This document shows, one piece after another, positions 1 to 64,000 of a stretch of 64,000 bases of DNA (positions are counted from its first letter, which is position 1; every line of letters starts with the position of its first letter). The notes beneath the pieces were generated by a model, which was not told the origin of the DNA, made no database searches, and worked only from the letters and a program-made list of their open reading frames with translations. The stretch is from Paramecium tetraurelia (taxonomy: Eukaryota): assembly GCA_000165425.1 (NCBI GenBank), contig CT868068.1, positions 62,001 through 126,000 of the forward strand. The letters run 5' to 3'. The translations under genes were made by a program, and so were the position numbers.

Positions 1-701
1 CCCAAATATCAATACTCTAAGCAGATAACATAATATTTTTACTCTATTGTATCTCTTTTTCTAGATTTATTCAGGTGCCATATACAAAATAGTTCCACAA
101 TTCTCACTCATGAGTCCTGAACCATCTATGTGTGCCAATTAAGCTGATAATCCAAAATCTATCAAGGTTACATGCAAATTCTCTGGATCAATCATGATGT
201 TTTCTAGTGTTGGTATTGACATTTACCAGGTTTAATATCCCTATGGATTATATCCTGCTAGTGTAAATATTATATGGCTTCAAGTATCTGCTTTGTTATA
301 CAAACAACAGTCTCGTTGTCCAATTAGTTCCTTTGATATTATGACAATGTAACTCCATTAATGAGATCCATGGTTATAAAAAGCTTATTTTTTGTTTCCT
401 TACTCTATCAATAAGAGTTCAAACATACAAAAGAAACACGCACGATATTCGCATGATTTAATTTAATTAGAAGTTGAGCTTCTTATCTCAAAATCTCTAT
501 TTGCTAAGAAGTAAAATGAACTTTGTCAATTATTTTTATTGCTACTAATTTATTTGACATATTCAGAGCCTCAATCACAGTAGAGAATGCTCCTTTCCCG
601 AGAATCTTAAGAGGTTTATATTATTAAATAAAGCCTTAATGCATTTCACCTTAGTCTAATAATATATCAAGTAAGTTCATCACATCATTTTATTGTTTCA
701 T
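1..701 (-). CDS. Ser/Thr protein kinase (CAMK-like), 3' end runs off the window
   Basis: Ciliate-code translation gives LGKGAFSTV, VAIK, HRDIKPENIM (across a 23-nt intron at 204-226), DFG and CGTILYMAPE. A second ~24-nt intron lies near 407-430. The start ATG at 701 is tentative; an upstream ORF from ~970 does not join in frame. Confidence 0.9.
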
Positions 702-1014
702 TTATTTATTATTTTTAGATTTTATTATTAATTTTACAAAATTACTTCATTGCATTAATATTATCAAAGACATTTAGATTATAATAAATTCTACTCTCCT
801 CTTTCCTGTTGAAAGGTGAGTGCGACATTTAAATTCTTGGGATTAATGTAAATTAATTTATTATTTATTGGTTGTCTCTTTAAAAAGAAAAGAAAGAAAA
901 CTTACCCTCTTAAGATGAAAAAATTGATTGATTAAGCTTCTAAATCTATCATTTAGACTTAAACCATCATATAACTTTATTTAATAGTAAAACAATTAAA
1001 ATTATTATAATAAA

Positions 1015-3834
1015 ATGTTGTAAGAGGTATAAGTGTTTTTTATAAGCCCCCTCTCATCATCTAATAGGATAAATGACGAATCCTTATAAAGTTACAAGTA
1101 TATACAATATATGGGATATAATAAAAATGCATCTATTTTATGTTCCCTAATACATTATGCTTTTAATAAACAAATTTCAAGAATCCTAGAGAGTATTCTT
1201 CAGCTGATTAATACCTTGAAGAACTAAACAATTTACACTGAATTTGTAAAATTAATCAAATAAACCAAATTTGAAAAGAACCATGTATAGAAATTCTTTT
1301 AAAATCTCTATCTGATAGACCAGAACAATGAAATTGCTGGAAAACTACTTTTTGATCTTTGCAAAAGTAAGGATTGGTTGGATGGTAGTTAAATAGCATA
1401 CAATCAAATAGCGAAAGAATTTTAGTTGAGGATTTCTATTTATAATTGCAATGAAGTTTATGGAATCTAATTCAAAGAAACTATCGATCTGATGGTTGAT
1501 GCTAATAAAAAATTCTATTTTCTCATCTCAGAACCAATATTTAAGAACATAGAGAAAACATAATGTCCCTAATGCAAAATAAAATCGGAATTTATTTTAT
1601 TGACTTGCAATCATAAACATTGCTATAAATGTTTACGAAAGAAATCTTAAATTGAGAATATCAAATGCCATTGTGGAAAAATATGTTATAAAAAAAATGT
1701 GTTGCATTGCTTATAAAACTTTGACAAAGTGAAAGAGTATAATGAAATGAGTAAAGTTTTGTTAAAATATTATGAAAGTGCAAATTCATCAGTTGCACTT
1801 ACAGATCAACAATTATCATTAGATAGAAGTAGAAGATATCATGCAAATCAAGATATTGAACAAAAGATTGCACCTACAGTTGAACCTCTATATGAATGTA
1901 GTATATGCTCAAAAAAGTCTTAAAGTTAATTATTAGTCTTAGAAGACTGCAAACATCAATTTTGTTATTATTGTGCATAGTAATATAAATTACAAAAAGA
2001 GTGTCCCTTATAAAACTGTATTAAAAAAATAGAGTAAAATTCATAGTAAACTTGTTTAAATAAAAATAATTCAAAAGAAATAGATTATCCAATTATTAAT
2101 TAAAACATAAAAGAAAGCATTTAAAATTCCTCCAATCCTAAAGTAGCAGAACAATGTTCTAGATGCTCTAACACATCTAAATATAAATTATTTGAAGTAA
2201 AAAAATGTAATCATAAATTTTGTAAATCATGCCTATCAAATATTGAGATGAAATATGAATTAGCCTTTTGTTTAAAACCCAAATGTTAATCAACATTTAC
2301 AAAGCAAGAATACAAAATGTACTTTAAGTCTGTATAACCATTATCAAATTCAGAGGTGCCTTAAATGTAAAGAGTGATTCCCCCCTAAAACTAATACTCA
2401 TCTTTTGACTGCGAAAGTTGTAAATATAAAAGAAGTGAAGATCAAAAATATATATTAAACTGTGGTCATTCTATTTGTAATGCATGTATCATTTTAAATG
2501 TTTAATTCAAAACAACATGCTGCTATTTAGCAGCTTTGGATTCTGAATATCAGCAATTTCGGAAAAATATGACTACAAATTGCAAAGGTTGCCAACTCCC
2601 TTTTCAAATAAAAGAATTGTTTTAGTCGAATTGTAAACATGAATTTTGTTTAAGTTGCTGTTAAAAAATATATTTAGAAAGATCTCAAAGATGCTTGGAA
2701 AAAAGATGTGGTAAACTAATATTTTTTGTAGATGATTTGTATAATTTCATTTGGAGTTAAAAAATAGAGGAAAGTAAAGATATTTCAAACAAAGAAGTAT
2801 AGAAAAAAACTGAGGAGTTAGAAGAATAAGACAAGGATTAAAATTTGGAAAAATAAGATAATAAACAAATAAAAGAAGATTCAAAGTAGATTGATAACAG
2901 TCTACACAGAAGTACTCAGTGTTAAAAAACAAAATCCATAGAGGAGTAAGAATCTCCTACACTTCAAAAATCTGTCATCAATTTAAAGGAATATAAAATT
3001 AATGAATAAAAGAAGGAGGAAATAAATTTACCATCAACAAAACTATAAGAGATTGTTAAGCCTAATGGTTAGAATCTTGTTCAGAATGGTGATCCAAGAA
3101 AATAGGAAGTTTACCAATTTGAAGATGATATTTCTGGGTCTGAAGAAAATTATGAAGAGGAGATAATTATTTACTAATAGATCGAAGAAATTAAATCTGC
3201 TAAAGAAAGAGAAAACGAATTTTGTAAAGGAAATTGTACAAATTGTAATTCAGAATTTTCTCCTTTTAATAAAAAATAATTGATTGATTGTAAATTACAT
3301 TAAATTGGAGCTTGTTGCATTCTAAACAAATTTATCCGTTGTCCCTAATGCGAATAAACTCCATCTAAAAAAATAATAATTCACTAAAAGCTGATACTAC
3401 CATGTAATCCTGTAGAAGAAGAAAGTATATTTGAATCAACCATCTTAAAACCCTCTTTAGGCAGTTACTATCCTCAATCTTTTCAGTAAACCTATAAGGG
3501 TTATAGTGATCAATTATAAAGATTAGAGAGATAGAGAAATAATTAAAATTCTGCGATTAAAAGAAATCTTACAACTGATACTGTCAATAAAAGGATTTAG
3601 GATAATCAATAAGTTTTAGAGGACAAATCTAAATATAAAAATGAATAGCTAATTCAGAATGAGTTGACTTTACTAAAATCTTCTCCTCCTTATCTTTAGC
3701 AACCATACCATCCCTATCGATATGAACGACTTCAGTATGGAGGATATGATCAGAGAAACAGGTTGGAATTATATAGCAGAGACTTTCATTTGAATTCAAA
3801 AATAACAACAGGATATTCAGGGAGGTTGTATTGA
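1015..3834 (+). CDS. Multi-RING-finger protein (6 RING-like units) with a degenerate OTU-like N-terminus, 939 aa
   Basis: ATG 1015 and TGA 3832-3834 are in frame. Repeated C-x2-C...C-x-H-x2-C-x2-C...C units at ~1564, 1897, 2155, 2410, 2581 and 3235. Confidence 0.85.
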
Positions 3835-3936
3835 GGTATAATAAAGGTTATTAATTTTGGAACTTTGTCTCTTTTATTTCAAAATTATTAAACACTAATA
3901 TAATATATTATATTTTCTTTTTATTATTTTACATTC

Positions 3937-6552
3937 ATGTATTAAATAACTCCAATATCAGATACAATAAAGTCTCGATACCCGTAACTCAAGGACTACT
4001 ACCTATGCTAATTTTTGGGGGAGAACCAATAATCTGCAATAATATGTTCAATCCTGCATTATCTTTTGAATCGTCGACTAAGCAGAAGTCTCGAATACTT
4101 TAGGAGTCCAAAAATAAATTACAAATAGTTGCATGCATAGGAAATCGCTTAATTCCTGCAGGAAAGTTTGGAAATGGAAAATCCAATATAAAACTTCTTC
4201 GAAAAGTTGTCAACTTACGATTAGAATAATCTTATGACAGAAGTTTTACTCTAAGACTTTTGCTTTTCTTATTAATTAATATATAAGGGTTAAATTTGTT
4301 TGAATTATTTGGCTGACTTCTTAGATTTGAATATTAATATCATTCCATAATTAAATAGTCTAGGTAGAGGGAATAGTAATTTAATTATAATAAGAGAGTA
4401 GGAAGAATATTATTTTATTATCCCGGAACCTCAATTCTAATTAGAAACCTAAACAATTTGCTTTAGTTGTAGCAGAAAGGTTTATGTCTTCCTGAATCTT
4501 TAATGTGATCATTAAATTTGTTTGAATTGTCTCTTTAAACAAAACCAGCAGAGTTATACGGATAATTTTCAATGTAGATGTGGATAAGTCATTTAAAAAT
4601 AGCAGGTTGAATAATTTTAAAATGAAATCAGTGCTATAGCTAAAACAAATCGTTATAATTTAGTATTGGAGCAATTCTATCATCAGTGCAGCTCCACCTT
4701 AGTTTAAAGAAAGAGTTAAATTCGTACTAGTTTTGCAAAATAGCTTAATGAATCAATATCTGAGTAATTGACTGCAACTGAAATTTAGATTTCTCTCCTT
4801 GATGAGACAAATAGAGTTTTAGAACAATTAGATGAACATTGTTGTAATTGTCATGGAGAATCAAACAAACCTTACTTTTATTTAAATAATTGCTCGCATA
4901 AATTTTGCTTTGAATGCATTAAAAAAGAGTTTTAAAATGATTGTTGTGGGGGATGTTATTGTATGGTTTGTCCTAATAAAGTCTCAAGAAAAGAATACGA
5001 GTTATATTTATAAATGATAAATGTTGCAAAAGACAACATCTAAGAGAAACCACCTGAAAAAGAGAAAACAGAAAACAAATGTTAAAATTGTAATAACAAA
5101 TTTCAATATCAATTGTTTGCAATAGAAAATTGTAAGCATAGTTTTTGTGATACATGTTTAGAATAGTTTTTTGCAGTTAATTACTTTTAAGTCTACTACT
5201 GTACTGTTCCAAATTGCCCAGGTACTTACAACAAGAAGGACTATGAAAAGTTTAAATAGGAGTTTAGAAAACAGTTGTAAATATCATATTCTGAATTAGA
5301 GAATTCATGTCATCAAATTTCGTGTGACTTTAATCTATTAAATAATTGTAAATAATGTCTAAAATAATTATGTGTTTCACAATCAGAAATTAAAGACTAA
5401 ATTTGCTCAAATTGCAGTAATCCAACTTTAAAAAGTAAGAATCTAATCGAAAACGATTCCACAAAGATCACTTCAGATGATCAGAAGGAAATCGATCTTA
5501 ATTGGAGTCTTTTAATAGATAAATGCTAAAAATGCTAGAAAGAATCACAATATTAATTATTCTAGATTCCATTATGTAATCATAAGTTTTGTAATTCATG
5601 CATTTAGGGTTCGATAGAAAACAAATAAAAAGATTAGAGATGTCTTAATAAGAATTGCAAAAGTTTATTTACTAGGGGATCTTATTAAAATTATTATAAT
5701 AATTTATTACAGGATAAAGAGATCATCCAAAATAATTAGCAAATATTAAATCAACAATTAATCACAAAATCAGAAACTTTCAAGCAATAACCAAAAATAA
5801 ATAATCTAGTAAATCTCAACTTTAACTCAAATGTAACTGTTTAAAGCTCAACAACTAGTACAACTGATTAATAATTGTGTTCATTTTGCAACATTTTGAG
5901 TGATTTGGATCAAGTCTTTCTTATCAAATGTGGACATTAAATTTGTTAGAGATGTAGTCTACGTTTAAAGGGTTAAAATTTTAGATGTAGTAAGTGTTTG
6001 ACTCTTTTTGATAATCTTAGATTTAAAAAGTTTAGATTATCTTGTAAGTACAAATGCGACAATTGTAAGAAAACCTTTCCTTTTGATTAGATTTCGCCAA
6101 ACTAAAAATGTCTACATTCTTTATGTTGGTAATGTCTCTAAATAATTTATACGAATAAAGAGACTCAATATTGTTGTGTCAAAAACTGCAAAAAATCATT
6201 TACTGTAGAAAAGGGTTCTAAAAATATTTAAATCTTTCCCTAGTAAGATGTTGACTCAAGTAAAGAAGCTTAACAAATTTTAAATTTGAAATTTGTAACT
6301 AGTTAAAAAATCATTTAATCGAATTCTTAAGCTATTGCTAAAATTGACCAAAGCCTATCTATTTTATTAGAGTAAAAAAAATAGAAATAAGAAATTGAAC
6401 AACCTTTTAAAATACAATCATGTATGATTTGTAATTAGGATTTCGATGATTACAATTTGCCGGTAGTCTTCTCGTGCAATTTACACATAATTGGTATATG
6501 TTGCATACTTAATAATTATCAACTATGTTACCTATGCGATAGAGGGCTTTGA
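3937..6552 (+). CDS. Multi-RING-finger protein (7 RING-like units), tandem paralogue of 1015-3834, 871 aa
   Basis: ATG 3937 and TGA 6550-6552 are in frame. RING units at ~4459, 4841, 5079, 5524, 5878, 6055 and 6421. Shares motifs with the upstream gene (SAIICSILHY vs ASILCSLIHY; LHIIGICCILN vs LHQIGACCILN). Confidence 0.85.
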
Positions 6553-6592
6553 ACACTATATTTACATATATTAAGCTTATATTCATTTAATT

Positions 6593-6868
6593 ATGTTATA
6601 ACATCAATGCTCGGAAAAATCTTTTGAGAGTTTTAGACACAATTTAGGTTCATAGGATCACTTGGAGCCTGATGAAATACAAACACCAGAAATTTATGCA
6701 GATTATAATTCGATCTCCCTTCATTAAGAGATCAGAAATGAAAATATGCAATTTATTAAAAAAAAATATTGTTTTAAGGTAATTACATTAATGTAAGAAT
6801 AACCCAATCAATTGAAGCAAAAGAAATGTTATTGCCAAACTCTCGATCCCGAAAACAGTAATTCTTGA
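6593..6868 (+). CDS. Short hypothetical ORF (91 aa)
   Basis: ATG-to-TGA open frame filling the gap between two genes; no recognisable motif. Confidence 0.35.
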
Positions 6869-6904
6869 TTTTATTTATATTTATTCCATTTCGTTTTAAA
6901 TATT

Positions 6905-9430
6905 ATGATAACAAAACAGATAAATGCAGTTATTCTAGTAATTTTATAAGAATTGTGTAAGCATTGCAAATAAACTAAATAAAATCCACGTGATGTGATA
7001 AGTTACTTTATTCAACCAGATAAAAAAGGTATGGATGTTTTTGGATTTATGATTATGATTAAAAAGATTTTACCATTTGCTGAAGAATAAATGATTGAAA
7101 AGACTTTTTCATACATTTAGTAGCGATTTGGATGTAAATTATTAACTAGTTAAATATTTGAGGAGCTTATGATAAGAGTAGAATCTTAAATGACTAATAT
7201 TGAACTGTCTTAACAAATAAGGTTCAGAACAAAATAATAAATTGAATCATAACAATAAAGCAATATTTAGATGAATAATGCATCAGCAATTTAGACTTAG
7301 CATGAAAAAAAACCAATATTTGATTAAAATTTTAAACCCTCTTAGATGACAAATATAGTTTCTTAACAAGTGCCTAAATAAAATGTATCAAATTAAGTTG
7401 CTTAAAATTGCAATCGATCAGAAATAGAGTTAATTTAAACTTTCAGCACAAAATTAAAAAATGCAAATATCAACTTTATCGATGTGTTCAATAAGTTTGA
7501 TAGCAATAAAGACAATATGATGAATCAGTTAGAATTTTAGAAGATGATTCAAATTGTAATCAAGGATATCAAAGAAGATGAATCAAGAATCCTCGCTCGA
7601 TGGGTTTTCAAAGATTAAAACAAAGAACTAACAGCATTTCAATTTAAGAAGATTTTTGAATTTCAAGAGTAAATTATTCCATAGGCTAACATTATGGAAT
7701 CCAACTACTATGAAAATCCTGCTAATTAAAAATTATTATAATCAAATTATCAATTCTAAGAGTGCTTTGTTTCTGATTACAACCTAGTAGCTATGAAAGA
7801 ATTCCTTTCAAAATATCAATAATTAAAGAGCCAGAATTAATTATATACTGACCCTGTATTCCCTCCAAACTAAGTAAGTTTGGGAAGTAAATTCTAACAA
7901 TTTTAATGGAAAAGAATACCTTAATTTATTTCAAATCCAAAATTCTTTGTCAAAGAAAACATAGTAAACAGATTTGGTATTGGTAAGTGGATTACACCAG
8001 ATGATTTACAATAAGGGTAATTAGGAGATTGCTACTTTTTAGCCTCGATCAGTTCATTAGGGAACAGGAGACCTGATCTATTATTGGAAACATTTGTTAC
8101 TAGAACTTTCAACCCTCAAGGACTCTACGGTGTCAAATTGTGCATTGATGGAGAATGGAAAGTTATTGGAATAGATGATTTCATTCCAACCCACTACAAT
8201 AAGCCAGCATTCACCAGAGGGAAAGACTCAGAAATATGGGTTATGGTAATTGAAAAGGCATGGGCTAAAGTATTTGGTTCGTATGAGAATATTGAAGCTG
8301 GTTTCCCTTCAGAAGTCTTAAGAACCTTAACTGGAGCACCAACTAGAACTATATTCACAAGTGATGAGAATTTTGTTGAAGACTTGGAAAGTTGCATAAA
8401 GAATAGATGCATAATGGTATGCTCATCTAAAAATGAAAATAAATAGTAATATAAACTTATGGGGCTAATAGCTGGTCATGCTTATACAGTACTAAAAATT
8501 AAAGATTTGAATTCCAATACAAAATTAATCAAACTTAGAAATCCTTGGGGAAAGGAGGAATGGAAGGGAGATTGGTCGAATTAAAGTCAATTGTGGACTC
8601 CAGAGTAGAAGGCACAATTTAAAATAACAAATGCTAATGATGGAGTCTTTTACATGAGCATCACAGATTTTCGTAAATATTTTGATGACTTATCTGTTTG
8701 TTACGTGAAGGAAGGGTATTAGTATTAATCTACTACACTTCAATCAAGTAATAGGAAAAGCGAATATTTTAATATCTAAATTTAAAAGCCAGGGTGCTAT
8801 TATTTTACAATGAATTAAAAGAACGTTAGGTATTAATTTTTATAATTCAATAGATTTGAGAATAGCAATCAGTATTCACCAGCTAAGATTTTGTTATTTA
8901 AAGGAGATAGTTTATTAGATGGCAATTTTAAGAGCGATAGAGAATGCTGGATAAGTAAGGATCTCGATTAGGGATAATATACACTAGTTATCAAAGCTTA
9001 ATGGTAGTTTTCTAAAATGAATAAGTACACTTGGTCATGTTATGGACCTGGTCCAATTCATAGCGATAAGATTAATAAGATTCCTAATTTATTGAATTCT
9101 GCCTTTCTTAAGTTAGCTAGAGTAAGCGTAAAAAAGAAAGGATATTAAAAGCACCCAGACATTAAGTAGGCGTATGAATTTCATCTTAAATATGGGTATC
9201 AATATGTATATATGATTAGTTATGGATTTTACTATGTCGAGAATCAAAGCAACAAGAGTTTTGAAAGTAAAGTGAGATTTTCATAAATGAAAGGTTTAAA
9301 ACTCCGAAAACCTTATAGAGGATATAGCGTGGAGATTAACTTATAATAGAATCAAGAGTTCTTTGCTTTGTTAAGTGTTTCTAAATCTGGATATTCCTTT
9401 GGTATTGAAGAATAGTATATTGTAAAATGA
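6905..9430 (+). CDS. Calpain-family cysteine protease with N-terminal EF-hand region
   Basis: Triad motifs QGQLGDCYFLAS, GHAYTVL and LRNPWG, plus IEKAWAK. EF-hand-like DSNKDNMMNQLEF near 7500. Two 24-nt introns (8830-8853, 9196-9219). Confidence 0.93.
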
Positions 9431-9513
9431 TAAACCGATAAAATCCAAATGACTTCTATTTTAATCTTAAATTATATCTAGTTATTACGATTGGAAATTA
9501 ATATATAATTATT

Positions 9514-12154
9514 ATGATAAAATCACTTAAGTGTGTCAAATGTTTGCAAGAAACAAAAGAAAGTGCATCTTATAAAGCAAAATGTGGACATCTATATTGC
9601 AACAAATGTATTGACTAGATTACTGCTGAAGGAGGTTCAAACTGTTCAGAAAAACAATGCTCTTATTTTCTAAACATATCAGATCTTATGAACAGGCAAT
9701 TCCAAAAAATATCCGGAAGCAACTAAATGGTATTTGGGAAATAAATTACAATGTTTTAAGGAGATGCTAAAAAAATGGGTATAATGACCATTTATAATAG
9801 CATCACCATCTTAATAAAATAAAGCAACACCTATAAAATAGAATGTTCAAAATGGCAACACTCCAATAAAATAATAAAAAAATACTTAACCTCGAAGGTC
9901 ATTTTAAGAACGTTCCCCTGTAGCAATTTAAACAAAGTCCAAATCTTAGATGCAAAAACTTACAGATAGGGTTTTACAATAATAGAACAGCGCAAAGGTT
10001 ATTCAACCAAAATAATAACAAACTTAATAAAGATAATAACAATAATAGTAATAATAATAATAATAATAACAATAATAATAACAATAATAATAATAACAAA
10101 ATAGATAATAATAAAATTAATAAATCATAAAATAACAATAGATTCAATAAACAGATTAAATATAACCATAAAAATAAGAAATCAAAGTCAATATTGAAGA
10201 TAGAATGATTGAATCTATCTAGTATAAATGTGATTATTGCAATTCCAATACTTCCGGATTATTTCATAATGAAATATGCGATCATAGATTATGTTATGAT
10301 TGCATCTAAAAATATTATGAGGAATTCTGTGTCTGTTTTGTAAAGGATTGCGGTTGGTAGATCAACTAGGAATAATTAAATTAGTTTATGCTCACTTATG
10401 TTACATTTCAATTAAATGAGGTTGAAGAAATTAAACTAAAAAGACAGCAGTCCTCATCAGATCAATAAGACATTCTTATAAGCAAATTTCAATTTGAAGA
10501 AGTTACTTTATAACATATGTAAATCTCTAATATGAATGAATTCATTAAGACATTTGATGAACTCAAAATTAAAGAAAAAAACTACGTAGATCTTAGATTT
10601 GGTCCAAATGAAAAAAGTGTTGGTTCAAATTACACTGCCACTTGGTAGAGATTGAATGTTATTTTTAATGGAGATTTTCAATTTTTTGCGAAATCAAGTG
10701 ATAATAAAAGGTTTGGACTAGGAAAGTACATTGGTCCCCAAGATATAATACAAGGATAATTAGGGAATTGCTATTTGTTGGCTTCAATTTCTGCTCTGGG
10801 AAATAGAAGACCTGATTTATTATTAGATGTCTTTATTACGAGAGCAATAAACGAACAAGGAATATATTGTATAAGATTGTGCATAGATGGAATATGGAAA
10901 GCCATATATGTAGATGATTATTTCCCAGTCTATCCTAATCTAAGTCCCATTTTTACTAAAGCTAAAAATAATGCAATATGGGTCATGGTATTGGAGAAAG
11001 CATGGGCCAAATTATTTGGATCCTATTAAAATAGTGCATCAGGTTCTATGTAAGAAGTGCTAAGAGCTTTGACTGGAGCACCTACAGAAGTAATCTGGAC
11101 TCAATCTCCAGACTTTATTGCCTAGCTTCGAAAATGCCTTGCCAATAGAGTTATAATGGTTGCAGCAACCTAGAGTAGTGAAGTTTAACCAATTACATAA
11201 GGATTAGTTCCAAATCATGCCTATTCAGTTCTAAAAATCAAATAAATAAATCACCCAAAAAGAGGATAAGTGGAACTACTGAAATTAAGAAACCCTTGGG
11301 GAAAAAAGGAGTGGACAGGTGATTGGGGATAAGAAAGTCCATTATGGACTCCGTAATTAAGATAGGAGTTAAAGTTAGATTCTGAAGATTCTGGTGTATT
11401 TTATATGGATATTGGATCATTTATGCAATAATTCAGAGATATCCATATTTGCCATGTCTAATAAAATTACTAATATTCTGCAACACAAAGCAAATCCAAT
11501 AAAAAAAAGGCTGTTTACTATTCTTTTAAAATTACTAAAGATGGGGATTATTACTTTACTATAAATTAACGAAATCAAAGATGGGCAGGGAATCCTAAAT
11601 ATAGCAATGCCAAGCTATTAATTTGTAAGAAAGAAGAAAATAATTAATACACATATATCGCTGGTAAACTTAGTTAATTTGGTGAAGTTTGGTGTAAATG
11701 CACCTTAACAAAGGGGGAATACGTTGTTTTTGCTAAAGTAATTTGGGAACATCACCAAGAGTTCTTCTTTGTTCTCTCTTCATATGGAATGGAAAAACTA
11801 GAATTCAAACAAATAAGAAAGATTCCTGATATGCTTCCCAGTGTTTTCATAAAGAAAGGGTTTGTTTAACAACCTAAACGAAGCTACGACACAATGGGAT
11901 AACCCAAGATTCAAAGTTGCTATAATCTAGATAGACTGGATGGTTGGGGCTATTATTTCATTGACAACTAATCAAGTGTTAAATTAATAAGCAAAATATC
12001 ATTCCATAAATTCTATGGGTTGCGATTTTGTAAACCTCATAGAGGAGTCACTTTAAATATTGAACTGCCCCCTGGTAAATAGTTTATTGCTGTAATCAAA
12101 GTGTTATCAGGATATGAAATCGAATTTACTCAAAAGGTTCAATTTCAACAATGA
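9514..12154 (+). CDS. RING-polyQ-RING-calpain fusion protease (~872 aa)
   Basis: N-terminal CVKC...CGHLYCNKC...C RING; 22-nt intron at 9779-9800; Q22 tract; second RING CDYC...CDHRLCYDC; then QGQLGNCYLLAS, NHAYSVL and LRNPWG, all in one frame to TGA at 12152. Confidence 0.9.
10034..10099 (+). repeat. (TAA/CAA/TAG)22 coding microsatellite encoding polyglutamine
   Basis: 22 consecutive Gln codons, mostly TAA, in the same frame as the downstream calpain domain. Confidence 0.9.
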
Positions 12155-12227
12155 TTCTTATTTTTAGTTTATGTAATTTAGTATTGATAATTTATAGAAA
12201 TGTATAATAAATATTATTAATTAAAAG

Positions 12228-13118
12228 TCATTACTATTCCACTAAATCTTCTATTTCTGTAGTAATCCCAGTACTTAAAGGATAGACATCTTATTATGCA
12301 TCTTCTCCATTCTCTACATGTTTATAGTATTCAATTTCTTACATAAAAAGTTCATAAATTATTGATATCGCAGTTTAAATAATTCAGGAATCTTTAATTC
12401 GTCTAATTATTTCATCAACTCATAGGCAAAGTATTTTAGAGTCAGTTAATCTAAACTCACAAATTTTATTAATTCAAACTCTATATCACCTTCCTAAATT
12501 GCTCTAATAGCTAATCATAAATTATACGAAAGAATAGCCCTTATCAAAACTTCTGCATGAAATTATTTTGGTATTAAAAAATTCGGAGTGTTCTATTCAG
12601 TAAACGAAATAGTCTTATGTCCTTTCTATTGTAGACATTCTTTGTAGACATTGAATATAGGTAATAAATCCTTGGAATCCTTTAAAAAAATATAAGTAAA
12701 TTTTATTACTTAGTAAAATGGCAACCTGACATGAAAAATTTGAACAGAATTCACATTCTCTGTATTTGTTACTATCAACTCTCCAATTTTCACTATTGTT
12801 ATAAAAATGCATTAATACTTTCTTAGAGGAGCTCATTGGTTTTATTATTTTTATCTCTAATAAATATATTTCATTTATGGATTACCTTTTCGATATATAA
12901 GACCAACCTGGTTCATGAGAAGAATTCACTAAAATCGAGTTTAAGAATTACCTACTACATCCACTAATTCTTCTACGATATCTGCTTATACAATTTAAAT
13001 GGTTGTTTAATTAATGGTTCTTGTAGTTATAACTTTTGATTCTGGTTGTAGGCTTTGTTTTTTATCCTCTTCAATTCCACAAATATCTAATTAGCAATTT
13101 AATAATACTGTTTCCCAT
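12228..13118 (-). CDS. Macrodomain-like (A1pp/ADP-ribose-binding fold) protein, degenerate, intron-rich
   Basis: Spliced translation: MGNNICG...TTIQIVQADIVEELVDVVVNSSH...TISFTEQNTPNFLIPKQFHAEVLIRAIL...LIKFVSLD. This follows the macro consensus order. About seven 22-30 nt introns. Confidence 0.7.
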
Positions 13119-13309
13119 TCTAAAATTTATTATTTTTAATTATTTAAGAACAGCAATTGATTAATAGTATTAAATTGATTGTTATCATGATATAACTTCA
13201 AGTTTAAATGATTCAGTAGTATTATGACAATTTAAATTAATATTAAGTTAGAAAAATAGTATTTTAGAAATAATTTATATGAACATATATATCATTATAA
13301 AATAGAAAG

Positions 13310-14587
13310 TCAACACTAATTTGACTGCTTCATTTAAAAATCATTTTTTTCAATTTTTTTGTCTGGAAAAAACAAATCCAAAAGTTCTTGTCTCATCTTT
13401 TATAAAAACTTGTATTATAGGAATGAATTATTCTAGAATTAACTTAAATAATTAGCAGCTATGCATGTATAGTATCCGCAACTGGACCCATCTTTCTATT
13501 TTGGAAAATCTTTTTTATTTAGAACTTCGAATTTAAAATATTAATCTTTGGTAAGAGTTTGGAATACTGTATTAAAAAAGAGTTCTACTTTATAAGACAA
13601 GCTATTGAACATAGAATCATATAAAATTAGCAATCTTTCATCTACTTTCACTTCAAGAAATTGCCAATGAAAATTACTACTATTAATTACTATCCCTATC
13701 TTTTTGTAAATAAGCCAGAATTTATATTAGATGGCACTAAATTATTTAATATGTTCCAAAAATAGGCATATAAATTTTCTTTTAACGTGCTCCTAATCTT
13801 AAATTTCAAATTATTTGAGCGTGCAATTAGCTATAAGTGATGAAGGAAATATAATAAGTCTTTAGTAATTTTTTCTTTCTCGAGAAGGCAAGGAGAAATA
13901 ACGAAGTTCATCTTAAATTTGTAAGTAGTTCATGTAACCATCAATAATATTGGTATTTAGCAGCATGTTATAAGTAGATAATATTCTAAATTCTGGATCA
14001 GATATGTTTTGGTTATATTTATAATTATTATTCTCATTTTTAAACTTCAAATAGTATGGAAACCTTTCTTGGACTATTTCTTATTCATCTGTGATGGTTA
14101 TCATCCAAAACATCTTCAACCGCATAATAACTTTATCATTATGCTTAATTATATCTGTTTATACTGTTTCTTTAAATAAATTGGATTATTGATACAAATC
14201 TAGATTTCCTTCATTGATGAATTTGATAACTTTATTTTAGGATTTCGTTTCATCATTTTGATAATTTTTACCATTGCTATAAGGATTGATTTAATCTTAA
14301 TTTTAGAAAAAAGTTTATTCAATTTAATATTAGGAGATCTAAATATCTTATTATTTTAAATCTTGCAAATAGGTTTGATATTCTGAATTTATGTATTCAA
14401 TGTATGATTGAGAAACTTCAATCTATGGCTAATTCTATTACTAAACTGATTCCTATATGTTCTGTTCAAAGAGTTTTAAGTATAACTTTTTGATTTCAAG
14501 TTGTAAACCAGAGAAATTTCTGTACAAACTTGATTATTTGAGATTCTGCATATGATCAAATTTTTCTTCATTCTATTCTAATTTCAT
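13310..14587 (-). CDS. Ulp1/SENP-like (peptidase C48) protease, 425 aa
   Basis: LLNTNIIDGYMNYL, FHWQFL...ILYDSM and PKQKDGSSCGYY give His-Asp-Cys plus the oxyanion Gln. Start and stop are in frame. Confidence 0.85.
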
Positions 14588-14633
14588 TTTATTTATTAAA
14601 AAACAAATAAATAATAAAATAATTTATCTACAA

Positions 14634-16055
14634 TCATAATTATTCGTAATAAAAAATGTCTTTCAAATCACTTTTAATGTCCTTCTTTTCCTTAAAATCC
14701 TTTACTCTATGTGTATTACTAAAATATTCTAGGGCAATACAAGTATGATAGCCACAAGAATATGAATCATTTTAACTTTAAAATTTTGGTTTAAAATACA
14801 TTTTGAATTCATATTAGTCTTCCTTAATGTTCTTTAATTGGTTCTTCTGAAGCTCATAAAATACATATGACAATAAAGCTCTAACCTTATGATAATGTTG
14901 GGAACTTCCACTTAAGGAATCATAAATAACCATGAATCTTTCTTTTAAATCCAAAGTAAGCATATACCAATGTGAGTTATTTTTATTTACAATAAATGCA
15001 ATTTTTTGATAGATAAGCCAAAATTGATATTGAATAGTTTTAAACAATTCTAGTTTCTCAAGTATTAATAATAACCATTTTTCTTTGAGAGGTGGAGATT
15101 CCAAATTACAATTGGTTAAAAAGTCAGAAGTAAAAATAAAGAGTCGTGGGTATTATTCTCTTTCTGCTGATGACAATGAAAAGTAATATCTTTCATCCAA
15201 CCCAGATAAATAATTACCGTATCCATCAATCATAGAACTAGTCCAATATTGACCTGTTTTTTCGAACATTTTCTATTCCCATTTGCCAATATTTTAATTT
15301 AATTTGATTTTTGGAAAAGTTTCCTAGAACTCAAACTTCTTTATTCTTCCCTCTTCCTTCAATGATTCTAATTTAAAAAGATCTTTTTCATAATGAATAG
15401 TTTTTCTTGAGACCATCTCATTTCCTACTTTTGTTTATAATTAAAACTATTTTAATTACATAACTATTTCATTTTCATTACTTTGATCTAAGACTATATC
15501 ACATTATTGGCATTTACACTTCAGCTTAGGTTTACTTTCCCTTTTCATCTACTCTTTTCTTTCATATTCAAGTTTTGGTTTTAATTAATCGAATTGAGTA
15601 TCACCGTGTTTATAAGTTTGACAATGCTTTTATACTCCCTTCTGAAAAGCCTTTAAATTTAGTTTCTCTTGAAAATGCAATTAATTAATATTTCCCGAAG
15701 GATTTACTAAAGGTAGAATATTTTAAGTATCTTTAGAAATTAAATGAATTGTTCTCTTATTGCTTACATTTTAATTCTATTAAAATTAATTATTAAGTGG
15801 ACATTTATCATTTTCATTATTATGTCCTCCATGTTTTATGAAATATATTTTATGAGGAGGTTATAGATAATATTTTAATTTATCTAATTTCTCTTTTACA
15901 TAATTCACAAAAACTGATTATTGAGGCTATTCTAATATAATTGGTTTGCATTTTGTGTTAAAAGGCTCTTCACTTTAAGCTATTACTGGAACCCTGACAT
16001 AAGTAGAATCTGTCACCTCCACTGTTTTGATTAATTTTCTATGTTATTGCATCAT
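14634..16055 (-). CDS. Ulp1/SENP-like (peptidase C48) protease, tandem paralogue, 473 aa
   Basis: WTSSMIDGYGNYL, NNSHWYML...VIYDSL and SQNDSYSCGYH; start and stop are in frame. Confidence 0.85.
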
Positions 16056-16170
16056 TATAATTATTTTATTTTATAATAATTTGTTATGACAATACATTTT
16101 TCTACATAAACTAGTTGTTGTGTTTTTTCTTTTAAATTTTCACAATTTTATTAATTTAATAAATATCAAC

Positions 16171-16852
16171 TCATTAATCATCATCATCATCACTGCTGTT
16201 ATTTTTATCCATTAACGATCGCATATAAGTATCTATTGGAACAATCTTTCTTGGAATCTCCTCGTCTTTTAATTTGTTCATTAGTGATGGGTTTCTTTCT
16301 GCTTTCACCATACTTGAAGTTTAAGGAGTCATGAATCCTCTAAAAGCCCAATGAATTTTAAAATAATAAGGATGAGTTTCAGATAATCTTAGATCCTAAC
16401 ACTTATTATAAAACATACATGATCTGGAATCATGTGTTAGAAGACACATAATGGTTGTTGATCTATAAATTCACATATGTATTCTGCATATTAGAATAGT
16501 GATTTCCCATAATCCCCATACTTAAATAGAACATTATCCAAAAGTGCAGCCTTCTTATGGACTTTCTAATGAGTAGTCGCATGTTATTTGAATTATGAAT
16601 ACCATCTATGATATTTGCTTATTTAATATACCTTCTGGCTTCCTGATGGGTTTTGAAAACTAGGGCAACTTTTTAAATTCTCTCCTTGCCTGTCTTCTCA
16701 TATAAATCAAATCTTGCTGATTATACATCATTTTCAGGTGGCTTTGTAGGTATATGTTATTCAATGTAGCTTCGTCCTTCTTCCGAAATTATATGACTAT
16801 TCATTACACAATCCATAATAGTTTCTGCTAGTTCATCTATTTCCATTGACAT
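16171..16852 (-). CDS. Hypothetical protein (~210 aa) with acidic tail
   Basis: Open after removal of two short GT-AG introns; ends NSSDDDDDQ-TGA. Confidence 0.7.
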
Positions 16853-17036
16853 TTGATAAAATTATTCCAAATAATTTGTTGTCTCTCTTAATATTTCATT
16901 ACCAAATATTACAATGAAATATAATTTAACTATTAAATAAATTTATGTATTTCTATTTGTAAAACTACAGAGAATGTTTAAAGACTACTCAATTTAAATA
17001 TTGTATTAATATATCATAATTTACATTACTCTAGCT

Positions 17037-19513
17037 TCACAGAGGTTGTGTCTATTGTTTTTCTTGATATTCTTTGATCTAATGGTTTTACCACTCAATA
17101 TTAGGATCATACTTATAGAAAGGATGGGTAGTCTATTTTAAATTCATATATTCTACCTTAGCCTATGGATATTCTTACAAGAACTACAAATCTTCTGATT
17201 CTAAATTCTCTTCAAATGGTTTTTCCTTAATAATTGCTTCACAATGTCTCTCTATAATATAATATTATATTAAATATACTTATTATTTAATCCAATTAGG
17301 TCTTTATTTAAACATCATTCCAAAACTATTAATCGAACTGAATCAAATCCTACTAGTATTCCTTAATGTAGGGTAACAGTGTTCCTTAATATTTATTTAC
17401 TAAATTTAGTGTTTAATAGTATTACAAAACTATATCAGCATTAATTAATATTTGTGATTTACAATACGATTCTATTCAGTTTCATTGTTTCTCAATTTAG
17501 TCAATAACTTAGCACATAACAACGGTTTTTATTAATTTATGTACAAACCAACCATTTGTTTGAATGCTTAAAAATTCACCTCTTTGTTATTGAAATTAGT
17601 GTGAATTAAGACTTAAGCAAAACGATTTTACATTTTGATAATATCTTCCTAAGTTTTTAGTTGATCTAAAAGCTGTTCTCCAGAGAGATCGAATCTTTTT
17701 TATATATCTCTACTGAATATATGTCCTTCTATTGAAAACTGTTCCTTTAAGAGTTTTTCTTCCTATTCTTTTTGTTACTACTTTGCTAACAATTTTTTCT
17801 CTTTTGGAGTTAACTTCTTTTACTCTATTTTTCGCTATTCCTAGATTCTTACTCTAAGTCTTTCCAAACCTTCAATCATCAATCCAGCCGATTAAATAAA
17901 ATATTTAGCATCGTGTCTTTTATCGATAGCATCAATCATTTACAATAAAGATCTTAATGTGTATCTTCTGATTGAATATTAATAGAACTCTAATTAGTCA
18001 TCACACATTTCTTGGAAGTGTTTAAATATTAAATTAAATTGCTGTAAGGCAGGACCAAGATAATTTAATCGTAATAATGTTCTACCTATATTGAGTTCAA
18101 ACCAAATCATTTGCAATTCATATGGATCTGACCCATCTTTTAAGAAGAGACTCAATAAATCTTACGATACCACTATCATATTTGCTAGCGAAGCATATTT
18201 AATTGTCTAATTGTTCAAATATCTGTCTGCCAAATCCAATTGTCTAGCTCTATCAGCTGATTCATAAGCCTCTTTGAATTTTTGTAATTTCTTCAGAGTT
18301 TTTGCTTTAATCAAGTATAATTCAGGCAATGTAGCTGTATGTTCTATGGCTTCATTGATAAGTTCAAGGGATTAATTGTAATCCTTAATTTGATAGGAAT
18401 GCTGAGATAGTAACATCAAAGCCCAAAGCTTTTCGATTTGACTTTTATCCAGATATGTCTCAAAGGCTTTCTTCATAATTTCAATCTTGTTAGGATCTGT
18501 GTATAGATGTTTAATCTCTCTGAATAAGGATGGTAAGGACTTCTAAAAAAATGGATCAATAAATTAGAGGAAACTATTTAAAAATGAATCTCCTTCTTTC
18601 TGTGCAAGCAATCTACCTTATACTAAAGTGTTATTATAAATGGATAGATCCACTTATGGATCTGCCTTTTACAACATTTGATAGTATTTCCAATTTTAAG
18701 GCTATAAGTCAAGCAAGTGTTTAACAGATTGAATTGCACTTGTGTTATCTCCTATTTTAATAAAGTATTCGTATTCAAGTTCATAAAATGAGACCAAATC
18801 GGTGATATCACTAAATAAATTATGGAATTACTTTTTGAAATCAAGTAAATTTTGTTTAGCTCTTTGAAAGTCCTTGGCATCAATGGCGAGCTAAATTTAG
18901 TACAACTTAAATTCATTTATCTCAACTTTTTTGATGGGGTTTTATATATCCTTTTTAATAACATCTTCAGTCAATTTTATAGTATTAAAGGCACCTGCGT
19001 AATTGCCAATTAAATGCTGACTAAGTATGAAACCAACCCAATTTACTACCATTCCAGGTTTACTATTTAATAGTTTTTGCCTCAACCAATTATTTCCTTC
19101 GAAATCTCTGATGTGAATGGAGAGATTAGCAGTGTCTCTGATCAATTGAAGATTCTCCTCGCCCTTGTTGATTGCTTAGATGAAACATTTGACTGCTTGG
19201 ATGTAATTCTTTTCAGCCTTTTAGATTAAGCCATAAATGTGCCAACAAAAGTCTGAAGCCAAATTCTTGAGAACAGCCTGGTATGCTAAGGCAAGTCCTG
19301 CTTCACGTTCTTCGGTGTAGTACATGAAGATTGCTTTAAGTGAGACGACTTCTTAATTGTCTGGGACTTGCTCTAATAATTTCTCTGAATTTTTCAATCC
19401 TTTTTTGTAATCTTTGGCTTCTAGCAATCTCTTAAAGATGTTTAGATTGAATTAATTACCATCAAGGATTTGAATTCATTGTTTTGTTTTGCATTTAATT
19501 CTGTTGATTTCAT
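17037..19513 (-). CDS. NAA15: N-terminal acetyltransferase A auxiliary subunit (TPR)
   Basis: KDYKKGLKNSEKLL, SDFCWHIYGLI, IRDTANLSIHIRD, HTATLPELYLIKAK, ARQLDLADRYLN and QMIWFE match the Nat1/NAA15 pattern. Confidence 0.9.
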
Positions 19514-19614
19514 AGTTGGATAATAATATTATTTTGATGAATAGTTTATTTAATTAGTTGAGGAGATGGAATATTATTATATTATTATATTATTATTTAA
19601 TTTAAATTTTGCAT

Positions 19615-20565
19615 ATGAATCAAAGCAATTTAATAGAGGACTTAAATGGATCGAATGTTTCGAGATTGTTAAAGCAAATTAAAGAGAGTAATGGTTGATT
19701 ATATTGTAGTCACCCAAGATGAATTGTATGAGGAAATGAGTCAATTGAAAACAAGAGTGTTGGGATTATTAAAAGATTACCAATCATCCTTATAATAAAA
19801 GGAGAATATCAGACAATTAAATCAATAAATACGTAAGGATGTAACAAACATCAGCAATGATTATAGTTAAATTATTGAAAAGATGAACTAGAGTGTTGAT
19901 TGCACATTTATTTCGATTGAGAGCATCACACCATTTTAAAAGAATGAAAAAGTAACGATTTATAAATTTAGAAGGAAATGAATAAAATGTTCAATTTGGT
20001 TGAAGAGTTTCTTGAGAAATTTTAAGGGAAGAAAGCCAATCATAATTTATATACTAGTTTCATCTCAGATAAAATGGAACGCTCTGGAATATCTATGGCA
20101 GACACCAGTATTATCGATGTTAACTGTAGAATATCCATAATAAAGGATTAAATCGCTTCTAATTTATCTGATAAAAAATACAGTCAATTGGTTCTGATGG
20201 AGACTGTGGATGCTTTGTAGGAAGCATTGAATTCTCAGAAAATAGAAAAAATCAGATCGATAATCAAACGAATAGAACATTATATGGCTCAATGTTAGCA
20301 TGATGCTAGTGATTTGTATTAGATGTTACAAAAGGCAGTGGAGTCATGCAAAGAGAAGGAGACCGAATTACAGAATCAATCGATAGTTGAAGATAAGGAC
20401 ACCAAAAGGAGGTTTTTTGATTTAGCCTTAGAAATAAAGAGTGAATTACCAACCAACCATCCTGGCAGAAAGGTATTGGTTTCACTTCTGTTTGAAAAGG
20501 CCTAGAATATAGATGAATCTGAATGGCATGACTGGATTCTTGATTAATTAAGTTAACAAAATTGA
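19615..20565 (+). CDS. Hypothetical coiled-coil protein
   Basis: Coding-like frame with short introns (first near 19688-19709); ends EWHDWILDQLSQQN-TGA. Confidence 0.7.
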
Positions 20566-20587
20566 AAAATAACTATTTTTAATTAGT

Positions 20588-21576
20588 TCATGTGTAACTT
20601 TTAATAAAACTCAAAGTTTCGTTTAATTATTGGCTGTAATGATGCTTTTTCTCTCTAATTTTGAGAATTAAATCTGTCACAGGATGCATTTATGAAATTG
20701 ATTTAATGATGACAGTTTGTCCTTTGTCCATGGGTTATTCATCAATAATCATTTAGATTTCGTAATCCCCGTTTTCATCTTGATCGATGATTTTTTGAGC
20801 ATCTTCAGCTGATGACAATATTTCCACATCATCTTTTTTATTAATGATTGTTAATAACTGAGTTGATTTATTTTTACTTGAATTGGAGGCTAATTTCATA
20901 TGTTATTCTTACACAAAGAGTCATTCTTCCTGTGAATTGCTTGAGTGATAATGGCTTGATTTTTCTTGTATTTCCTTAAACCATCTAAATCATGGAAACT
21001 TGTCTTGCGTATTTGAGTATCTGCATATATTCATTGAACATGTATACCATTTTATGTATGTAAATCATCTGATAGAAATCTGTCTCGACGAAATGATTTA
21101 AATTCATTAACTGATTCTTTTTCCATTTAGTCAATAGGATCAAAGTTTTATAAATATGCAACGTTTACTGTCATTTTATTCGATAATTAAATTTGCAGAG
21201 TGGCAATCAAATTAGGATCAATCCAATCTGTACTCTTGTTCTCATTCAAGTGAATGATATGATCCATTTCATTATCTTACTTTTATTATAATGGAGTCAA
21301 TTATGTCAATTCAATGCACTTTTCAAAAAATTACTAAGAATTCTCGTTTATCTATTGCAAATTACACAAAATATTCCATTCCTCCACCAAATAGGGTTTT
21401 AATTATTTTTTCAGATAAAATTGAATTGCCAAATTGTTTTCTCCATTAGGATTCCATCTCTTCCTTATGTGGTTGCATTCAAGATTAAAATTCATATCTA
21501 CCTTATGCTTGTACCTCTTCTGCAGAATACATTTAGCTATTTATTGTGCAATATCAAGACAATTTAATATGCTCAT
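20588..21576 (-). CDS. Hypothetical protein, possibly ATG13-like HORMA N-terminus
   Basis: The ORF is clear. IAKCILQKR...NFNLE...YLVEEW...LTQLTPL loosely resembles ATG13 HORMA motifs; this assignment is weak. Confidence 0.55.
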
Positions 21577-21633
21577 TGAAATTATAATATTATTTCAAAA
21601 TGACTCATTATTATTATATTATTATAACAATAT

Positions 21634-22557
21634 TCACTCCTATTACGAAATCTTCTCAATCAAAATATCGATCACAGGTTTCAGCCACAAATCAATATCC
21701 TCTGACTTCTTGAGTTTCATAAGATCCAATTCCCCGTCATTCACTGTATACATCACCTTCAAACACTTGTCCTGATTGATATCAATCGATATCAGAGTCC
21801 CTTGACTTACTTATAATACCCTTACTTTGATGAACACAGACATTGTCCTGAGGACAGATGAATTACAATTCACTGTTTGAAGAATTGTAAGACAGAATGT
21901 AATCAACAAAACGACCCTTCTCCTTAACACTAGCTTGGACAGATAACTTTTTAGATTTGTTTTCAGGCTTCTTGAATTCAGAATTTCTAAATCTGATCTT
22001 CGATTTAGTCACTTCTATCGATTGCTTTTTATTCAGGATCTTTTCCATTATGCGATCAACCTACTTCTCCAATTCTGTCAATTCTTCAACTCGCACCAAA
22101 TCGATACAAGTTTCAATTAACTAAGATGATGTTTGAATCACAATTTACATTTAAGAATCTAACCAAAAAGTATCTCACTATCTTTGTAAAGTAAATGAAG
22201 AATATATTAGTGTACTCATCCATTTCCAATTTTTCAAACACTCCATATATTAATGAATGCCATCTTGAATGTGGTAGCATTATGTAAAATTTGATAAAAT
22301 AAGGAACAAGGAATCCAAAAGGAATCAGTTCCAAAAACAACATAAATACAGACTCAAGTTGAATAAAGGTATAAAGCAAAAACCTCATCTAAAATTATAT
22401 TCAATACCACTTAATCAAAAGAGCATCTCCCTATTCCACATTCTATTTTTTGAATGCTTCACATGTTTTCCAAGTTAATTGAAATCCGCAATAGACACTC
22501 AAGATAATTTAAAATGCCTTACTTCATTATTTTAGCTCCATATACTATTAGAGACAT
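21634..22557 (-). CDS. TB2/DP1/HVA22 (REEP/Yop1-like) membrane protein with C-terminal extension
   Basis: Spliced LLIKWFLLYTFIQLE...LIPFGFLVPYFIKFYIMLP...LIY. A 28-nt intron joins the two ORF-track fragments. Confidence 0.6.
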
Positions 22558-22679
22558 TAACTAATTATGAATTATATTTAATTTATCATATAATTCTTTA
22601 TATTAAAATATAATACCTCAAAAGTCTTTGCATATCCTTATCTCAAACTTACATCATTATAATAAAAATAAATATACAT

Positions 22680-24004
22680 TCAAAAAAGAAAGAATATTTC
22701 CAGTAAGTATTTAGTAGAAAAAGATCTGATAGTTCCATTTTAACAATTTTCCATCTTCAGTATAGAAATTCTATTCTTTACAAATAATTACATTTTCTTT
22801 ACAATATATTATACATAATAATAATCTATTTCATTTAATATTCTATAAGTATCCTACAATCTCATCACATACTAAATAACCTTCTGGAATTTTTAATTTG
22901 ATATTATCTTCACCAATAATCAAGTATTCCTCAAACCTTTTCATAGCCTCTATCAGAGATTATGATAATAATGATCTCTCTATCCCCCATTTGGTTCTTA
23001 ATCTACTCATTAATAGTATTCTTTATTTTTCAAATTGAGTACTTTCATCCTCCACCAAACAACCCTCTCCAGAGTCTACAAACCTATAATATTATTTCAA
23101 TGTTTTTGGTCGAGTAACTCTGATTAAATTTGAAAGAGATGTGGCTCCCATTCCAAATCCATAAAAATTGCTATCCCCAAGCCAATAATTTTTATTGTGC
23201 TAACTGATATGCTTTTCTGATTTTGCAAAATTAGATATCTCATAATGATCGTATTGCTGTAGAGTTTGATGCACTTTAGTGTAATTGCAGGTTTGAATCT
23301 CGTTATTAGGAAGAGGATGAATGCCTTCTCGATAATTCAAGTTTTTGTAGAAATAGGATTCCTCTTCTATACTCAGTGAATAGGCAGAGATATGTCCTGG
23401 TTGATATTATTCAATGAACCATTTTAGATCTTCAAGTGAGCTTTATCCAACTTCAGAGGGTAAATTATAAAGAAAGTCAAAAGAACAATTGTCAAATGAT
23501 CCATAGACTTTGTAGATAAGTCCAAGGGCATCATCTATATCCTTTCTTAGATGGCTTCTGTTTAATCGTTTTAATGTTTCATCCTGTAAAGATTAAACAC
23601 CCACGGAGAGCCGATTGAGCTTCATATTTGACTAATAGAATACCCCTAAAGTTTTAAATCCTTATAGCTTATCTTCGTTGAAAGTTTTGGGATCCGCCTC
23701 AATGGTTATTTCTGCGTTTGATTATTTCTTAAAGCAATTCAATATTAACTTTGTTCAAAATTTTAGATACTTGCAAGCTCTCTAACGAGAGGAGAGAAGG
23801 AGTTCCTCCTCCAAAATATATTGTTTTCAAAGGTTCCCCTTTATAATGTTTTTGAATATCCTTAATCAAATATTCTACATATTGTTTCTCCAAAGATTGT
23901 TTGTAATGATTCTAATTGACTTCTGTCTATCCAACTATATGAACAGGAAAAGCACAGTAAAAACATCGTTTTAAACAAAATGGAATATGTATATAAGCAC
24001 TCAT
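22680..24004 (-). CDS. RSAD1: Radical SAM HemW/RSAD1-type heme chaperone (HemN-like)
   Basis: AYIHIPFCLKRCFYCAF (CxxxCxxC), TIYFGGGTPSL, EITIEADP, NRLSVGVQSL, YEISNFAK and HNKNYW (the HNxxYW motif of HemW). Two short introns. Confidence 0.88.
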
Positions 24005-24739
24005 TCAAATAAATTAATTCTCGTCACAAATTATTATTATAATCAAATTAAGAGAGTTTTTACTTCACATCAACTTTTGTATTAGCATAATTAAATTCTT
24101 GAATAATTGGCTTGATAATCAAAGTTCAATTTTGAAGTAATTTGAAAACATTAAATAACTACTTTAAAATAGGTTCTATGAAATAATTTTCTTTAAGATC
24201 AAATGAAGAACCTTTTAAAAAGATTTAAATAAAGTGAATTGAACAAATTCCAATTCAGAAAATCTATTGCTTAAATAATTATTTTCCAAATATTATTGGT
24301 TTTTGTTATTAATCTACAAAATTCGTGTGTATCAATTATAATACTTGACTCCTAGAATAATATATTTATTCTAACTCTCAGATAAAATAATCGAAATCAA
24401 ATTTTCTTATGAAGGATTAGCATATAAGAAAAAATAGTTTTTATTAAAATTAATAATTTTAAACAATTTTATCTATAGATATATTTATAAATATTATTCA
24501 TGTAAACAGGTAGACACAATTTGGCGACAACTAATTTAGAATTAACAGGGGATTCAAACATAAATGCATAACACCATTTTATTAATTATAATATCTTAAG
24601 ATATTATAATTAAATAATATAGTATATTTACATTTGTTCGTAATAAGTAATTATCTTATTTCCTTTAAATTAACAGGGCATAAGAGCATAAGACATAAAT
24701 TATATTGTTTAATAAAAGCATTTATTTAGTAAAAATAGT

Positions 24740-25915
24740 ATGTTTGAATAGGAGTATTATAAGAGAATTATTGACAGATAAACTACTCCCAATAGATGCA
24801 ATATAAACACCTCCAAACCTTGGTTTCCACAATTGAAACACAGATTGGCTCTAAAAGGTAATGTGAAATAGAAAATATAGATTACGATTACAAATTTTTT
24901 GTGCTGCCTCCAAATAAAATGGTGTCCCTATTAAAGAAATAGAAGATCATTGTACCATCGGATGAGTAGATTAGAGAATTCTTGAGAAATCACTCACTTA
25001 AACACATAGTACAGTATGATGCTGGAGACTTTAAGAATGTTGAGAAGATTTGTGCATCAAATAGTCCTTCTCCATTGATGGTAAATAAGAAGAATAGAAA
25101 ACTATTTATGTAACAAAATCCAAATACAAATTACAAATTGATTGAATCAAAATCGTAGACAACACAGAAGTAATTTGATAGACATTCCTCAGTGCAACAT
25201 AGTAGAATGAGAGAACTGAAATCATAGCAAAATAGAAATTAGACCAAATAGAGAAAACATGGAGATGGAAGTAAAAGGAGCAAAAAGGAAATTGAAGATT
25301 CATGAAATCTCTGGTAAGTCTACTCCATAGATAGATGCATCTAATTTAAAATTCTTCACATAAAGCAATAAGAAAAGGAATCGGAGAAGAATAGAACTAT
25401 TGAGTCGTTCTTTGAAGAAGATCAATCTTTTAGGATTGCCAATCCATTAGGTGATGTAGAAGCGTATATTTAGTAAAAAAGCCTTTTCATGTCAATTTTC
25501 AAAGGAATTTATATTTGCATCTAAATAAAATAGAGTTGAACAGATGTAGAGTTTTCTAATAACACATCCTTACTTGGTGTTTTAATATGATTATTATAAT
25601 ATGACTGCCCTTCATTGGGCATGCAAACTAGGATATTTAGATATGGTAAGGATGTTATTACATTACCATGCAGATTTTGATGCAATAGATTTGATGAACA
25701 GAACTCCTTTGAGTATAGCAATAGCAGAAAATCATTAAGAGATGGTTAAATTGTTGCTAACTCATGGTGCCTATCCTTGGAGTACCAATTTAACAGATTT
25801 GAATGGACCTTTGCAACTCAATGCAGAGATGAAGAAAATAGTTGGATAAGCAAGAAAAATATAACTCTTTACTAAATGGAGCAGACTTAAATAGCCTACT
25901 TTGTGTATTTATTGA
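24740..25915 (+). CDS. Ankyrin-repeat protein
   Basis: C-terminal TALHWACKLGYLDMVRMLL and RTPLSIAIAENHQEMVKLLLTHGA; short intron near 24858-24880. Confidence 0.85.
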
Positions 25916-25926
25916 TTGATAAGTAA

Positions 25927-27794
25927 TCATTTTTTGTAGTAATCGTCACATAATTTGTTAAAGTCAGTTAACCATTTCGTTAAGAATTTATCTCCATAAT
26001 CAAAGAACAGTTCCTCTCCAATGGATATATTTTTGGTGGTGAACCTACGAATAATTCTGGATATCTATACATAGCAATTCTCCATCTTCCCTCAGAGAAG
26101 AGAATCTAAGCCTAGCAATTAGCCAAATCTGATTTCTTCGTAGCATGATTGATATACCTCAGACAATTACTATAATAGGTTCCGTCTACTTACCACTTAT
26201 CATCTACTTCGAATAAGTAATGGTTATTGGTAATCCAATCACATTCTAAGATATAATCATACAATTACATTCAATAGCCATACTCTCATCATCTAACAAA
26301 ATATAATTGCCAGTGTATTCACCAACGAAATCACATACCTTGAAATTTTGGGCTGCAAACAATCCCAATCCATTACAAATTAAAGATTTCCCTAAAACCA
26401 ATGATTTTCGAATCTACATCAATAGGTTCTTATTTGAACATGATTGACACTTGCATAATTAAGGATCACATTCATATCCACTGATGTAACAAGGACATGA
26501 GTGTTTCTGTTTCTTCTCATCATAACCACACACTCTACAATCACAAGATTTTGATTTCTATTGACATTGTCCTTTGCAACAACAATATTTGTGACATGTA
26601 ACACAAGTGCATGAATTTGATCCACATTCTCCTTCATGGAAACAGGGAATATATTGTTAGGCATAATTATTCAAATTCTACTTTTTGGATGCTTACTATT
26701 ATTTTCGTTTCCCATTTGTCATGTGTTTCTTACTCTAACTCTTTAAGGTTTTAATTAAATAATTGATCTATTAACAAGTAACTGGGTATATTCTATGAGT
26801 TAATACTCGTGCCATAAAACAACAATTACTAAATCCAAATTCCAACATTTATTCAATTGACTTCTATTAAAACTTTTTCATCTTAGTTTAATCGACACCA
26901 TATTTGCCACATTAAGTGATATCTCTGCATCTCTATTCCATCTCGGTTTTATTATTCAATTTGTATCTACCAAAGATTTCTCTCAATAACAAAGAATTAG
27001 GCTTGAATTCAGTCTCATAAAAATTATCATGATGAGTAGGATCATCCTTCTATTAATCTTAAGGTTCTTCTTCTGGTTCTTTCTCAATGTACAATCTCTG
27101 ATTTTTAGAACTAAATACATTTATATAAGTACTGATAGTGCAAACTACACAGATATAAATTACAAATCGGACAAAAGTACCGATTGAACCTTACAAATTG
27201 ATATTTCACATTAAAATTTACAAACTAATCATACTTTTTAGCTTGTTTAGCTAAATAATAGGATTAAACTTAATCTGCAGAACAGCCTATAGCTTAAGCT
27301 AATTGTTGCAATTGGAAAACAACCTATAAGGATGTAAACTTCTCTTTGAATTTCTCAAAAAAGAAGTCTATAAATAATTTGTGTTCCAGCCTCAAATAGT
27401 GTTTACTATCATCTATGCTCTTAGCCAGTCCCTATTCTAGATTTTACACATGTTCTTCAATATCCTCTGTTAATTTGGTCGGAATAGAAAGAGGGGCTTT
27501 ATTAAATACAACTAAAATTCTACTTAAGCGTTCCAAGAGTACAGGAGTCGGATGCTGCAATCTAATGTTGCCAGGCATACTTTTATAGTAATTCGTCCTG
27601 ATTGGTAGATTATCTCGATTTCTCTTCACCTTGATATCAATTTCATAGGCTTCAGTCCTTATTACATTCACTTTGATTTCTCTCTAGATTTGGCCCTCGT
27701 CTTAAAGTAATGTCGATTGGAGATGCTGAACATACCTTTTGTAGAGCGTGTACTCCTCTGAAATTTATTCTTTGGTCATTTAGGTGCTTTTCAT
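25927..27794 (-). CDS. EZL: Enhancer-of-zeste-like (Ezl family) histone lysine methyltransferase
   Basis: YFCPICNLYLCSLH, SANT2-like CFMARVL...TCQQI, a Cys-rich CXC ending ECDPQLCKC, and a SET domain with GLGLFA, GEYTG, RYINH and GEELFFDYG. Three short introns. Paralogue number not assignable. Confidence 0.9.
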
Positions 27795-27894
27795 TTTACT
27801 TCAAAAAAAATGAATAAATTATTCTCACTCAGATTTATGGTTGCAATTGTTATATAAATAAAAATGTAATTTTAGGAGATTTGAACTAATATTA

Positions 27895-29465
27895 TCAACT
27901 TTTTAAAAACTCTGAAAATTTATCAAATTACTTAAACATCTCATATTGTTCATCCTGTTCAAATAGTTATTATAAGGGTTTATAAAAGTCTTAAGGTTCC
28001 TTATTCAACCTTCTTAATCTGGTGTTTTAGGCTAATGTTTGCACACTAAAAGCATTGATCTATACTCATTATTAATGCATTACCTTCAGAACTTAATTGA
28101 TTAAAAATAGGTGATTTTTGCTATTGATTATTCTCCTACCATAAGATTCAATAAATAACTTCTGTCTTCTCAGTACCATATCATCGACCAAATTCACACA
28201 CTGTTCTTCATACCAGGACCATGCTTGTTCGTTTAACTAGGAAATATTCTCAACGGTTTTGAATAAGGGCAATTGATTTTTTAGCATATAGGGCAATTGA
28301 GCATTGGACAACCTTAAATCTGCGATTTATTAGTGAACATTCTGATCATCTTGATGAAATTACAACCAATTCAGTATGTTCCTCATATTACCTTTCATAA
28401 ATAAGGTAAGTATGAAAATATCTGAGTAATGGAAATTGATCTCTATTTCCTGAATCTTTAGAGTAGGTTTCTGAATTGCAAAGTTGACAAAAAATCCCCC
28501 TTGCTCTTTGATGTTTTCATAGATCACTTTCTTTTTTAACTCCACATTAATGAGGTTCAATTATCCTTTGTAAGTTTGTTCAATTAACAATATGATATAA
28601 ATGTATTTGACTATTTCATCATGAGAATATTGCACTAGTTCAAAGTTATCGAATAGTTCGTGATTCTACTAACAGTCTGCAATTATGAAGACTCGATACC
28701 TGTAATCCATATAAAGGGCACTCGCTGAATCTATAGCATTTTGGAATTGATGAATTTTGGAAGAGTCCCTCTGTGAACTATTATCTTCTTCTTGTTGCCA
28801 AATTCAGCATCTCCCTATTCTTAAGTAAATTTGATGTGCTGACTTGCAAACATCTCCTCGAATTCCCTCTTCTCTGTGTAATTGTAAGTCAAGAGAACAT
28901 CAATTTTGTATGCTCTCGCAATCGCCAAAATTGTACTCATCTTTCCACTCGCCCCATGGATATTTAACATCTGATAATTCCAATTTTAATTGTTCATTGA
29001 ATTCGACTACGAATACCATGACTCTGATTAATCTACTTAATCTTAGGCCAACATAGAAAAGGAATTCTTCAACCAATGTTTAAGAAATTACGTATTTTCT
29101 TGACTAATCAACTAAATTAGATATCAAATTACATCATCAATATGATCTGGAGTGTAAACATCACTCCAAATATCAGACATTTTTGTGATATTCAAATACA
29201 AAATTGAACTTAACATATTTCCAATCGAATCCAAATTTTGGATTTTTGATAACTACTGCATCAATTATCCAAAATTAAACTCCTTCATTATCTCATTTCG
29301 GTATTTTTATAACACCCTTCTTAATTGAAAACCTACTGATCCTATCAAAGGACACTTAATAAATTATTTTTGTTTTTCTTTTATCTCCTTCCTCTCCTTC
29401 TTATTTCCATTACTAAAGAAATTTTAGATGTTTTGATTGTTCTATACATTTCTCTTCGGCGGCAT
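27895..29465 (-). CDS. Hypothetical protein
   Basis: Starts MPPKRNVQ; coding-like frames with probable short introns; no family recognised. Confidence 0.6.
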
Positions 29466-30512
29466 TTCCTTAACTCAATTTTTCGCGCAAATATGAAATA
29501 TTTTAATTATCAATTAAAAAAAGATAATTATTTACAATATTTTATACTTGCTTCATACACAAACCCTCCGCATAACCTTCCCATTTATAAAGATCATCTA
29601 CATTTTATATAGAATTCATAATCTTAATTGGAAATCTTATCAAAAAAAATCTCATATTTGAACTCTATCCATAATTGTAATATCTATCATCTATTTAATT
29701 AATATGATGTGATACAGATATAAGAATCTTTCAAAGCCTTTGAGTTAAGTGTATATAACATTTCAGAATCAATATTTAAAAGAAATTACTCCAATTTTTA
29801 TGTGATCTGAAAATATTGTTCTGATATAGAAGTTATATGTAATATGACATTAAAATTGTATAGATATCATTCATTATATTAATCTACCAATATTTTTGTT
29901 AGTTGATTCGACTTTATATTATAATTTCAATCTTACTGAATTTTTGATTTAAATATAGAACTAATATTCATTAATACATCAGCTTCATTGAAACTAAACG
30001 TATACTAAAAACATGAAGAAGATAAATAAGAACATCCCTTTAGATTATATAAATAATCTCAATTATTTATAAAATACTTAAATATTGTGTAAATAAGTTT
30101 GGTGTATGCTCTTTTTCTTCAAAATTGTATCTTAACTTAAAATATCATCTTTTTATAAAAAGACCCCATAGAAATTCTTAAGATCTTAAATTATATAGTA
30201 CTCTGATGAGTGTATTAAGATATCATTTCATAATTAGATATTGAGAAAACGAAAGAATCTAAGCCGAATTGAAATTTTTGCCTTTTCTTAAAAACACGTA
30301 TATCACCACAGGTTTTGAAAGAACCCTATATTTAAATAGCTTAAATTCATGTGATAATATTAGATATATTAATTATAAAGAAGTAGATAAATGATATAAT
30401 TTTCTTATATATTTTATAGAGTACTTCTTGAAATATATATAGTTCTGTTTTGATTGTTGTTATTCTTCACATCAAAAAGGTTGTATATTTGTAATTCATT
30501 TTGTATTTATAA

Positions 30513-30839
30513 TCAAATTATTTTATCAAGTAAACTCATTCTTCTTCTAAACCTGCTGGGATTTTAATCTTTGGTTTCATCATATGAAGCAATTACAAGG
30601 ACTCCTTCTTTTTTTATAATGCAGCACCCTCCCTTTTGAGTAACTAAATGCCATGGTGCTTAATGGACAGTATAATAAACTTTTTCATCTATGATCAAGG
30701 GTTTAGATAGATCTCTGGATATGTTTTCTACTTATTCCTAAAGGTTCTATTATTGGAAAGTGGAGTCAATCTGTTCATTGAATTAAACCAAAACTTGATC
30801 AACAGCGTTGTCTTCTTTTAAGAAATTGATATAATCCAT
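30513..30839 (-). CDS. Divergent profilin-like protein (108 aa)
   Basis: Clean ORF. PLIIDEKVYYTV...QKGGCCIIKKEGVLVIASYDE matches the order of profilin beta-strands. Confidence 0.6.
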
Positions 30840-30891
30840 AAAATAATTTAAATTTAAGAATCGCAAAAATAAGTTAAATAATCATAATAGT

Positions 30892-31689
30892 TCAATTTAA
30901 GTTTCCTTCATCATTCAACCATTGATGCTACTTCACTTATTCTATAGTGAATCTAGATTTGTGATCAGGCTCTAACATATTTTGGATCAAATTTCTGAAG
31001 TGTTCATCTGATCTAATGATTTTTTTGTCAAAGTAATTCCAGAAGGCCTACCATTTTTTCTGTTCAATGGTTTACCAGAATTTGCACTCTGTTGATTTTG
31101 CAATGGTGAATGGAGGACAACCATAGCAAAGTGTGAAAATTAATACACCAAGTGCAAACACGTCAGATTTCTTCAGAAATTCTCCTATAATTAGTTTGTC
31201 TTCATAATGTAACTCAGGTGCCATGTAGGTGGAGGTTCCGCAATGTCTTGAATATTGCTTATTAGAGTCAACATAGACAGAGAGACCAAAGTCGATCAAT
31301 ATTACATTAGGTTCTTGGGTCATCATCACATTTTCCAATTTGATGTCTCTATGAACATAGTCAAGTTAGTGTAAGTATGATAATGCATTACTGAGTTATA
31401 ATAGAATTTATTTTATGGTGCTCTTTTAGAGAGTGCCACGTTTTGAGATTACTGAATAGAGGTCTTAATTCAAGAGTTCTGTGATAAACCATTTGTACTC
31501 ACCATCTGACTTCACAATTTTCTGAATGTTAGGATGAGTGATGGATTGTAGAATCTTGATCTCTTTCTCCCTTAGCTTTCTGGGGCATTCTGCCTTATAA
31601 ATTTTAATGGCACAGGTGTTCCCATCGTCAGTTAAACATTTATGAATGTGACCGAACAGCCCTTCTCCAATTTGATTTTGTATTTACAT
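30892..31689 (-). CDS. Minimal Ser/Thr protein kinase (265 aa)
   Basis: [31 protein letters not shown] and KSDVFALG; start and stop are in frame. Confidence 0.93.
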
Positions 31690-31762
31690 TAATAATTAAT
31701 AATTTATTTATATTCCTCAATAATCACTCTGAATATCTTATAGAATAGCACGGCATCTTATC

Positions 31763-32590
31763 TCATTTACTTTTTAATCTCACTCTAATATCTGTTTCAA
31801 ATTCTTGTTACCAATCCCCAATTAAAAATGGATGATGTAATACTTCCTCAATTGTGAATCTATTCTAAGGGTTGAACTCTAACATCCCCTACATTAGGGA
31901 ATAAAAGCTTTGGTCATATTTATTCCTTCTATCCATAATTTACCAATAAGTCTACCATTAGCCTGATTAAAGTAAATTCCAGTAAGGACATGATTTCACA
32001 TTCACTTTATATGGTGGATGTGCGAAAGCCAAAATGAAGATACATACTCCTAATGAAAACACATCTGTTTTGGCTAATTCCTTAGCATTTATAAGGCCAA
32101 TTTCTTTAATTTCAGGTGCTAAATACTCCAAAGTACCTTAACATTTTTAAACGAAATTAGTATCCATAATTTCTGCGAATCCAAAGTCACATAGTTTTAA
32201 ATTGAAGTCTTCGTCAATTAATATATTTTCCAACTTGATGTCTCTATGGGCGACACTGATAGAGTGTAAATATTAAACAACACTAGCAAGTTTCTAACTG
32301 AAATGCTTCATTGAGTTTAAGTTTAAAGGTTTTTAGTCCTTTGCAATAATGTCAAATAGATCCATATCATTTAAAAGCTCTGTTATTATAAATTTCTTTT
32401 CGACATTGCTGTCTATAATCTTAATAATATTGGGGTGATTCACTTATTTAAGTAAAGCAATCTCTTTATTAATCATCTTAAGTGAATAATTATTTTTGTA
32501 TATTTTAATGGCGTAATTTAGATTTTCTATCTCGGCAACATAAACTGTGCTAGTTGAGCCAGTTCCAATAATTTAGTTTGATATTTTCAT
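31763..32590 (-). CDS. Minimal Ser/Thr protein kinase (275 aa), tandem relative
   Basis: [33 protein letters not shown] and KTDVFSLG; start and stop are in frame. Confidence 0.93.
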
Positions 32591-33360
32591 TTTTTTTTAT
32601 TTTATAATTAATATTATTTAAAAACACTATTATCAAATTTAAACATCAATTCTTGTAACTTCCTTATTAAATGATAAACTGGATTTTATAATGTAATAAT
32701 CATCGTGTCAATTAAATTATATCATCAGAATAGTGTTTACTCTTGCTTTTACAATCCCTAAAAAATGTTTTTATATGCAAAAAATACTATCTAATAAGAT
32801 ATATGATATAGAATTGTTTTTATATTTATCAATTCTCATATTTCTATTATTCAATTGGTTTATTTTGATAGTTACAAATATTGTTTATATATTAATATTC
32901 ATTTGGAATTACTGTGTCTTTTCTTCATTAATTAATATATATTATATTTATAGAAAATAAGAAAATGAGTAAAGAAATTTAAGTTTCATATTCTCACTAG
33001 ATTCCAAGTTGGTATTCTAGTTCTAGTTGCACTGAATATTATTTAAAATATAAATCTATCACATCTTTAAATATTATTTTTTTAGCTTTATTCAATTTTG
33101 GCACGAATTCTGCCCTTTATATCCATTTATTAATATCTATTGCCAATTGCTTAATTATATATTCTTAGTGCAAAAAGTAAAACTTATACTAAATATTAAA
33201 AATATTGCACATATTATAGTCTTATAATTCATTTTAGAGATGGCCATAAAATTAAAATACATTAGAAAATCATATCAATTAAATAAGCTCATTTTATAAT
33301 TGGATATTTTTATAAAATAGTTCTTGTATTAATTATTAATTATAAGTTAAAGAAAAAGCC

Positions 33361-34125
33361 ATGAATATAGTAATACTTTGCAAATCAATTCTAGAAGTAA
33401 AGATTGTCGATCCAAACTAAAAGATATACGATTATATGTGCAAAATTTTTGAAAGGCCGAAAAACAACATCATAGTATAAATATCACCCACTGAAAAAAT
33501 TGATTAAGAGGAGTATTTTTCAAAGTTTATGAATGAAAATCTTGATAAAATAGCATTTTATGTTCTAGATTCGAATGGATGCTCTATATAGTATACTAAC
33601 CAGCCGTATAAGAAATAGACTAGCATTACATAATATGGGTACTGCAGTCAAGAAACTGATGAGATCTCATTGAGTAGAACTTTAACGAGAAACATATCAT
33701 CACAGAATTTTGATATTGGTACTGTCAAAGTTATTTAGACTAATGTGTGTACATTCTGTACGACTTAAATTGAAGAGGATGATATTCAAACATCCTGTTA
33801 GCATTTCTACCACGCTAAGTGCTTTAAGCTTATAATAGAGAACTAATTGTTGTAAAAATCACCAGTTCTAAATTGTATGTGTAAAATTCAACTGAATTTG
33901 AGTTCCCTATTTCGATTAGACGATAAGTATGAAGCTGATTCCTTCAAACATAGATTTATACTGAATTAGTTGTCTGCATTAGAGAAGAATATATAGAAGA
34001 AGTTTGGAAATGAATTTAGGAAATGCAAGAATGTTAAAAGCTGTAAATTTTTTTATTTGCATTTACCTTTCATCTAAGATTAACATGAGTATTGCCCAGA
34101 GTGCTTATGGCGTATAAATAAATGA
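33361..34125 (+). CDS. RING-finger protein with C-terminal IBR-like Cys cluster (254 aa)
   Basis: CTFC...SCQHFYHAKC...CMC followed by KCKNVKSC...YCPEC; in-frame ATG to TGA. Confidence 0.75.
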
Positions 34126-34228
34126 TAAATGATAAATGAATAATTAATGATATAAAAAATTTATTGATATTGTTTTTATCCTTTATATTTAAGGATTTGT
34201 AAAATGATAAATAATTAAATTTAAATTG

Positions 34229-34607
34229 ATGGGTGATTTTTAAGGTGAATATATTCAGTAGTTTCTTTGTAATATCAATTTAAGAAAAAAGGTAAGGATT
34301 AATACTTAACACTGTATTTAGATTAAAGAACTACTTAAAGAGAAAACAGAAATACTCCAAAAACTAGAGCAATTAGAAGTAGAAATATAACATAAATTAA
34401 TTAGAAAGAAGGAGAAAATTAGTCATTTGAAGAAAGGAAAAAAAGATTGAGAAGTCTGGCCAGTCAAATTGAACGTAATTTTTAATGCCCATTATCAAAA
34501 TGTGGTAAGAAATACGGGTAAAAATCAATGATATTATCATTAGAAGTGAAGGCTCATTAAACTAACATATAAAACTTAAGCATCCTGAATTAGTCAATAA
34601 AGCTTGA
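34229..34607 (+). CDS. Small coiled-coil protein with a single C2H2 zinc finger
   Basis: Spliced IERNFQCPLSKCGKKYGSEGSLNQHIKLKH; three short introns. Confidence 0.8.
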
Positions 34608-35455
34608 TATATATTTTATTGTTCTAAACTAATTGAATTTATTATTCTTTGTTATTTTAAAATTAGGCTGTGAATCTGATCCTCATTTAATCTTTTTGGA
34701 GATTGATATTAATTTTAATTTATTTTTAAGTATTTTAAATGTAAAAAGAAATTAGAACTGCTTTAATATCTAAAACACTATAAAAGAGATATAGTGAAAA
34801 GAATTCAATCTGGGCCTTAAATTAATTCTAAGTACTGATAACTTTTTAAGTGAGGATCTCTTGAAAATTTAATTCAGGCTTGATAGTATTATGTTTTATT
34901 TAAATAATCAATTAATCTGATTTTAAGAGTAAAATTAACTCATAGTTAATAAACCCCTGAAAGTACCGATAAAAAAGCATAAACTGATAGTTCTAAAGAT
35001 GATTATTTGAAATTTGATAAACGAAGTACATTATAAATGGAAAGTGAGATATCAATTAACCATTGAGTAATTAGAAAAATAATTATTCATTTAAAAAGAA
35101 AACTAAAAATAGCTTAAAATGTAAAAGGCAAACAATAAATACTTTACGCCCTAATTACTCAGATTGAGATTCAGCAGAAAATAGTCCAAGAAATCATGGT
35201 TCTTTGATAAATTCCTAATTGTTTTTATAAAGGATGAGTTTGAATAATGTTTTATAATTTATTTAATTGTAAATATAGGAATCTAGAAAGATAATTATAG
35301 ATAGTCTTATCATTTACAATCACCCTTATTGAATACTGATCATGATCCTTTGGCTAATTGGTGTAAACTTAATTATGTTTATTGCCTATTAAGTATTCTT
35401 CTTAGATAAATAGTAATATTTTATAATTTTTTTAAATAATATTGTTGCATTCTAA

Positions 35456-38205
35456 ATGAGTTTAAGTTAAGTAAGATTATCATATCTACTTGAAAGGCAG
35501 GGCGTTAGGCTATAAATCCAATTACAGGAGAATCTCGATTTTAACCTCAGGAATATCGTCGTTCTTAAGAAGTCAAGAATGAACCTACGAGGACAGCTGA
35601 ATCAAGGAGAAATTTTGTTAATACTTCAGTGCCTGTTGAAAATTAGGAACAAAGTCACTTTTAAATGGATAGGGTTGCTCAATTATAGGATTAAGTGTAA
35701 ATGCTGGAAAAGTAACTTACTTAGGAAGTCAAGCGAAATTCAAAAATGTTAGTTGAGTTGGAAAGAGAAGTAAGGACAAGAGGATAGATTGGGGATGTAT
35801 TGATTATATAATGATAATAGCCAAACCAAATGTTTGAGGACTTGTAGAATAAGATGTATTCACTGGAAACGAAGATTATAGCTTAGGATAGGCAAAAGAG
35901 TGAATTGGGTTCTAAAGTGGCTATATAGGAGCAGAATATAAAGGAGTTGTTGTACTTTTTGAAGAACACTTAGAATAAAGATACTAACGAAGTATTGCAG
36001 ATGAGAGGAATGTTGCAAGAAAAGATAACTGAAGAAAGTTCACATCTGTAGAAGGAGAGAGAGAAGACGAAAGCCTTATTTATGGAGATGGTTAGATTGG
36101 GAGAATTGTAGGAAAAATTGCAGGAATCACTTTCTACTTCTCATCAGCATTTTGAGTAGAGAATTAATGGGATGGAAAGCAAGATATATAATGGGGAAAA
36201 AGCCTTGATTCAAGTAGCATAGAGAGGAGATTCAGGAATGAATTTCATTAATGAGACTAACGAAAGAGTAAAGAAGAGAGTGATGGCATTGGAGGCCAAT
36301 TTATTAGCACTAGGGGTATGATTAAATTATTAATGGATTAGAAAGATTAATTAAAAGATCATGAACAGATCAATAGAGTTGATATGGCCAATTAGAGAAT
36401 ATAGGAAGGAGTTCAAGGGAATGTTGCAATTAATCTAATAGGATTATACTCAAAGATTAGATACTCGAGTAACTGAGGTTATCAATAGAATTGTTATGGA
36501 ACATGAGCAGAGAGTCAAAACTATGGAAGAAATGAAATAATCATGGAGTTTGAAGGATTAGATTAATATGGAGAGATTATAATATGAGAGGGAAGAGGTT
36601 GTTTAAAAATTAGGATCATTAGAGTAATTTCAACGAATTGATTCATAAAAGAAGGATGAAGCCATTCGTTCATTGTAGACTATTATTGAGACTTAAGTGA
36701 ATTAAATTCTAGTAAATATTTAAAATGAAGAAGCCCAAAGATATTCACATGAAGTTTAATTAAGAGGCGATTTATTAAAAATATAAGAGAATATCAAATC
36801 GGAGAATGAATTATTCAAAACACATTAAGCTAATATTACTGAGAAGATTACTGATATGATAAGAATTGAAGTGCAAACAAGATTGTCAACTGATACTGAA
36901 TTGAAGAACCTTACATCTGCAATTGCAACTGATATCGTTTCCGATTTGAATAGTTTAAAAGATTAGATAGAAATGGCTAATAGGGCATTGCAAACATAAG
37001 TTAAATAATTGGAGAAAGATTAAGCAGAAAAAGCAGAAAGACTATCGTTGTATATTGATGATGAAATAAATAAAGTAAAAAGTTAATTAATTATATTAAT
37101 AGGCAATTAAGACATCTGCTTAGAAGTATGAAAAAGTGAAGGTGATATTTTCCAAATTTGGGGAATCCTTTAAACAACATATAACAGCCTTTGAAGGGTT
37201 GAAATAGGATCTGAATTCTCGGTAGACCATCATTGAATAGAATATTGATATGATTAGATAGGACTTTTAGACTGTGATAGAGGATCAATAGTCACACTTG
37301 TTGGAACGAATATCAATTGAAAAAAATCAAATCTTAGAGGCTGTGAATGCTACTGTCTAATTTTTGGAAGATAAAGTCAATAAGTTAGATGAAGATTGCT
37401 CAAACAAATTCAGGATATTTAGAGAGGTTATTGAAGAAAATCAATAAGTGGTTGTTGAAAAAACTAAACTTATTCTTGAATAGAATGAGTCTTATTAATA
37501 GACTCAAATGAAAGGATTAAAGTTGATGGCTGAAAGCATTCAGGAGTTGAAGTAATTATATATTCCATCTTATTTAGATCATAATAGCAAATGATCAAGG
37601 AAGACCATCAGAATCAAATCAAGGAAGTCAATTAGGCTGTTGAAAATACTAGATAAGATGTTCAGCAAACTAATACTAATATCAAAGAGATGAATGAAAT
37701 TTAGATTTAACACAAAAGTATTTTGGATGAAAATCAAACTGATATTGAAATACTGAAGAAGGAGAATGAAACTATCATGATCAAATAACAAGATATCGAT
37801 AAGAATGTTGAGTTATTAAATGCAGAACAGAAGAAGATTCATAATAGTTTTTAGATAATCACTCAAAGTGTTGAATCAGTGAATGAGAAGACTTTAACCA
37901 TTGGGGAACGAGTGGATGCTCTCAATACTAATTTTCAACAGTTGTAAGAGGAACTTAGACAGATTGATTAAAAGAATTCGAAATTAGAAGGGGACTTGGA
38001 GGATTCAAATCTCAAAGTTAGCAATGAAATCAAGAGTATGGAGACTAGATTGGAGGATTCATAGAAGACGATTAGTGCGATTTAGGATGCTGCAAGACAA
38101 AATGACGATCTTGATAAAAAATAAAATCTAGAAATTGATGAATTATAGTCATCAGTCAAAAATCTACAAGATAGACTTAAGTAATTGGCTCAATTACCCG
38201 CTTGA
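35456..38205 (+). CDS. Long coiled-coil protein
   Basis: E/Q/K/L-rich heptad-like frame over ~2.7 kb with a few short introns; ends QLPA-TGA. Confidence 0.8.
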
Positions 38206-38304
38206 TAGTATTATTTAATTATATTTATATATATCATCTATAATGTTATGGGATTTCTTTGGTATAAGGAATTTTTAAATTAAAAATAAATCCTTATTTT
38301 TAAA

Positions 38305-38974
38305 ATGGCAGAAGAATAGGTAGCGACTGTGAAATTTGCTAATCAACCTAAATTATTTGGCAAATGGGATTATGATGAAGTCCAAGTGACAGACTAATGT
38401 TTCAAAGACTACATTGCAGTCTAGACTTCAAAATCCAGAGTATTTGTTCCTCACACTGCAGGAAGGTATTCTTTTCATTCGAATATTAGATATCAACGAA
38501 AGAAGTTTAGAAAAGCACAATGCCCAATAGTGGAGAGATTGGCTGGTGCCCTTATGTTCCATGGACGTAACACAGGTAAGAAAGTAAAGGCGGTTGCCAT
38601 AATCAGACATGCATTTGAAATAGTGCACTTGTTGACTGGTAAGAATCCTCTTGCAGTGTTATCTTTGGCTGTTCAAAGAGGAGGAGCCAGAGAAGATTTC
38701 ACCAAAGTTGGAACAGGAGGTGTTGCTAAATAATAAGCAGTTGATGTTGCTCCAATCAGAAGAGTCAATGAAGTATTTATATGCCTGAATATCATTCGTT
38801 TAGGCAGTCCACAATTTAGCAAAGGGTGTTAGAGATTCAGTTTTCAAGAAAATGAAGACTATTGCAGAAGCCCTTGCCGATGAACTTATTGCAGCAGCAA
38901 ATGAAGACGGACAAAAGTCTTACACCATCAAGAAGAGAGATGAACTTGAGAAGGTAGCAAAAACCAATCGTTGA
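38305..38974 (+). CDS. RPS5: 40S ribosomal protein S5 (uS7)
   Basis: [42 protein letters not shown] and [11 protein letters not shown]; two short introns. Confidence 0.98.
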
Positions 38975-39167
38975 TGCATCATATAATAATATACAAACAC
39001 AATAGTCTTTATGGAAATCACAACAAAAATTATAAGTCAAATTTGTATTATAAATATCTGCTTTTGTTTTTGTTGAAAGCAAAGTCATTTGTAGAAATAA
39101 ATCATTTGCATAATTCTTATGTGAAATGAATTTTGTTTGAAAATACATATAATCTTAATTAATTAAA

Positions 39168-40415
39168 ATGGCTCTAAATCCACCTATTACTTAGACTGGA
39201 GTTCCATTAAGAGTGGACTAGGAATTCTTTATATTGTATAGAAATGAAATGGAAGGGGAATTCAAGATTGAAAACATGGGAAAGTTCAGTGCTAAAGGAA
39301 AAGTAAGATAACCATTTTTAAAAGTAGGTATATGTAACCACATGCAGATTGGTTTTTGTAAGTGACAAGTTTTAAAAGGAATCATTCAAATCCTTTGATA
39401 TCCCTTTAGCATATTTGAGTGCTGAGAAATTTCAATAACCAATATTTGGAAGTAATTATTTAGAAGGCAATGTGGATCCATTATATAATCTACTTCCAGG
39501 TAAAACTCATTTTAAATTATGGTTCAAAGCAGGAGGTAGCAATCAATTAATACCCTAGGTTGTGACAAGTTTTTAAGGATACTTGTTAATGTGTTAACAT
39601 AAATTAGAAAATAACGAGGTTCTGGATAACGGGTTCCTGATGCACGTATGATGGAAAATTTTGCAATATCTTAAAGCTAGGCCTTCATAGATCCCAATGA
39701 TCCTAGTGTTATCTATGTACAATAGCCTCATTTAAATTAATAATCATATGGAAATATGGCCTGGGGCGTTCCGTAAAATCCAACTTAGGTTTCTCCTATT
39801 GGAGGACCTGGTTATGGGATGCCATAATAACAATATCCGCCACCACCAATGAATTAGCAGTATTAACAACCTCCTCCTCCTCCTTAAGGCTATCAATAAT
39901 ATTAATAGAGTCCACAATAGAATTACTAAAACAACCAATAAATTGGTATTCCAGTCAATTACAATTATGGATAACAACAATAGCCTTAGACCACTTATAA
40001 CCAACCTTAAGTTCAATAACCATATCAATAAAATAACCAACCTCCAAATCCATATGTTTAATAAAATCCTCCCCCCATATACAATTAACCAAATCCATAT
40101 GCTCAATAAAATCCCACTTACAATTAGCCAAGCAACCCATACACTTAACATCCTCAACAATAATAATAACAACCCCCCCAAACATATGAGACTTAACCAC
40201 AGTAATAGGTGTATTAGAATTAGGTTCCTTAGATATAATAAAATTATCAATATCAATAGGAGTAAAATAATAACCAATAAGCCCCAATCTAAAATAATGA
40301 CCAAGCACCTTAGAATTAGCCCTAATAAGATTAAATCAGAAACCAACCAAATACAGCTTATTACTTTGGTTTTTGGGGTCCACAATTGCAATCAAACTAA
40401 AATGGCATATTGTGA
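39168..40415 (+). CDS. WBP2-like GRAM/PH-domain protein with Q/P/Y-rich tail
   Basis: MALNPP, GKVYVTTCRLVFV, SFDIPL and FQQPIFGSNYLEG, then a low-complexity tail that includes PPPY. Confidence 0.8.
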
Positions 40416-40479
40416 AAAATTCAATAAGATATATATATCTATATAATGTTATTCTATAAATAAGTATACATTTTCACAA

Positions 40480-41938
40480 TCAAATTTGGGATTCATCTGT
40501 CTCTTGAATGACACTAGAATAATACAAACCATAAATACCTTTGAAGATTTTCCCTAACTTGATTGACTAAGAGCTCATAATCTTACTGTCCCACTCCCCA
40601 AACCTTGCAAAAGGATTTAACTACTTCTTCAACGTCATCATTCCTTCTCAATGCTAATCGTCCCACTTTTCTTGGTCCCAATTTTATGTCAATATAAAGG
40701 ATTGGTAATTCCTTTTTGAGTTACCCTCTCTATAGCATTTCAGGAGGAGAGAAGGGTTGATTCTTCACTTTCTCATAGTTCTCTCCACTGGGTTTATGAT
40801 TCAACTTCAGATCTTTTAAATGTTTCCTGTCATTGGCTCTCCTCATTCTCTCAATGGCTTCCCAATATCCTCCAATTCCAGTAGACTGTGATTCAGGCAT
40901 GGAGTAATTAATTTGAGGGTGGAATGAGCATTTACTATATTCTGATTCCTCCTTCTCTTATTCAGCTATTTTAGCTCGTTCTTCTATTTCCTATCTATTC
41001 TTCACTTAATATAACCTATCTACCACATTGGGTAATTCTTTTTTTGAGATGATTTGTGGTTTGAATGTACACTCTTGCATGTCTTTCATTAGTTTTTCCT
41101 GCTTTAAAAACTCAATCTTCTGATTGGATAATTCCTTCTTTTTATAAAGTTCATTCACTCTACTTTCTGCAAGTCCTGATGATAATTGTGATGATGATTC
41201 TTGATTTTCCTTCTTTCCTGATTATTATTGAAGAGCTTCACTTATAGGGTTGATTGTTGGTTTGAATGTCAAAGTCTTTTCATAAGTTTCTATTAAATTT
41301 TATGCTAGAGATGCTTTTAAATAGCCTATTTTAGCTCCAGATAGTCTTGTCTTTTGATATGCTTAGAATTCTGAACAAAATTTGTGGATTGCTTCAAAAT
41401 CAAATTCTTTGTCAGAAATCTTCTCTAAATATTCTTTGATTAAAATAGCGCATTTAGATGGTTCTAATTAATTGGGATCCAAGATGATTCTAAACAAACA
41501 AAAGGCAGCTTGTATATCAACCTTCTCTTCATCGTTAGAAATAATTGCAAATGCTTTCTCATGCAAATCTACTTCTTATTGTCTACCTTAAAGATTTGGT
41601 GTTACTTTTGCATAGGATTGTTGAGACCTTGTGCCTCTAACTGATAATCTTGATTATACGAGATAGCTTAGAATATGTCAAGCAATGTGAATAATCGTCC
41701 TAATTGTTAGAAATCAATTTGTCCACTATTTTGTTCATCCACTTCTTTTAATGTCTATGATAGAGATATGAAATACATCATTCAATTTACGTTCCAATTT
41801 AGACACTAAGATTTTGGTACTAGATTGGCTGACTAATTTTTGACTTCCCTAATCTTGATTACTCTTTTTATTTGACTTATTATTTTTTGCGCAAATCTCT
41901 TCGATAAGCTCCTTCTCTCTGTCAGATAAATTTATCAT
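40480..41938 (-). CDS. Hypothetical protein with TFKP-type repeats and a conserved-looking C-terminal domain
   Basis: Repeats LTFKPTIN, ECTFKPQI and CSFHPQIN; C-terminal LYIDIKLGPRKVGRLALRRNDD; short introns. Confidence 0.7.
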
Positions 41939-42020
41939 AATATTTTTATTTATTCCTATATAAATTATATTGCATATTAAACGCTGTATTCATTCCGACT
42001 AAAACAATCACAATTCTTTA

Positions 42021-42971
42021 TCATCTGAACCAAGTGCTAAATCCTTTCCCTCTGCCATTTCTCACTATCAAATACTTGCAGTCTTTCGAAACATAGAAAC
42101 TATTTTCACAGCCTGCAAATGCTATCGATTACTGTAATTACAGTTCCTTGTCATGATAACTAAATATTCGAATTGTTTTATTGAATTTATGAAACAGCAA
42201 TTTTCCTTCGTTCTAAAAACTGATTGAATTTTCCCGACTGATGTCAGGTTTTTTTTCGAGATAAATTTCTGTTATTCTAATTAATTTTGAACGCCAATGG
42301 TTCCATTCATATTACATTAATTTCTAACTAGTACTTGGTGATGATACGAACATATTTTAATCCAAAAATACCACCATTTTCCAAATTGAATAAATTGATG
42401 TTCTTACTTTATAACTAATTTGCCATTTCTAACCATTTTAACATTTAGCCAAAAGTATTAAACTTTGCATCCCAATCACTAATTCCTTTTCTGACTCACT
42501 CAAACTCATACTAGTAGCTTTCTCTTCTAGTTCTAATTCAAAATAAATTATCCTCTTTTATGTACTTTATTCCTTCTACCAAAATTGTAAGGATCTTTCA
42601 AAAGAAATTATCATCTTTTTTTCATCTCTATTGAATATGAGGAATTATATTCTCTCTTACAAACTAATCACTTTTCCTTTTGCCCACACCTTTTCTTCAT
42701 TGAACTTCCAAAAACTTAGACAACACCCCATTGTGATAAAAGTTTTGCCTGATTTCATAAAATACACCTAATGTATTAGTAATTCCTAATTTTAGATTAT
42801 TTATGTATTAATCATCTGCCCATCGTCTTGCAGTGAATATATATATATAACTGTCCAAGTGCACCCAATCAGGATTGTTGAATCATTATTGATCGTAAAG
42901 CATTTAAAAGACTCATTATCTATTTTTTCTTGTTGATTCACAATCTCAAACTTTTAGTACTTCTAATTCAT
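42021..42971 (-). CDS. Divergent WD40/beta-propeller-like protein (316 aa)
   Basis: Fully open frame; repeated patterns such as CFTINNDSTILIG, LSFWK, LIFNRDEKKMII and LQFWQ. Confidence 0.6.
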
Positions 42972-43038
42972 ATGATAAGGATTATTATTATTGAATTATA
43001 AACTATGCATAATACTAAATGGGACTGTTATATCATAA

Positions 43039-44223
43039 TCAAAATTTCCAATTAGAATCTGTAGCCATAGCCCAAATGAATTTATTTCTTAAAGTTTTTG
43101 AAAACACTCTTTCAATAGGCACATCATGTACTTTACAAAATGCAACACTNNNNNNNNNNNNNNNNNNNNNNNNNNNNNNNNNNNNNNNNNNNNNNNNNNN
43201 NNNNNNNNNNNNNNNCAATTTGATATGTTCTACTCTAAGACTGCAACAACCTACTGTATCTGCTTCATCCTCATCCTTATCATTTCCAACTCTCAATGCC
43301 AATTTATCTATCAAATAGGTTGCTGTTCCTAATTATCTTTCTTTAATTGAATCTGATTGTAATTTCTTAGTGTAATTTTCTCTAATTTGATCAATTTAAT
43401 TCTTCAATCTCCTTGCCTTCTCATACTTCCTCTTATCATTCATCTACTTAAATCTTGAAGTGGCAGCAAATTGAACATATTTATGATTGTCCTTTCTGAT
43501 GCTTGAATCCACATAAGAAAACAGCCAAGTGACATCATTTCTATGCACAATCTTGCCCCAAGAATGACCAGGTAATTTACATTAAGGCACTGGTGCTTAA
43601 GTGCTTAGATTCACTGTTAATTCTTCTGGAAATATCCTGGCTTTCAATAACCCAGCCTTTGGATGTTCCCCTCGTCCCTTGAATAAAGTGGGCTATTCCA
43701 GTGTGTAATTACCTACTCTTTCCAAACAACCATCCACCAAAGCATATCCATAAAACAACTCCCTTTGATCTCTTTCTAATTTCTCCTACTTTTTTTATTC
43801 ATCTGATTTATTCAATCTCAATAATCTTTGCTATTCCAAATGTTCCCTTATCTTTGTGAAATCAGCCTTGTCCAATTAAAACCCTTCAAATTTAGTCTGC
43901 ATTAGAGATTCAAAATTCTTCCTATAAATTTCCTTATTTTCATATGGAGATCCAATCGATTACGCCCAATACGTGCAAAGTTCTTCCTACTCCTCCGTCA
44001 GGGTTATCAATTTCCCATTGTATATCAAACCCACATTATGTCTCTTATAAAATGGAGGAAACAAAACTCCATGATGTTCTAAGTACCTCCACTCCTAACC
44101 CTATTGTTCTTCTTCTTCAGATTCCTCAGGATTGGCTTCTTCCCACCAGTTGTGTGATCTTGCTTGGAATCCCCCCAAACGAATCTCTTTATATTCATCA
44201 ATTTTGATTTTCTTGTCACCCAT
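43039..44223 (-). CDS. TOP1: DNA topoisomerase IB, interrupted by an assembly gap
   Basis: [31 protein letters not shown] and [30 protein letters not shown]; after the N-run comes the C-terminal [26 protein letters not shown]. Confidence 0.95.
43150..43215. other. Assembly gap (66 N)
   Basis: Run of N bases in the sequence. Confidence 1.
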
Positions 44224-44386
44224 TTTATATTAAATAATTTAATTTCTTATTTCAAATATCAATGCCTGATCTATTAATACGAACTAATTTTATTAATAAT
44301 TCATAAATCAAAGCACCTCCTCAGTATCTCCTTTCTTAATATTTTGGAATTCATAAAACCTTGCAAATATTATTATTATAAAAATA

Positions 44387-45601
44387 ATGTAACAGGAGGA
44401 AAGAAGGATAACCAAAGACTATCTTAAAAAGCTGTTAAGAAAGGAATTCAAACTCTATTACACCACTCCTGAGCTTAATGATTGTCTTTACTTGCATTAC
44501 AAAGGTTTTGAAAAGATTGAAAATCTCGAAGAGTTCACAGGATTAAAAGTAATTTATTTGGAAGGAAATGGTCTTAACAATATTGAAGGTACATTGATAC
44601 AAAAATCATAGGACTTGATTGTTTGATTTCTTTAAAATGCTTGTATTTATAGGAGAATGTAATCAGGAAAATTGAAAACTTGAACATGCTAACTGAGTTA
44701 ATTAATCTAAATCTAAGTGATAATATGATAAGCAAGATCGAAGGGTATGATAATTCTATTAAACAATGTAGGTTGGAATAATGCTAAAAATTATAGACTC
44801 TTTAAATCAAAAGAAATAGAATTGGATTGAATGGACTTAGCGATTTGGAAGGATTGCTATGCTTACCAAATTTATCAGTGTTGGATGTATCAGATAATAA
44901 AATAGATGACCCAAATGTTTTGGATGAAATATTTTTGAAAATGCCTCAATTATCAGTGTTGTACTTCTAGAACAATACAGCTGGGAAGTAGATTCAACAC
45001 TATCGAAAAACACTCATTAGTAGAATTAAAACACTAAAGTATTTGGATGACAGACCTGTCTTTGATGATGAAAGAAGTAATATCTTTAGATACAAACCAT
45101 TTAGGATTTGCTGAGGCCTTTGCCAAAGGAGGACTAGATTTGGAGAGAGAAGAAAGACAAAAGTATAAGAAAGAGCAGGAGGAAGAACATATGAGACAAC
45201 ATCAGAACTTTAAAGATATGATTCGTAGATACAGAGAAGAGTAGTAATAATAACAAGAATCATAATAATAAGAAGAATTATAATAAGTTGATAATGTTTC
45301 TGAAAATGAAGAACCTTCACATTTATCAACTTATAATACTTAATCGAATGCTAGTGATGTTAGATCATCTGCTTAACAATCCGCTCAACATTCAGAACAT
45401 TAATCAGAGAAACACTCAGATAAGTAATCAGACAATCAATCCGAAAATAATTCAAGAATTGCAGATGGACACAGTGAACACAGAAGTGTAGATGGAGATT
45501 AGAAGAGTGTAGATGGTGCCAGTGATCATGGTAGCGAATAAGTAGAGATTAATGCAATAGGAAATTTTGGGCAGTCAACTCAACTTGATGAAATTGATTG
45601 A
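44387..45601 (+). CDS. DNAAF1: Dynein axonemal assembly factor 1 (LRRC50/ODA7-like LRR protein)
   Basis: [35 protein letters not shown] repeats, [10 protein letters not shown] and [17 protein letters not shown]; three short introns. Confidence 0.9.
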
Positions 45602-45624
45602 TATATATATGTAAATAAATATAA

Positions 45625-47253
45625 ATGGAGGATTATCGAAGTGCTATTAAGAAATTGAAATTGCAAGCCTAATAGTTAGAGTAGGAAAATAATGAATTAA
45701 AGGTTAAGTTGGCTATGCCTGCAGATGAAGAATTGCGAATACCATAATTTGAGGTTATCTTGTCTTCAAATACTTCTCAATTGTACATCCGTGAAAAGGT
45801 ATTGAAAGAATTATAAAAATGTTGCAATGAAAGAGGAATGACAGTTGAGATGCTTTTTAGATGTGCAGACAAAAGATTTACCGGTAAATTGACTATTCAA
45901 GAATTCAAAGAATTTTTAGATTCATTTTTTGATGGAAGAATAGATGGAATCACTCTTCAAAAGGTAGCTTTACTATTTGATGATGATTGCAGTGGATTCA
46001 TAATGAGGGAAGAATTCTATAGGGTTCTAATGTATTGTAAATGTAATGCTGAAGAACATGCCTATATTCTAAATACTCAAGCTATGAAAATGGGTTAGCC
46101 TCAAGATGATCCAGCAAAAATTTAGGAAAGAGTCCTGGAGAAATTTATTAAATATGTCTAAGGTTTGAAGAATACTCCCAAAGGCATTGTAGAATAAATC
46201 GATTATTAGTAAAAAGGATACATTACAACAGATGATTTATTGATGGCAATGAAAAATGACTTTGGCTCCAATGAGATCTTTATAATCATGAAGTACTTCG
46301 ACATCAAACAATTGAACAAAGTCAAAGATGATGATTTTTTATTTGATCTCAAGGAATGTCTTAATCCCAACAAAACTGCATAGCAATTATTAGCTCTAAG
46401 AGAAAATAACACTGGTTTACGCATTCTTTAGGATATGAGAAAATTTAGACAGGTCTTAAGATAATATAAATTGGATCCTATGATGATTTATTATTAATGC
46501 TATCCAAAAGATGTGTAAAGAAAATAAATTACAGATTTGGCAATTGCATTTAGTAAATACATGAAAGGAACTCAATTTGATTAGATTATGAATTGGATGA
46601 GGTTAATCGATACAAGTTAAGATGGGGCTGTTGATATTGAAGAGTTTAAAATGGCAATTCTTATTGAGGAGGATCTGGCAACTTATCAGTAGTTAAAGGT
46701 TGAAAGACAAGAATAAATTGAACCAACTCTGATTGAGGTAGTCATCGAGAAAATGAAGAAGAAATAAGTTGGATTGGAAGAGTTCTTTGATTGGATTGAC
46801 ACTGATAAAAGTTAAATTGTAACTGTTTTAGAATTGAGAAAAGGGTTTTTAGCATTGAATATTGATATTGGATATGTGCTTAAGCTGTTAAAATTGTTTG
46901 ATAAGGATTAGAAAGGGTAAGTGGACATATGTGAGTTTTACGAAGCTTTTGGTTTGGAATACAAGGAGGAGACTGATAGAATAATTATGAAAAAGGCCGC
47001 CAATAAGTTGAATAATCTTTTTATTAAGAATTAAACTAATTTTGTTGCAGGAATGAAAAAATTGCTGTATACTTTCAATTAGTCTTGTCCAGTCATTACA
47101 TGTGAAGAGTTTCTCTTGGCAATGGATACGGTTAAGGATAAGTGTAATTTAATGGATGGAGAAATATATAAGATGATGGAATTTGCAGATACGGAAAAAA
47201 AAAATCAAATTTAATTAAACTCATTTTGTAATTATTTATATGGTCTACTCTGA
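45625..47253 (+). CDS. Multi-EF-hand calcium-binding protein
   Basis: EF-hand loops DKRFTGKLTIQEF, DDDCSGFIMREEF, DTSQDGAVDIEEF, DTDKSQIVTVLEL and DKDQKGQVDICEF. Confidence 0.85.
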
Positions 47254-47308
47254 GTATTTTTATGTTCTCAAAGCAATTATTTTATGATATATTATAATAT
47301 TTAATTAT

Positions 47309-49073
47309 TCATTACATTCTTTATGCAGCACTATATTTAACAGTATTTTATTTAAATTTGGTTTTATATCTATCAGATTCCTTATTTGCTTGGGGTTATG
47401 CAGAATTATTATGATCTAAAGTAAATAAATTAACAGCTGAGTGACTAGTCATCATTGATGTTTATGAATTTTGAACTGGTTAGGCTGAAAATAGATCAAT
47501 TGTGCGTGGTTTATTTTGATCATCAGCTGAAAATGATCCACCACCTAAAGAGTTGGTTTAAAATAAAAAATTATTATTGTTATTGTTATTGTTATTATTA
47601 CTGTAATTTTATTATTTCTATTAGTTGAATCCAAATAAATCATTTGTATTCGTTTGATTTTATTAGAAGGTTTAATATACAGATTGAGATTACTAGGTAT
47701 TACCTTAATTAAAAACATTCTAACTAAATTGATTTGTAGAAAATGGATTAGAGGATGCTTGTACTTATTGGGAGAAGAAAGATTAGTTGGAAAACACCTG
47801 TTATTATATTTATGGTTCTTACTAAAATGGGAAGACAGGTTGTTATTATTATGAAACAAAGGGAGTTTGAAACTAATTTTACATTGGTTATTATTGGAAT
47901 AGATTAAATGTTGATTAGTCTTATGGTGGTTGATTAGTGATCCATGGAGCATTAAAGAGGGTGGTTTCAATATTAGAAGTAAAGGGATTGACTTCAATAG
48001 CAGGTGGTAATGTTTATGGCTATGGTTCTATTTTTTATTAAATGATAGTATCCTATTTGACCTCTTATAAGGGCTGTTAAATTGATTCTATTGGTGCTGA
48101 TGATTATTATTTTTATTATACTTATTGTAATTATTCATCTGTATTTTTAGTGTTATTTTCTAATTATTTAACTTACTAAATTTATTAAATTGGTTGCTGC
48201 TATTCATAACTGGGTGAAATGGGTTTTGCATCATTTGAAGGTGTTTTGGGATTGTACTCAAATTCCTATTTTTTTAATTTGTTAAATCTTGTCGTTGGTT
48301 ATTTCTTTATAATAATGGATTCGGATGCACTTTGATTTCCCTCCTCCTCACTAGGTTTTATAGTATTCTCTGATTTTTGGACTGTTTTTCTTCCGTTTTC
48401 AAAAAGAGGTTCATCTTGGACATCAAAGATAACGCTGTCTGTTCTTCTAATTGAGATTTGGGAGGACTTCTTCTTTTTTTCTTCAAATGGAGCAAAGTCA
48501 TTTTTTATTACACTGATGGGTTTGTCTTCCAAATACTGGAGGAACTGTTTTTTCTAAAAGTTGATTGATGCCTTTGATTATGAGAGTGTTTAAGTGTCAT
48601 AGGTTTGATTTTTAGTGGGTTTGGATTGAACTTTAAAAAAAGTTGGATTGGATGCATCATTTTAGGAACTCCATCTTTAACTATAAGAGGAGTGATCTTG
48701 AGATTGATCTTCTCTCTTCCATCTAGGGTTGCTTATTTTGTGATCAATAGCAGGTTTCTTTAAAGTTAATAGAAAGCAATATTACTTCATCTTTATTAAT
48801 CTAATATTAGATGGTTGGGCATTTAGAGCAATCGGTTCCTTTGACAATTGTTTTCTAATAATCATTTAAGCGGATTAGAGATTTCTTGTAGGGATTAAGG
48901 CGTTCTTATTTCTTTTCGATTTGAACGAATTTGTTTTTGAGGTTGTATTAAGAGTTTGAAGATTGTAAGTCTTGTGGAATGGTTATTGATGCTTGGGATG
49001 AATAATCGATTTATGGACTTGCATTTAAGCCCAAGAATGATTTAAAGCTCTTTCTCATTCTTTCGAAAGACAT
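47309..49073 (-). CDS. Gln-rich low-complexity protein with NPF/DPF-like motifs
   Basis: Long coding-like frame starting MSFERMRKSF; many Gln runs; motifs QNPF and SNPFS; ends AAQRMQ-TGA. Confidence 0.7.
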
Positions 49074-49183
49074 TAAAATCAAATTTAAAATTATTCATTC
49101 AATTTATTTATATTTATTTTAAGTTCAAATAAAGTTTGATAAAGTAATCCCAATGAGAAATTAATTATTTAATTTAAATAGAA

Positions 49184-51558
49184 ATGACAAGTATTTGTGA
49201 ACATATCATTGAACAACACATCACATGGTCAGTCTAGGGACAGATGATATACAAGGATCAATGCACTCGATGTTTTGTGGAAGCCAAAAGTGACAATGGT
49301 ATACAGGTGTGTTTGAAATGTTTTAATGGAGGTTGTATTGAAATGCACAGTCCTCAGCATAGTGATCAACATAATCATTACGTTGTTTTGAACATCAGAT
49401 TATTTGAGATCGAATAACCATAACAGAAAGTGGAGGAGATTAATAAACTAGTGATTGCCGACATTCCATAATTGGAGTGTGAAACAAGTGTGACTTGTTT
49501 GAAATGCTAGAAAGCATTGAATTCTCCAGAGTTGGATGGATTGGTTTAGTCAATTAAATAAGCCAATTCTGCATTTAAAAGACAAGCAATAGCATAATGG
49601 GAACACACAGCTTAACCATGCGAACATACATTAACAATGGAATAGATACCATTGGTTGAGAAGAATTTATAAAAATGTAGAAGTTGTCATTTGTCATCTA
49701 ATTTATGGTTATGTTTGTATTGTGGACATGTAGGTTGTGGTAGAAAAGTGTACGATGGATCAGGAGGAAATAATCATGCTGTTGATCATTCTAAGGAATT
49801 TTAACATCATTTGGTTGTCAAATTGGGAACAATCACATCGGATGGTAAAGGTGATGTATTTTGTTACAAATGTGATGATGAGGTAGTTGATAACTTTCTT
49901 AAAGAGCATCTGGCTACTTATGGAATTGAAATTGAAAAGTAAGTGAAGACAGAAAAAACCATTGCAGAATTAACCTTGGATGCCAATTTATCATTGTAAT
50001 TGAGTAAATTGATAGAAGAGGGTTAAGTGTTGGATCCAATCTTTGGACCTGAATTCACAGGAATTGATAACATTGGAAACACATGTTATATGAATTCAGT
50101 TGTTTAAGTATTGTTTAGTATACCAGAATTCTAAAAGTTGTACTCTCTTGAACATTAATTCAATTGCAATAGATTGCCATACAATTGTATTTTGTGTCAG
50201 ATCAGCAAGGTTAATCATGGTCTTAATAGTGGTGAGTTTTCAATAAAAAAGGTAGCCAAATCTCCTTTGGATACTGAAGGAGCCTAAAAGGATTTCTACT
50301 AAGATGGAATCAGATTGTATGATTTCAAGCAATTAGTAGCAAAGGGAAATCAACACTTTCTTTCCAATCATTAATAAGATGCATTAGAGTATTGGCAATT
50401 ACTGAACTAATTCTTTTAGAAGACAGAAAAATAATTCAAATTAGAATAGTTATCCACTATCTTCTCATTCGATTAGACCACTATACTTTAATGTGTGAAT
50501 TGTGGGGGACACAAAACAAATAGTGTCAAAAATTAAGAATTCAAAGTGCCTGTTGAATAGCCTACTTAGGAGTAGATTAATCTCTATTATGCTCAAGAGA
50601 AATAGAAGTATGAGGAGAGAATCAAAACTATGAGACCAGAAGACATAAAGCCATTCGAATTGAATGATTTACCTGAGTATGACACAACCTTTGAAAAGTG
50701 TTTGTAATTAGTCAAGGAAGGAGAACGAGTAGATATGTTTTGTCCTAAATGTTAATCTCTCTAATTATTCGTGAAATAAGAGTATTTTAAGACTTTCCCT
50801 AAATATTTATTTGTACCTGTAAATAGATTCGTTTAAGAGAATTGGGTTCCCAAGAAATTGAATGCATCTATTAAAATTTAACAGTTCTATGATTTTGCTG
50901 AATTCAAAGAGCCTGTGTTGCAAGATAAAGATGCTTTGAAAGAGTAATCTGCATAGGAGTATACAGAGGAAAACTTGTAGACTTTAATCGGAATGGGTTT
51001 TGGAGAGAACAGATGTAAACGAGCCTTGATCAAATATAAGAATGACGTTGAAGCTGCTATGATGTTTATTATGGAATCTTTAGATGATCCAACTCAAGAT
51101 TAACCATTATAACAAAAACAATAAGGATAACAAATTAACGAAGAGTTTGTGGAATAAATAGTTGTAATGGGATTCAGTCCAGAATAAGCTAAATTTGCAT
51201 TATCTAAGACAGTATATAATTAGCATCTATATATAATAGGATAATAATTTGGAGAGAGCTATGGATTACATCTTCAACCACGACCTAGAAGCTGAGATGA
51301 GTCAGACCCAAGAGAAGTAACAATAGAAATAAGATCAATTTGAAAATCAAACATCTAAATATGAATTGTTTGGTATCTGATCCATATTAATTTGTAGCCT
51401 GTATCGTCCATTTAGGGAAGTCTGTTCACTGTGGACATTATGTATCCTACATAAGAAAGAATGGAGAATGGATCCTATTCAACGATTCAAAGGTTGCCAA
51501 GTCTGCAGAACCAGCATTACACAAGGGTTACATGTACATCTTCAGAAGACTGGATTGA
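49184..51558 (+). CDS. USP5: Ubiquitin-specific protease of the USP5/USP13 (isopeptidase T) family
   Basis: ZnF-UBP NLWLCLYCGHVGCGR...GGNNHA, Cys box GIDNIGNTCYMNSV, QQDALEY, two UBA domains (MGF motifs) and His box HLGKSVHCGHYV. Confidence 0.95.
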
Positions 51559-51600
51559 TCATTTTGATAATTATAATTATAAAAATAAAAATTAATTTTC

Positions 51601-52433
51601 ATGTATAATACTTCCTTCTATTTTGCTTCTCCTTAACCATCCTATATTCAATCCTCTTATGTTAGATATGCTCATCCACCAGTCAAAACCATCATTAAGC
51701 CATAAAATATCCAAATTCAACATTCTGTCAGATCTCCAATTCCATATTAACCATTATAATAACCATACTCGTATTCCTTCCATCTACATTAACCAGTTAC
51801 TCAATAGTTTTAGTCCAGGCAATCCAAGCCAGCTCCACAATCTATGTCCACTTATTAGGCAGCCCCATAATATTAATATTAACCTCAATATTCTCAACCT
51901 CCAATCCTATCATAATAGGAAGACGATCTCGAAAAGAAGTTCCAGGATGCAATCGATAGAACCAGGGATCTGGTACAGAAGTACAATTAACCATAACCAA
52001 AACAAGAAGAACAATAACTACAGGATCTGGCTCTGTAATATGAAGACGGATACATTTATAGAGGACAAGGTCATGATCCAGCAATAGAGTAGGCTTTGGG
52101 GTTTTGACTGACTAAAATGACAATGAAGTCTATAGTGGCAATTGGCAAGACAACCAATACCATGGGTAAGGAAAACTGATCAACTCATCGGCAGAAGAAA
52201 TCAATGGTCCTTTCGATTTTAGGGATCTCAATATCATAGAGAATGGATGGTTAAGTTACGAAGGAGAGTTCTTTTAAGGGAAGATGCAGAGGAATGGCAC
52301 TTTGTATCTTACTAATGGAGAACGCTATGAAGGGCAATTCAACGATGGTATGATTGAAGGGAAAGGAGTATTTGTAACTCAGGATGGATAATAAATTGAG
52401 GGAGAGTGGAGAGAAGGCATATTAGAACATTGA
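51601..52433 (+). CDS. MORN-repeat protein with P/Q/Y-rich N-terminus; apparent 1-nt frameshift near 52086
   Basis: YEDGYIYRGQG, then in the -1 frame VYSGNWQDNQYHGQG, YEGEFFQGKMQRNG and YEGQFNDGMIEGKG. Confidence 0.8.
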
Positions 52434-52564
52434 TTGTTATAGTAAGTATGTATTTAAATGATTGAGATTTTCTATTTTGTTATTAATTAAATGTAATGCA
52501 TCCTCACTATATTATTTAATAACTTAGTCTATGGTAATAGTAAATTTATATTGATATTTAATTT

Positions 52565-53834
52565 ATGATTCAAGAACAAGAACACACTGTCACCTTGGTG
52601 ATTAATCAATCTATAGAGATGGGTGAATTTGGAATATAAGAAGCCATTTAGCTATTCGAACTCTTCGGATTGCCATACTAGGAGTTGTTCAAATAGTATT
52701 TCCCTATACATCAGTTTCCCAAGAAATATGAAATTACATCTCAAACTCTAGGAAACTATCCTTTTGTGGATGTGCAATTGAGGGATCTGGATTTAATTCA
52801 CAAGGTTTTGAATCGATCCATCTTGCTTCATGATATCCTATACACCTTGAGTAGGGGCAATACATTAGAGGAATTAGCACAGAATCTATTACCACAAGCA
52901 TTGCAATATGTCTAAAATCCTAATCTCTCTTGTAAATGCGACATCATAACCTCCTATTTCAAGATATCTTAAGAGAGGAGAGTAGAATTGATCGAGTAAG
53001 TGTTTGGAGAGAAGGGATTCAAATCTCAAAATACTATTAATTTAACAGATCCAGACATTCTCTATTATGTGATCATCACTAAAGATCAAAAGTATATTGC
53101 TGGTTGTACCTTGACAAAGAAAAAGAAGAGAAGAGAGAAGAATTTTGCAAGAAACTATGAATTGCCAAATCGAATATATCTAGGTCCTGTGTCCTTGGCT
53201 CATGACTTAGCATTCTTGATGGCCAACCAAGCCATAGTCTAAGAGAATGATTTTGTATTCGATCCCTTTGCAGGAACAGGCAGTTCTTTAGTTGCTTGTT
53301 CTCATTTCGGAGCCATTTGTTTTGGCTCAGAAATAGATGGCAATGTAATTTATATTGACTATCTCTAAGCTCATGAAAGGACATTGCATAGGCTATCTCA
53401 ATAAGAAGAGCACATATCTCAAAGATCCCAACTTTAAACAAGTCAAACCATTCATTCACCTGAACTTTAATCAATACAATCTTCCCATTCCCAATTTGAT
53501 ATAGGCAGATGTCCATTTGCCCAATTTCAATCCGAGGATAGATTCATTCTTTGATGCCATCATTTGCGATCCTCCTTATGGAATTAGAGCTTCAATTTAA
53601 TAGGAAGGAAATGAGTAGGATCTTTAAGCTAATCGAACTGCCATTTATAGGAGAATGTTTGAAGTGGCCAGAAGAGTATTAAGAAAGGGAGGAAGATTAG
53701 TTTATCTGTACCCCTTATTCAAGGGAATGGAAAAGAAAGTAGAGAAAGAAGAAGGATTTGAACTAATTGATTTTCGAGAGTAAAAGATGGTAGAAAAAAG
53801 AAGCAGATTATTAGTTACAATGTAGAAATTGTGA
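52565..53834 (+). CDS. TRMT11: tRNA (guanine-10-N2)-methyltransferase
   Basis: YELPNRIYLGPVSL, LAFLMANQA, FDPFAGTGS and FDAIICDPPYGIRA; one short intron. Start tentative. Confidence 0.9.
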
Positions 53835-53867
53835 ATAAAATTATAATATATAAATATCAATTACTCA

Positions 53868-55609
53868 TCAAATTAAATTGCTCATTACAGCAAAATTGAA
53901 TAAATACACCCCAAAGATTCTTATGAATAGATTTTCATAAAACTTCATTTTATTTCCTCCCAAAAGTTTTATATTATCATAATTCTTAGACTTATTCAAT
54001 TTATACCCTATATATTCAGGTATCAACAGAAAAACCCATACAATTATTGGCATATAATTAGATTTATCATATCCATCCCAGATATTAGTTTCAAATTTTC
54101 CATTCAATAAATAAGTTTTATCAAAAATCCAATAAGTAAAAGTTCTTCCAGAAAAGATAAACATATAGAAGTAAACAATCCAGAATAAATGTTCCCAACA
54201 TGCCCCATTCTTTCCTTTTCTGGTTAGATTTGTCTCTTCCATTGATACATAAGGCTTTAAACTATCAGGTGTTGCATAATAGATCACTCGTCTCAAAAAT
54301 ACAGTAAACACTATTGATATATTATTGATTCTGAACATTATCAAGAAAAACAAGCAAAACCAAAAGTCGAATCTTGTCATGTCTCCTTAGATCAATGTTC
54401 CAACTCTTGTACCTATTATTAACAATTATCCTTAATAAATATATAGTTCACTGAATTTGGTGAATGAAAGGGATAGATCCATAAAGAATTCCATACCCAA
54501 ATCTAAAAATGCATAAAGGAACATGTAATATTCATGCCAAGCAACAGAATTCTTCTCTTTGAAAGATTACTTTATATATGGAAATAGTTTAAAGCAAGCC
54601 ATTAGTAATCCAATTATTGTGATATCATATAAAAAGTAACTCAATCCTTTAGAAAGATAACTTGGCCATGTCTTCATTCTAAATGTGTTGAAAAATACAA
54701 CAAACCCAAGTATGTAAACATAAATTATAAATAACCAATCTTCATTGAATCCAACCCAAAATATCATTATGAAATCTGTTGACACTGCCATTATTATTAA
54801 AACAAAATATTCCATCAAAGGTCTGCCATTCTTTGTCTATATTAACTTATTTCCTAATACCAATTTGTAGAGTATATGACCTTTGCAAAATACAATCCCT
54901 AATTTAAAAAGCTGTTTATTATTAATGATAATCTTACAATCTATTATTTGAAAAAGGACCATAATCTAACCCAATAGCTAGAACAATCAATCCCGTCAAT
55001 AAAACAAAACTCTCCAATCTCATTCTACACTACTAAAATCAAAACCTCTATTACAAATGCTATCAAAATAGGAATAACTGTTTCTCTTGCTAATTATTTT
55101 ATTACATTCTTGTTATCCATAAATATCAAACTCATTTGATCTCCAATTCTATCATAATAGAATGCATTTATTTTACGGAACCCTGCTCCCTTGTTATTTT
55201 AAGTCATATTTGATATCATAGATTAACTTAAACTATGTTGGCTTATGGGAATAAGCTTCCTATTTGCCGATTTATAAGTCTATAGGTTGTTCCTTTGATT
55301 TGAAGGCATTTACACAAAATTTAAATTTAAAGGCTTCTCCTCTTACACTTCGGTGTTTAATTATTCCACTTAAACTACTTCTTTCCTGGCCTCAATAGAA
55401 ACGACTTCCTGTTCGGATGCTAAGTATTTCTAGCTCTTCTGAAAGTTCTACGATTTCTAATTAAATTCATCCTAATTAAATTCAGATTCAAGATCTCCCT
55501 CTGAATTTATTGTTTAATCTTATTATTCCTTTACCTTTATTGATTCTTGCTATTGTTGTTTAGCACTCTAAAATTTTCCACTTGAAGAAGATGCATTAGA
55601 CAAATACAT
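53868..55609 (-). CDS. Polytopic membrane protein with hydrophilic N-terminus
   Basis: Hydrophilic Q/E-rich start, then many hydrophobic segments; includes ORF-track pieces 53868-54380 and 54567-54818. Confidence 0.75.
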
Positions 55610-55845
55610 TGCTCTTCTAATTTAAAAATTAATAAATATCACATTATTATTCAAACTATTATCCAAATGATTGTTCTTTCCCTCATAATTAGAAATCATA
55701 TTACTCAAAATAATAAACAAGTATCAATAATTAATATTGTGAAGCCCCCCATAAAAAAAAGATACAATTATAAAATCTAATTCAAATTATAATGGAAATT
55801 AATTAGTTATTATCATATTTATAAAATTTCACTCTCCGTGTTATC

Positions 55846-56070
55846 ATGGGCTGTGCAAACACTAAGAACTCTTATTAACATCCTTAACAATCATACCCTT
55901 TAAAAAAGAAGTGCAATCCTCAAGACAAGAAAATTACAGAAAATCAGACGTTTTAAATCGTTAAAAACCCTATTTTTCAAAGAAGAAAGGATTCTGACAG
56001 AAAAAGTAGGTTTAATCTCGAACAGAATCAAATATTAGAACATCAAAATATTAAATTATTATCATTGTGA
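55846..56070 (+). CDS. Small basic protein (74 aa) with an MGC N-terminal acylation motif
   Basis: ORF MGCANTKNSY...KNPIFQRRK...LLSL-TGA. Confidence 0.6.
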
Positions 56071-57483
56071 ATTATTCTTTGATATTTTATTTTTTCATTT
56101 ACTATTTCAATGTAGAAATCAAAAATTCCCCCTCTCATTTCTTGGATACAATATACAGATTCCAATCGATATTTAATTAATTCAAGTATAAAGGTCATTA
56201 TTTGATATTGGAATTTATAAAAAGCTATTGAATTCATGTCATCCTTTGGAATCAATTAAATACAATTTATATACTTTTTAATTATTAATTTTGATGTATT
56301 AAATATCAATTAAATTTTTTAAAGGATTTTTACTTTTGTTGACTCTTATAATGATTAAGTTTAACAAAACTCAGTTTAATAGTTGATAATAATAACTTAT
56401 GTGTTTGTAACATAAAATAAAAAAATACAATTAAATAAATTTTTTCAATTAGAAATATCCAAATTTAAGTAATTGAGATCACTGATCATTAATTATCTAA
56501 AACTTCAATCTCTGAGTAAAATGTAAAAATAACTGAGTTACTTTAGTTCTCCTTATTATGTATTATCTGTATATTGTCTATTAAATTAGACTAATGATGA
56601 CTCAATTATTGTTAATTGATAGTTTTTTTCAAGTTATATAACATCACATTTTTGGAATTTATTAAATTGATTAACCTTGAATTTATTAGTTTCCGATTTA
56701 TACTAAAAAGTGTAAACAATCTTTTTAAATGATTCAAAAGTCCTAGAATTACCAATGATTGCATTTAGAAAATAGAACTTAAAATTCTCTTAATTTATTT
56801 TAGATTTAGTATATATTTAAAGCAAAATTAATAATAGATTTACAAACTAAATTAAATCAACTTTCAAAAGATGTTTCTAAAAATTGACTTTTATGCTTCT
56901 GTATAAGATCAACTTCATAACTATCTACATCAAATAAATATTTGAAATTTACTCCTTTTTGAGTAATTAAGAATGTACTAACACAAACAGCGACTCTGAA
57001 TTTAGCATTTAAGATTATTTTGATGCTAAACTTAATTTCTAATAGAATCTAAATGTTCTTGGCAAAATGTCTTCAGTGATCAATCCAAAGAATGACCCAA
57101 AATACTTCATTCTTGACTAATTTCTTTTGAAGATCATAATATTTCTTTAATTCATGATCATCCATTTCTTTTTCTAAGGCTCTCATAATTTCGCGCTTTG
57201 TAGTTATTAGTGTATTATGAAGATGAAAAACACTTAATAAAATGGAATCTATAATTATAAATATCCCTTATATAATTAGAATGATACATAATTCGTCATA
57301 GTATACCCGCAATATTTAATAGTAGCTTATTAGCTATAGGTTGGTTTCTATTTTGTAATCAAAATTTGTCTAAAAAGTACTAATGTTTTGACATATTTCA
57401 TTTTGTCTTTCATTTATTTACTCTTTACTCTTTTCTCCTCTTTTGTTAATTCATTTATATAAATAAATAATAATAATAGCAAT

Positions 57484-58104
57484 TCATCTTGGAGCACCAA
57501 ATGCTTCAGGCATTCTTTCTATAGTATATTTGTGATTCTAGATGAACATTATAGGAACACCAGGTATTTTACGGATTCTGCGTTTTAAATCCTTATCACA
57601 CGTGGCTACTATGAAACATCTATGCTGTTTCACTCGATTCACTAAACAATCATCAGCATAAGTGCCCTTATGATCACAAGTCAACTTCTCAAAACGAGGA
57701 TCCTTGGATAATCTCAAAGCCAATCTTGTCTTTTATCCCAATTTCTCTAATTCAGCAATCACGCAATCAGAAATATATGGGATGCATTTCCCGAGAAGAC
57801 AATCCATTGTGTTTTTAAAAATGTCTAGTTTGTTTGAAATGCTGAAATTTAAAAAGTTTGTATCAAGTAAAATTCTGTAGGGAGGTCCAAGGGCTGGATT
57901 ATGTTTAAAGAATAAGTGACTTGGCTCTTATGGTCTTTGGTATATGAATATTAAAAAATACAATTCTTTTATTTCCACATCATTAACACCTTTCTTCTTC
58001 TCTTCCTTTGGCTGCTCTAGATGTCGTTTTTAACATCTTGGGTCCTTTTTTGTAATCATGCGCTTGATTGTTGCAAATTTCTTTGTTTTATGCGCTTTAC
58101 CCAT
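57484..58104 (-). CDS. FCF1: rRNA-processing PIN-domain protein Fcf1/Utp24
   Basis: [37 protein letters not shown] and [19 protein letters not shown]; one short intron. Confidence 0.97.
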
Positions 58105-58197
58105 ATGTTAAAATTAAAATAAGAACTTTTGATATAGAATTTGAACAATTATCTTCGATACTTTAAATTAAAGAAGGAGAACAGAATTAATATAGCC

Positions 58198-58688
58198 TCA
58201 TTTATAATAATGTTCCTTTAATTCTTATACCTGAATCTTTTTAATCATGTCTATCTATTTCTTAAGAAAAGTCTGTTTTTGCTTGTTCTTCACATTGTAA
58301 GGTGACTAAAGCAATTGAATAAGTTTCTTAGTTTGAATCATTTTAACATTTACGGGACTACTCTATTGCTTTTGATTTGGTGATTTCCTTTGCACCTGAG
58401 TACGTCCACATTTTGGACTTCCTGGCCGACTTGAAGATGCCTTCACGAATGTGAAACCTTTCTTAAAATCTGGAAGTGTATCTCTGCTAGGCTTTTAAGT
58501 CTCCTAATTAATCTAATTGAGATTGTTACTTAAGTAGAACCTGACATTAGCAGTGAAACTTTCTTCTTTTTATTCTCTCCATAAAATTACAAACTTAATT
58601 CCTTATAAAATTCATCAATATCATCATTATTATTATCATCCATTTATGGATCGTAGGAATGGAGAGACAAATGTTCGTCATCTGACAT
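58198..58688 (-). CDS. Hypothetical protein
   Basis: Starts MSDDEHLSLHSYD; coding-like frame to TGA at 58198. Confidence 0.6.
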
Positions 58689-59555
58689 TTTTCTTATAAA
58701 AATTAATCAAATAACACTATTCTTAATTAAACTCCACAAAACACTCTAAAAAAGCAGCTTCAACCTATAACAATTATCTCAACATATATATAGAAAGAAC
58801 ATTTGATGAAATACAACTTTCCTTTCCAAAGTTTTTCTAACTGCGATAATTTCTTTAAATTCACTTATTTTCTTAGTCTAAAATGCGAATACTCTGTATT
58901 AAGTAATTAGAATATTAAGATTATTCAATAATCCTTCTAGATAGAAATTCAATTAATCTGCTTATTTTATTCTACATTAGTGATTTTTATCATCAAAGTT
59001 ATATGATTAACTAAAATACGTATAATTATATGGGGTAAATCGCTCATTTCAAGTATCAAATTATGACTACTTCCTCGAGAATAGCATGATTATTATTTTG
59101 TACCTTAATTTGAATTAATTTAATGTTAGATTTTATAAAAGGCGATTACCTAAATTGAAACAGCTAATCTGCTTTTCCAATTAAATAAGAATAGAATTCA
59201 CTTAAAAAACTTTGGGAATTTTAAATATGATGTGGATAATATCATAATATTAAGGAAATAATAATATGTAAAAATAAAATAATTTAAATTTGTTATTTTC
59301 AAACATTAAGCAACTTCTTTTACGCGGATGGTTAAATGAGAGTATACTTAAATTCACTTTATCTTTATCTTCTGCTGATTCTTCTACAATGTTTTTAAAG
59401 TTTATTATAATCAATTATTACTTCAGAATAATTAAAACTTGGAAAGTAATGCTAAAATTCGCAAATTTTATCAAAATATAGTAAATTATTATTTTAGCTA
59501 ATAAAAGTACCAGGATTACGTTAAATATGGGTTGGAGATTTTTATGACTTATCTC

Positions 59556-61958
59556 TCACATATTTGTTCGATCTTAATTATATATCCTTTATAGAGGTCT
59601 ATATTTGAAAAGACTGTAAGTTCTATTGGGATGTTCTAGTTTCATGTTATTTCTGTTGTTATATTTTTACTTAAGAGGGTAAGATTAGAGTATCTTGTTA
59701 TTATTATTGTAATTAATTAACACTTAGGCAAATTTCTTAGGAAGGTGAGTCTAAACTCTAAATTTACTCCTGAGTAATTGATTGGTGCCGCGTTCCATCT
59801 TATTCAAAGGATGCATAACTACCATTTTTGTCTTCTACAAAATTAGTTGAGTAATATAGTTTCTGTTGAATTTATACATCCTTAAATTGAATCTAGATTA
59901 TACCTTTATGCTCTTAAGCGAATTTATTTTATGGCATGTTCTTATGATTCTCTTTCTATGTATATTTTTTGTTCTATTATATTTCAGAATTAACTTGTCA
60001 ATATCTGGTTTGTAAATTAGATATGAGCAATCAAAAATTTAGTGACTTTCAGAATTGCATGCACAACAATTAAATCCCTCTACCGATATATTTTACAATT
60101 GTTTATCCTTGATCTAATGAAACCTTTCATAATCCTATTTATCTAGACTGTTAATGAAATCCTATCTGTTTATCTTATAAATTTTTGTAAACCCAACACT
60201 TACTGCAGTGAATTTTCTAGATTATTATGTAAAAAATTCATTCTCTCCAAATTGTTGTCCAGGATTTAAAATTGTTAATTGAGTTTATGATTTCATTTCA
60301 ACTAATTTAATTTGACCATAATCAATAAAATACAATGAAATATCTGAACAACTATCTTAAGAATATATAATTTCATTTGGACAATATTTATATGGTTTTA
60401 TCTTCTTTGATATTTCCTTTAAAGTTTATTCTGAGAAATTATTAAGTAGAAGCTTACAATTTTATATTATATGTTTAAATACCATATACATTAATTCATT
60501 TTTTAATTCTACAGATAATTAGTCTTTTATCTATCCGATCTATTAATTAATTATATAAATACTAATTCATGTTTTTGTTCTAAAGATTCCTTTTACATAT
60601 ATTAAAGATAGCTTCTGACTCTGTCTTATAATTAATATGGAATATGATGTTATTTCATATATTTTGTAATTGCATGTAAATTGAAACTAAAGAAATAATA
60701 AAATAATACATAAATTAAGATTTTTAATCATTTATAGTAGACAAAATTGATCCTATTTTATTTATTGAAAATGCAAACACACCACAGGCCATAAACATCA
60801 ATATTATACAAATTGTGGTTTCAATGTAGTTTTATGGAGTAATATCGCCATATCCTACAGTAATCATAGTAACTGTTGCCCAATAATATGAATAACAATA
60901 TTTAATTAAGATTGATTCTTAATCAATACCCTTATAAATAAGCCAACTAGTATTTAAAGTTTCTGCACTGTTTGATCCTACAAAATGCCAGATGCATGCT
61001 AATAAATGAGCAAATAAGCTGATTGAAAATAATAAGGTTACTAGATTGAGATATTCTCTATAGATTTAATTGATATGAGTTTATTGTTGCAATTTACCTA
61101 TCTGTTCACTTAATTTTACATAACTTACAAGACAACATAAGAATAAAAAGATAGTTGCAGTAATAATATCGTTATAATCTTTGCTGTCTGGTATAGAGGT
61201 ATTTAGCACAATGACTGAAAAAATAAGTAAGAAGTCAAGTATTAAATCATCCTTAAAATAATATTTCAAAATTGAAAATCGATCATTTATTATCTATTTT
61301 TTCTTTAAATAAAATTAATTACATTTCCTTAAATTGTGATTTGTGTATTTAATCTCAGCAAAATATCCAAAGAAAAGTAAATTAGAGTATATAGAATAAT
61401 AAATGAGAAACTTTCCTCTCTACCCATTTCAAAGCTCCATATAAAAGGATAAATCCATAAAATAGATATAAGAGATAAAGACCTTATGAACTCCCAAGAT
61501 GTTATCAAAGCGCTACTTTGATCAAATACTGAAATTTGAAAATTTTTTGTAGACATATATTCTCCCTACATAGCAGGCTTCCTTAAAATTTATATTCACT
61601 CATACTTTTGTAAATATTTTTCAATGAGAAATTTTTCAGTAACTTTCTTAGTTTCATTGTTGTAAATATAGGCTTTCTTCATTATTCTCTCTTTAAATAC
61701 TTAAACCAATTTGTCCACCTTTAATAATCCAAATAATTTCTGAGTGGTTTTCTTTTTGCTTGCCATATTTTTTCCCTCTATTATTTGAGGATGAGAAAAG
61801 TTTTAAAAAGAAACAGACATATCTAGAATATCTGATTTTTCATTTTAATTTACATCTATTTAATTTGTAATGGGTGAATGACGAAATGGGCGGAAATCCT
61901 CATTCTCAATGTAGGATTAGCAGTTCTTTTAATAGTCCGATTCATCAATTTTATTCAT
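59556..61958 (-). CDS. Cyclic-nucleotide-binding-domain K+ channel (EAG/KCNH-like)
   Basis: HLLACIWHFVG, pore YWATVTMITVGYGDITP, C-linker and cNMP domain LYFIDYG...LNPGQQFGE; short introns. Stop position approximate. Confidence 0.9.
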
Positions 61959-62669
61959 AATAAATAAATAATAATTCAACTAAGATTTAAATCATCCTCT
62001 AATTAAGACATATTTTTTAGATTTATTATAATATAATATTCAAGATTGTTATTTTATTGAAAAATATAGAAACGAATTTTAATTGTGTAAATTTATTACT
62101 AGACTTTATAACTAATAGCAATTAATATTAAATTCTACACCAATCTAGAAAATTTAATTTGTTTGGCGATTGAGAAAATTATATATATTTTTGGCAATTC
62201 TTTTTTGATATTTTTTATGTCTTAATTCAAATTACATAAAACCTATAAAAATATTCATATCTATTTGTTAAAATGTTGATAGTTTTTAGTTGACTCTAGC
62301 TGGCTTCTTCATATATGAAATGATTTCGTATTTCATAATAGTGCAATTATATAAACTTAAATAATTATAAATTAGGTTTAATATTTTTTCTTAATAATTA
62401 ATTTTCAAGTTTGATGATTTTCTCTTGAAAGAAAAAACTTAGCAATCAAATTCTATAAACGAAATTATTAAATTGTTACTTAAATTTAGATATGGTTTAG
62501 GTAATGAAAAGCAATAATATCATCGAGATCCATCATAAAGTATATTAACATATAAAATTATAAAATGATATCAAGTTTAAGTTGATATATATTAAAGATA
62601 AAATTTTATAATGCTTTTTTGAAATGAAAAAGGAATGTCTATTACATATTTATCTATTCAATATATTAA

Positions 62670-62978
62670 ATGGAAACTAAATAATAATTTATATTTTCAG
62701 ATAGAATCAAATTATTGTAATAGTTGGGACCTGAACCAGAAAGAGAAGATATTTAAAAGCTAGCCACAATGTACAAAATACCAGAAGGGAAACTTTAGAA
62801 ATGGCTTAATCAGTATGATAAATATGTGCTGCCTTAGAGGAAAGAAACTATAGATTCTGATGATGAATAAATAAACAAATTAATATAAGAACAAAGATAA
62901 TTATGCTAAGAACTATCAGCTTTGGTGGAATAAATTAATGAAATTCATAAAAAGAAATTCATATCTTATTATTAATGA
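62670..62978 (+). CDS. Small protein (102 aa) with a homeodomain-like HTH and a coiled coil
   Basis: Clean ORF; PEREDIQKLATMYKIPEGKLQKWLNQ followed by heptads INKLIQEQRQLCQELSALVEQINEI. Confidence 0.6.
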
Positions 62979-63280
62979 AAATGGAAAAAATAGATTATGA
63001 TTATGCAATATGCATTATTAGCATAGAACTTATTACAATTATAAATTAACATGAATATTAATAATGGTGGAAATTCTTTGTTCTGCAAAATAGATAGTTT
63101 TGTATATTTGTATAGAATATAATTTTATCAAATTTAAAAAATTCAGTATTTGGATTATAACTGTTTCTTTTGCCCCGCTAATCTTATTGTAATTTGAATG
63201 ATAATCTTATGCTAGAAGTCTAATTTTGAAAAATTGTGTATAATATAACAGTTTAATAATAATGAATATTAATTAATTAA

Positions 63281-64000
63281 TCAATTTAAAACTTCAAATT
63301 TGACTTATCCTTCTAAACATGACATGTAGACGTATTGTTTTTGTTTCATCAAAGATCCCTTTTTCTAAAATAAAATCAAAATAGCATCTCTTGTAAACAA
63401 TCTCAGACTCACTATATCATCAACAAAGTTTAAATTTAGTCCGACGATGCTATCTATTTGGAGACAGAACTCTTGCAATTTTCCTAATTTAGAATCATCT
63501 CTGCATTAATTATATAAACATGCCCAATTACCAACATTATCAATATTCTTGGTCAATTCATAGGCTGTTTATTCAACATATCCAAAATGAAGACAGCCAG
63601 ATAGAAATGAAAGAATGCGTATGCGTATTTCTATATTATCTTGAAAATACAACTCCTGTGAAACAATAGTAGTATTCTTTTGCATAGTGATAATTTTGCC
63701 TCCCTCTTCAAATTTGACTTTCGGTTTGCCTAATAAACTTCTCTTGGTTGTTTTATCTAGGAATTGGAGTGTTGGCATCAAAGGACTTATAGCGTCATCG
63801 AATTTAGAAATGGAAGTGTTTGTTAGATTGTTATTTTGTGCATAAGTGTTTGTAAAATTATCTATGTTTTCAAAACTATCTTTATTTAACAACAATTGTT
63901 AGGTTTCTCCTAATTAATCTATTTATGATAAGTTCAAAGTGATTGCTTATGGCATTGATTTAACATCTGTTGATTTCTATTCATTACTATCTTCTTATAA
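63281..64000 (-). CDS. Hypothetical protein, 5' end outside the window
   Basis: Open frame continuing through ORF-track 63569-63895 (TAA read as Gln) to TGA at 63281. Confidence 0.65.

Follow-up and report, generated by a model that had tools for sequence, protein, structure and literature searches.

A run of seven neighboring genes in a 64,000-nucleotide stretch of Paramecium tetraurelia macronuclear DNA (the window) raises the question of whether genes of one theme lie side by side because they work together or because they were inherited that way. The initial annotation had described seven neighbors that all encode ligase, protease or macro-fold domains, four on the plus strand facing three on the minus strand, with one RING–calpain fusion among them. 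Open reading frames, Pfam and profile searches bore out each of these points. The block comprises two poly-RING genes (R1 and R2), an EF-hand-type calpain (C1), a two-RING calpain (C2), a divergent macro-fold protein (M) and two Ulp1/C48 proteases (U1 and U2; Table 1). Its ubiquitin theme is stronger than had been seen, as both poly-RING genes additionally encode an OTU-like fold.

Table 1. Features of the seven-gene block, in window coordinates.
Feature	Position	Strand	Details
Seven-gene block	1015-16055	+ then -	R1, R2, C1, C2 on +; M, U1, U2 on -
Long ORFs (ciliate code)	1015-3834, 3937-6552, 6905-9430, 9788/9950-12154	+	
Long ORFs (ciliate code)	13310-14587, 14634-16097	-	
R1	1015..3834	+	939 aa, intron-free model; OTU-like domain, 5 RINGs, variant C-terminal zinc finger
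R1 otubain-like OTU fold	1015..1545	+	~aa 1-176
R1 C3HC4 RINGs (five)	1552-1728, 1885-2061, 2143-2328, 2398-2550, 2569-2751	+	span 1552..2751
R1 variant Cys/His finger	3223..3369	+	near C-terminus
R2	3937..6552	+	871 aa; OTU-like domain, 6 RINGs, variant finger
R2 OTU-like domain	3937-4455	+	
R2 RINGs	4447-4623, 4828-5004, 5068-5259, 5512-5700, 5866-6039, 6043-6231	+	
R2 variant finger	6409-6549	+	
C1, EF-hand-type calpain	6905..9430	+	825 aa after two in-frame introns
C1 introns	8830-8853, 9196-9219	+	24 nt each
C1 CysPc	~7844-8701	+	Pfam Peptidase_C2 1.5e-75, above curated cut-off
C2, two-RING calpain	9514..12154	+	872 aa
C2 intron	9779-9800	+	22 nt, GTA..TAG
C2 RINGs	9520-9702, 10217-10378	+	
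C2 poly-Q	~10020-10120	+	
C2 calpain core	~10583-11455	+	Pfam Peptidase_C2 1.1e-67, above curated cut-off
M, divergent macro-fold protein	12228..13118	-	235 aa, 8 exons, 7 tiny introns
M introns 1-4	13108-13087, 12951-12929, 12885-12857, 12818-12793	-	
M introns 5-7	12709-12680, 12527-12504, 12342-12314	-	
U1, Ulp1/C48 protease	13310..14587	-	425 aa
U1 Peptidase_C48	~13382-13957	-	Pfam 2.5e-9, above cut-off
U2, Ulp1/C48 protease	14634..16055	-	473 aa
U2 best C48 match	~14670-15002	-	Pfam 2.1e-16, above cut-off

Poly-RING Proteins with an Otubain-Like Domain

The R1 product and database protein P0001 agree in all residues (939/939). The N-termini of both R1 and R2 have an otubain-like OTU fold. 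Pfam OTU gave nothing for the R1 N-terminus and a faint match for R2 (E 0.098), a six-sequence profile of this N-terminus retrieved no OTU protein from the PDB at E ≤ 10, and Atlas feature matches to OTU clusters (score 0.85) provided a lead only. We mapped the catalytic positions of OTU proteases, i.e., a Cys where the first long helix begins and a His in the last strand, from secondary structure and aligned ranges rather than superposed coordinates. Neither residue was found in place: helix 37–52 starts with Lys/Asn/Ala (Gln/Gln/Ser in R2), the only Cys near its start (C43) is a Tyr in P0005, and all six sequences lack a His in or adjoining strand 167–172. The domain is deubiquitinase-like and apparently inactive. 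Two other residues, H47 and C116, are invariant. The closest known systems are the otubains (OTUB1/OTUB2) and other OTU deubiquitinases, including the OTU domain of FAM105A; R1 and R2 differ from these in lacking a sequence-level match, in not conserving the canonical Cys and His positions, and in that five to six RINGs follow the domain. An OTU domain combined with five to six RINGs in one protein was not found in the literature searched, and an OTU-like domain with substituted catalytic positions in both poly-RING proteins appears to be new.

Counting C3HC4 patterns yielded 13 RING repeats, five in R1, six in R2, one in a short ORF upstream of the calpain ORF of C2 and one in that calpain ORF itself. 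Seven of the zinc ligands (C, C, C, H, C, C, C) are invariant and the last C nearly so, with cross-brace spacing. Pfam RING matches were weak and all below the curated cut-off (R1, E 0.0046; R2, none; short ORF, 1.6e-4 to 1e-3). A profile built from the 13 repeats, when run against the PDB, matched many solved RINGs at 5.7e-10 to 1e-4, with RING1B/BMI1 at 5.7e-10 and RNF4, Tfb3/MAT1, TRIM21, TRAF6 and ARIH1 also among the structures retrieved. By these sequence measures, the RINGs of R1, R2 and C2 are genuine RING domains. They share the eight zinc ligands and the RING spacing with C3HC4 RING E3 ligases (RING1B/BMI1, RNF4, TRIM21, TRAF6 and RING1 of ARIH1), from which R1 and R2 differ by their five to six copies per chain. 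An RBR-type reading was discarded, as the match to ARIH1 RING1 (8e-5) is weaker than those to ordinary RINGs and no IBR or RING2 lies behind. A further difference from RING E3 ligases is that in most copies the first two Cys do not enclose a hydrophobic residue, which is an E2 contact; the ligase activity of each RING copy is therefore uncertain. The variant finger of R1 shares 37% identity with the R2 C-terminus and is conserved in P0002–P0005; its score against the RING profile is −0.5 bits.

R1 and R2 are most likely putative scaffold or ligase-type proteins. With its catalytic residues apparently lost, their otubain-like domain would serve to bind ubiquitin or a charged E2, and E2s or substrates would attach to the RING array, so that two E2/ubiquitin-binding modules would be joined in one chain. 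Such proteins would lend themselves to asking whether otubains can function through their non-catalytic, E2-binding side by itself.

An EF-Hand-Type and a Two-RING Calpain

The C1 product is identical to P0010 (825/825 residues), and its Cys, His and Asn align with those of calpain-9 (1ziv). Its EF-hand_6 match is weak (E 0.001, 19.1 bits versus a cut-off of 25); the architecture (EF-CysPc-C2L) is described for Paramecium in PMC3563603. C1 would be a calcium-regulated calpain. C2 keeps the Cys/His/Asn motifs of C1 in the alignment of the two. The doubtful short ORF listed in the initial annotation does encode a RING, but is exon 1 of C2 rather than a separate gene: removal of a canonical intron puts the calpain ORF in frame with the ATG at 9514, and the 88 residues of this exon align with residues 1–89 of P0006, an annotated paralogue, with 84% identity (E 5e-50).

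According to the RING profile, the C2 relatives P0006, P0007 and P0008 carry two N-terminal RINGs each. P0007 and P0008 are from P. bursaria, and the fusion is therefore old rather than a recent local shuffle. In precomputed Pfam annotations of the 120 calpain relatives listed, a RING was recorded for P0007 only, and no C48, Macro or OTU domain was fused to calpain. With other non-classical protist calpains (EF-CysPc-C2L of Paramecium; zinc-finger calpains, e.g., calpain-15), C2 shares the CysPc core, and it differs from them in that this core is preceded by two RINGs and a poly-Q tract. A survey of 41 calpain architectures (PMC3563603) nowhere uses the word RING in its main text, and the main text of PMC3091696 has no passage on calpain or neighboring genes. 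The pseudo-OTU/multi-RING protein and the two-RING calpain are two architectures absent from the literature searched; as a neighborhood, the block is probably ordinary. C2 would be a calpain tethered to two RINGs, an architecture that is conserved across the genus Paramecium and would link limited proteolysis to ubiquitin-type signaling.

Macro-Fold Protein and Ulp1/C48 Proteases

The spliced product of M aligns without gaps to P0152, which is also 235 aa long, at 68.5% identity. A five-intron model (296 aa) was dropped, as it overlapped the calpain 3′ end and the seven-intron model fits P0152. The M exons had no Pfam match at E ≤ 0.001. Within the M family, Pfam Macro matched P0154 (2.6e-8), P0156 (2.5e-4) and P0152 (0.011), exceeding the cut-off in one of three proteins scanned. 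The family profile matched MacroD-type, macroH2A, PARP9 and PARP14 macrodomains at 1.4e-8 (MacroD-type) to 4e-5, and a Foldseek search with a low-confidence model of M (pLDDT 51.5) ranked macrodomains among the ten best matches and a few non-macro entries further down. Judged by family similarity and this model, M has a macro fold. It differs from the matched macrodomains in lacking both glycine-rich ADP-ribose-binding loops: in the HMMER alignment with 5lcc, about 14 residues are missing at ligand loop 1, and ligand loop 2 has no glycines. The initial annotation had noted that macrodomains read ADP-ribose; with loop 1 deleted and loop 2 glycine-free, M probably does not do so in the usual way. 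Its N-terminus is Met-Gly, presumably a myristoylation signal, and M would be a probably lipid-anchored protein whose macro fold has a degenerate ligand pocket.

The U2 product is identical to P0126, and its His, Asp, Gln and Cys align with those of yeast Ulp1 (1euv), albeit in a very divergent match (E 0.0044). U1 keeps these active-site motifs in its alignment with U2 (37% identity over 227 aa), so that both proteins possess a C48 domain and its four active-site residues. They resemble Ulp1/SENP (peptidase C48) in domain and aligned catalytic residues, but are very divergent and have long N-terminal halves. Among the matches listed, relatives of U1 and U2 came from the Paramecium aurelia group only. 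We regard both as putative active Ubl-type cysteine proteases; they evolve fast.

Age, Divergence and Linkage of the Block

Identity within the pairs is 26% for R1/R2 (E 2e-39), 38% for C1/C2 (E 3e-128) and 37% for U1/U2 (E 6e-39). The block had tentatively been called locally amplified, which holds for ancient tandem pairs but, at these identities, not for a recent amplification. It had also been called rapidly diverging, which applies to the poly-RING and Ulp1 genes (80.4% and 72.1% identity between P. tetraurelia and P. octaurelia; 42.8% and 35.4% to the duplicated region) but not to the calpains (92.7% and 97.6% to sibling species; 90.8% between C2 and its duplicated copy). As the calpains are conserved and the R and U genes are not, the block has no common evolutionary mode.

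Linkage was judged by accession order, both across aurelia-group species and for the duplicated region. On the sister scaffold that arose by whole-genome duplication in P. tetraurelia, GSPATT00017994001 is a poly-RING gene (42.8% to R1), and GSPATT00017996001, two gene numbers away, is a RING-calpain (90.8% to C2). These linked copies indicate that the block existed before the last whole-genome duplication. Copies of poly-RING, RING-calpain and Ulp1 genes were retained in both duplicated regions. In P. octaurelia, P. pentaurelia, P. primaurelia and P. sonneborni, counterparts of the block share contigs, 1–14 accession numbers apart, and three further species have one macro and one Ulp1 paralogue on the same contig, 32–44 accession numbers apart.

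Inherited Adjacency or Joint Function

The comparison of gene order suggested in the initial annotation thus revealed linkage kept in sibling species and in the sister region, but does not discriminate between a module and chance adjacency. The Paramecium genome has undergone few rearrangements, and collinearity is the default; conserved linkage is therefore expected and does not show function. We consider it probable that the block is a case of inherited adjacency, i.e., three ancient tandem pairs (pseudo-OTU/poly-RING, calpain and Ulp1-like) plus a macro-fold gene without an operon-like unit, which would have been passed on whole in a rarely rearranging genome. Chance adjacency of tandem pairs is the better-supported reading compared with a joint module. 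Functional gene clusters exist in eukaryotes as fungal and plant metabolic clusters and as nematode operons. The block resembles these in that neighbors share one theme, but it occupies both strands and each gene has its own short intergenic region (83–352 nt on the plus side). Only AT-rich words are common to the seven upstream regions, which revealed no shared motif, and neither these regions nor the calpain fusions support a joint function of the seven genes. The analysis shows which domains and gene models the block contains, how old its duplicates are, that it is linked in relatives, and that its genes diverge unequally; the biochemical roles of all seven products, the loss of OTU activity and the lack of a joint function are inferred. 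The products most likely act separately.

Plain adjacency has to account for the fact that seven of seven genes fall into one broad theme, to which the OTU-like fold adds. Assuming that 3–8% of genes belong to the theme and that about 30,000 independent units remain after collapsing tandems, 0.02–1.2 runs of four consecutive theme units are expected per genome; this is an estimate under assumed frequencies, not a computed test, but a seven-gene run is accordingly not trivially expected. The common theme is also an argument for a working ubiquitin/Ubl-proteolysis module that serves one pathway, e.g., stress or symbiont control, with linkage kept by selection. Such a module would be in line with the fast divergence of the R and U genes, as seen in conflict-type genes, with linkage and double retention in both duplicated regions, and with the fusion of calpains to the ubiquitin-related domains UBA, PUB and UEV in other protists (main text of PMC3563603). 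We nevertheless regard it as unlikely, given that conserved order is the default here, the duplicates are ancient, the calpains do not share the divergence of the R and U genes, the macro pocket is degenerate, and neither a common upstream motif nor a fusion of calpain to C48, macro or OTU among the 120 relatives listed was detected. Should its genes prove to be co-regulated, the block would be among the rare examples of a ciliate in which gene order has a function.

A narrower link could be confined to the plus strand, where the poly-RINGs and the RING-calpain may share a RING origin by exchange between neighbors, or a partner such as one E2, with the macro and Ulp1 genes as bystanders. The C3HC4 spacing is common to the RINGs of R1, R2 and C2, in which four residues often separate the last two Cys, and poly-RING and RING-calpain genes are neighbors in both duplicated regions. 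However, when scored with a profile from the R1 and R2 RINGs only, those of C2 reach 29.2 and 25.2 bits, no better than unrelated solved RINGs (e.g., Tfb3, 29.5), and the two-RING calpain occurs in P. bursaria, whereas the poly-RING relatives listed come from the aurelia group only (a weak argument, as the search relies on words in common). This link is about as unlikely as the module of all seven genes.

Least probable is a Paramecium-specific ubiquitin/Ubl toolkit acting as one pathway, in which poly-RING scaffolds would capture ubiquitin or charged E2s by means of otubain domains devoid of catalytic activity, the RING-tethered and the EF-hand calpain would add calcium-triggered cleavage, a membrane-anchored macro-fold protein would localize the system, and fast-evolving Ulp1 proteases would reset it, possibly in the control of intracellular bacteria or in cortical stress responses.

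The remainder of the window contains ordinary mixed genes, including another ubiquitin-system gene, USP5-like, 33 kb off.

Gene content of the block

The initial annotation had described seven neighboring genes at 1015–16055 as a candidate ubiquitin/Ubl-proteolysis gene cluster. We could confirm this seven-gene observation and extend it by an OTU-like fold in the two poly-RING genes, R1 and R2, and by a first exon of the RING-calpain gene C2. The GC content of the window is 24–34%, and the ciliate code is the only code that opens long ORFs in it. The product of the calpain gene C1 is identical over 825/825 residues to P0010 (P. tetraurelia GSPATT00037859001).

Genes of the block, with positions in the window and gene structure.
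Gene	Type	Position	Strand	Structure and support
R1	poly-RING	1015–3834	+	uninterrupted ORF
R2	poly-RING	3937–6552	+	uninterrupted ORF
C1	calpain	6905–9430	+	calpain by Pfam (1.5e-75); two in-frame 24-nt introns
C2	RING-calpain	9514–12154	+	start at 9514, not 9950; order RING, poly-Q, RING, calpain
M	macro-fold	12228–13118	−	seven introns of 22–30 nt needed; 235-aa product
U1	Ulp1/C48 protease	13310–14587	−	C48 protease by Pfam
U2	Ulp1/C48 protease	14634–16055	−	C48 protease by Pfam

A putative pseudo-deubiquitinase domain in the poly-RING proteins

Pfam detects almost nothing in R1 or R2. The C3HC4 pattern occurs five times in R1 and six times in R2, with ligands that are invariant across the aligned repeats, and a profile built from the RING repeats matches many solved RINGs (5.7e-10 to about 1e-4). 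An additional conserved Cys/His finger, which does not score as a RING, lies close to the C-terminus of each protein. Upstream of both R1 (about 873–882) and R2 (about 3868–3877) we found TTGTCTCTTT, which may be a duplication relic or a common control element; its 9-mer core occurs about four times in the window, both strands counted.

The N-terminal ~176 residues are conserved within the R1/R2 family (1015–1575 and 3937–4470). A model of this domain from six sequences gave a confident fold (pLDDT 83.5, pTM 0.81), for which Foldseek listed OTU deubiquitinases only, the best and sole match at E ≤ 0.001 being OTUB1 (E 8.8e-4, probability 1.0, TM 0.53–0.57). By sequence methods, the relationship is barely visible: Pfam OTU reached E 0.098 in R2 only, the N-terminal family profile matched no OTU in the PDB, and the Atlas features (0.85 to OTU clusters) are a lead only. 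The fold is an addition to the initial annotation, to whose reader it was invisible.

OTU enzymes carry their catalytic Cys where the first long helix begins, and their catalytic His within the last strand. The domain may be read as a pseudo-deubiquitinase because a His in or beside strand 167–172 is absent from every family member checked, helix 37–52 starts with Lys/Asn/Ala (Gln/Gln/Ser in R2), and C43, near the helix start, is replaced by Tyr in the R1 relative P0005; these positions were mapped by secondary structure and aligned ranges, without superposed coordinates. This reading leaves the invariant residues H47 and C116 without explanation, which, together with G34, N36, S44, N51, D102, Q103, and E173 (R1 numbering), lie off the canonical catalytic positions. 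As stated in excerpts of one source, OTUB1 binds and inhibits E2 enzymes without catalysis, and pseudo-enzymes make up about 13% of deubiquitinases (PMC10919355); binding of E2 or ubiquitin would therefore be the most economical guess for the role of the domain. No description of an OTU–poly-RING protein was found in the literature on ciliate OTU/RING architectures or pseudo-OTUs, covered mostly at the level of listed entries.

Calpain, macro, and Ulp1 genes

C1 has a weak EF-hand match in Pfam, and its Cys, His, and Asn align with those of calpain-9. A short ORF that had been listed as a doubtful separate item proved to be exon 1 of C2, joined via a 22-nt GTA..TAG intron and 84% identical to the N-terminus of the C2 paralogue P0006. 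As this exon carries a RING, C2 acquires two RINGs ahead of its calpain domain. Unlike R1 and U2, the window's own C2 protein had no 100% match in the protein search, the best among the matches listed being an 88% paralogue; the public gene model of C2 may differ or be missing. Both P. bursaria calpains (P0007 and P0008) bear two N-terminal RINGs when scored with our RING profile; the RING-calpain fusion is therefore old. Among 120 listed calpain relatives, a precomputed Pfam RING was present only in P0007, and C48, Macro, or OTU in none. The C2 RINGs scored 29.2 and 25.2 bits with the R-RING profile, compared to 29.5 for the unrelated Tfb3, and thus show no closer kinship to the R RINGs than do solved RINGs of unrelated proteins. 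Among the 41 calpain architectures of a published survey, considered for its main text, EF-CysPc-C2L is reported for Paramecium, and calpains with UBA, PUB, or UEV domains are reported outside Paramecium; the word RING is absent from that main text (PMC3563603).

The exons of M had no Pfam match in the window, and its product aligns gap-free with the 235-aa relative P0152. Five relatives were returned when a single 87-residue exon served as the query of an exhaustive HMMER search; three have Paramecium names or cluster membership, and one is an unrelated repeat protein. Pfam Macro scored 2.6e-8, 2.5e-4, and 0.011 on three M relatives, and the family profile matches MacroD-type, macroH2A, PARP14, and PARP9 macrodomains (1.4e-8 to 4e-5). 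AF2 gave a poor model (pLDDT 51.5); nonetheless, its Foldseek top 10 are all macrodomains, with a few non-macro entries further down. Judged from the HMMER alignment, ADP-ribose reading by M should not be assumed, because it lacks the first of the glycine-rich ligand loops and has no glycines in the second. M (13109–13118, −) and its relatives start with Met-Gly-Asn, followed by Cys in the closest ones, which we take to be a candidate myristoylation/palmitoylation signal. The active-site positions of yeast Ulp1 are matched in the U2 alignment by His, Asp, Gln, and Cys.

Linkage, age, and tempo of divergence

Linkage was deduced from accession numbers, which we assumed to follow gene order. In P. 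octaurelia, the R1, C1, and U2 orthologues lie on one 399,968-bp contig, ≤14 numbers apart, and R1–C1 spacing is six numbers in P. pentaurelia and eight in P. primaurelia. The P. tetraurelia sister region from whole-genome duplication, on a different scaffold, holds the poly-RING gene GSPATT00017994001 (42.8% to R1) and the RING-calpain gene GSPATT00017996001 (90.8% to C2). In P. pentaurelia and P. primaurelia, this pair likewise lies side by side, and a Ulp1 gene lies 4–6 numbers from the sister-region calpain in P. octaurelia and P. sonneborni. On a third contig set, a macro and a Ulp1 paralogue are 32–44 numbers apart in three species. Linkage in both orthologous and sister regions indicates that the block is older than the last duplication.

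The three gene pairs are old, with within-pair protein identities of 26% (R1/R2), 38% (C1/C2), and 37% (U1/U2). Identity between P. tetraurelia and P. octaurelia is 80.4% for R1 and 72.1% for U2, compared to 92.7% for C1 and 97.6% for the C2 paralogue; for P. pentaurelia, the values are 63.3% (R1), 80.5% (C1), and 93.8% (C2 paralogue). The rate of evolution of the R and U genes is therefore several times that of the calpains.

That the block forms a functional module is not proven; inherited adjacency is the likelier reading. No non-AT word common to all seven upstream regions was found, and one 10-mer is common to those of R1 and R2 only. With assumed inputs of 3–8% frequency and about 30,000 independent units, 0.02–1.2 runs of four consecutive theme units are expected per genome, an estimate whose broad theme was defined after the fact and which is neither proof nor exclusion of a real cluster. 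The part worth following up is the two domain architectures, pseudo-otubain plus RING array and two RINGs plus calpain, which vary known kinds.

Surrounding genes

The remaining window holds an ordinary gene mix, including a NatA subunit, kinases, topoisomerase I, a ribosomal protein, a USP5-like protease, and an ion channel. The NatA auxiliary subunit (17343–19475, −; Pfam 7.1e-65), about 1.3 kb past the block and beyond one unassigned ORF (16430–17143), is a further protein-modification gene and illustrates the breadth of the theme. The USP5-like deubiquitinase (UCH, two zf-UBP, UBA) is located at 49157–51295 (+), 33 kb from the block. An ORF at 32869–34125 (+) shows a Cys/His pattern like RING-H2 or RBR RING1, with no Pfam match at E ≤ 0.001 and none with the R1/R2 RING profile. 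A run of N at about 42100–43300 breaks the topoisomerase I gene and the adjoining ORF (X in translations). Another tandem pair in the window is formed by two protein kinase genes at 30892–32632 (−; Pkinase 3.9e-53 and 3.1e-52).

Follow-up and report, generated by a model that had tools for sequence, protein, structure and literature searches.

RING E3 ligases are usually single-RING proteins. Canonical C3HC4 members such as RING1B/BMI1, RNF4, COP1, TRIM21 and RNF8 have one RING per chain, and the RBR ligases HOIL-1, HOIP, ARIH1/2, RNF144A and RNF216 have one RING1 each, accompanied by an IBR (BRcat) domain and a RING2 (Rcat) with a catalytic Cys. Higher numbers are found in plant PRT1, described as having two RINGs, and in Mind bomb, with three. 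A basic residue following the last RING Cys constitutes the 'linchpin' rule. On the OTU side, the catalytic Cys starts the first core helix at its N-terminal end, while a His (with Asp or Asn) is supplied by the C-terminal strands. Pseudo-deubiquitinases are known and are rarely fused to ligase modules. A20/TNFAIP3 has an active OTU together with A20-type zinc fingers, which are not RINGs, and has E3 activity. We know of no otubain that is fused to RINGs.

Such a fusion is predicted in two adjacent genes of Paramecium tetraurelia. Gene A (P0001; positions 1015-3834, + strand, 939 aa) and gene B (P0002; 3937-6552, + strand, 871 aa) lie in the window, i.e. the whole 64-kb stretch of DNA analysed, and both are open under NCBI translation table 6, with 60 and 70 TAA/TAG codons, respectively, read as Q. 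Gene A encodes a putative pseudo-OTU domain, five C3HC4 RINGs, a low-complexity linker, an atypical RING and a conserved tail; gene B encodes a putative pseudo-OTU domain, six C3HC4 RINGs and an atypical RING. The two are paralogues (26% identity over 598 columns, BLASTP E 2e-39), and a tblastn search with both proteins revealed no third paralogue in the 64-kb window. The locus shows low-level, unspliced transcription from the + strand. Oligo-dT RNA-seq gave 76, 53 and 32 reads, without joints, and over gene A the first mate is almost always '-'. An RNA contig of 2839 nt (1034-3871) is collinear with gene A, also without joints, and starts 19 nt downstream of the proposed ATG at 1015; gene B is represented by sparse reads and contig fragments. 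What might these proteins do? They probably act in the ubiquitin system. The reading we favour, with a probability of about 0.55, is that of Paramecium-restricted tandem paralogues in which a dead OTU, a RING array and an atypical RING form an E3 ligase or E3-like scaffold.

A preliminary description of this DNA had counted 13 RING-like units in the two paralogues, and the count holds, as 5+1 in gene A and 6+1 in gene B. A regular expression for the six-ligand core, C-x2-C...C-x(1-2)-H-x2-C-x2-C, matches gene A five times (first Cys at aa 184, 295, 381, 466 and 523) and gene B six times (aa 175, 302, 382, 530, 648 and 707). With 2000 residue shuffles the mean was 0.0 and the maximum 0 for gene A, and 0.001 and 1 for gene B. 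A six-frame scan of the 64-kb window gave 13 occurrences of the pattern, 11 of them inside the two genes. In gene A, and on the + strand as are all features given here, the units are at 1564..1686 (unit 1, aa 184-224, matched by the expression, ligands invariant), 1897..2019 (unit 2, aa 295-335, CSIC...CPLQNC), 2155..2286 (unit 3, aa 381-424, with CLKPKC), 2410..2523 (unit 4, aa 466-503) and 2581..2709 (unit 5, aa 523-565, with CLEKRC). Those of gene B are at 4459..4581 (unit 1, aa 175-215, matched by the expression), 4840..4971 (unit 2, aa 302-345, likewise matched, with the Cys-rich end CCGGCYCMVC), 5080..5217 (unit 3, aa 382-427, with CTVPNC), 5524..5658 (unit 4, aa 530-574, with CLNKNC), 5878..5997 (unit 5, aa 648-687, CSFC...CSKC) and 6055..6189 (unit 6, aa 707-751, with CCVKNC). 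The first unit of each protein does end in C-x-C (CHC in A, CRC in B), as had been stated. The general spacing pattern suits most units; it fails at gene A unit 4, whose final pair is an adjacent CC and thus falls outside the proposed x(1-4).

Profile comparisons bear out the view that these units are RINGs. The whole proteins stay under every Pfam gathering cutoff, with sub-threshold RING matches only; a TPR match in the same scan is spurious. Taken alone, four of the 11 canonical units score at or above 21, the gathering cutoff of zf-C3HC4 (22.5, 21.1, 22.6 and 21.0 bits). Gene A unit 2 scores 22.5, and also 27.2 with zf-C3HC4_3 (cutoff 27); gene B unit 3 scores 22.6, and gene B unit 4 is at the cutoff with 21.0. 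The remaining seven are sub-threshold, and a RING model is the best sub-threshold match for five of them; gene A unit 4, for example, has 23.0 bits with zf-RING_5, below its cutoff. A 13-unit profile gave 237 matches at E<=1 against PDB sequences, and among the matches listed 60 of 60 are RING proteins, headed by canonical RING E3s: RING1B/BMI1, a two-RING chain, at 8e-11, with the best single domain at 1.9e-6. The zinc ligands of the shared units are all invariant in an alignment of nine sequences from Paramecium, which have 26-80% identity with the first of them, and the units have the RING fold. They are C3HC4 RING fingers. Ligand order is C3HC4 in every unit, and order and spacing equal those of the canonical E3s named above through Cys6; the differences are in number, 6-7 RINGs per chain instead of one, and in the residues that touch the E2.

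Canonical E2-binding RINGs are described as contacting the E2 through a hydrophobic L1 residue (Ile/Val) and an L2 proline (PMC3940038). Canonical RING E3s keep these residues, whereas most gene A and B units lack them. A hydrophobic L1 is found in three of the 13 units, namely A unit 2 (I), B unit 5 (F) and B unit 7 (I), and is joined by the L2 proline in A unit 2 only (1/13). At these three positions the residue is maintained within the clades: I or L in 5/5 A-clade sequences for A unit 2, and F or Y for B unit 5 and I or F for B unit 7, each in 4/4 B-clade sequences. In just two of the 13 is the last Cys followed by a basic residue. The suggestion, made in the preliminary description, of a multivalent E2-binding scaffold is therefore doubtful, because each protein retains a hydrophobic residue for E2 contact in only one or two of its units. 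Could the RINGs have nothing to do with ubiquitin transfer? They might instead form a zinc-finger assembly scaffold comparable to GATOR2/SEA, TFIIH MAT1 or IRF2BP2, with the dead OTU as another interaction module. The absence of L1 from 10 of the 13 units and of the L1-proline pair from 12 is consistent with this, as is the finding that the unit models match non-E3 RINGs (GATOR2/SEA, TFIIH MAT1, IRF2BP2, Slx1) just as closely as E3 RINGs; RING pseudoligases have been reported in the TRIM family (PMC11992055). However, at least one unit per clade has a conserved hydrophobic L1, and fusion with an OTU, a ubiquitin-system fold, favours a ubiquitin-related role. We consider a purely non-catalytic scaffold unlikely, although it is the alternative that deserves most weight.

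The N-terminal domain has an otubain-type OTU fold, clear in the modelled structure and invisible to sequence searches. It spans aa 1-176 in gene A (1015..1542) and the aligned aa 1-165 in gene B (3937..4431). Pfam has no OTU or Peptidase_C65 match in gene A and a weak OTU match in gene B (E 0.095, 13.6 bits vs a cutoff of 23.3), and an HMM of the domain retrieved no OTU among PDB sequences, giving two chance matches at E 0.5-1.4. The domain thus emerges from structure prediction after escaping both Pfam and HMM searches. No sequence similarity was detectable to the otubains OTUB1 and OTUB2 (peptidase C65) or to the pseudo-DUB FAM105A/OTULINL, and the OTUB1 core exceeds the domain in length by ~40-50 residues. 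Unlike the otubain family deubiquitinases, it lacks the catalytic Cys and His. The gene A helix 37-52, where the nucleophile is expected first, begins K37-N38-A39, and the last two strands have no His (A aa 150-183; B aa 140-174). The domain is thus modelled as a catalytically dead pseudo-deubiquitinase, with the catalytic positions assigned from topology and known OTU motifs and not from a residue-level structural alignment. The preliminary description made no mention of this domain, which alters what the protein is.

The favoured reading, an E3 or E3-like scaffold, can be put in the form of a mechanism. An OTU fold stripped of its catalytic residues is joined within ~10 residues to a string of C3HC4 RINGs, which would fold independently on flexible linkers, and the array is closed by the highly conserved atypical unit. 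The proteins would be RING-type E3 ligases or E3-like scaffolds. By analogy with OTUB1, which is described as binding an E2 non-catalytically in an account that includes the pseudo-DUB concept (PMC10919355), the dead OTU may serve as a module that binds ubiquitin or E2~ubiquitin. E2 recruitment would go solely through the RINGs that keep L1 (gene A unit 2; gene B units 5 and 7), and the other RINGs, many with a longer second loop of the RBR-RING1 type, would be structural or partner-binding modules. A bolder extension, speculative and rather improbable, is that the dead otubain keeps only an OTUB1-like clamp on E2~ubiquitin and, with an RBR-RING1-like array, holds or passes several E2~Ub on one chain. 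Such a previously undescribed ubiquitin machine, evolved within Paramecium, could work as a platform for processive chain building or as an E2 sink.

A20 offers a partial likeness, as it too has an OTU fold and zinc fingers linked to ubiquitin ligation on one chain; its OTU is a weak structural match to the N-terminal domain (Foldseek TM 0.31). Might the genes encode a similar 'ubiquitin-editing' enzyme, with RING E3 activity and an OTU active through non-canonical residues, e.g. Cys43 and His47 on one helix face? Cys43, His47 and Cys116 are invariant or nearly so within the A/B clade, and some presumed pseudo-DUBs are reported to have proved active through non-conserved residues (PMC10919355). 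Against this, Cys43 gives way to Y in P0006, to T in P0010 and to I, M, L, V or G across the wider family, P. bursaria included, in which His47 is replaced by D or E. Moreover, Cys43 is ~two turns into the helix and not at its N-terminus, and the C-terminal strands offer no His. An active editing enzyme is improbable.

RBR RING1 domains are reported to have extra residues in loop L2 (PMC3940038), and a long second loop, C-x4-C, is found in six of the 13 units (CPLQNC, CLKPKC, CLEKRC, CTVPNC, CLNKNC and CCVKNC). A resemblance to RBR RING1 had been pointed out from the sequence, and in part it stands: RBR RING1 structures are nearest to modelled units 3 and 5 and supply nine of the best 10 rows of the structural comparison. 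Yet the scores are level with those of ordinary RINGs. A Foldseek search with a 416-residue model of the RING array gave nothing at E<=0.001, and its weak rows mix RBRs, TRAF6, CTCF zinc fingers and single RINGs. IBR, IBR_1 and IBR_2 reach only E 0.06-3.4 on genes A and B, under the Pfam cutoffs, and neither a RING2/Rcat module nor a catalytic Cys is identifiable in the two genes. With no detectable IBR or RING2, which RBR ligases have, genes A and B therefore do not encode RBR ligases. They also repeat RING1-like units five to six times, in contrast to the one RING1 of each RBR ligase. A Cys-rich, degenerate stretch in gene B (5305..5412, aa 457-492) was considered as a RING unit or IBR and ruled out, because its cysteines are not conserved: P0007 and P0008, two orthologues, have other residues in their place. 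One can still imagine divergent RBR ligases with unrecognisable IBR and RING2 domains and a later unit that forms a ubiquitin thioester on a catalytic Cys. The C-x4-C loops, the structural rows and the presence of a plant RBR, P0033, among the profile matches (E 3.9e-7) are compatible with this, which we nevertheless judge slightly less probable still than an active editing enzyme.

Comparison of individual units points to an old arrangement. A unit 1 pairs with B unit 1 in the unit tree (support 96/92), A unit 4 is orthologous to B unit 5 (95/87) and A unit 5 to B unit 6 (88/100). B unit 3, an insertion relative to the A clade, groups loosely with the A3/B4 units (83/88); nothing in gene A corresponds to this extra unit, so that the difference in unit number noted earlier is upheld by both alignment and tree. 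The tree thus indicates that the positional orthology of the units is older than the A/B duplication. Gene A orthologues have 80% (P. octaurelia) and 63% (P. pentaurelia) identity; those of gene B have 83/67/55%, that of P. octaurelia being equal in length. Run against 1.84 billion representatives, the family profile gave 86 matches at E<=1e-3. In the libraries searched, the named proteins with the N-terminal domain are all from Paramecium, and the plan of a pseudo-OTU, one to seven RINGs and a conserved atypical C-terminal RING is likewise found in Paramecium only. This includes P. bursaria, whose protein P0114 has a collinear plan with the atypical last unit; its first 202 residues align to gene B (BLASTP E 2e-10) and were missed by the domain HMM. 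The metagenomic proteins P0026, P0034, P0048 and P0066 have more than one C3HC4 RING per chain. As with PRT1 and Mind bomb, none of them is known to have the pseudo-OTU, the atypical H-x-IG-x-CC last unit or an array of 6-7 RINGs. The layout is genus-restricted and, as had been supposed, uncharacterised: the literature search, which left supplements outside its scope, found no published account or curated name for the architecture or for three P. tetraurelia gene identifiers, and family members always bear the automatic name "RING-type domain".

That these are fast-evolving, dispensable lineage-specific genes whose repeats are drifting to decay is the least probable reading: confinement to one genus, unit numbers from one to seven, the decaying Cys-rich stretch and the low RNA coverage would fit it, but at least five species have unbroken reading frames, no ligand varies among sequences with 26-80% identity to the first, unit orthology predates the duplication, P. 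bursaria keeps the plan and both genes are transcribed. Throughout one genus, an otubain fold hidden from sequence searches and lacking catalytic residues is wired to between one and seven RINGs. Should this OTU remnant prove to bind ubiquitin or E2~Ub, the family would represent a natural experiment in coupling such a clamp to RING modules, and would also display RING-array growth and loss of E2-binding competence. A better annotation could in any case be given to "RING-type domain-containing" Paramecium proteins.

The C-terminal ends merit attention. Each protein closes with an atypical RING-like unit, as first described: in gene A at 3235..3351 (aa 741-779; CKLHQIGACCILN...CPQC, with the pattern C-x2-C-x14-C-x2-H-x4-CC-x9-C-x2-C) and in gene B at 6421..6537 (unit 7, aa 829-867; CNLHIIGICCILN...CYLC). 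The former has no significant Pfam match and the latter only zf-RING_2 at E 0.064; both align onto the canonical ligand columns, with Cys5 displaced. Beyond it, gene A has a tail (3352..3831, aa 780-939) without counterpart in gene B. The tail belongs to no known family and is blank in Pfam; an Atlas search with aa 725-939 gave RING-family leads only, <0.9, the tail itself again being blank. Both segments are conserved: the tail has 85/73/45/42% identity to P0003-P0006, and the atypical unit, at 92/77/62/62%, is the most conserved segment of gene A.

Gene A (P0001; 1015-3834, + strand) and gene B (P0002; 3937-6552, + strand) encode proteins of 939 and 871 amino acids with 60 and 70 reassigned codons, respectively (NCBI table 6); the window has a G+C content of 25-33%, and long open frames are found in it only when TAA and TAG are read as glutamine. 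The two genes are separated by about 100 bp and represent collinear paralogues (26% identity over 598 columns, E 2e-39), and no third paralogue was found in the 64 kb window by tblastn. Five units of P0001 and six of P0002 fit the regular expression C-x2-C...C-x(1-2)-H-x2-C-x2-C. An atypical unit closes each protein, CKLHQIGACCILN...CPQC at aa 741-779 in gene A and CNLHIIGICCILN...CYLC at aa 829-867 in gene B, so that the 6 and 7 RING-like units of the preliminary description are borne out. Residue shuffles almost never produce the pattern: 2000 of them gave means of 0.0 (P0001) and 0.001 (P0002) as against the 5 and 6 observed, and of 13 occurrences in the six frames of the whole window, 11 lie inside the two genes.

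Are these units RING fingers? When nine Paramecium sequences, 26-80% identical to the first, are aligned, none of the zinc ligands in the shared units varies. Pfam scores of the whole proteins are all below the gathering cutoff. Code-6 translations of the units were also scanned singly with RING and IBR models, a check proposed earlier: the zf-C3HC4 cutoff is attained by 4 of the 11 canonical units, five of the other seven have a RING model as best sub-threshold match, and IBR models do no better than E 0.06-3.4. Of the two atypical units, one matches no model and the other only zf-RING_2 (E 0.064). Searched against the PDB at E<=1, the profile built from all 13 units matched 237 distinct sequences; the best 60 of these are all RING proteins, e.g. 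RING1B/BMI1 (8e-11), RNF4 (1e-10), COP1, TRIM21, RNF8, TRIM25 and BRE1, with no RBR protein among the 60. In an AlphaFold2 model of gene A aa 175-590 (input alignment of 11 rows), unit pLDDT is about 65-89, with units 1 and 3-5 at the top and unit 2 at 64-69. Because three linkers fall below pLDDT 50 and pTM is 0.32, the model depicts the units as independently folded beads on flexible strings, with units 4 and 5 contiguous. Foldseek with this multi-domain model gave no match at E<=0.001.

The units had been likened to RING1 of RBR ligases, and 6 of 13 close with C-x4-C in place of C-x2-C. RBR RING1 domains are described as having additional residues in loop L2 (PMC3940038). The resemblance holds for loop length and for the nearest structures, but it goes no further: IBR/BRcat and an Rcat with catalytic cysteine are not detectable, and genes A and B are therefore not RBR ligases. 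Multivalent E2 binding was also envisaged. For canonical RINGs, E2 contact is described as running through an L1 Ile/Val together with a conserved L2 Pro (PMC3940038). A hydrophobic L1 residue is present in three of the 13 units, i.e. A unit 2 (CSIC), B unit 5 (CSFC) and B unit 7 (CMIC), where it is conserved within the clade (I/L in 5/5, F/Y in 4/4 and I/F in 4/4, respectively); L1 and the L2 Pro occur jointly only in A unit 2. This tally argues against six or seven equivalent E2 sites and favours one or two E2-competent RINGs per protein.

Overlooked in the preliminary description is an N-terminal region of 165-180 amino acids (aa 1-176 in gene A, aa 1-165 in gene B), common to both proteins and to a wider family. 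Pfam gives it no significant match (OTU at E 0.095 in gene B, none in gene A). A protein-language-model Atlas places it nearest to otubain/OTU clusters (0.79-0.81), which serves as a lead only. The AlphaFold2 model, from a 23-row alignment, has pLDDT 90.5 and pTM 0.88, and its best Foldseek matches in the PDB are all OTUB1/OTUB2 (3von, E 7e-4, TM 0.55). Only structure reveals the relationship, as no OTU turns up when an HMM of the domain is run against PDB sequences. In OTUs the nucleophilic cysteine starts the first core helix, and the histidine lies in the C-terminal strands. The equivalent helix in the model (37-52) opens with K37-N38-A39. Its only cysteine, Cys43, is six residues in; two close paralogues have Y or T at this position, members of the wider family I, M, L, V or G, and the P. 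bursaria protein I. No histidine is present in the last two strands of either protein (aa 150-183 in gene A, aa 140-174 in gene B). Because of the cysteine-less helix start, the variable Cys43 and the missing histidine, it is concluded from the model, with catalytic positions placed by topology and OTU motifs, that the domain is an otubain-type pseudo-deubiquitinase. In a P. tetraurelia relative, P0013, the domain has G-H-F where otubains have the catalytic histidine motif, and lacks a cysteine at the nucleophile site; this protein may represent an intermediate at an earlier stage of decay.

How might such parts work together? OTUB1 is described as binding and inhibiting charged E2s without need for catalysis, and pseudo-DUBs as often serving as binding or scaffold modules (PMC10919355). 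The most economical reading, drawn by analogy, combines a pseudo-otubain, E2-recruiting RINGs and partner-binding units: the dead otubain domain would bind ubiquitin or E2~Ub, recruitment of an E2 would fall to one or two RINGs in each chain, and the other RINGs, with the conserved atypical unit, would bind partners or substrates. The chief alternative is a RING scaffold with no catalytic role at all. That the architecture is not an already characterised family is supported by a full-text literature search, covering main texts, in which no description was found. The parts are known (RING, OTU fold, pseudo-DUB); new are their combination, the number of RINGs and an otubain remnant invisible at the sequence level.

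How did the arrays come to differ in number? A tree of individual units had been called for, and one was built by maximum likelihood (53 units from ten proteins, 58 columns); many forks are open. Units group by position and not by protein: A1 with B1 (support 96/92), A4 with B5 (95/87) and A5 with B6 (88/100), with a weak cluster of A3, B3 and B4 (83/88). This grouping indicates that the RING array is older than the A/B duplication. The suggested repeat gain or loss can be localized, as unit 3 of gene B is the extra one, by internal duplication near units 3/4 or by loss in gene A. Directly after it is a Cys-rich stretch (5305-5412, aa 457-492) that is decaying in orthologues and looks like a half-unit left from the duplication. 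The P. octaurelia orthologue has lost four of the cysteines of this stretch. No segment of the protein is better conserved than the atypical last unit (92/77/62/62% against the related Paramecium proteins P0003-P0006). In P0010, an A-clade relative from P. sonneborni, only 4 regex cores are seen; unit 4 no longer has its C-x-H core, and in the tree the fourth core falls among the A5 units.

A word-indexed search found orthologues in P. octaurelia (80% identity to gene A, 83% to gene B), P. pentaurelia (63% and 67%) and, for gene B, P. sonneborni (55%); P. pentaurelia and P. tetraurelia also hold more distant copies (40-41%). None of the orthologues has a name beyond the automatic "RING-type domain-containing protein". 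The contigs bearing gene A and gene B orthologues agree in size (399,968; 407,258), and the tandem pair is thus probably conserved. A profile of nine full-length sequences gave 86 hits at E<=1e-3 against 1.84 billion representatives, 18 of them at <=1e-10. The N-terminal domain is carried by P0003-P0010, P0012-P0017, P0019, P0022, P0024, P0028, P0038 and P0044, and by the fragments P0023 and P0074. These hits have 1-6 RING cores each, and those with a source name are all from Paramecium (sonneborni, tetraurelia, octaurelia, pentaurelia, primaurelia). A P. bursaria protein of 721 aa (P0114) shows the collinear layout of gene B, with the N-terminal domain and unit 1 (E 2e-10), several RINGs and the atypical last unit. 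The remaining profile hits are other multi-RING proteins, mostly from metagenomic contigs, among them one from a psyllid, one plant-type RBR and one kinase-RING protein; the N-terminal domain was found in none of these remaining hits.

Three oligo-dT RNA-seq runs labelled with the same species place 76, 53 and 32 reads on positions 500-7000, nearly all of which cover gene A and have their first mate on the - strand, the pattern that + strand RNA gives in most stranded libraries; no joints are present, and reads over gene B are scattered. A contig from a fourth run, its kind guessed as RNA, is collinear over 1034-3871 with 0 differences at depth 14; coverage falls to 0-0.4 at its flanks, and gene B appears as fragments of depth 3-8. 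Both genes therefore appear to lack introns and to be weakly transcribed, gene A more strongly than gene B. Since the contig begins 19 nt past the ATG at 1015, the start codon of gene A may be that ATG or Met33 (1111), where the annotation of two orthologues places it. Paralogues conserve the first 32 residues, and the model includes them in the OTU fold.

Directly downstream of gene B is a calpain-family gene (6905-9430, +; Peptidase_C2, E 1.5e-75). A second, tandem calpain (Peptidase_C2) gene (9950-12154, +) bears a similar RING-like unit at its N-terminus (CDYC...CDHRLCYDC...CFVKDC, 10229-10303), and a small upstream ORF in another frame (9427-10197, +) has another (CVKC...CGHLYCNKC...CSEKQC, 9532-9609); the two may be exons of one RING-calpain gene. 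An ORF of 386 aa at 32965-34125 (+) shows a RING-H2-like motif, CTFC...CQHFYHAKC, with no Pfam match at E<=1e-5. N runs at about 42000-44300, read as X in translations, break a topoisomerase I gene (43039-44304, -) and a neighbouring ORF. Several genes of the ubiquitin/ubiquitin-like system are present in the window, possibly by chance: a tandem pair of Ulp1/SENP-type (Peptidase_C48) proteases at 13310-14587 (-; E 2.5e-9) and 14634-16097 (-; E 2.1e-16), and a USP5/isopeptidase-T-like deubiquitinase at 49184-51295 (+) with zf-UBP_var, zf-UBP, UCH and UBA domains.
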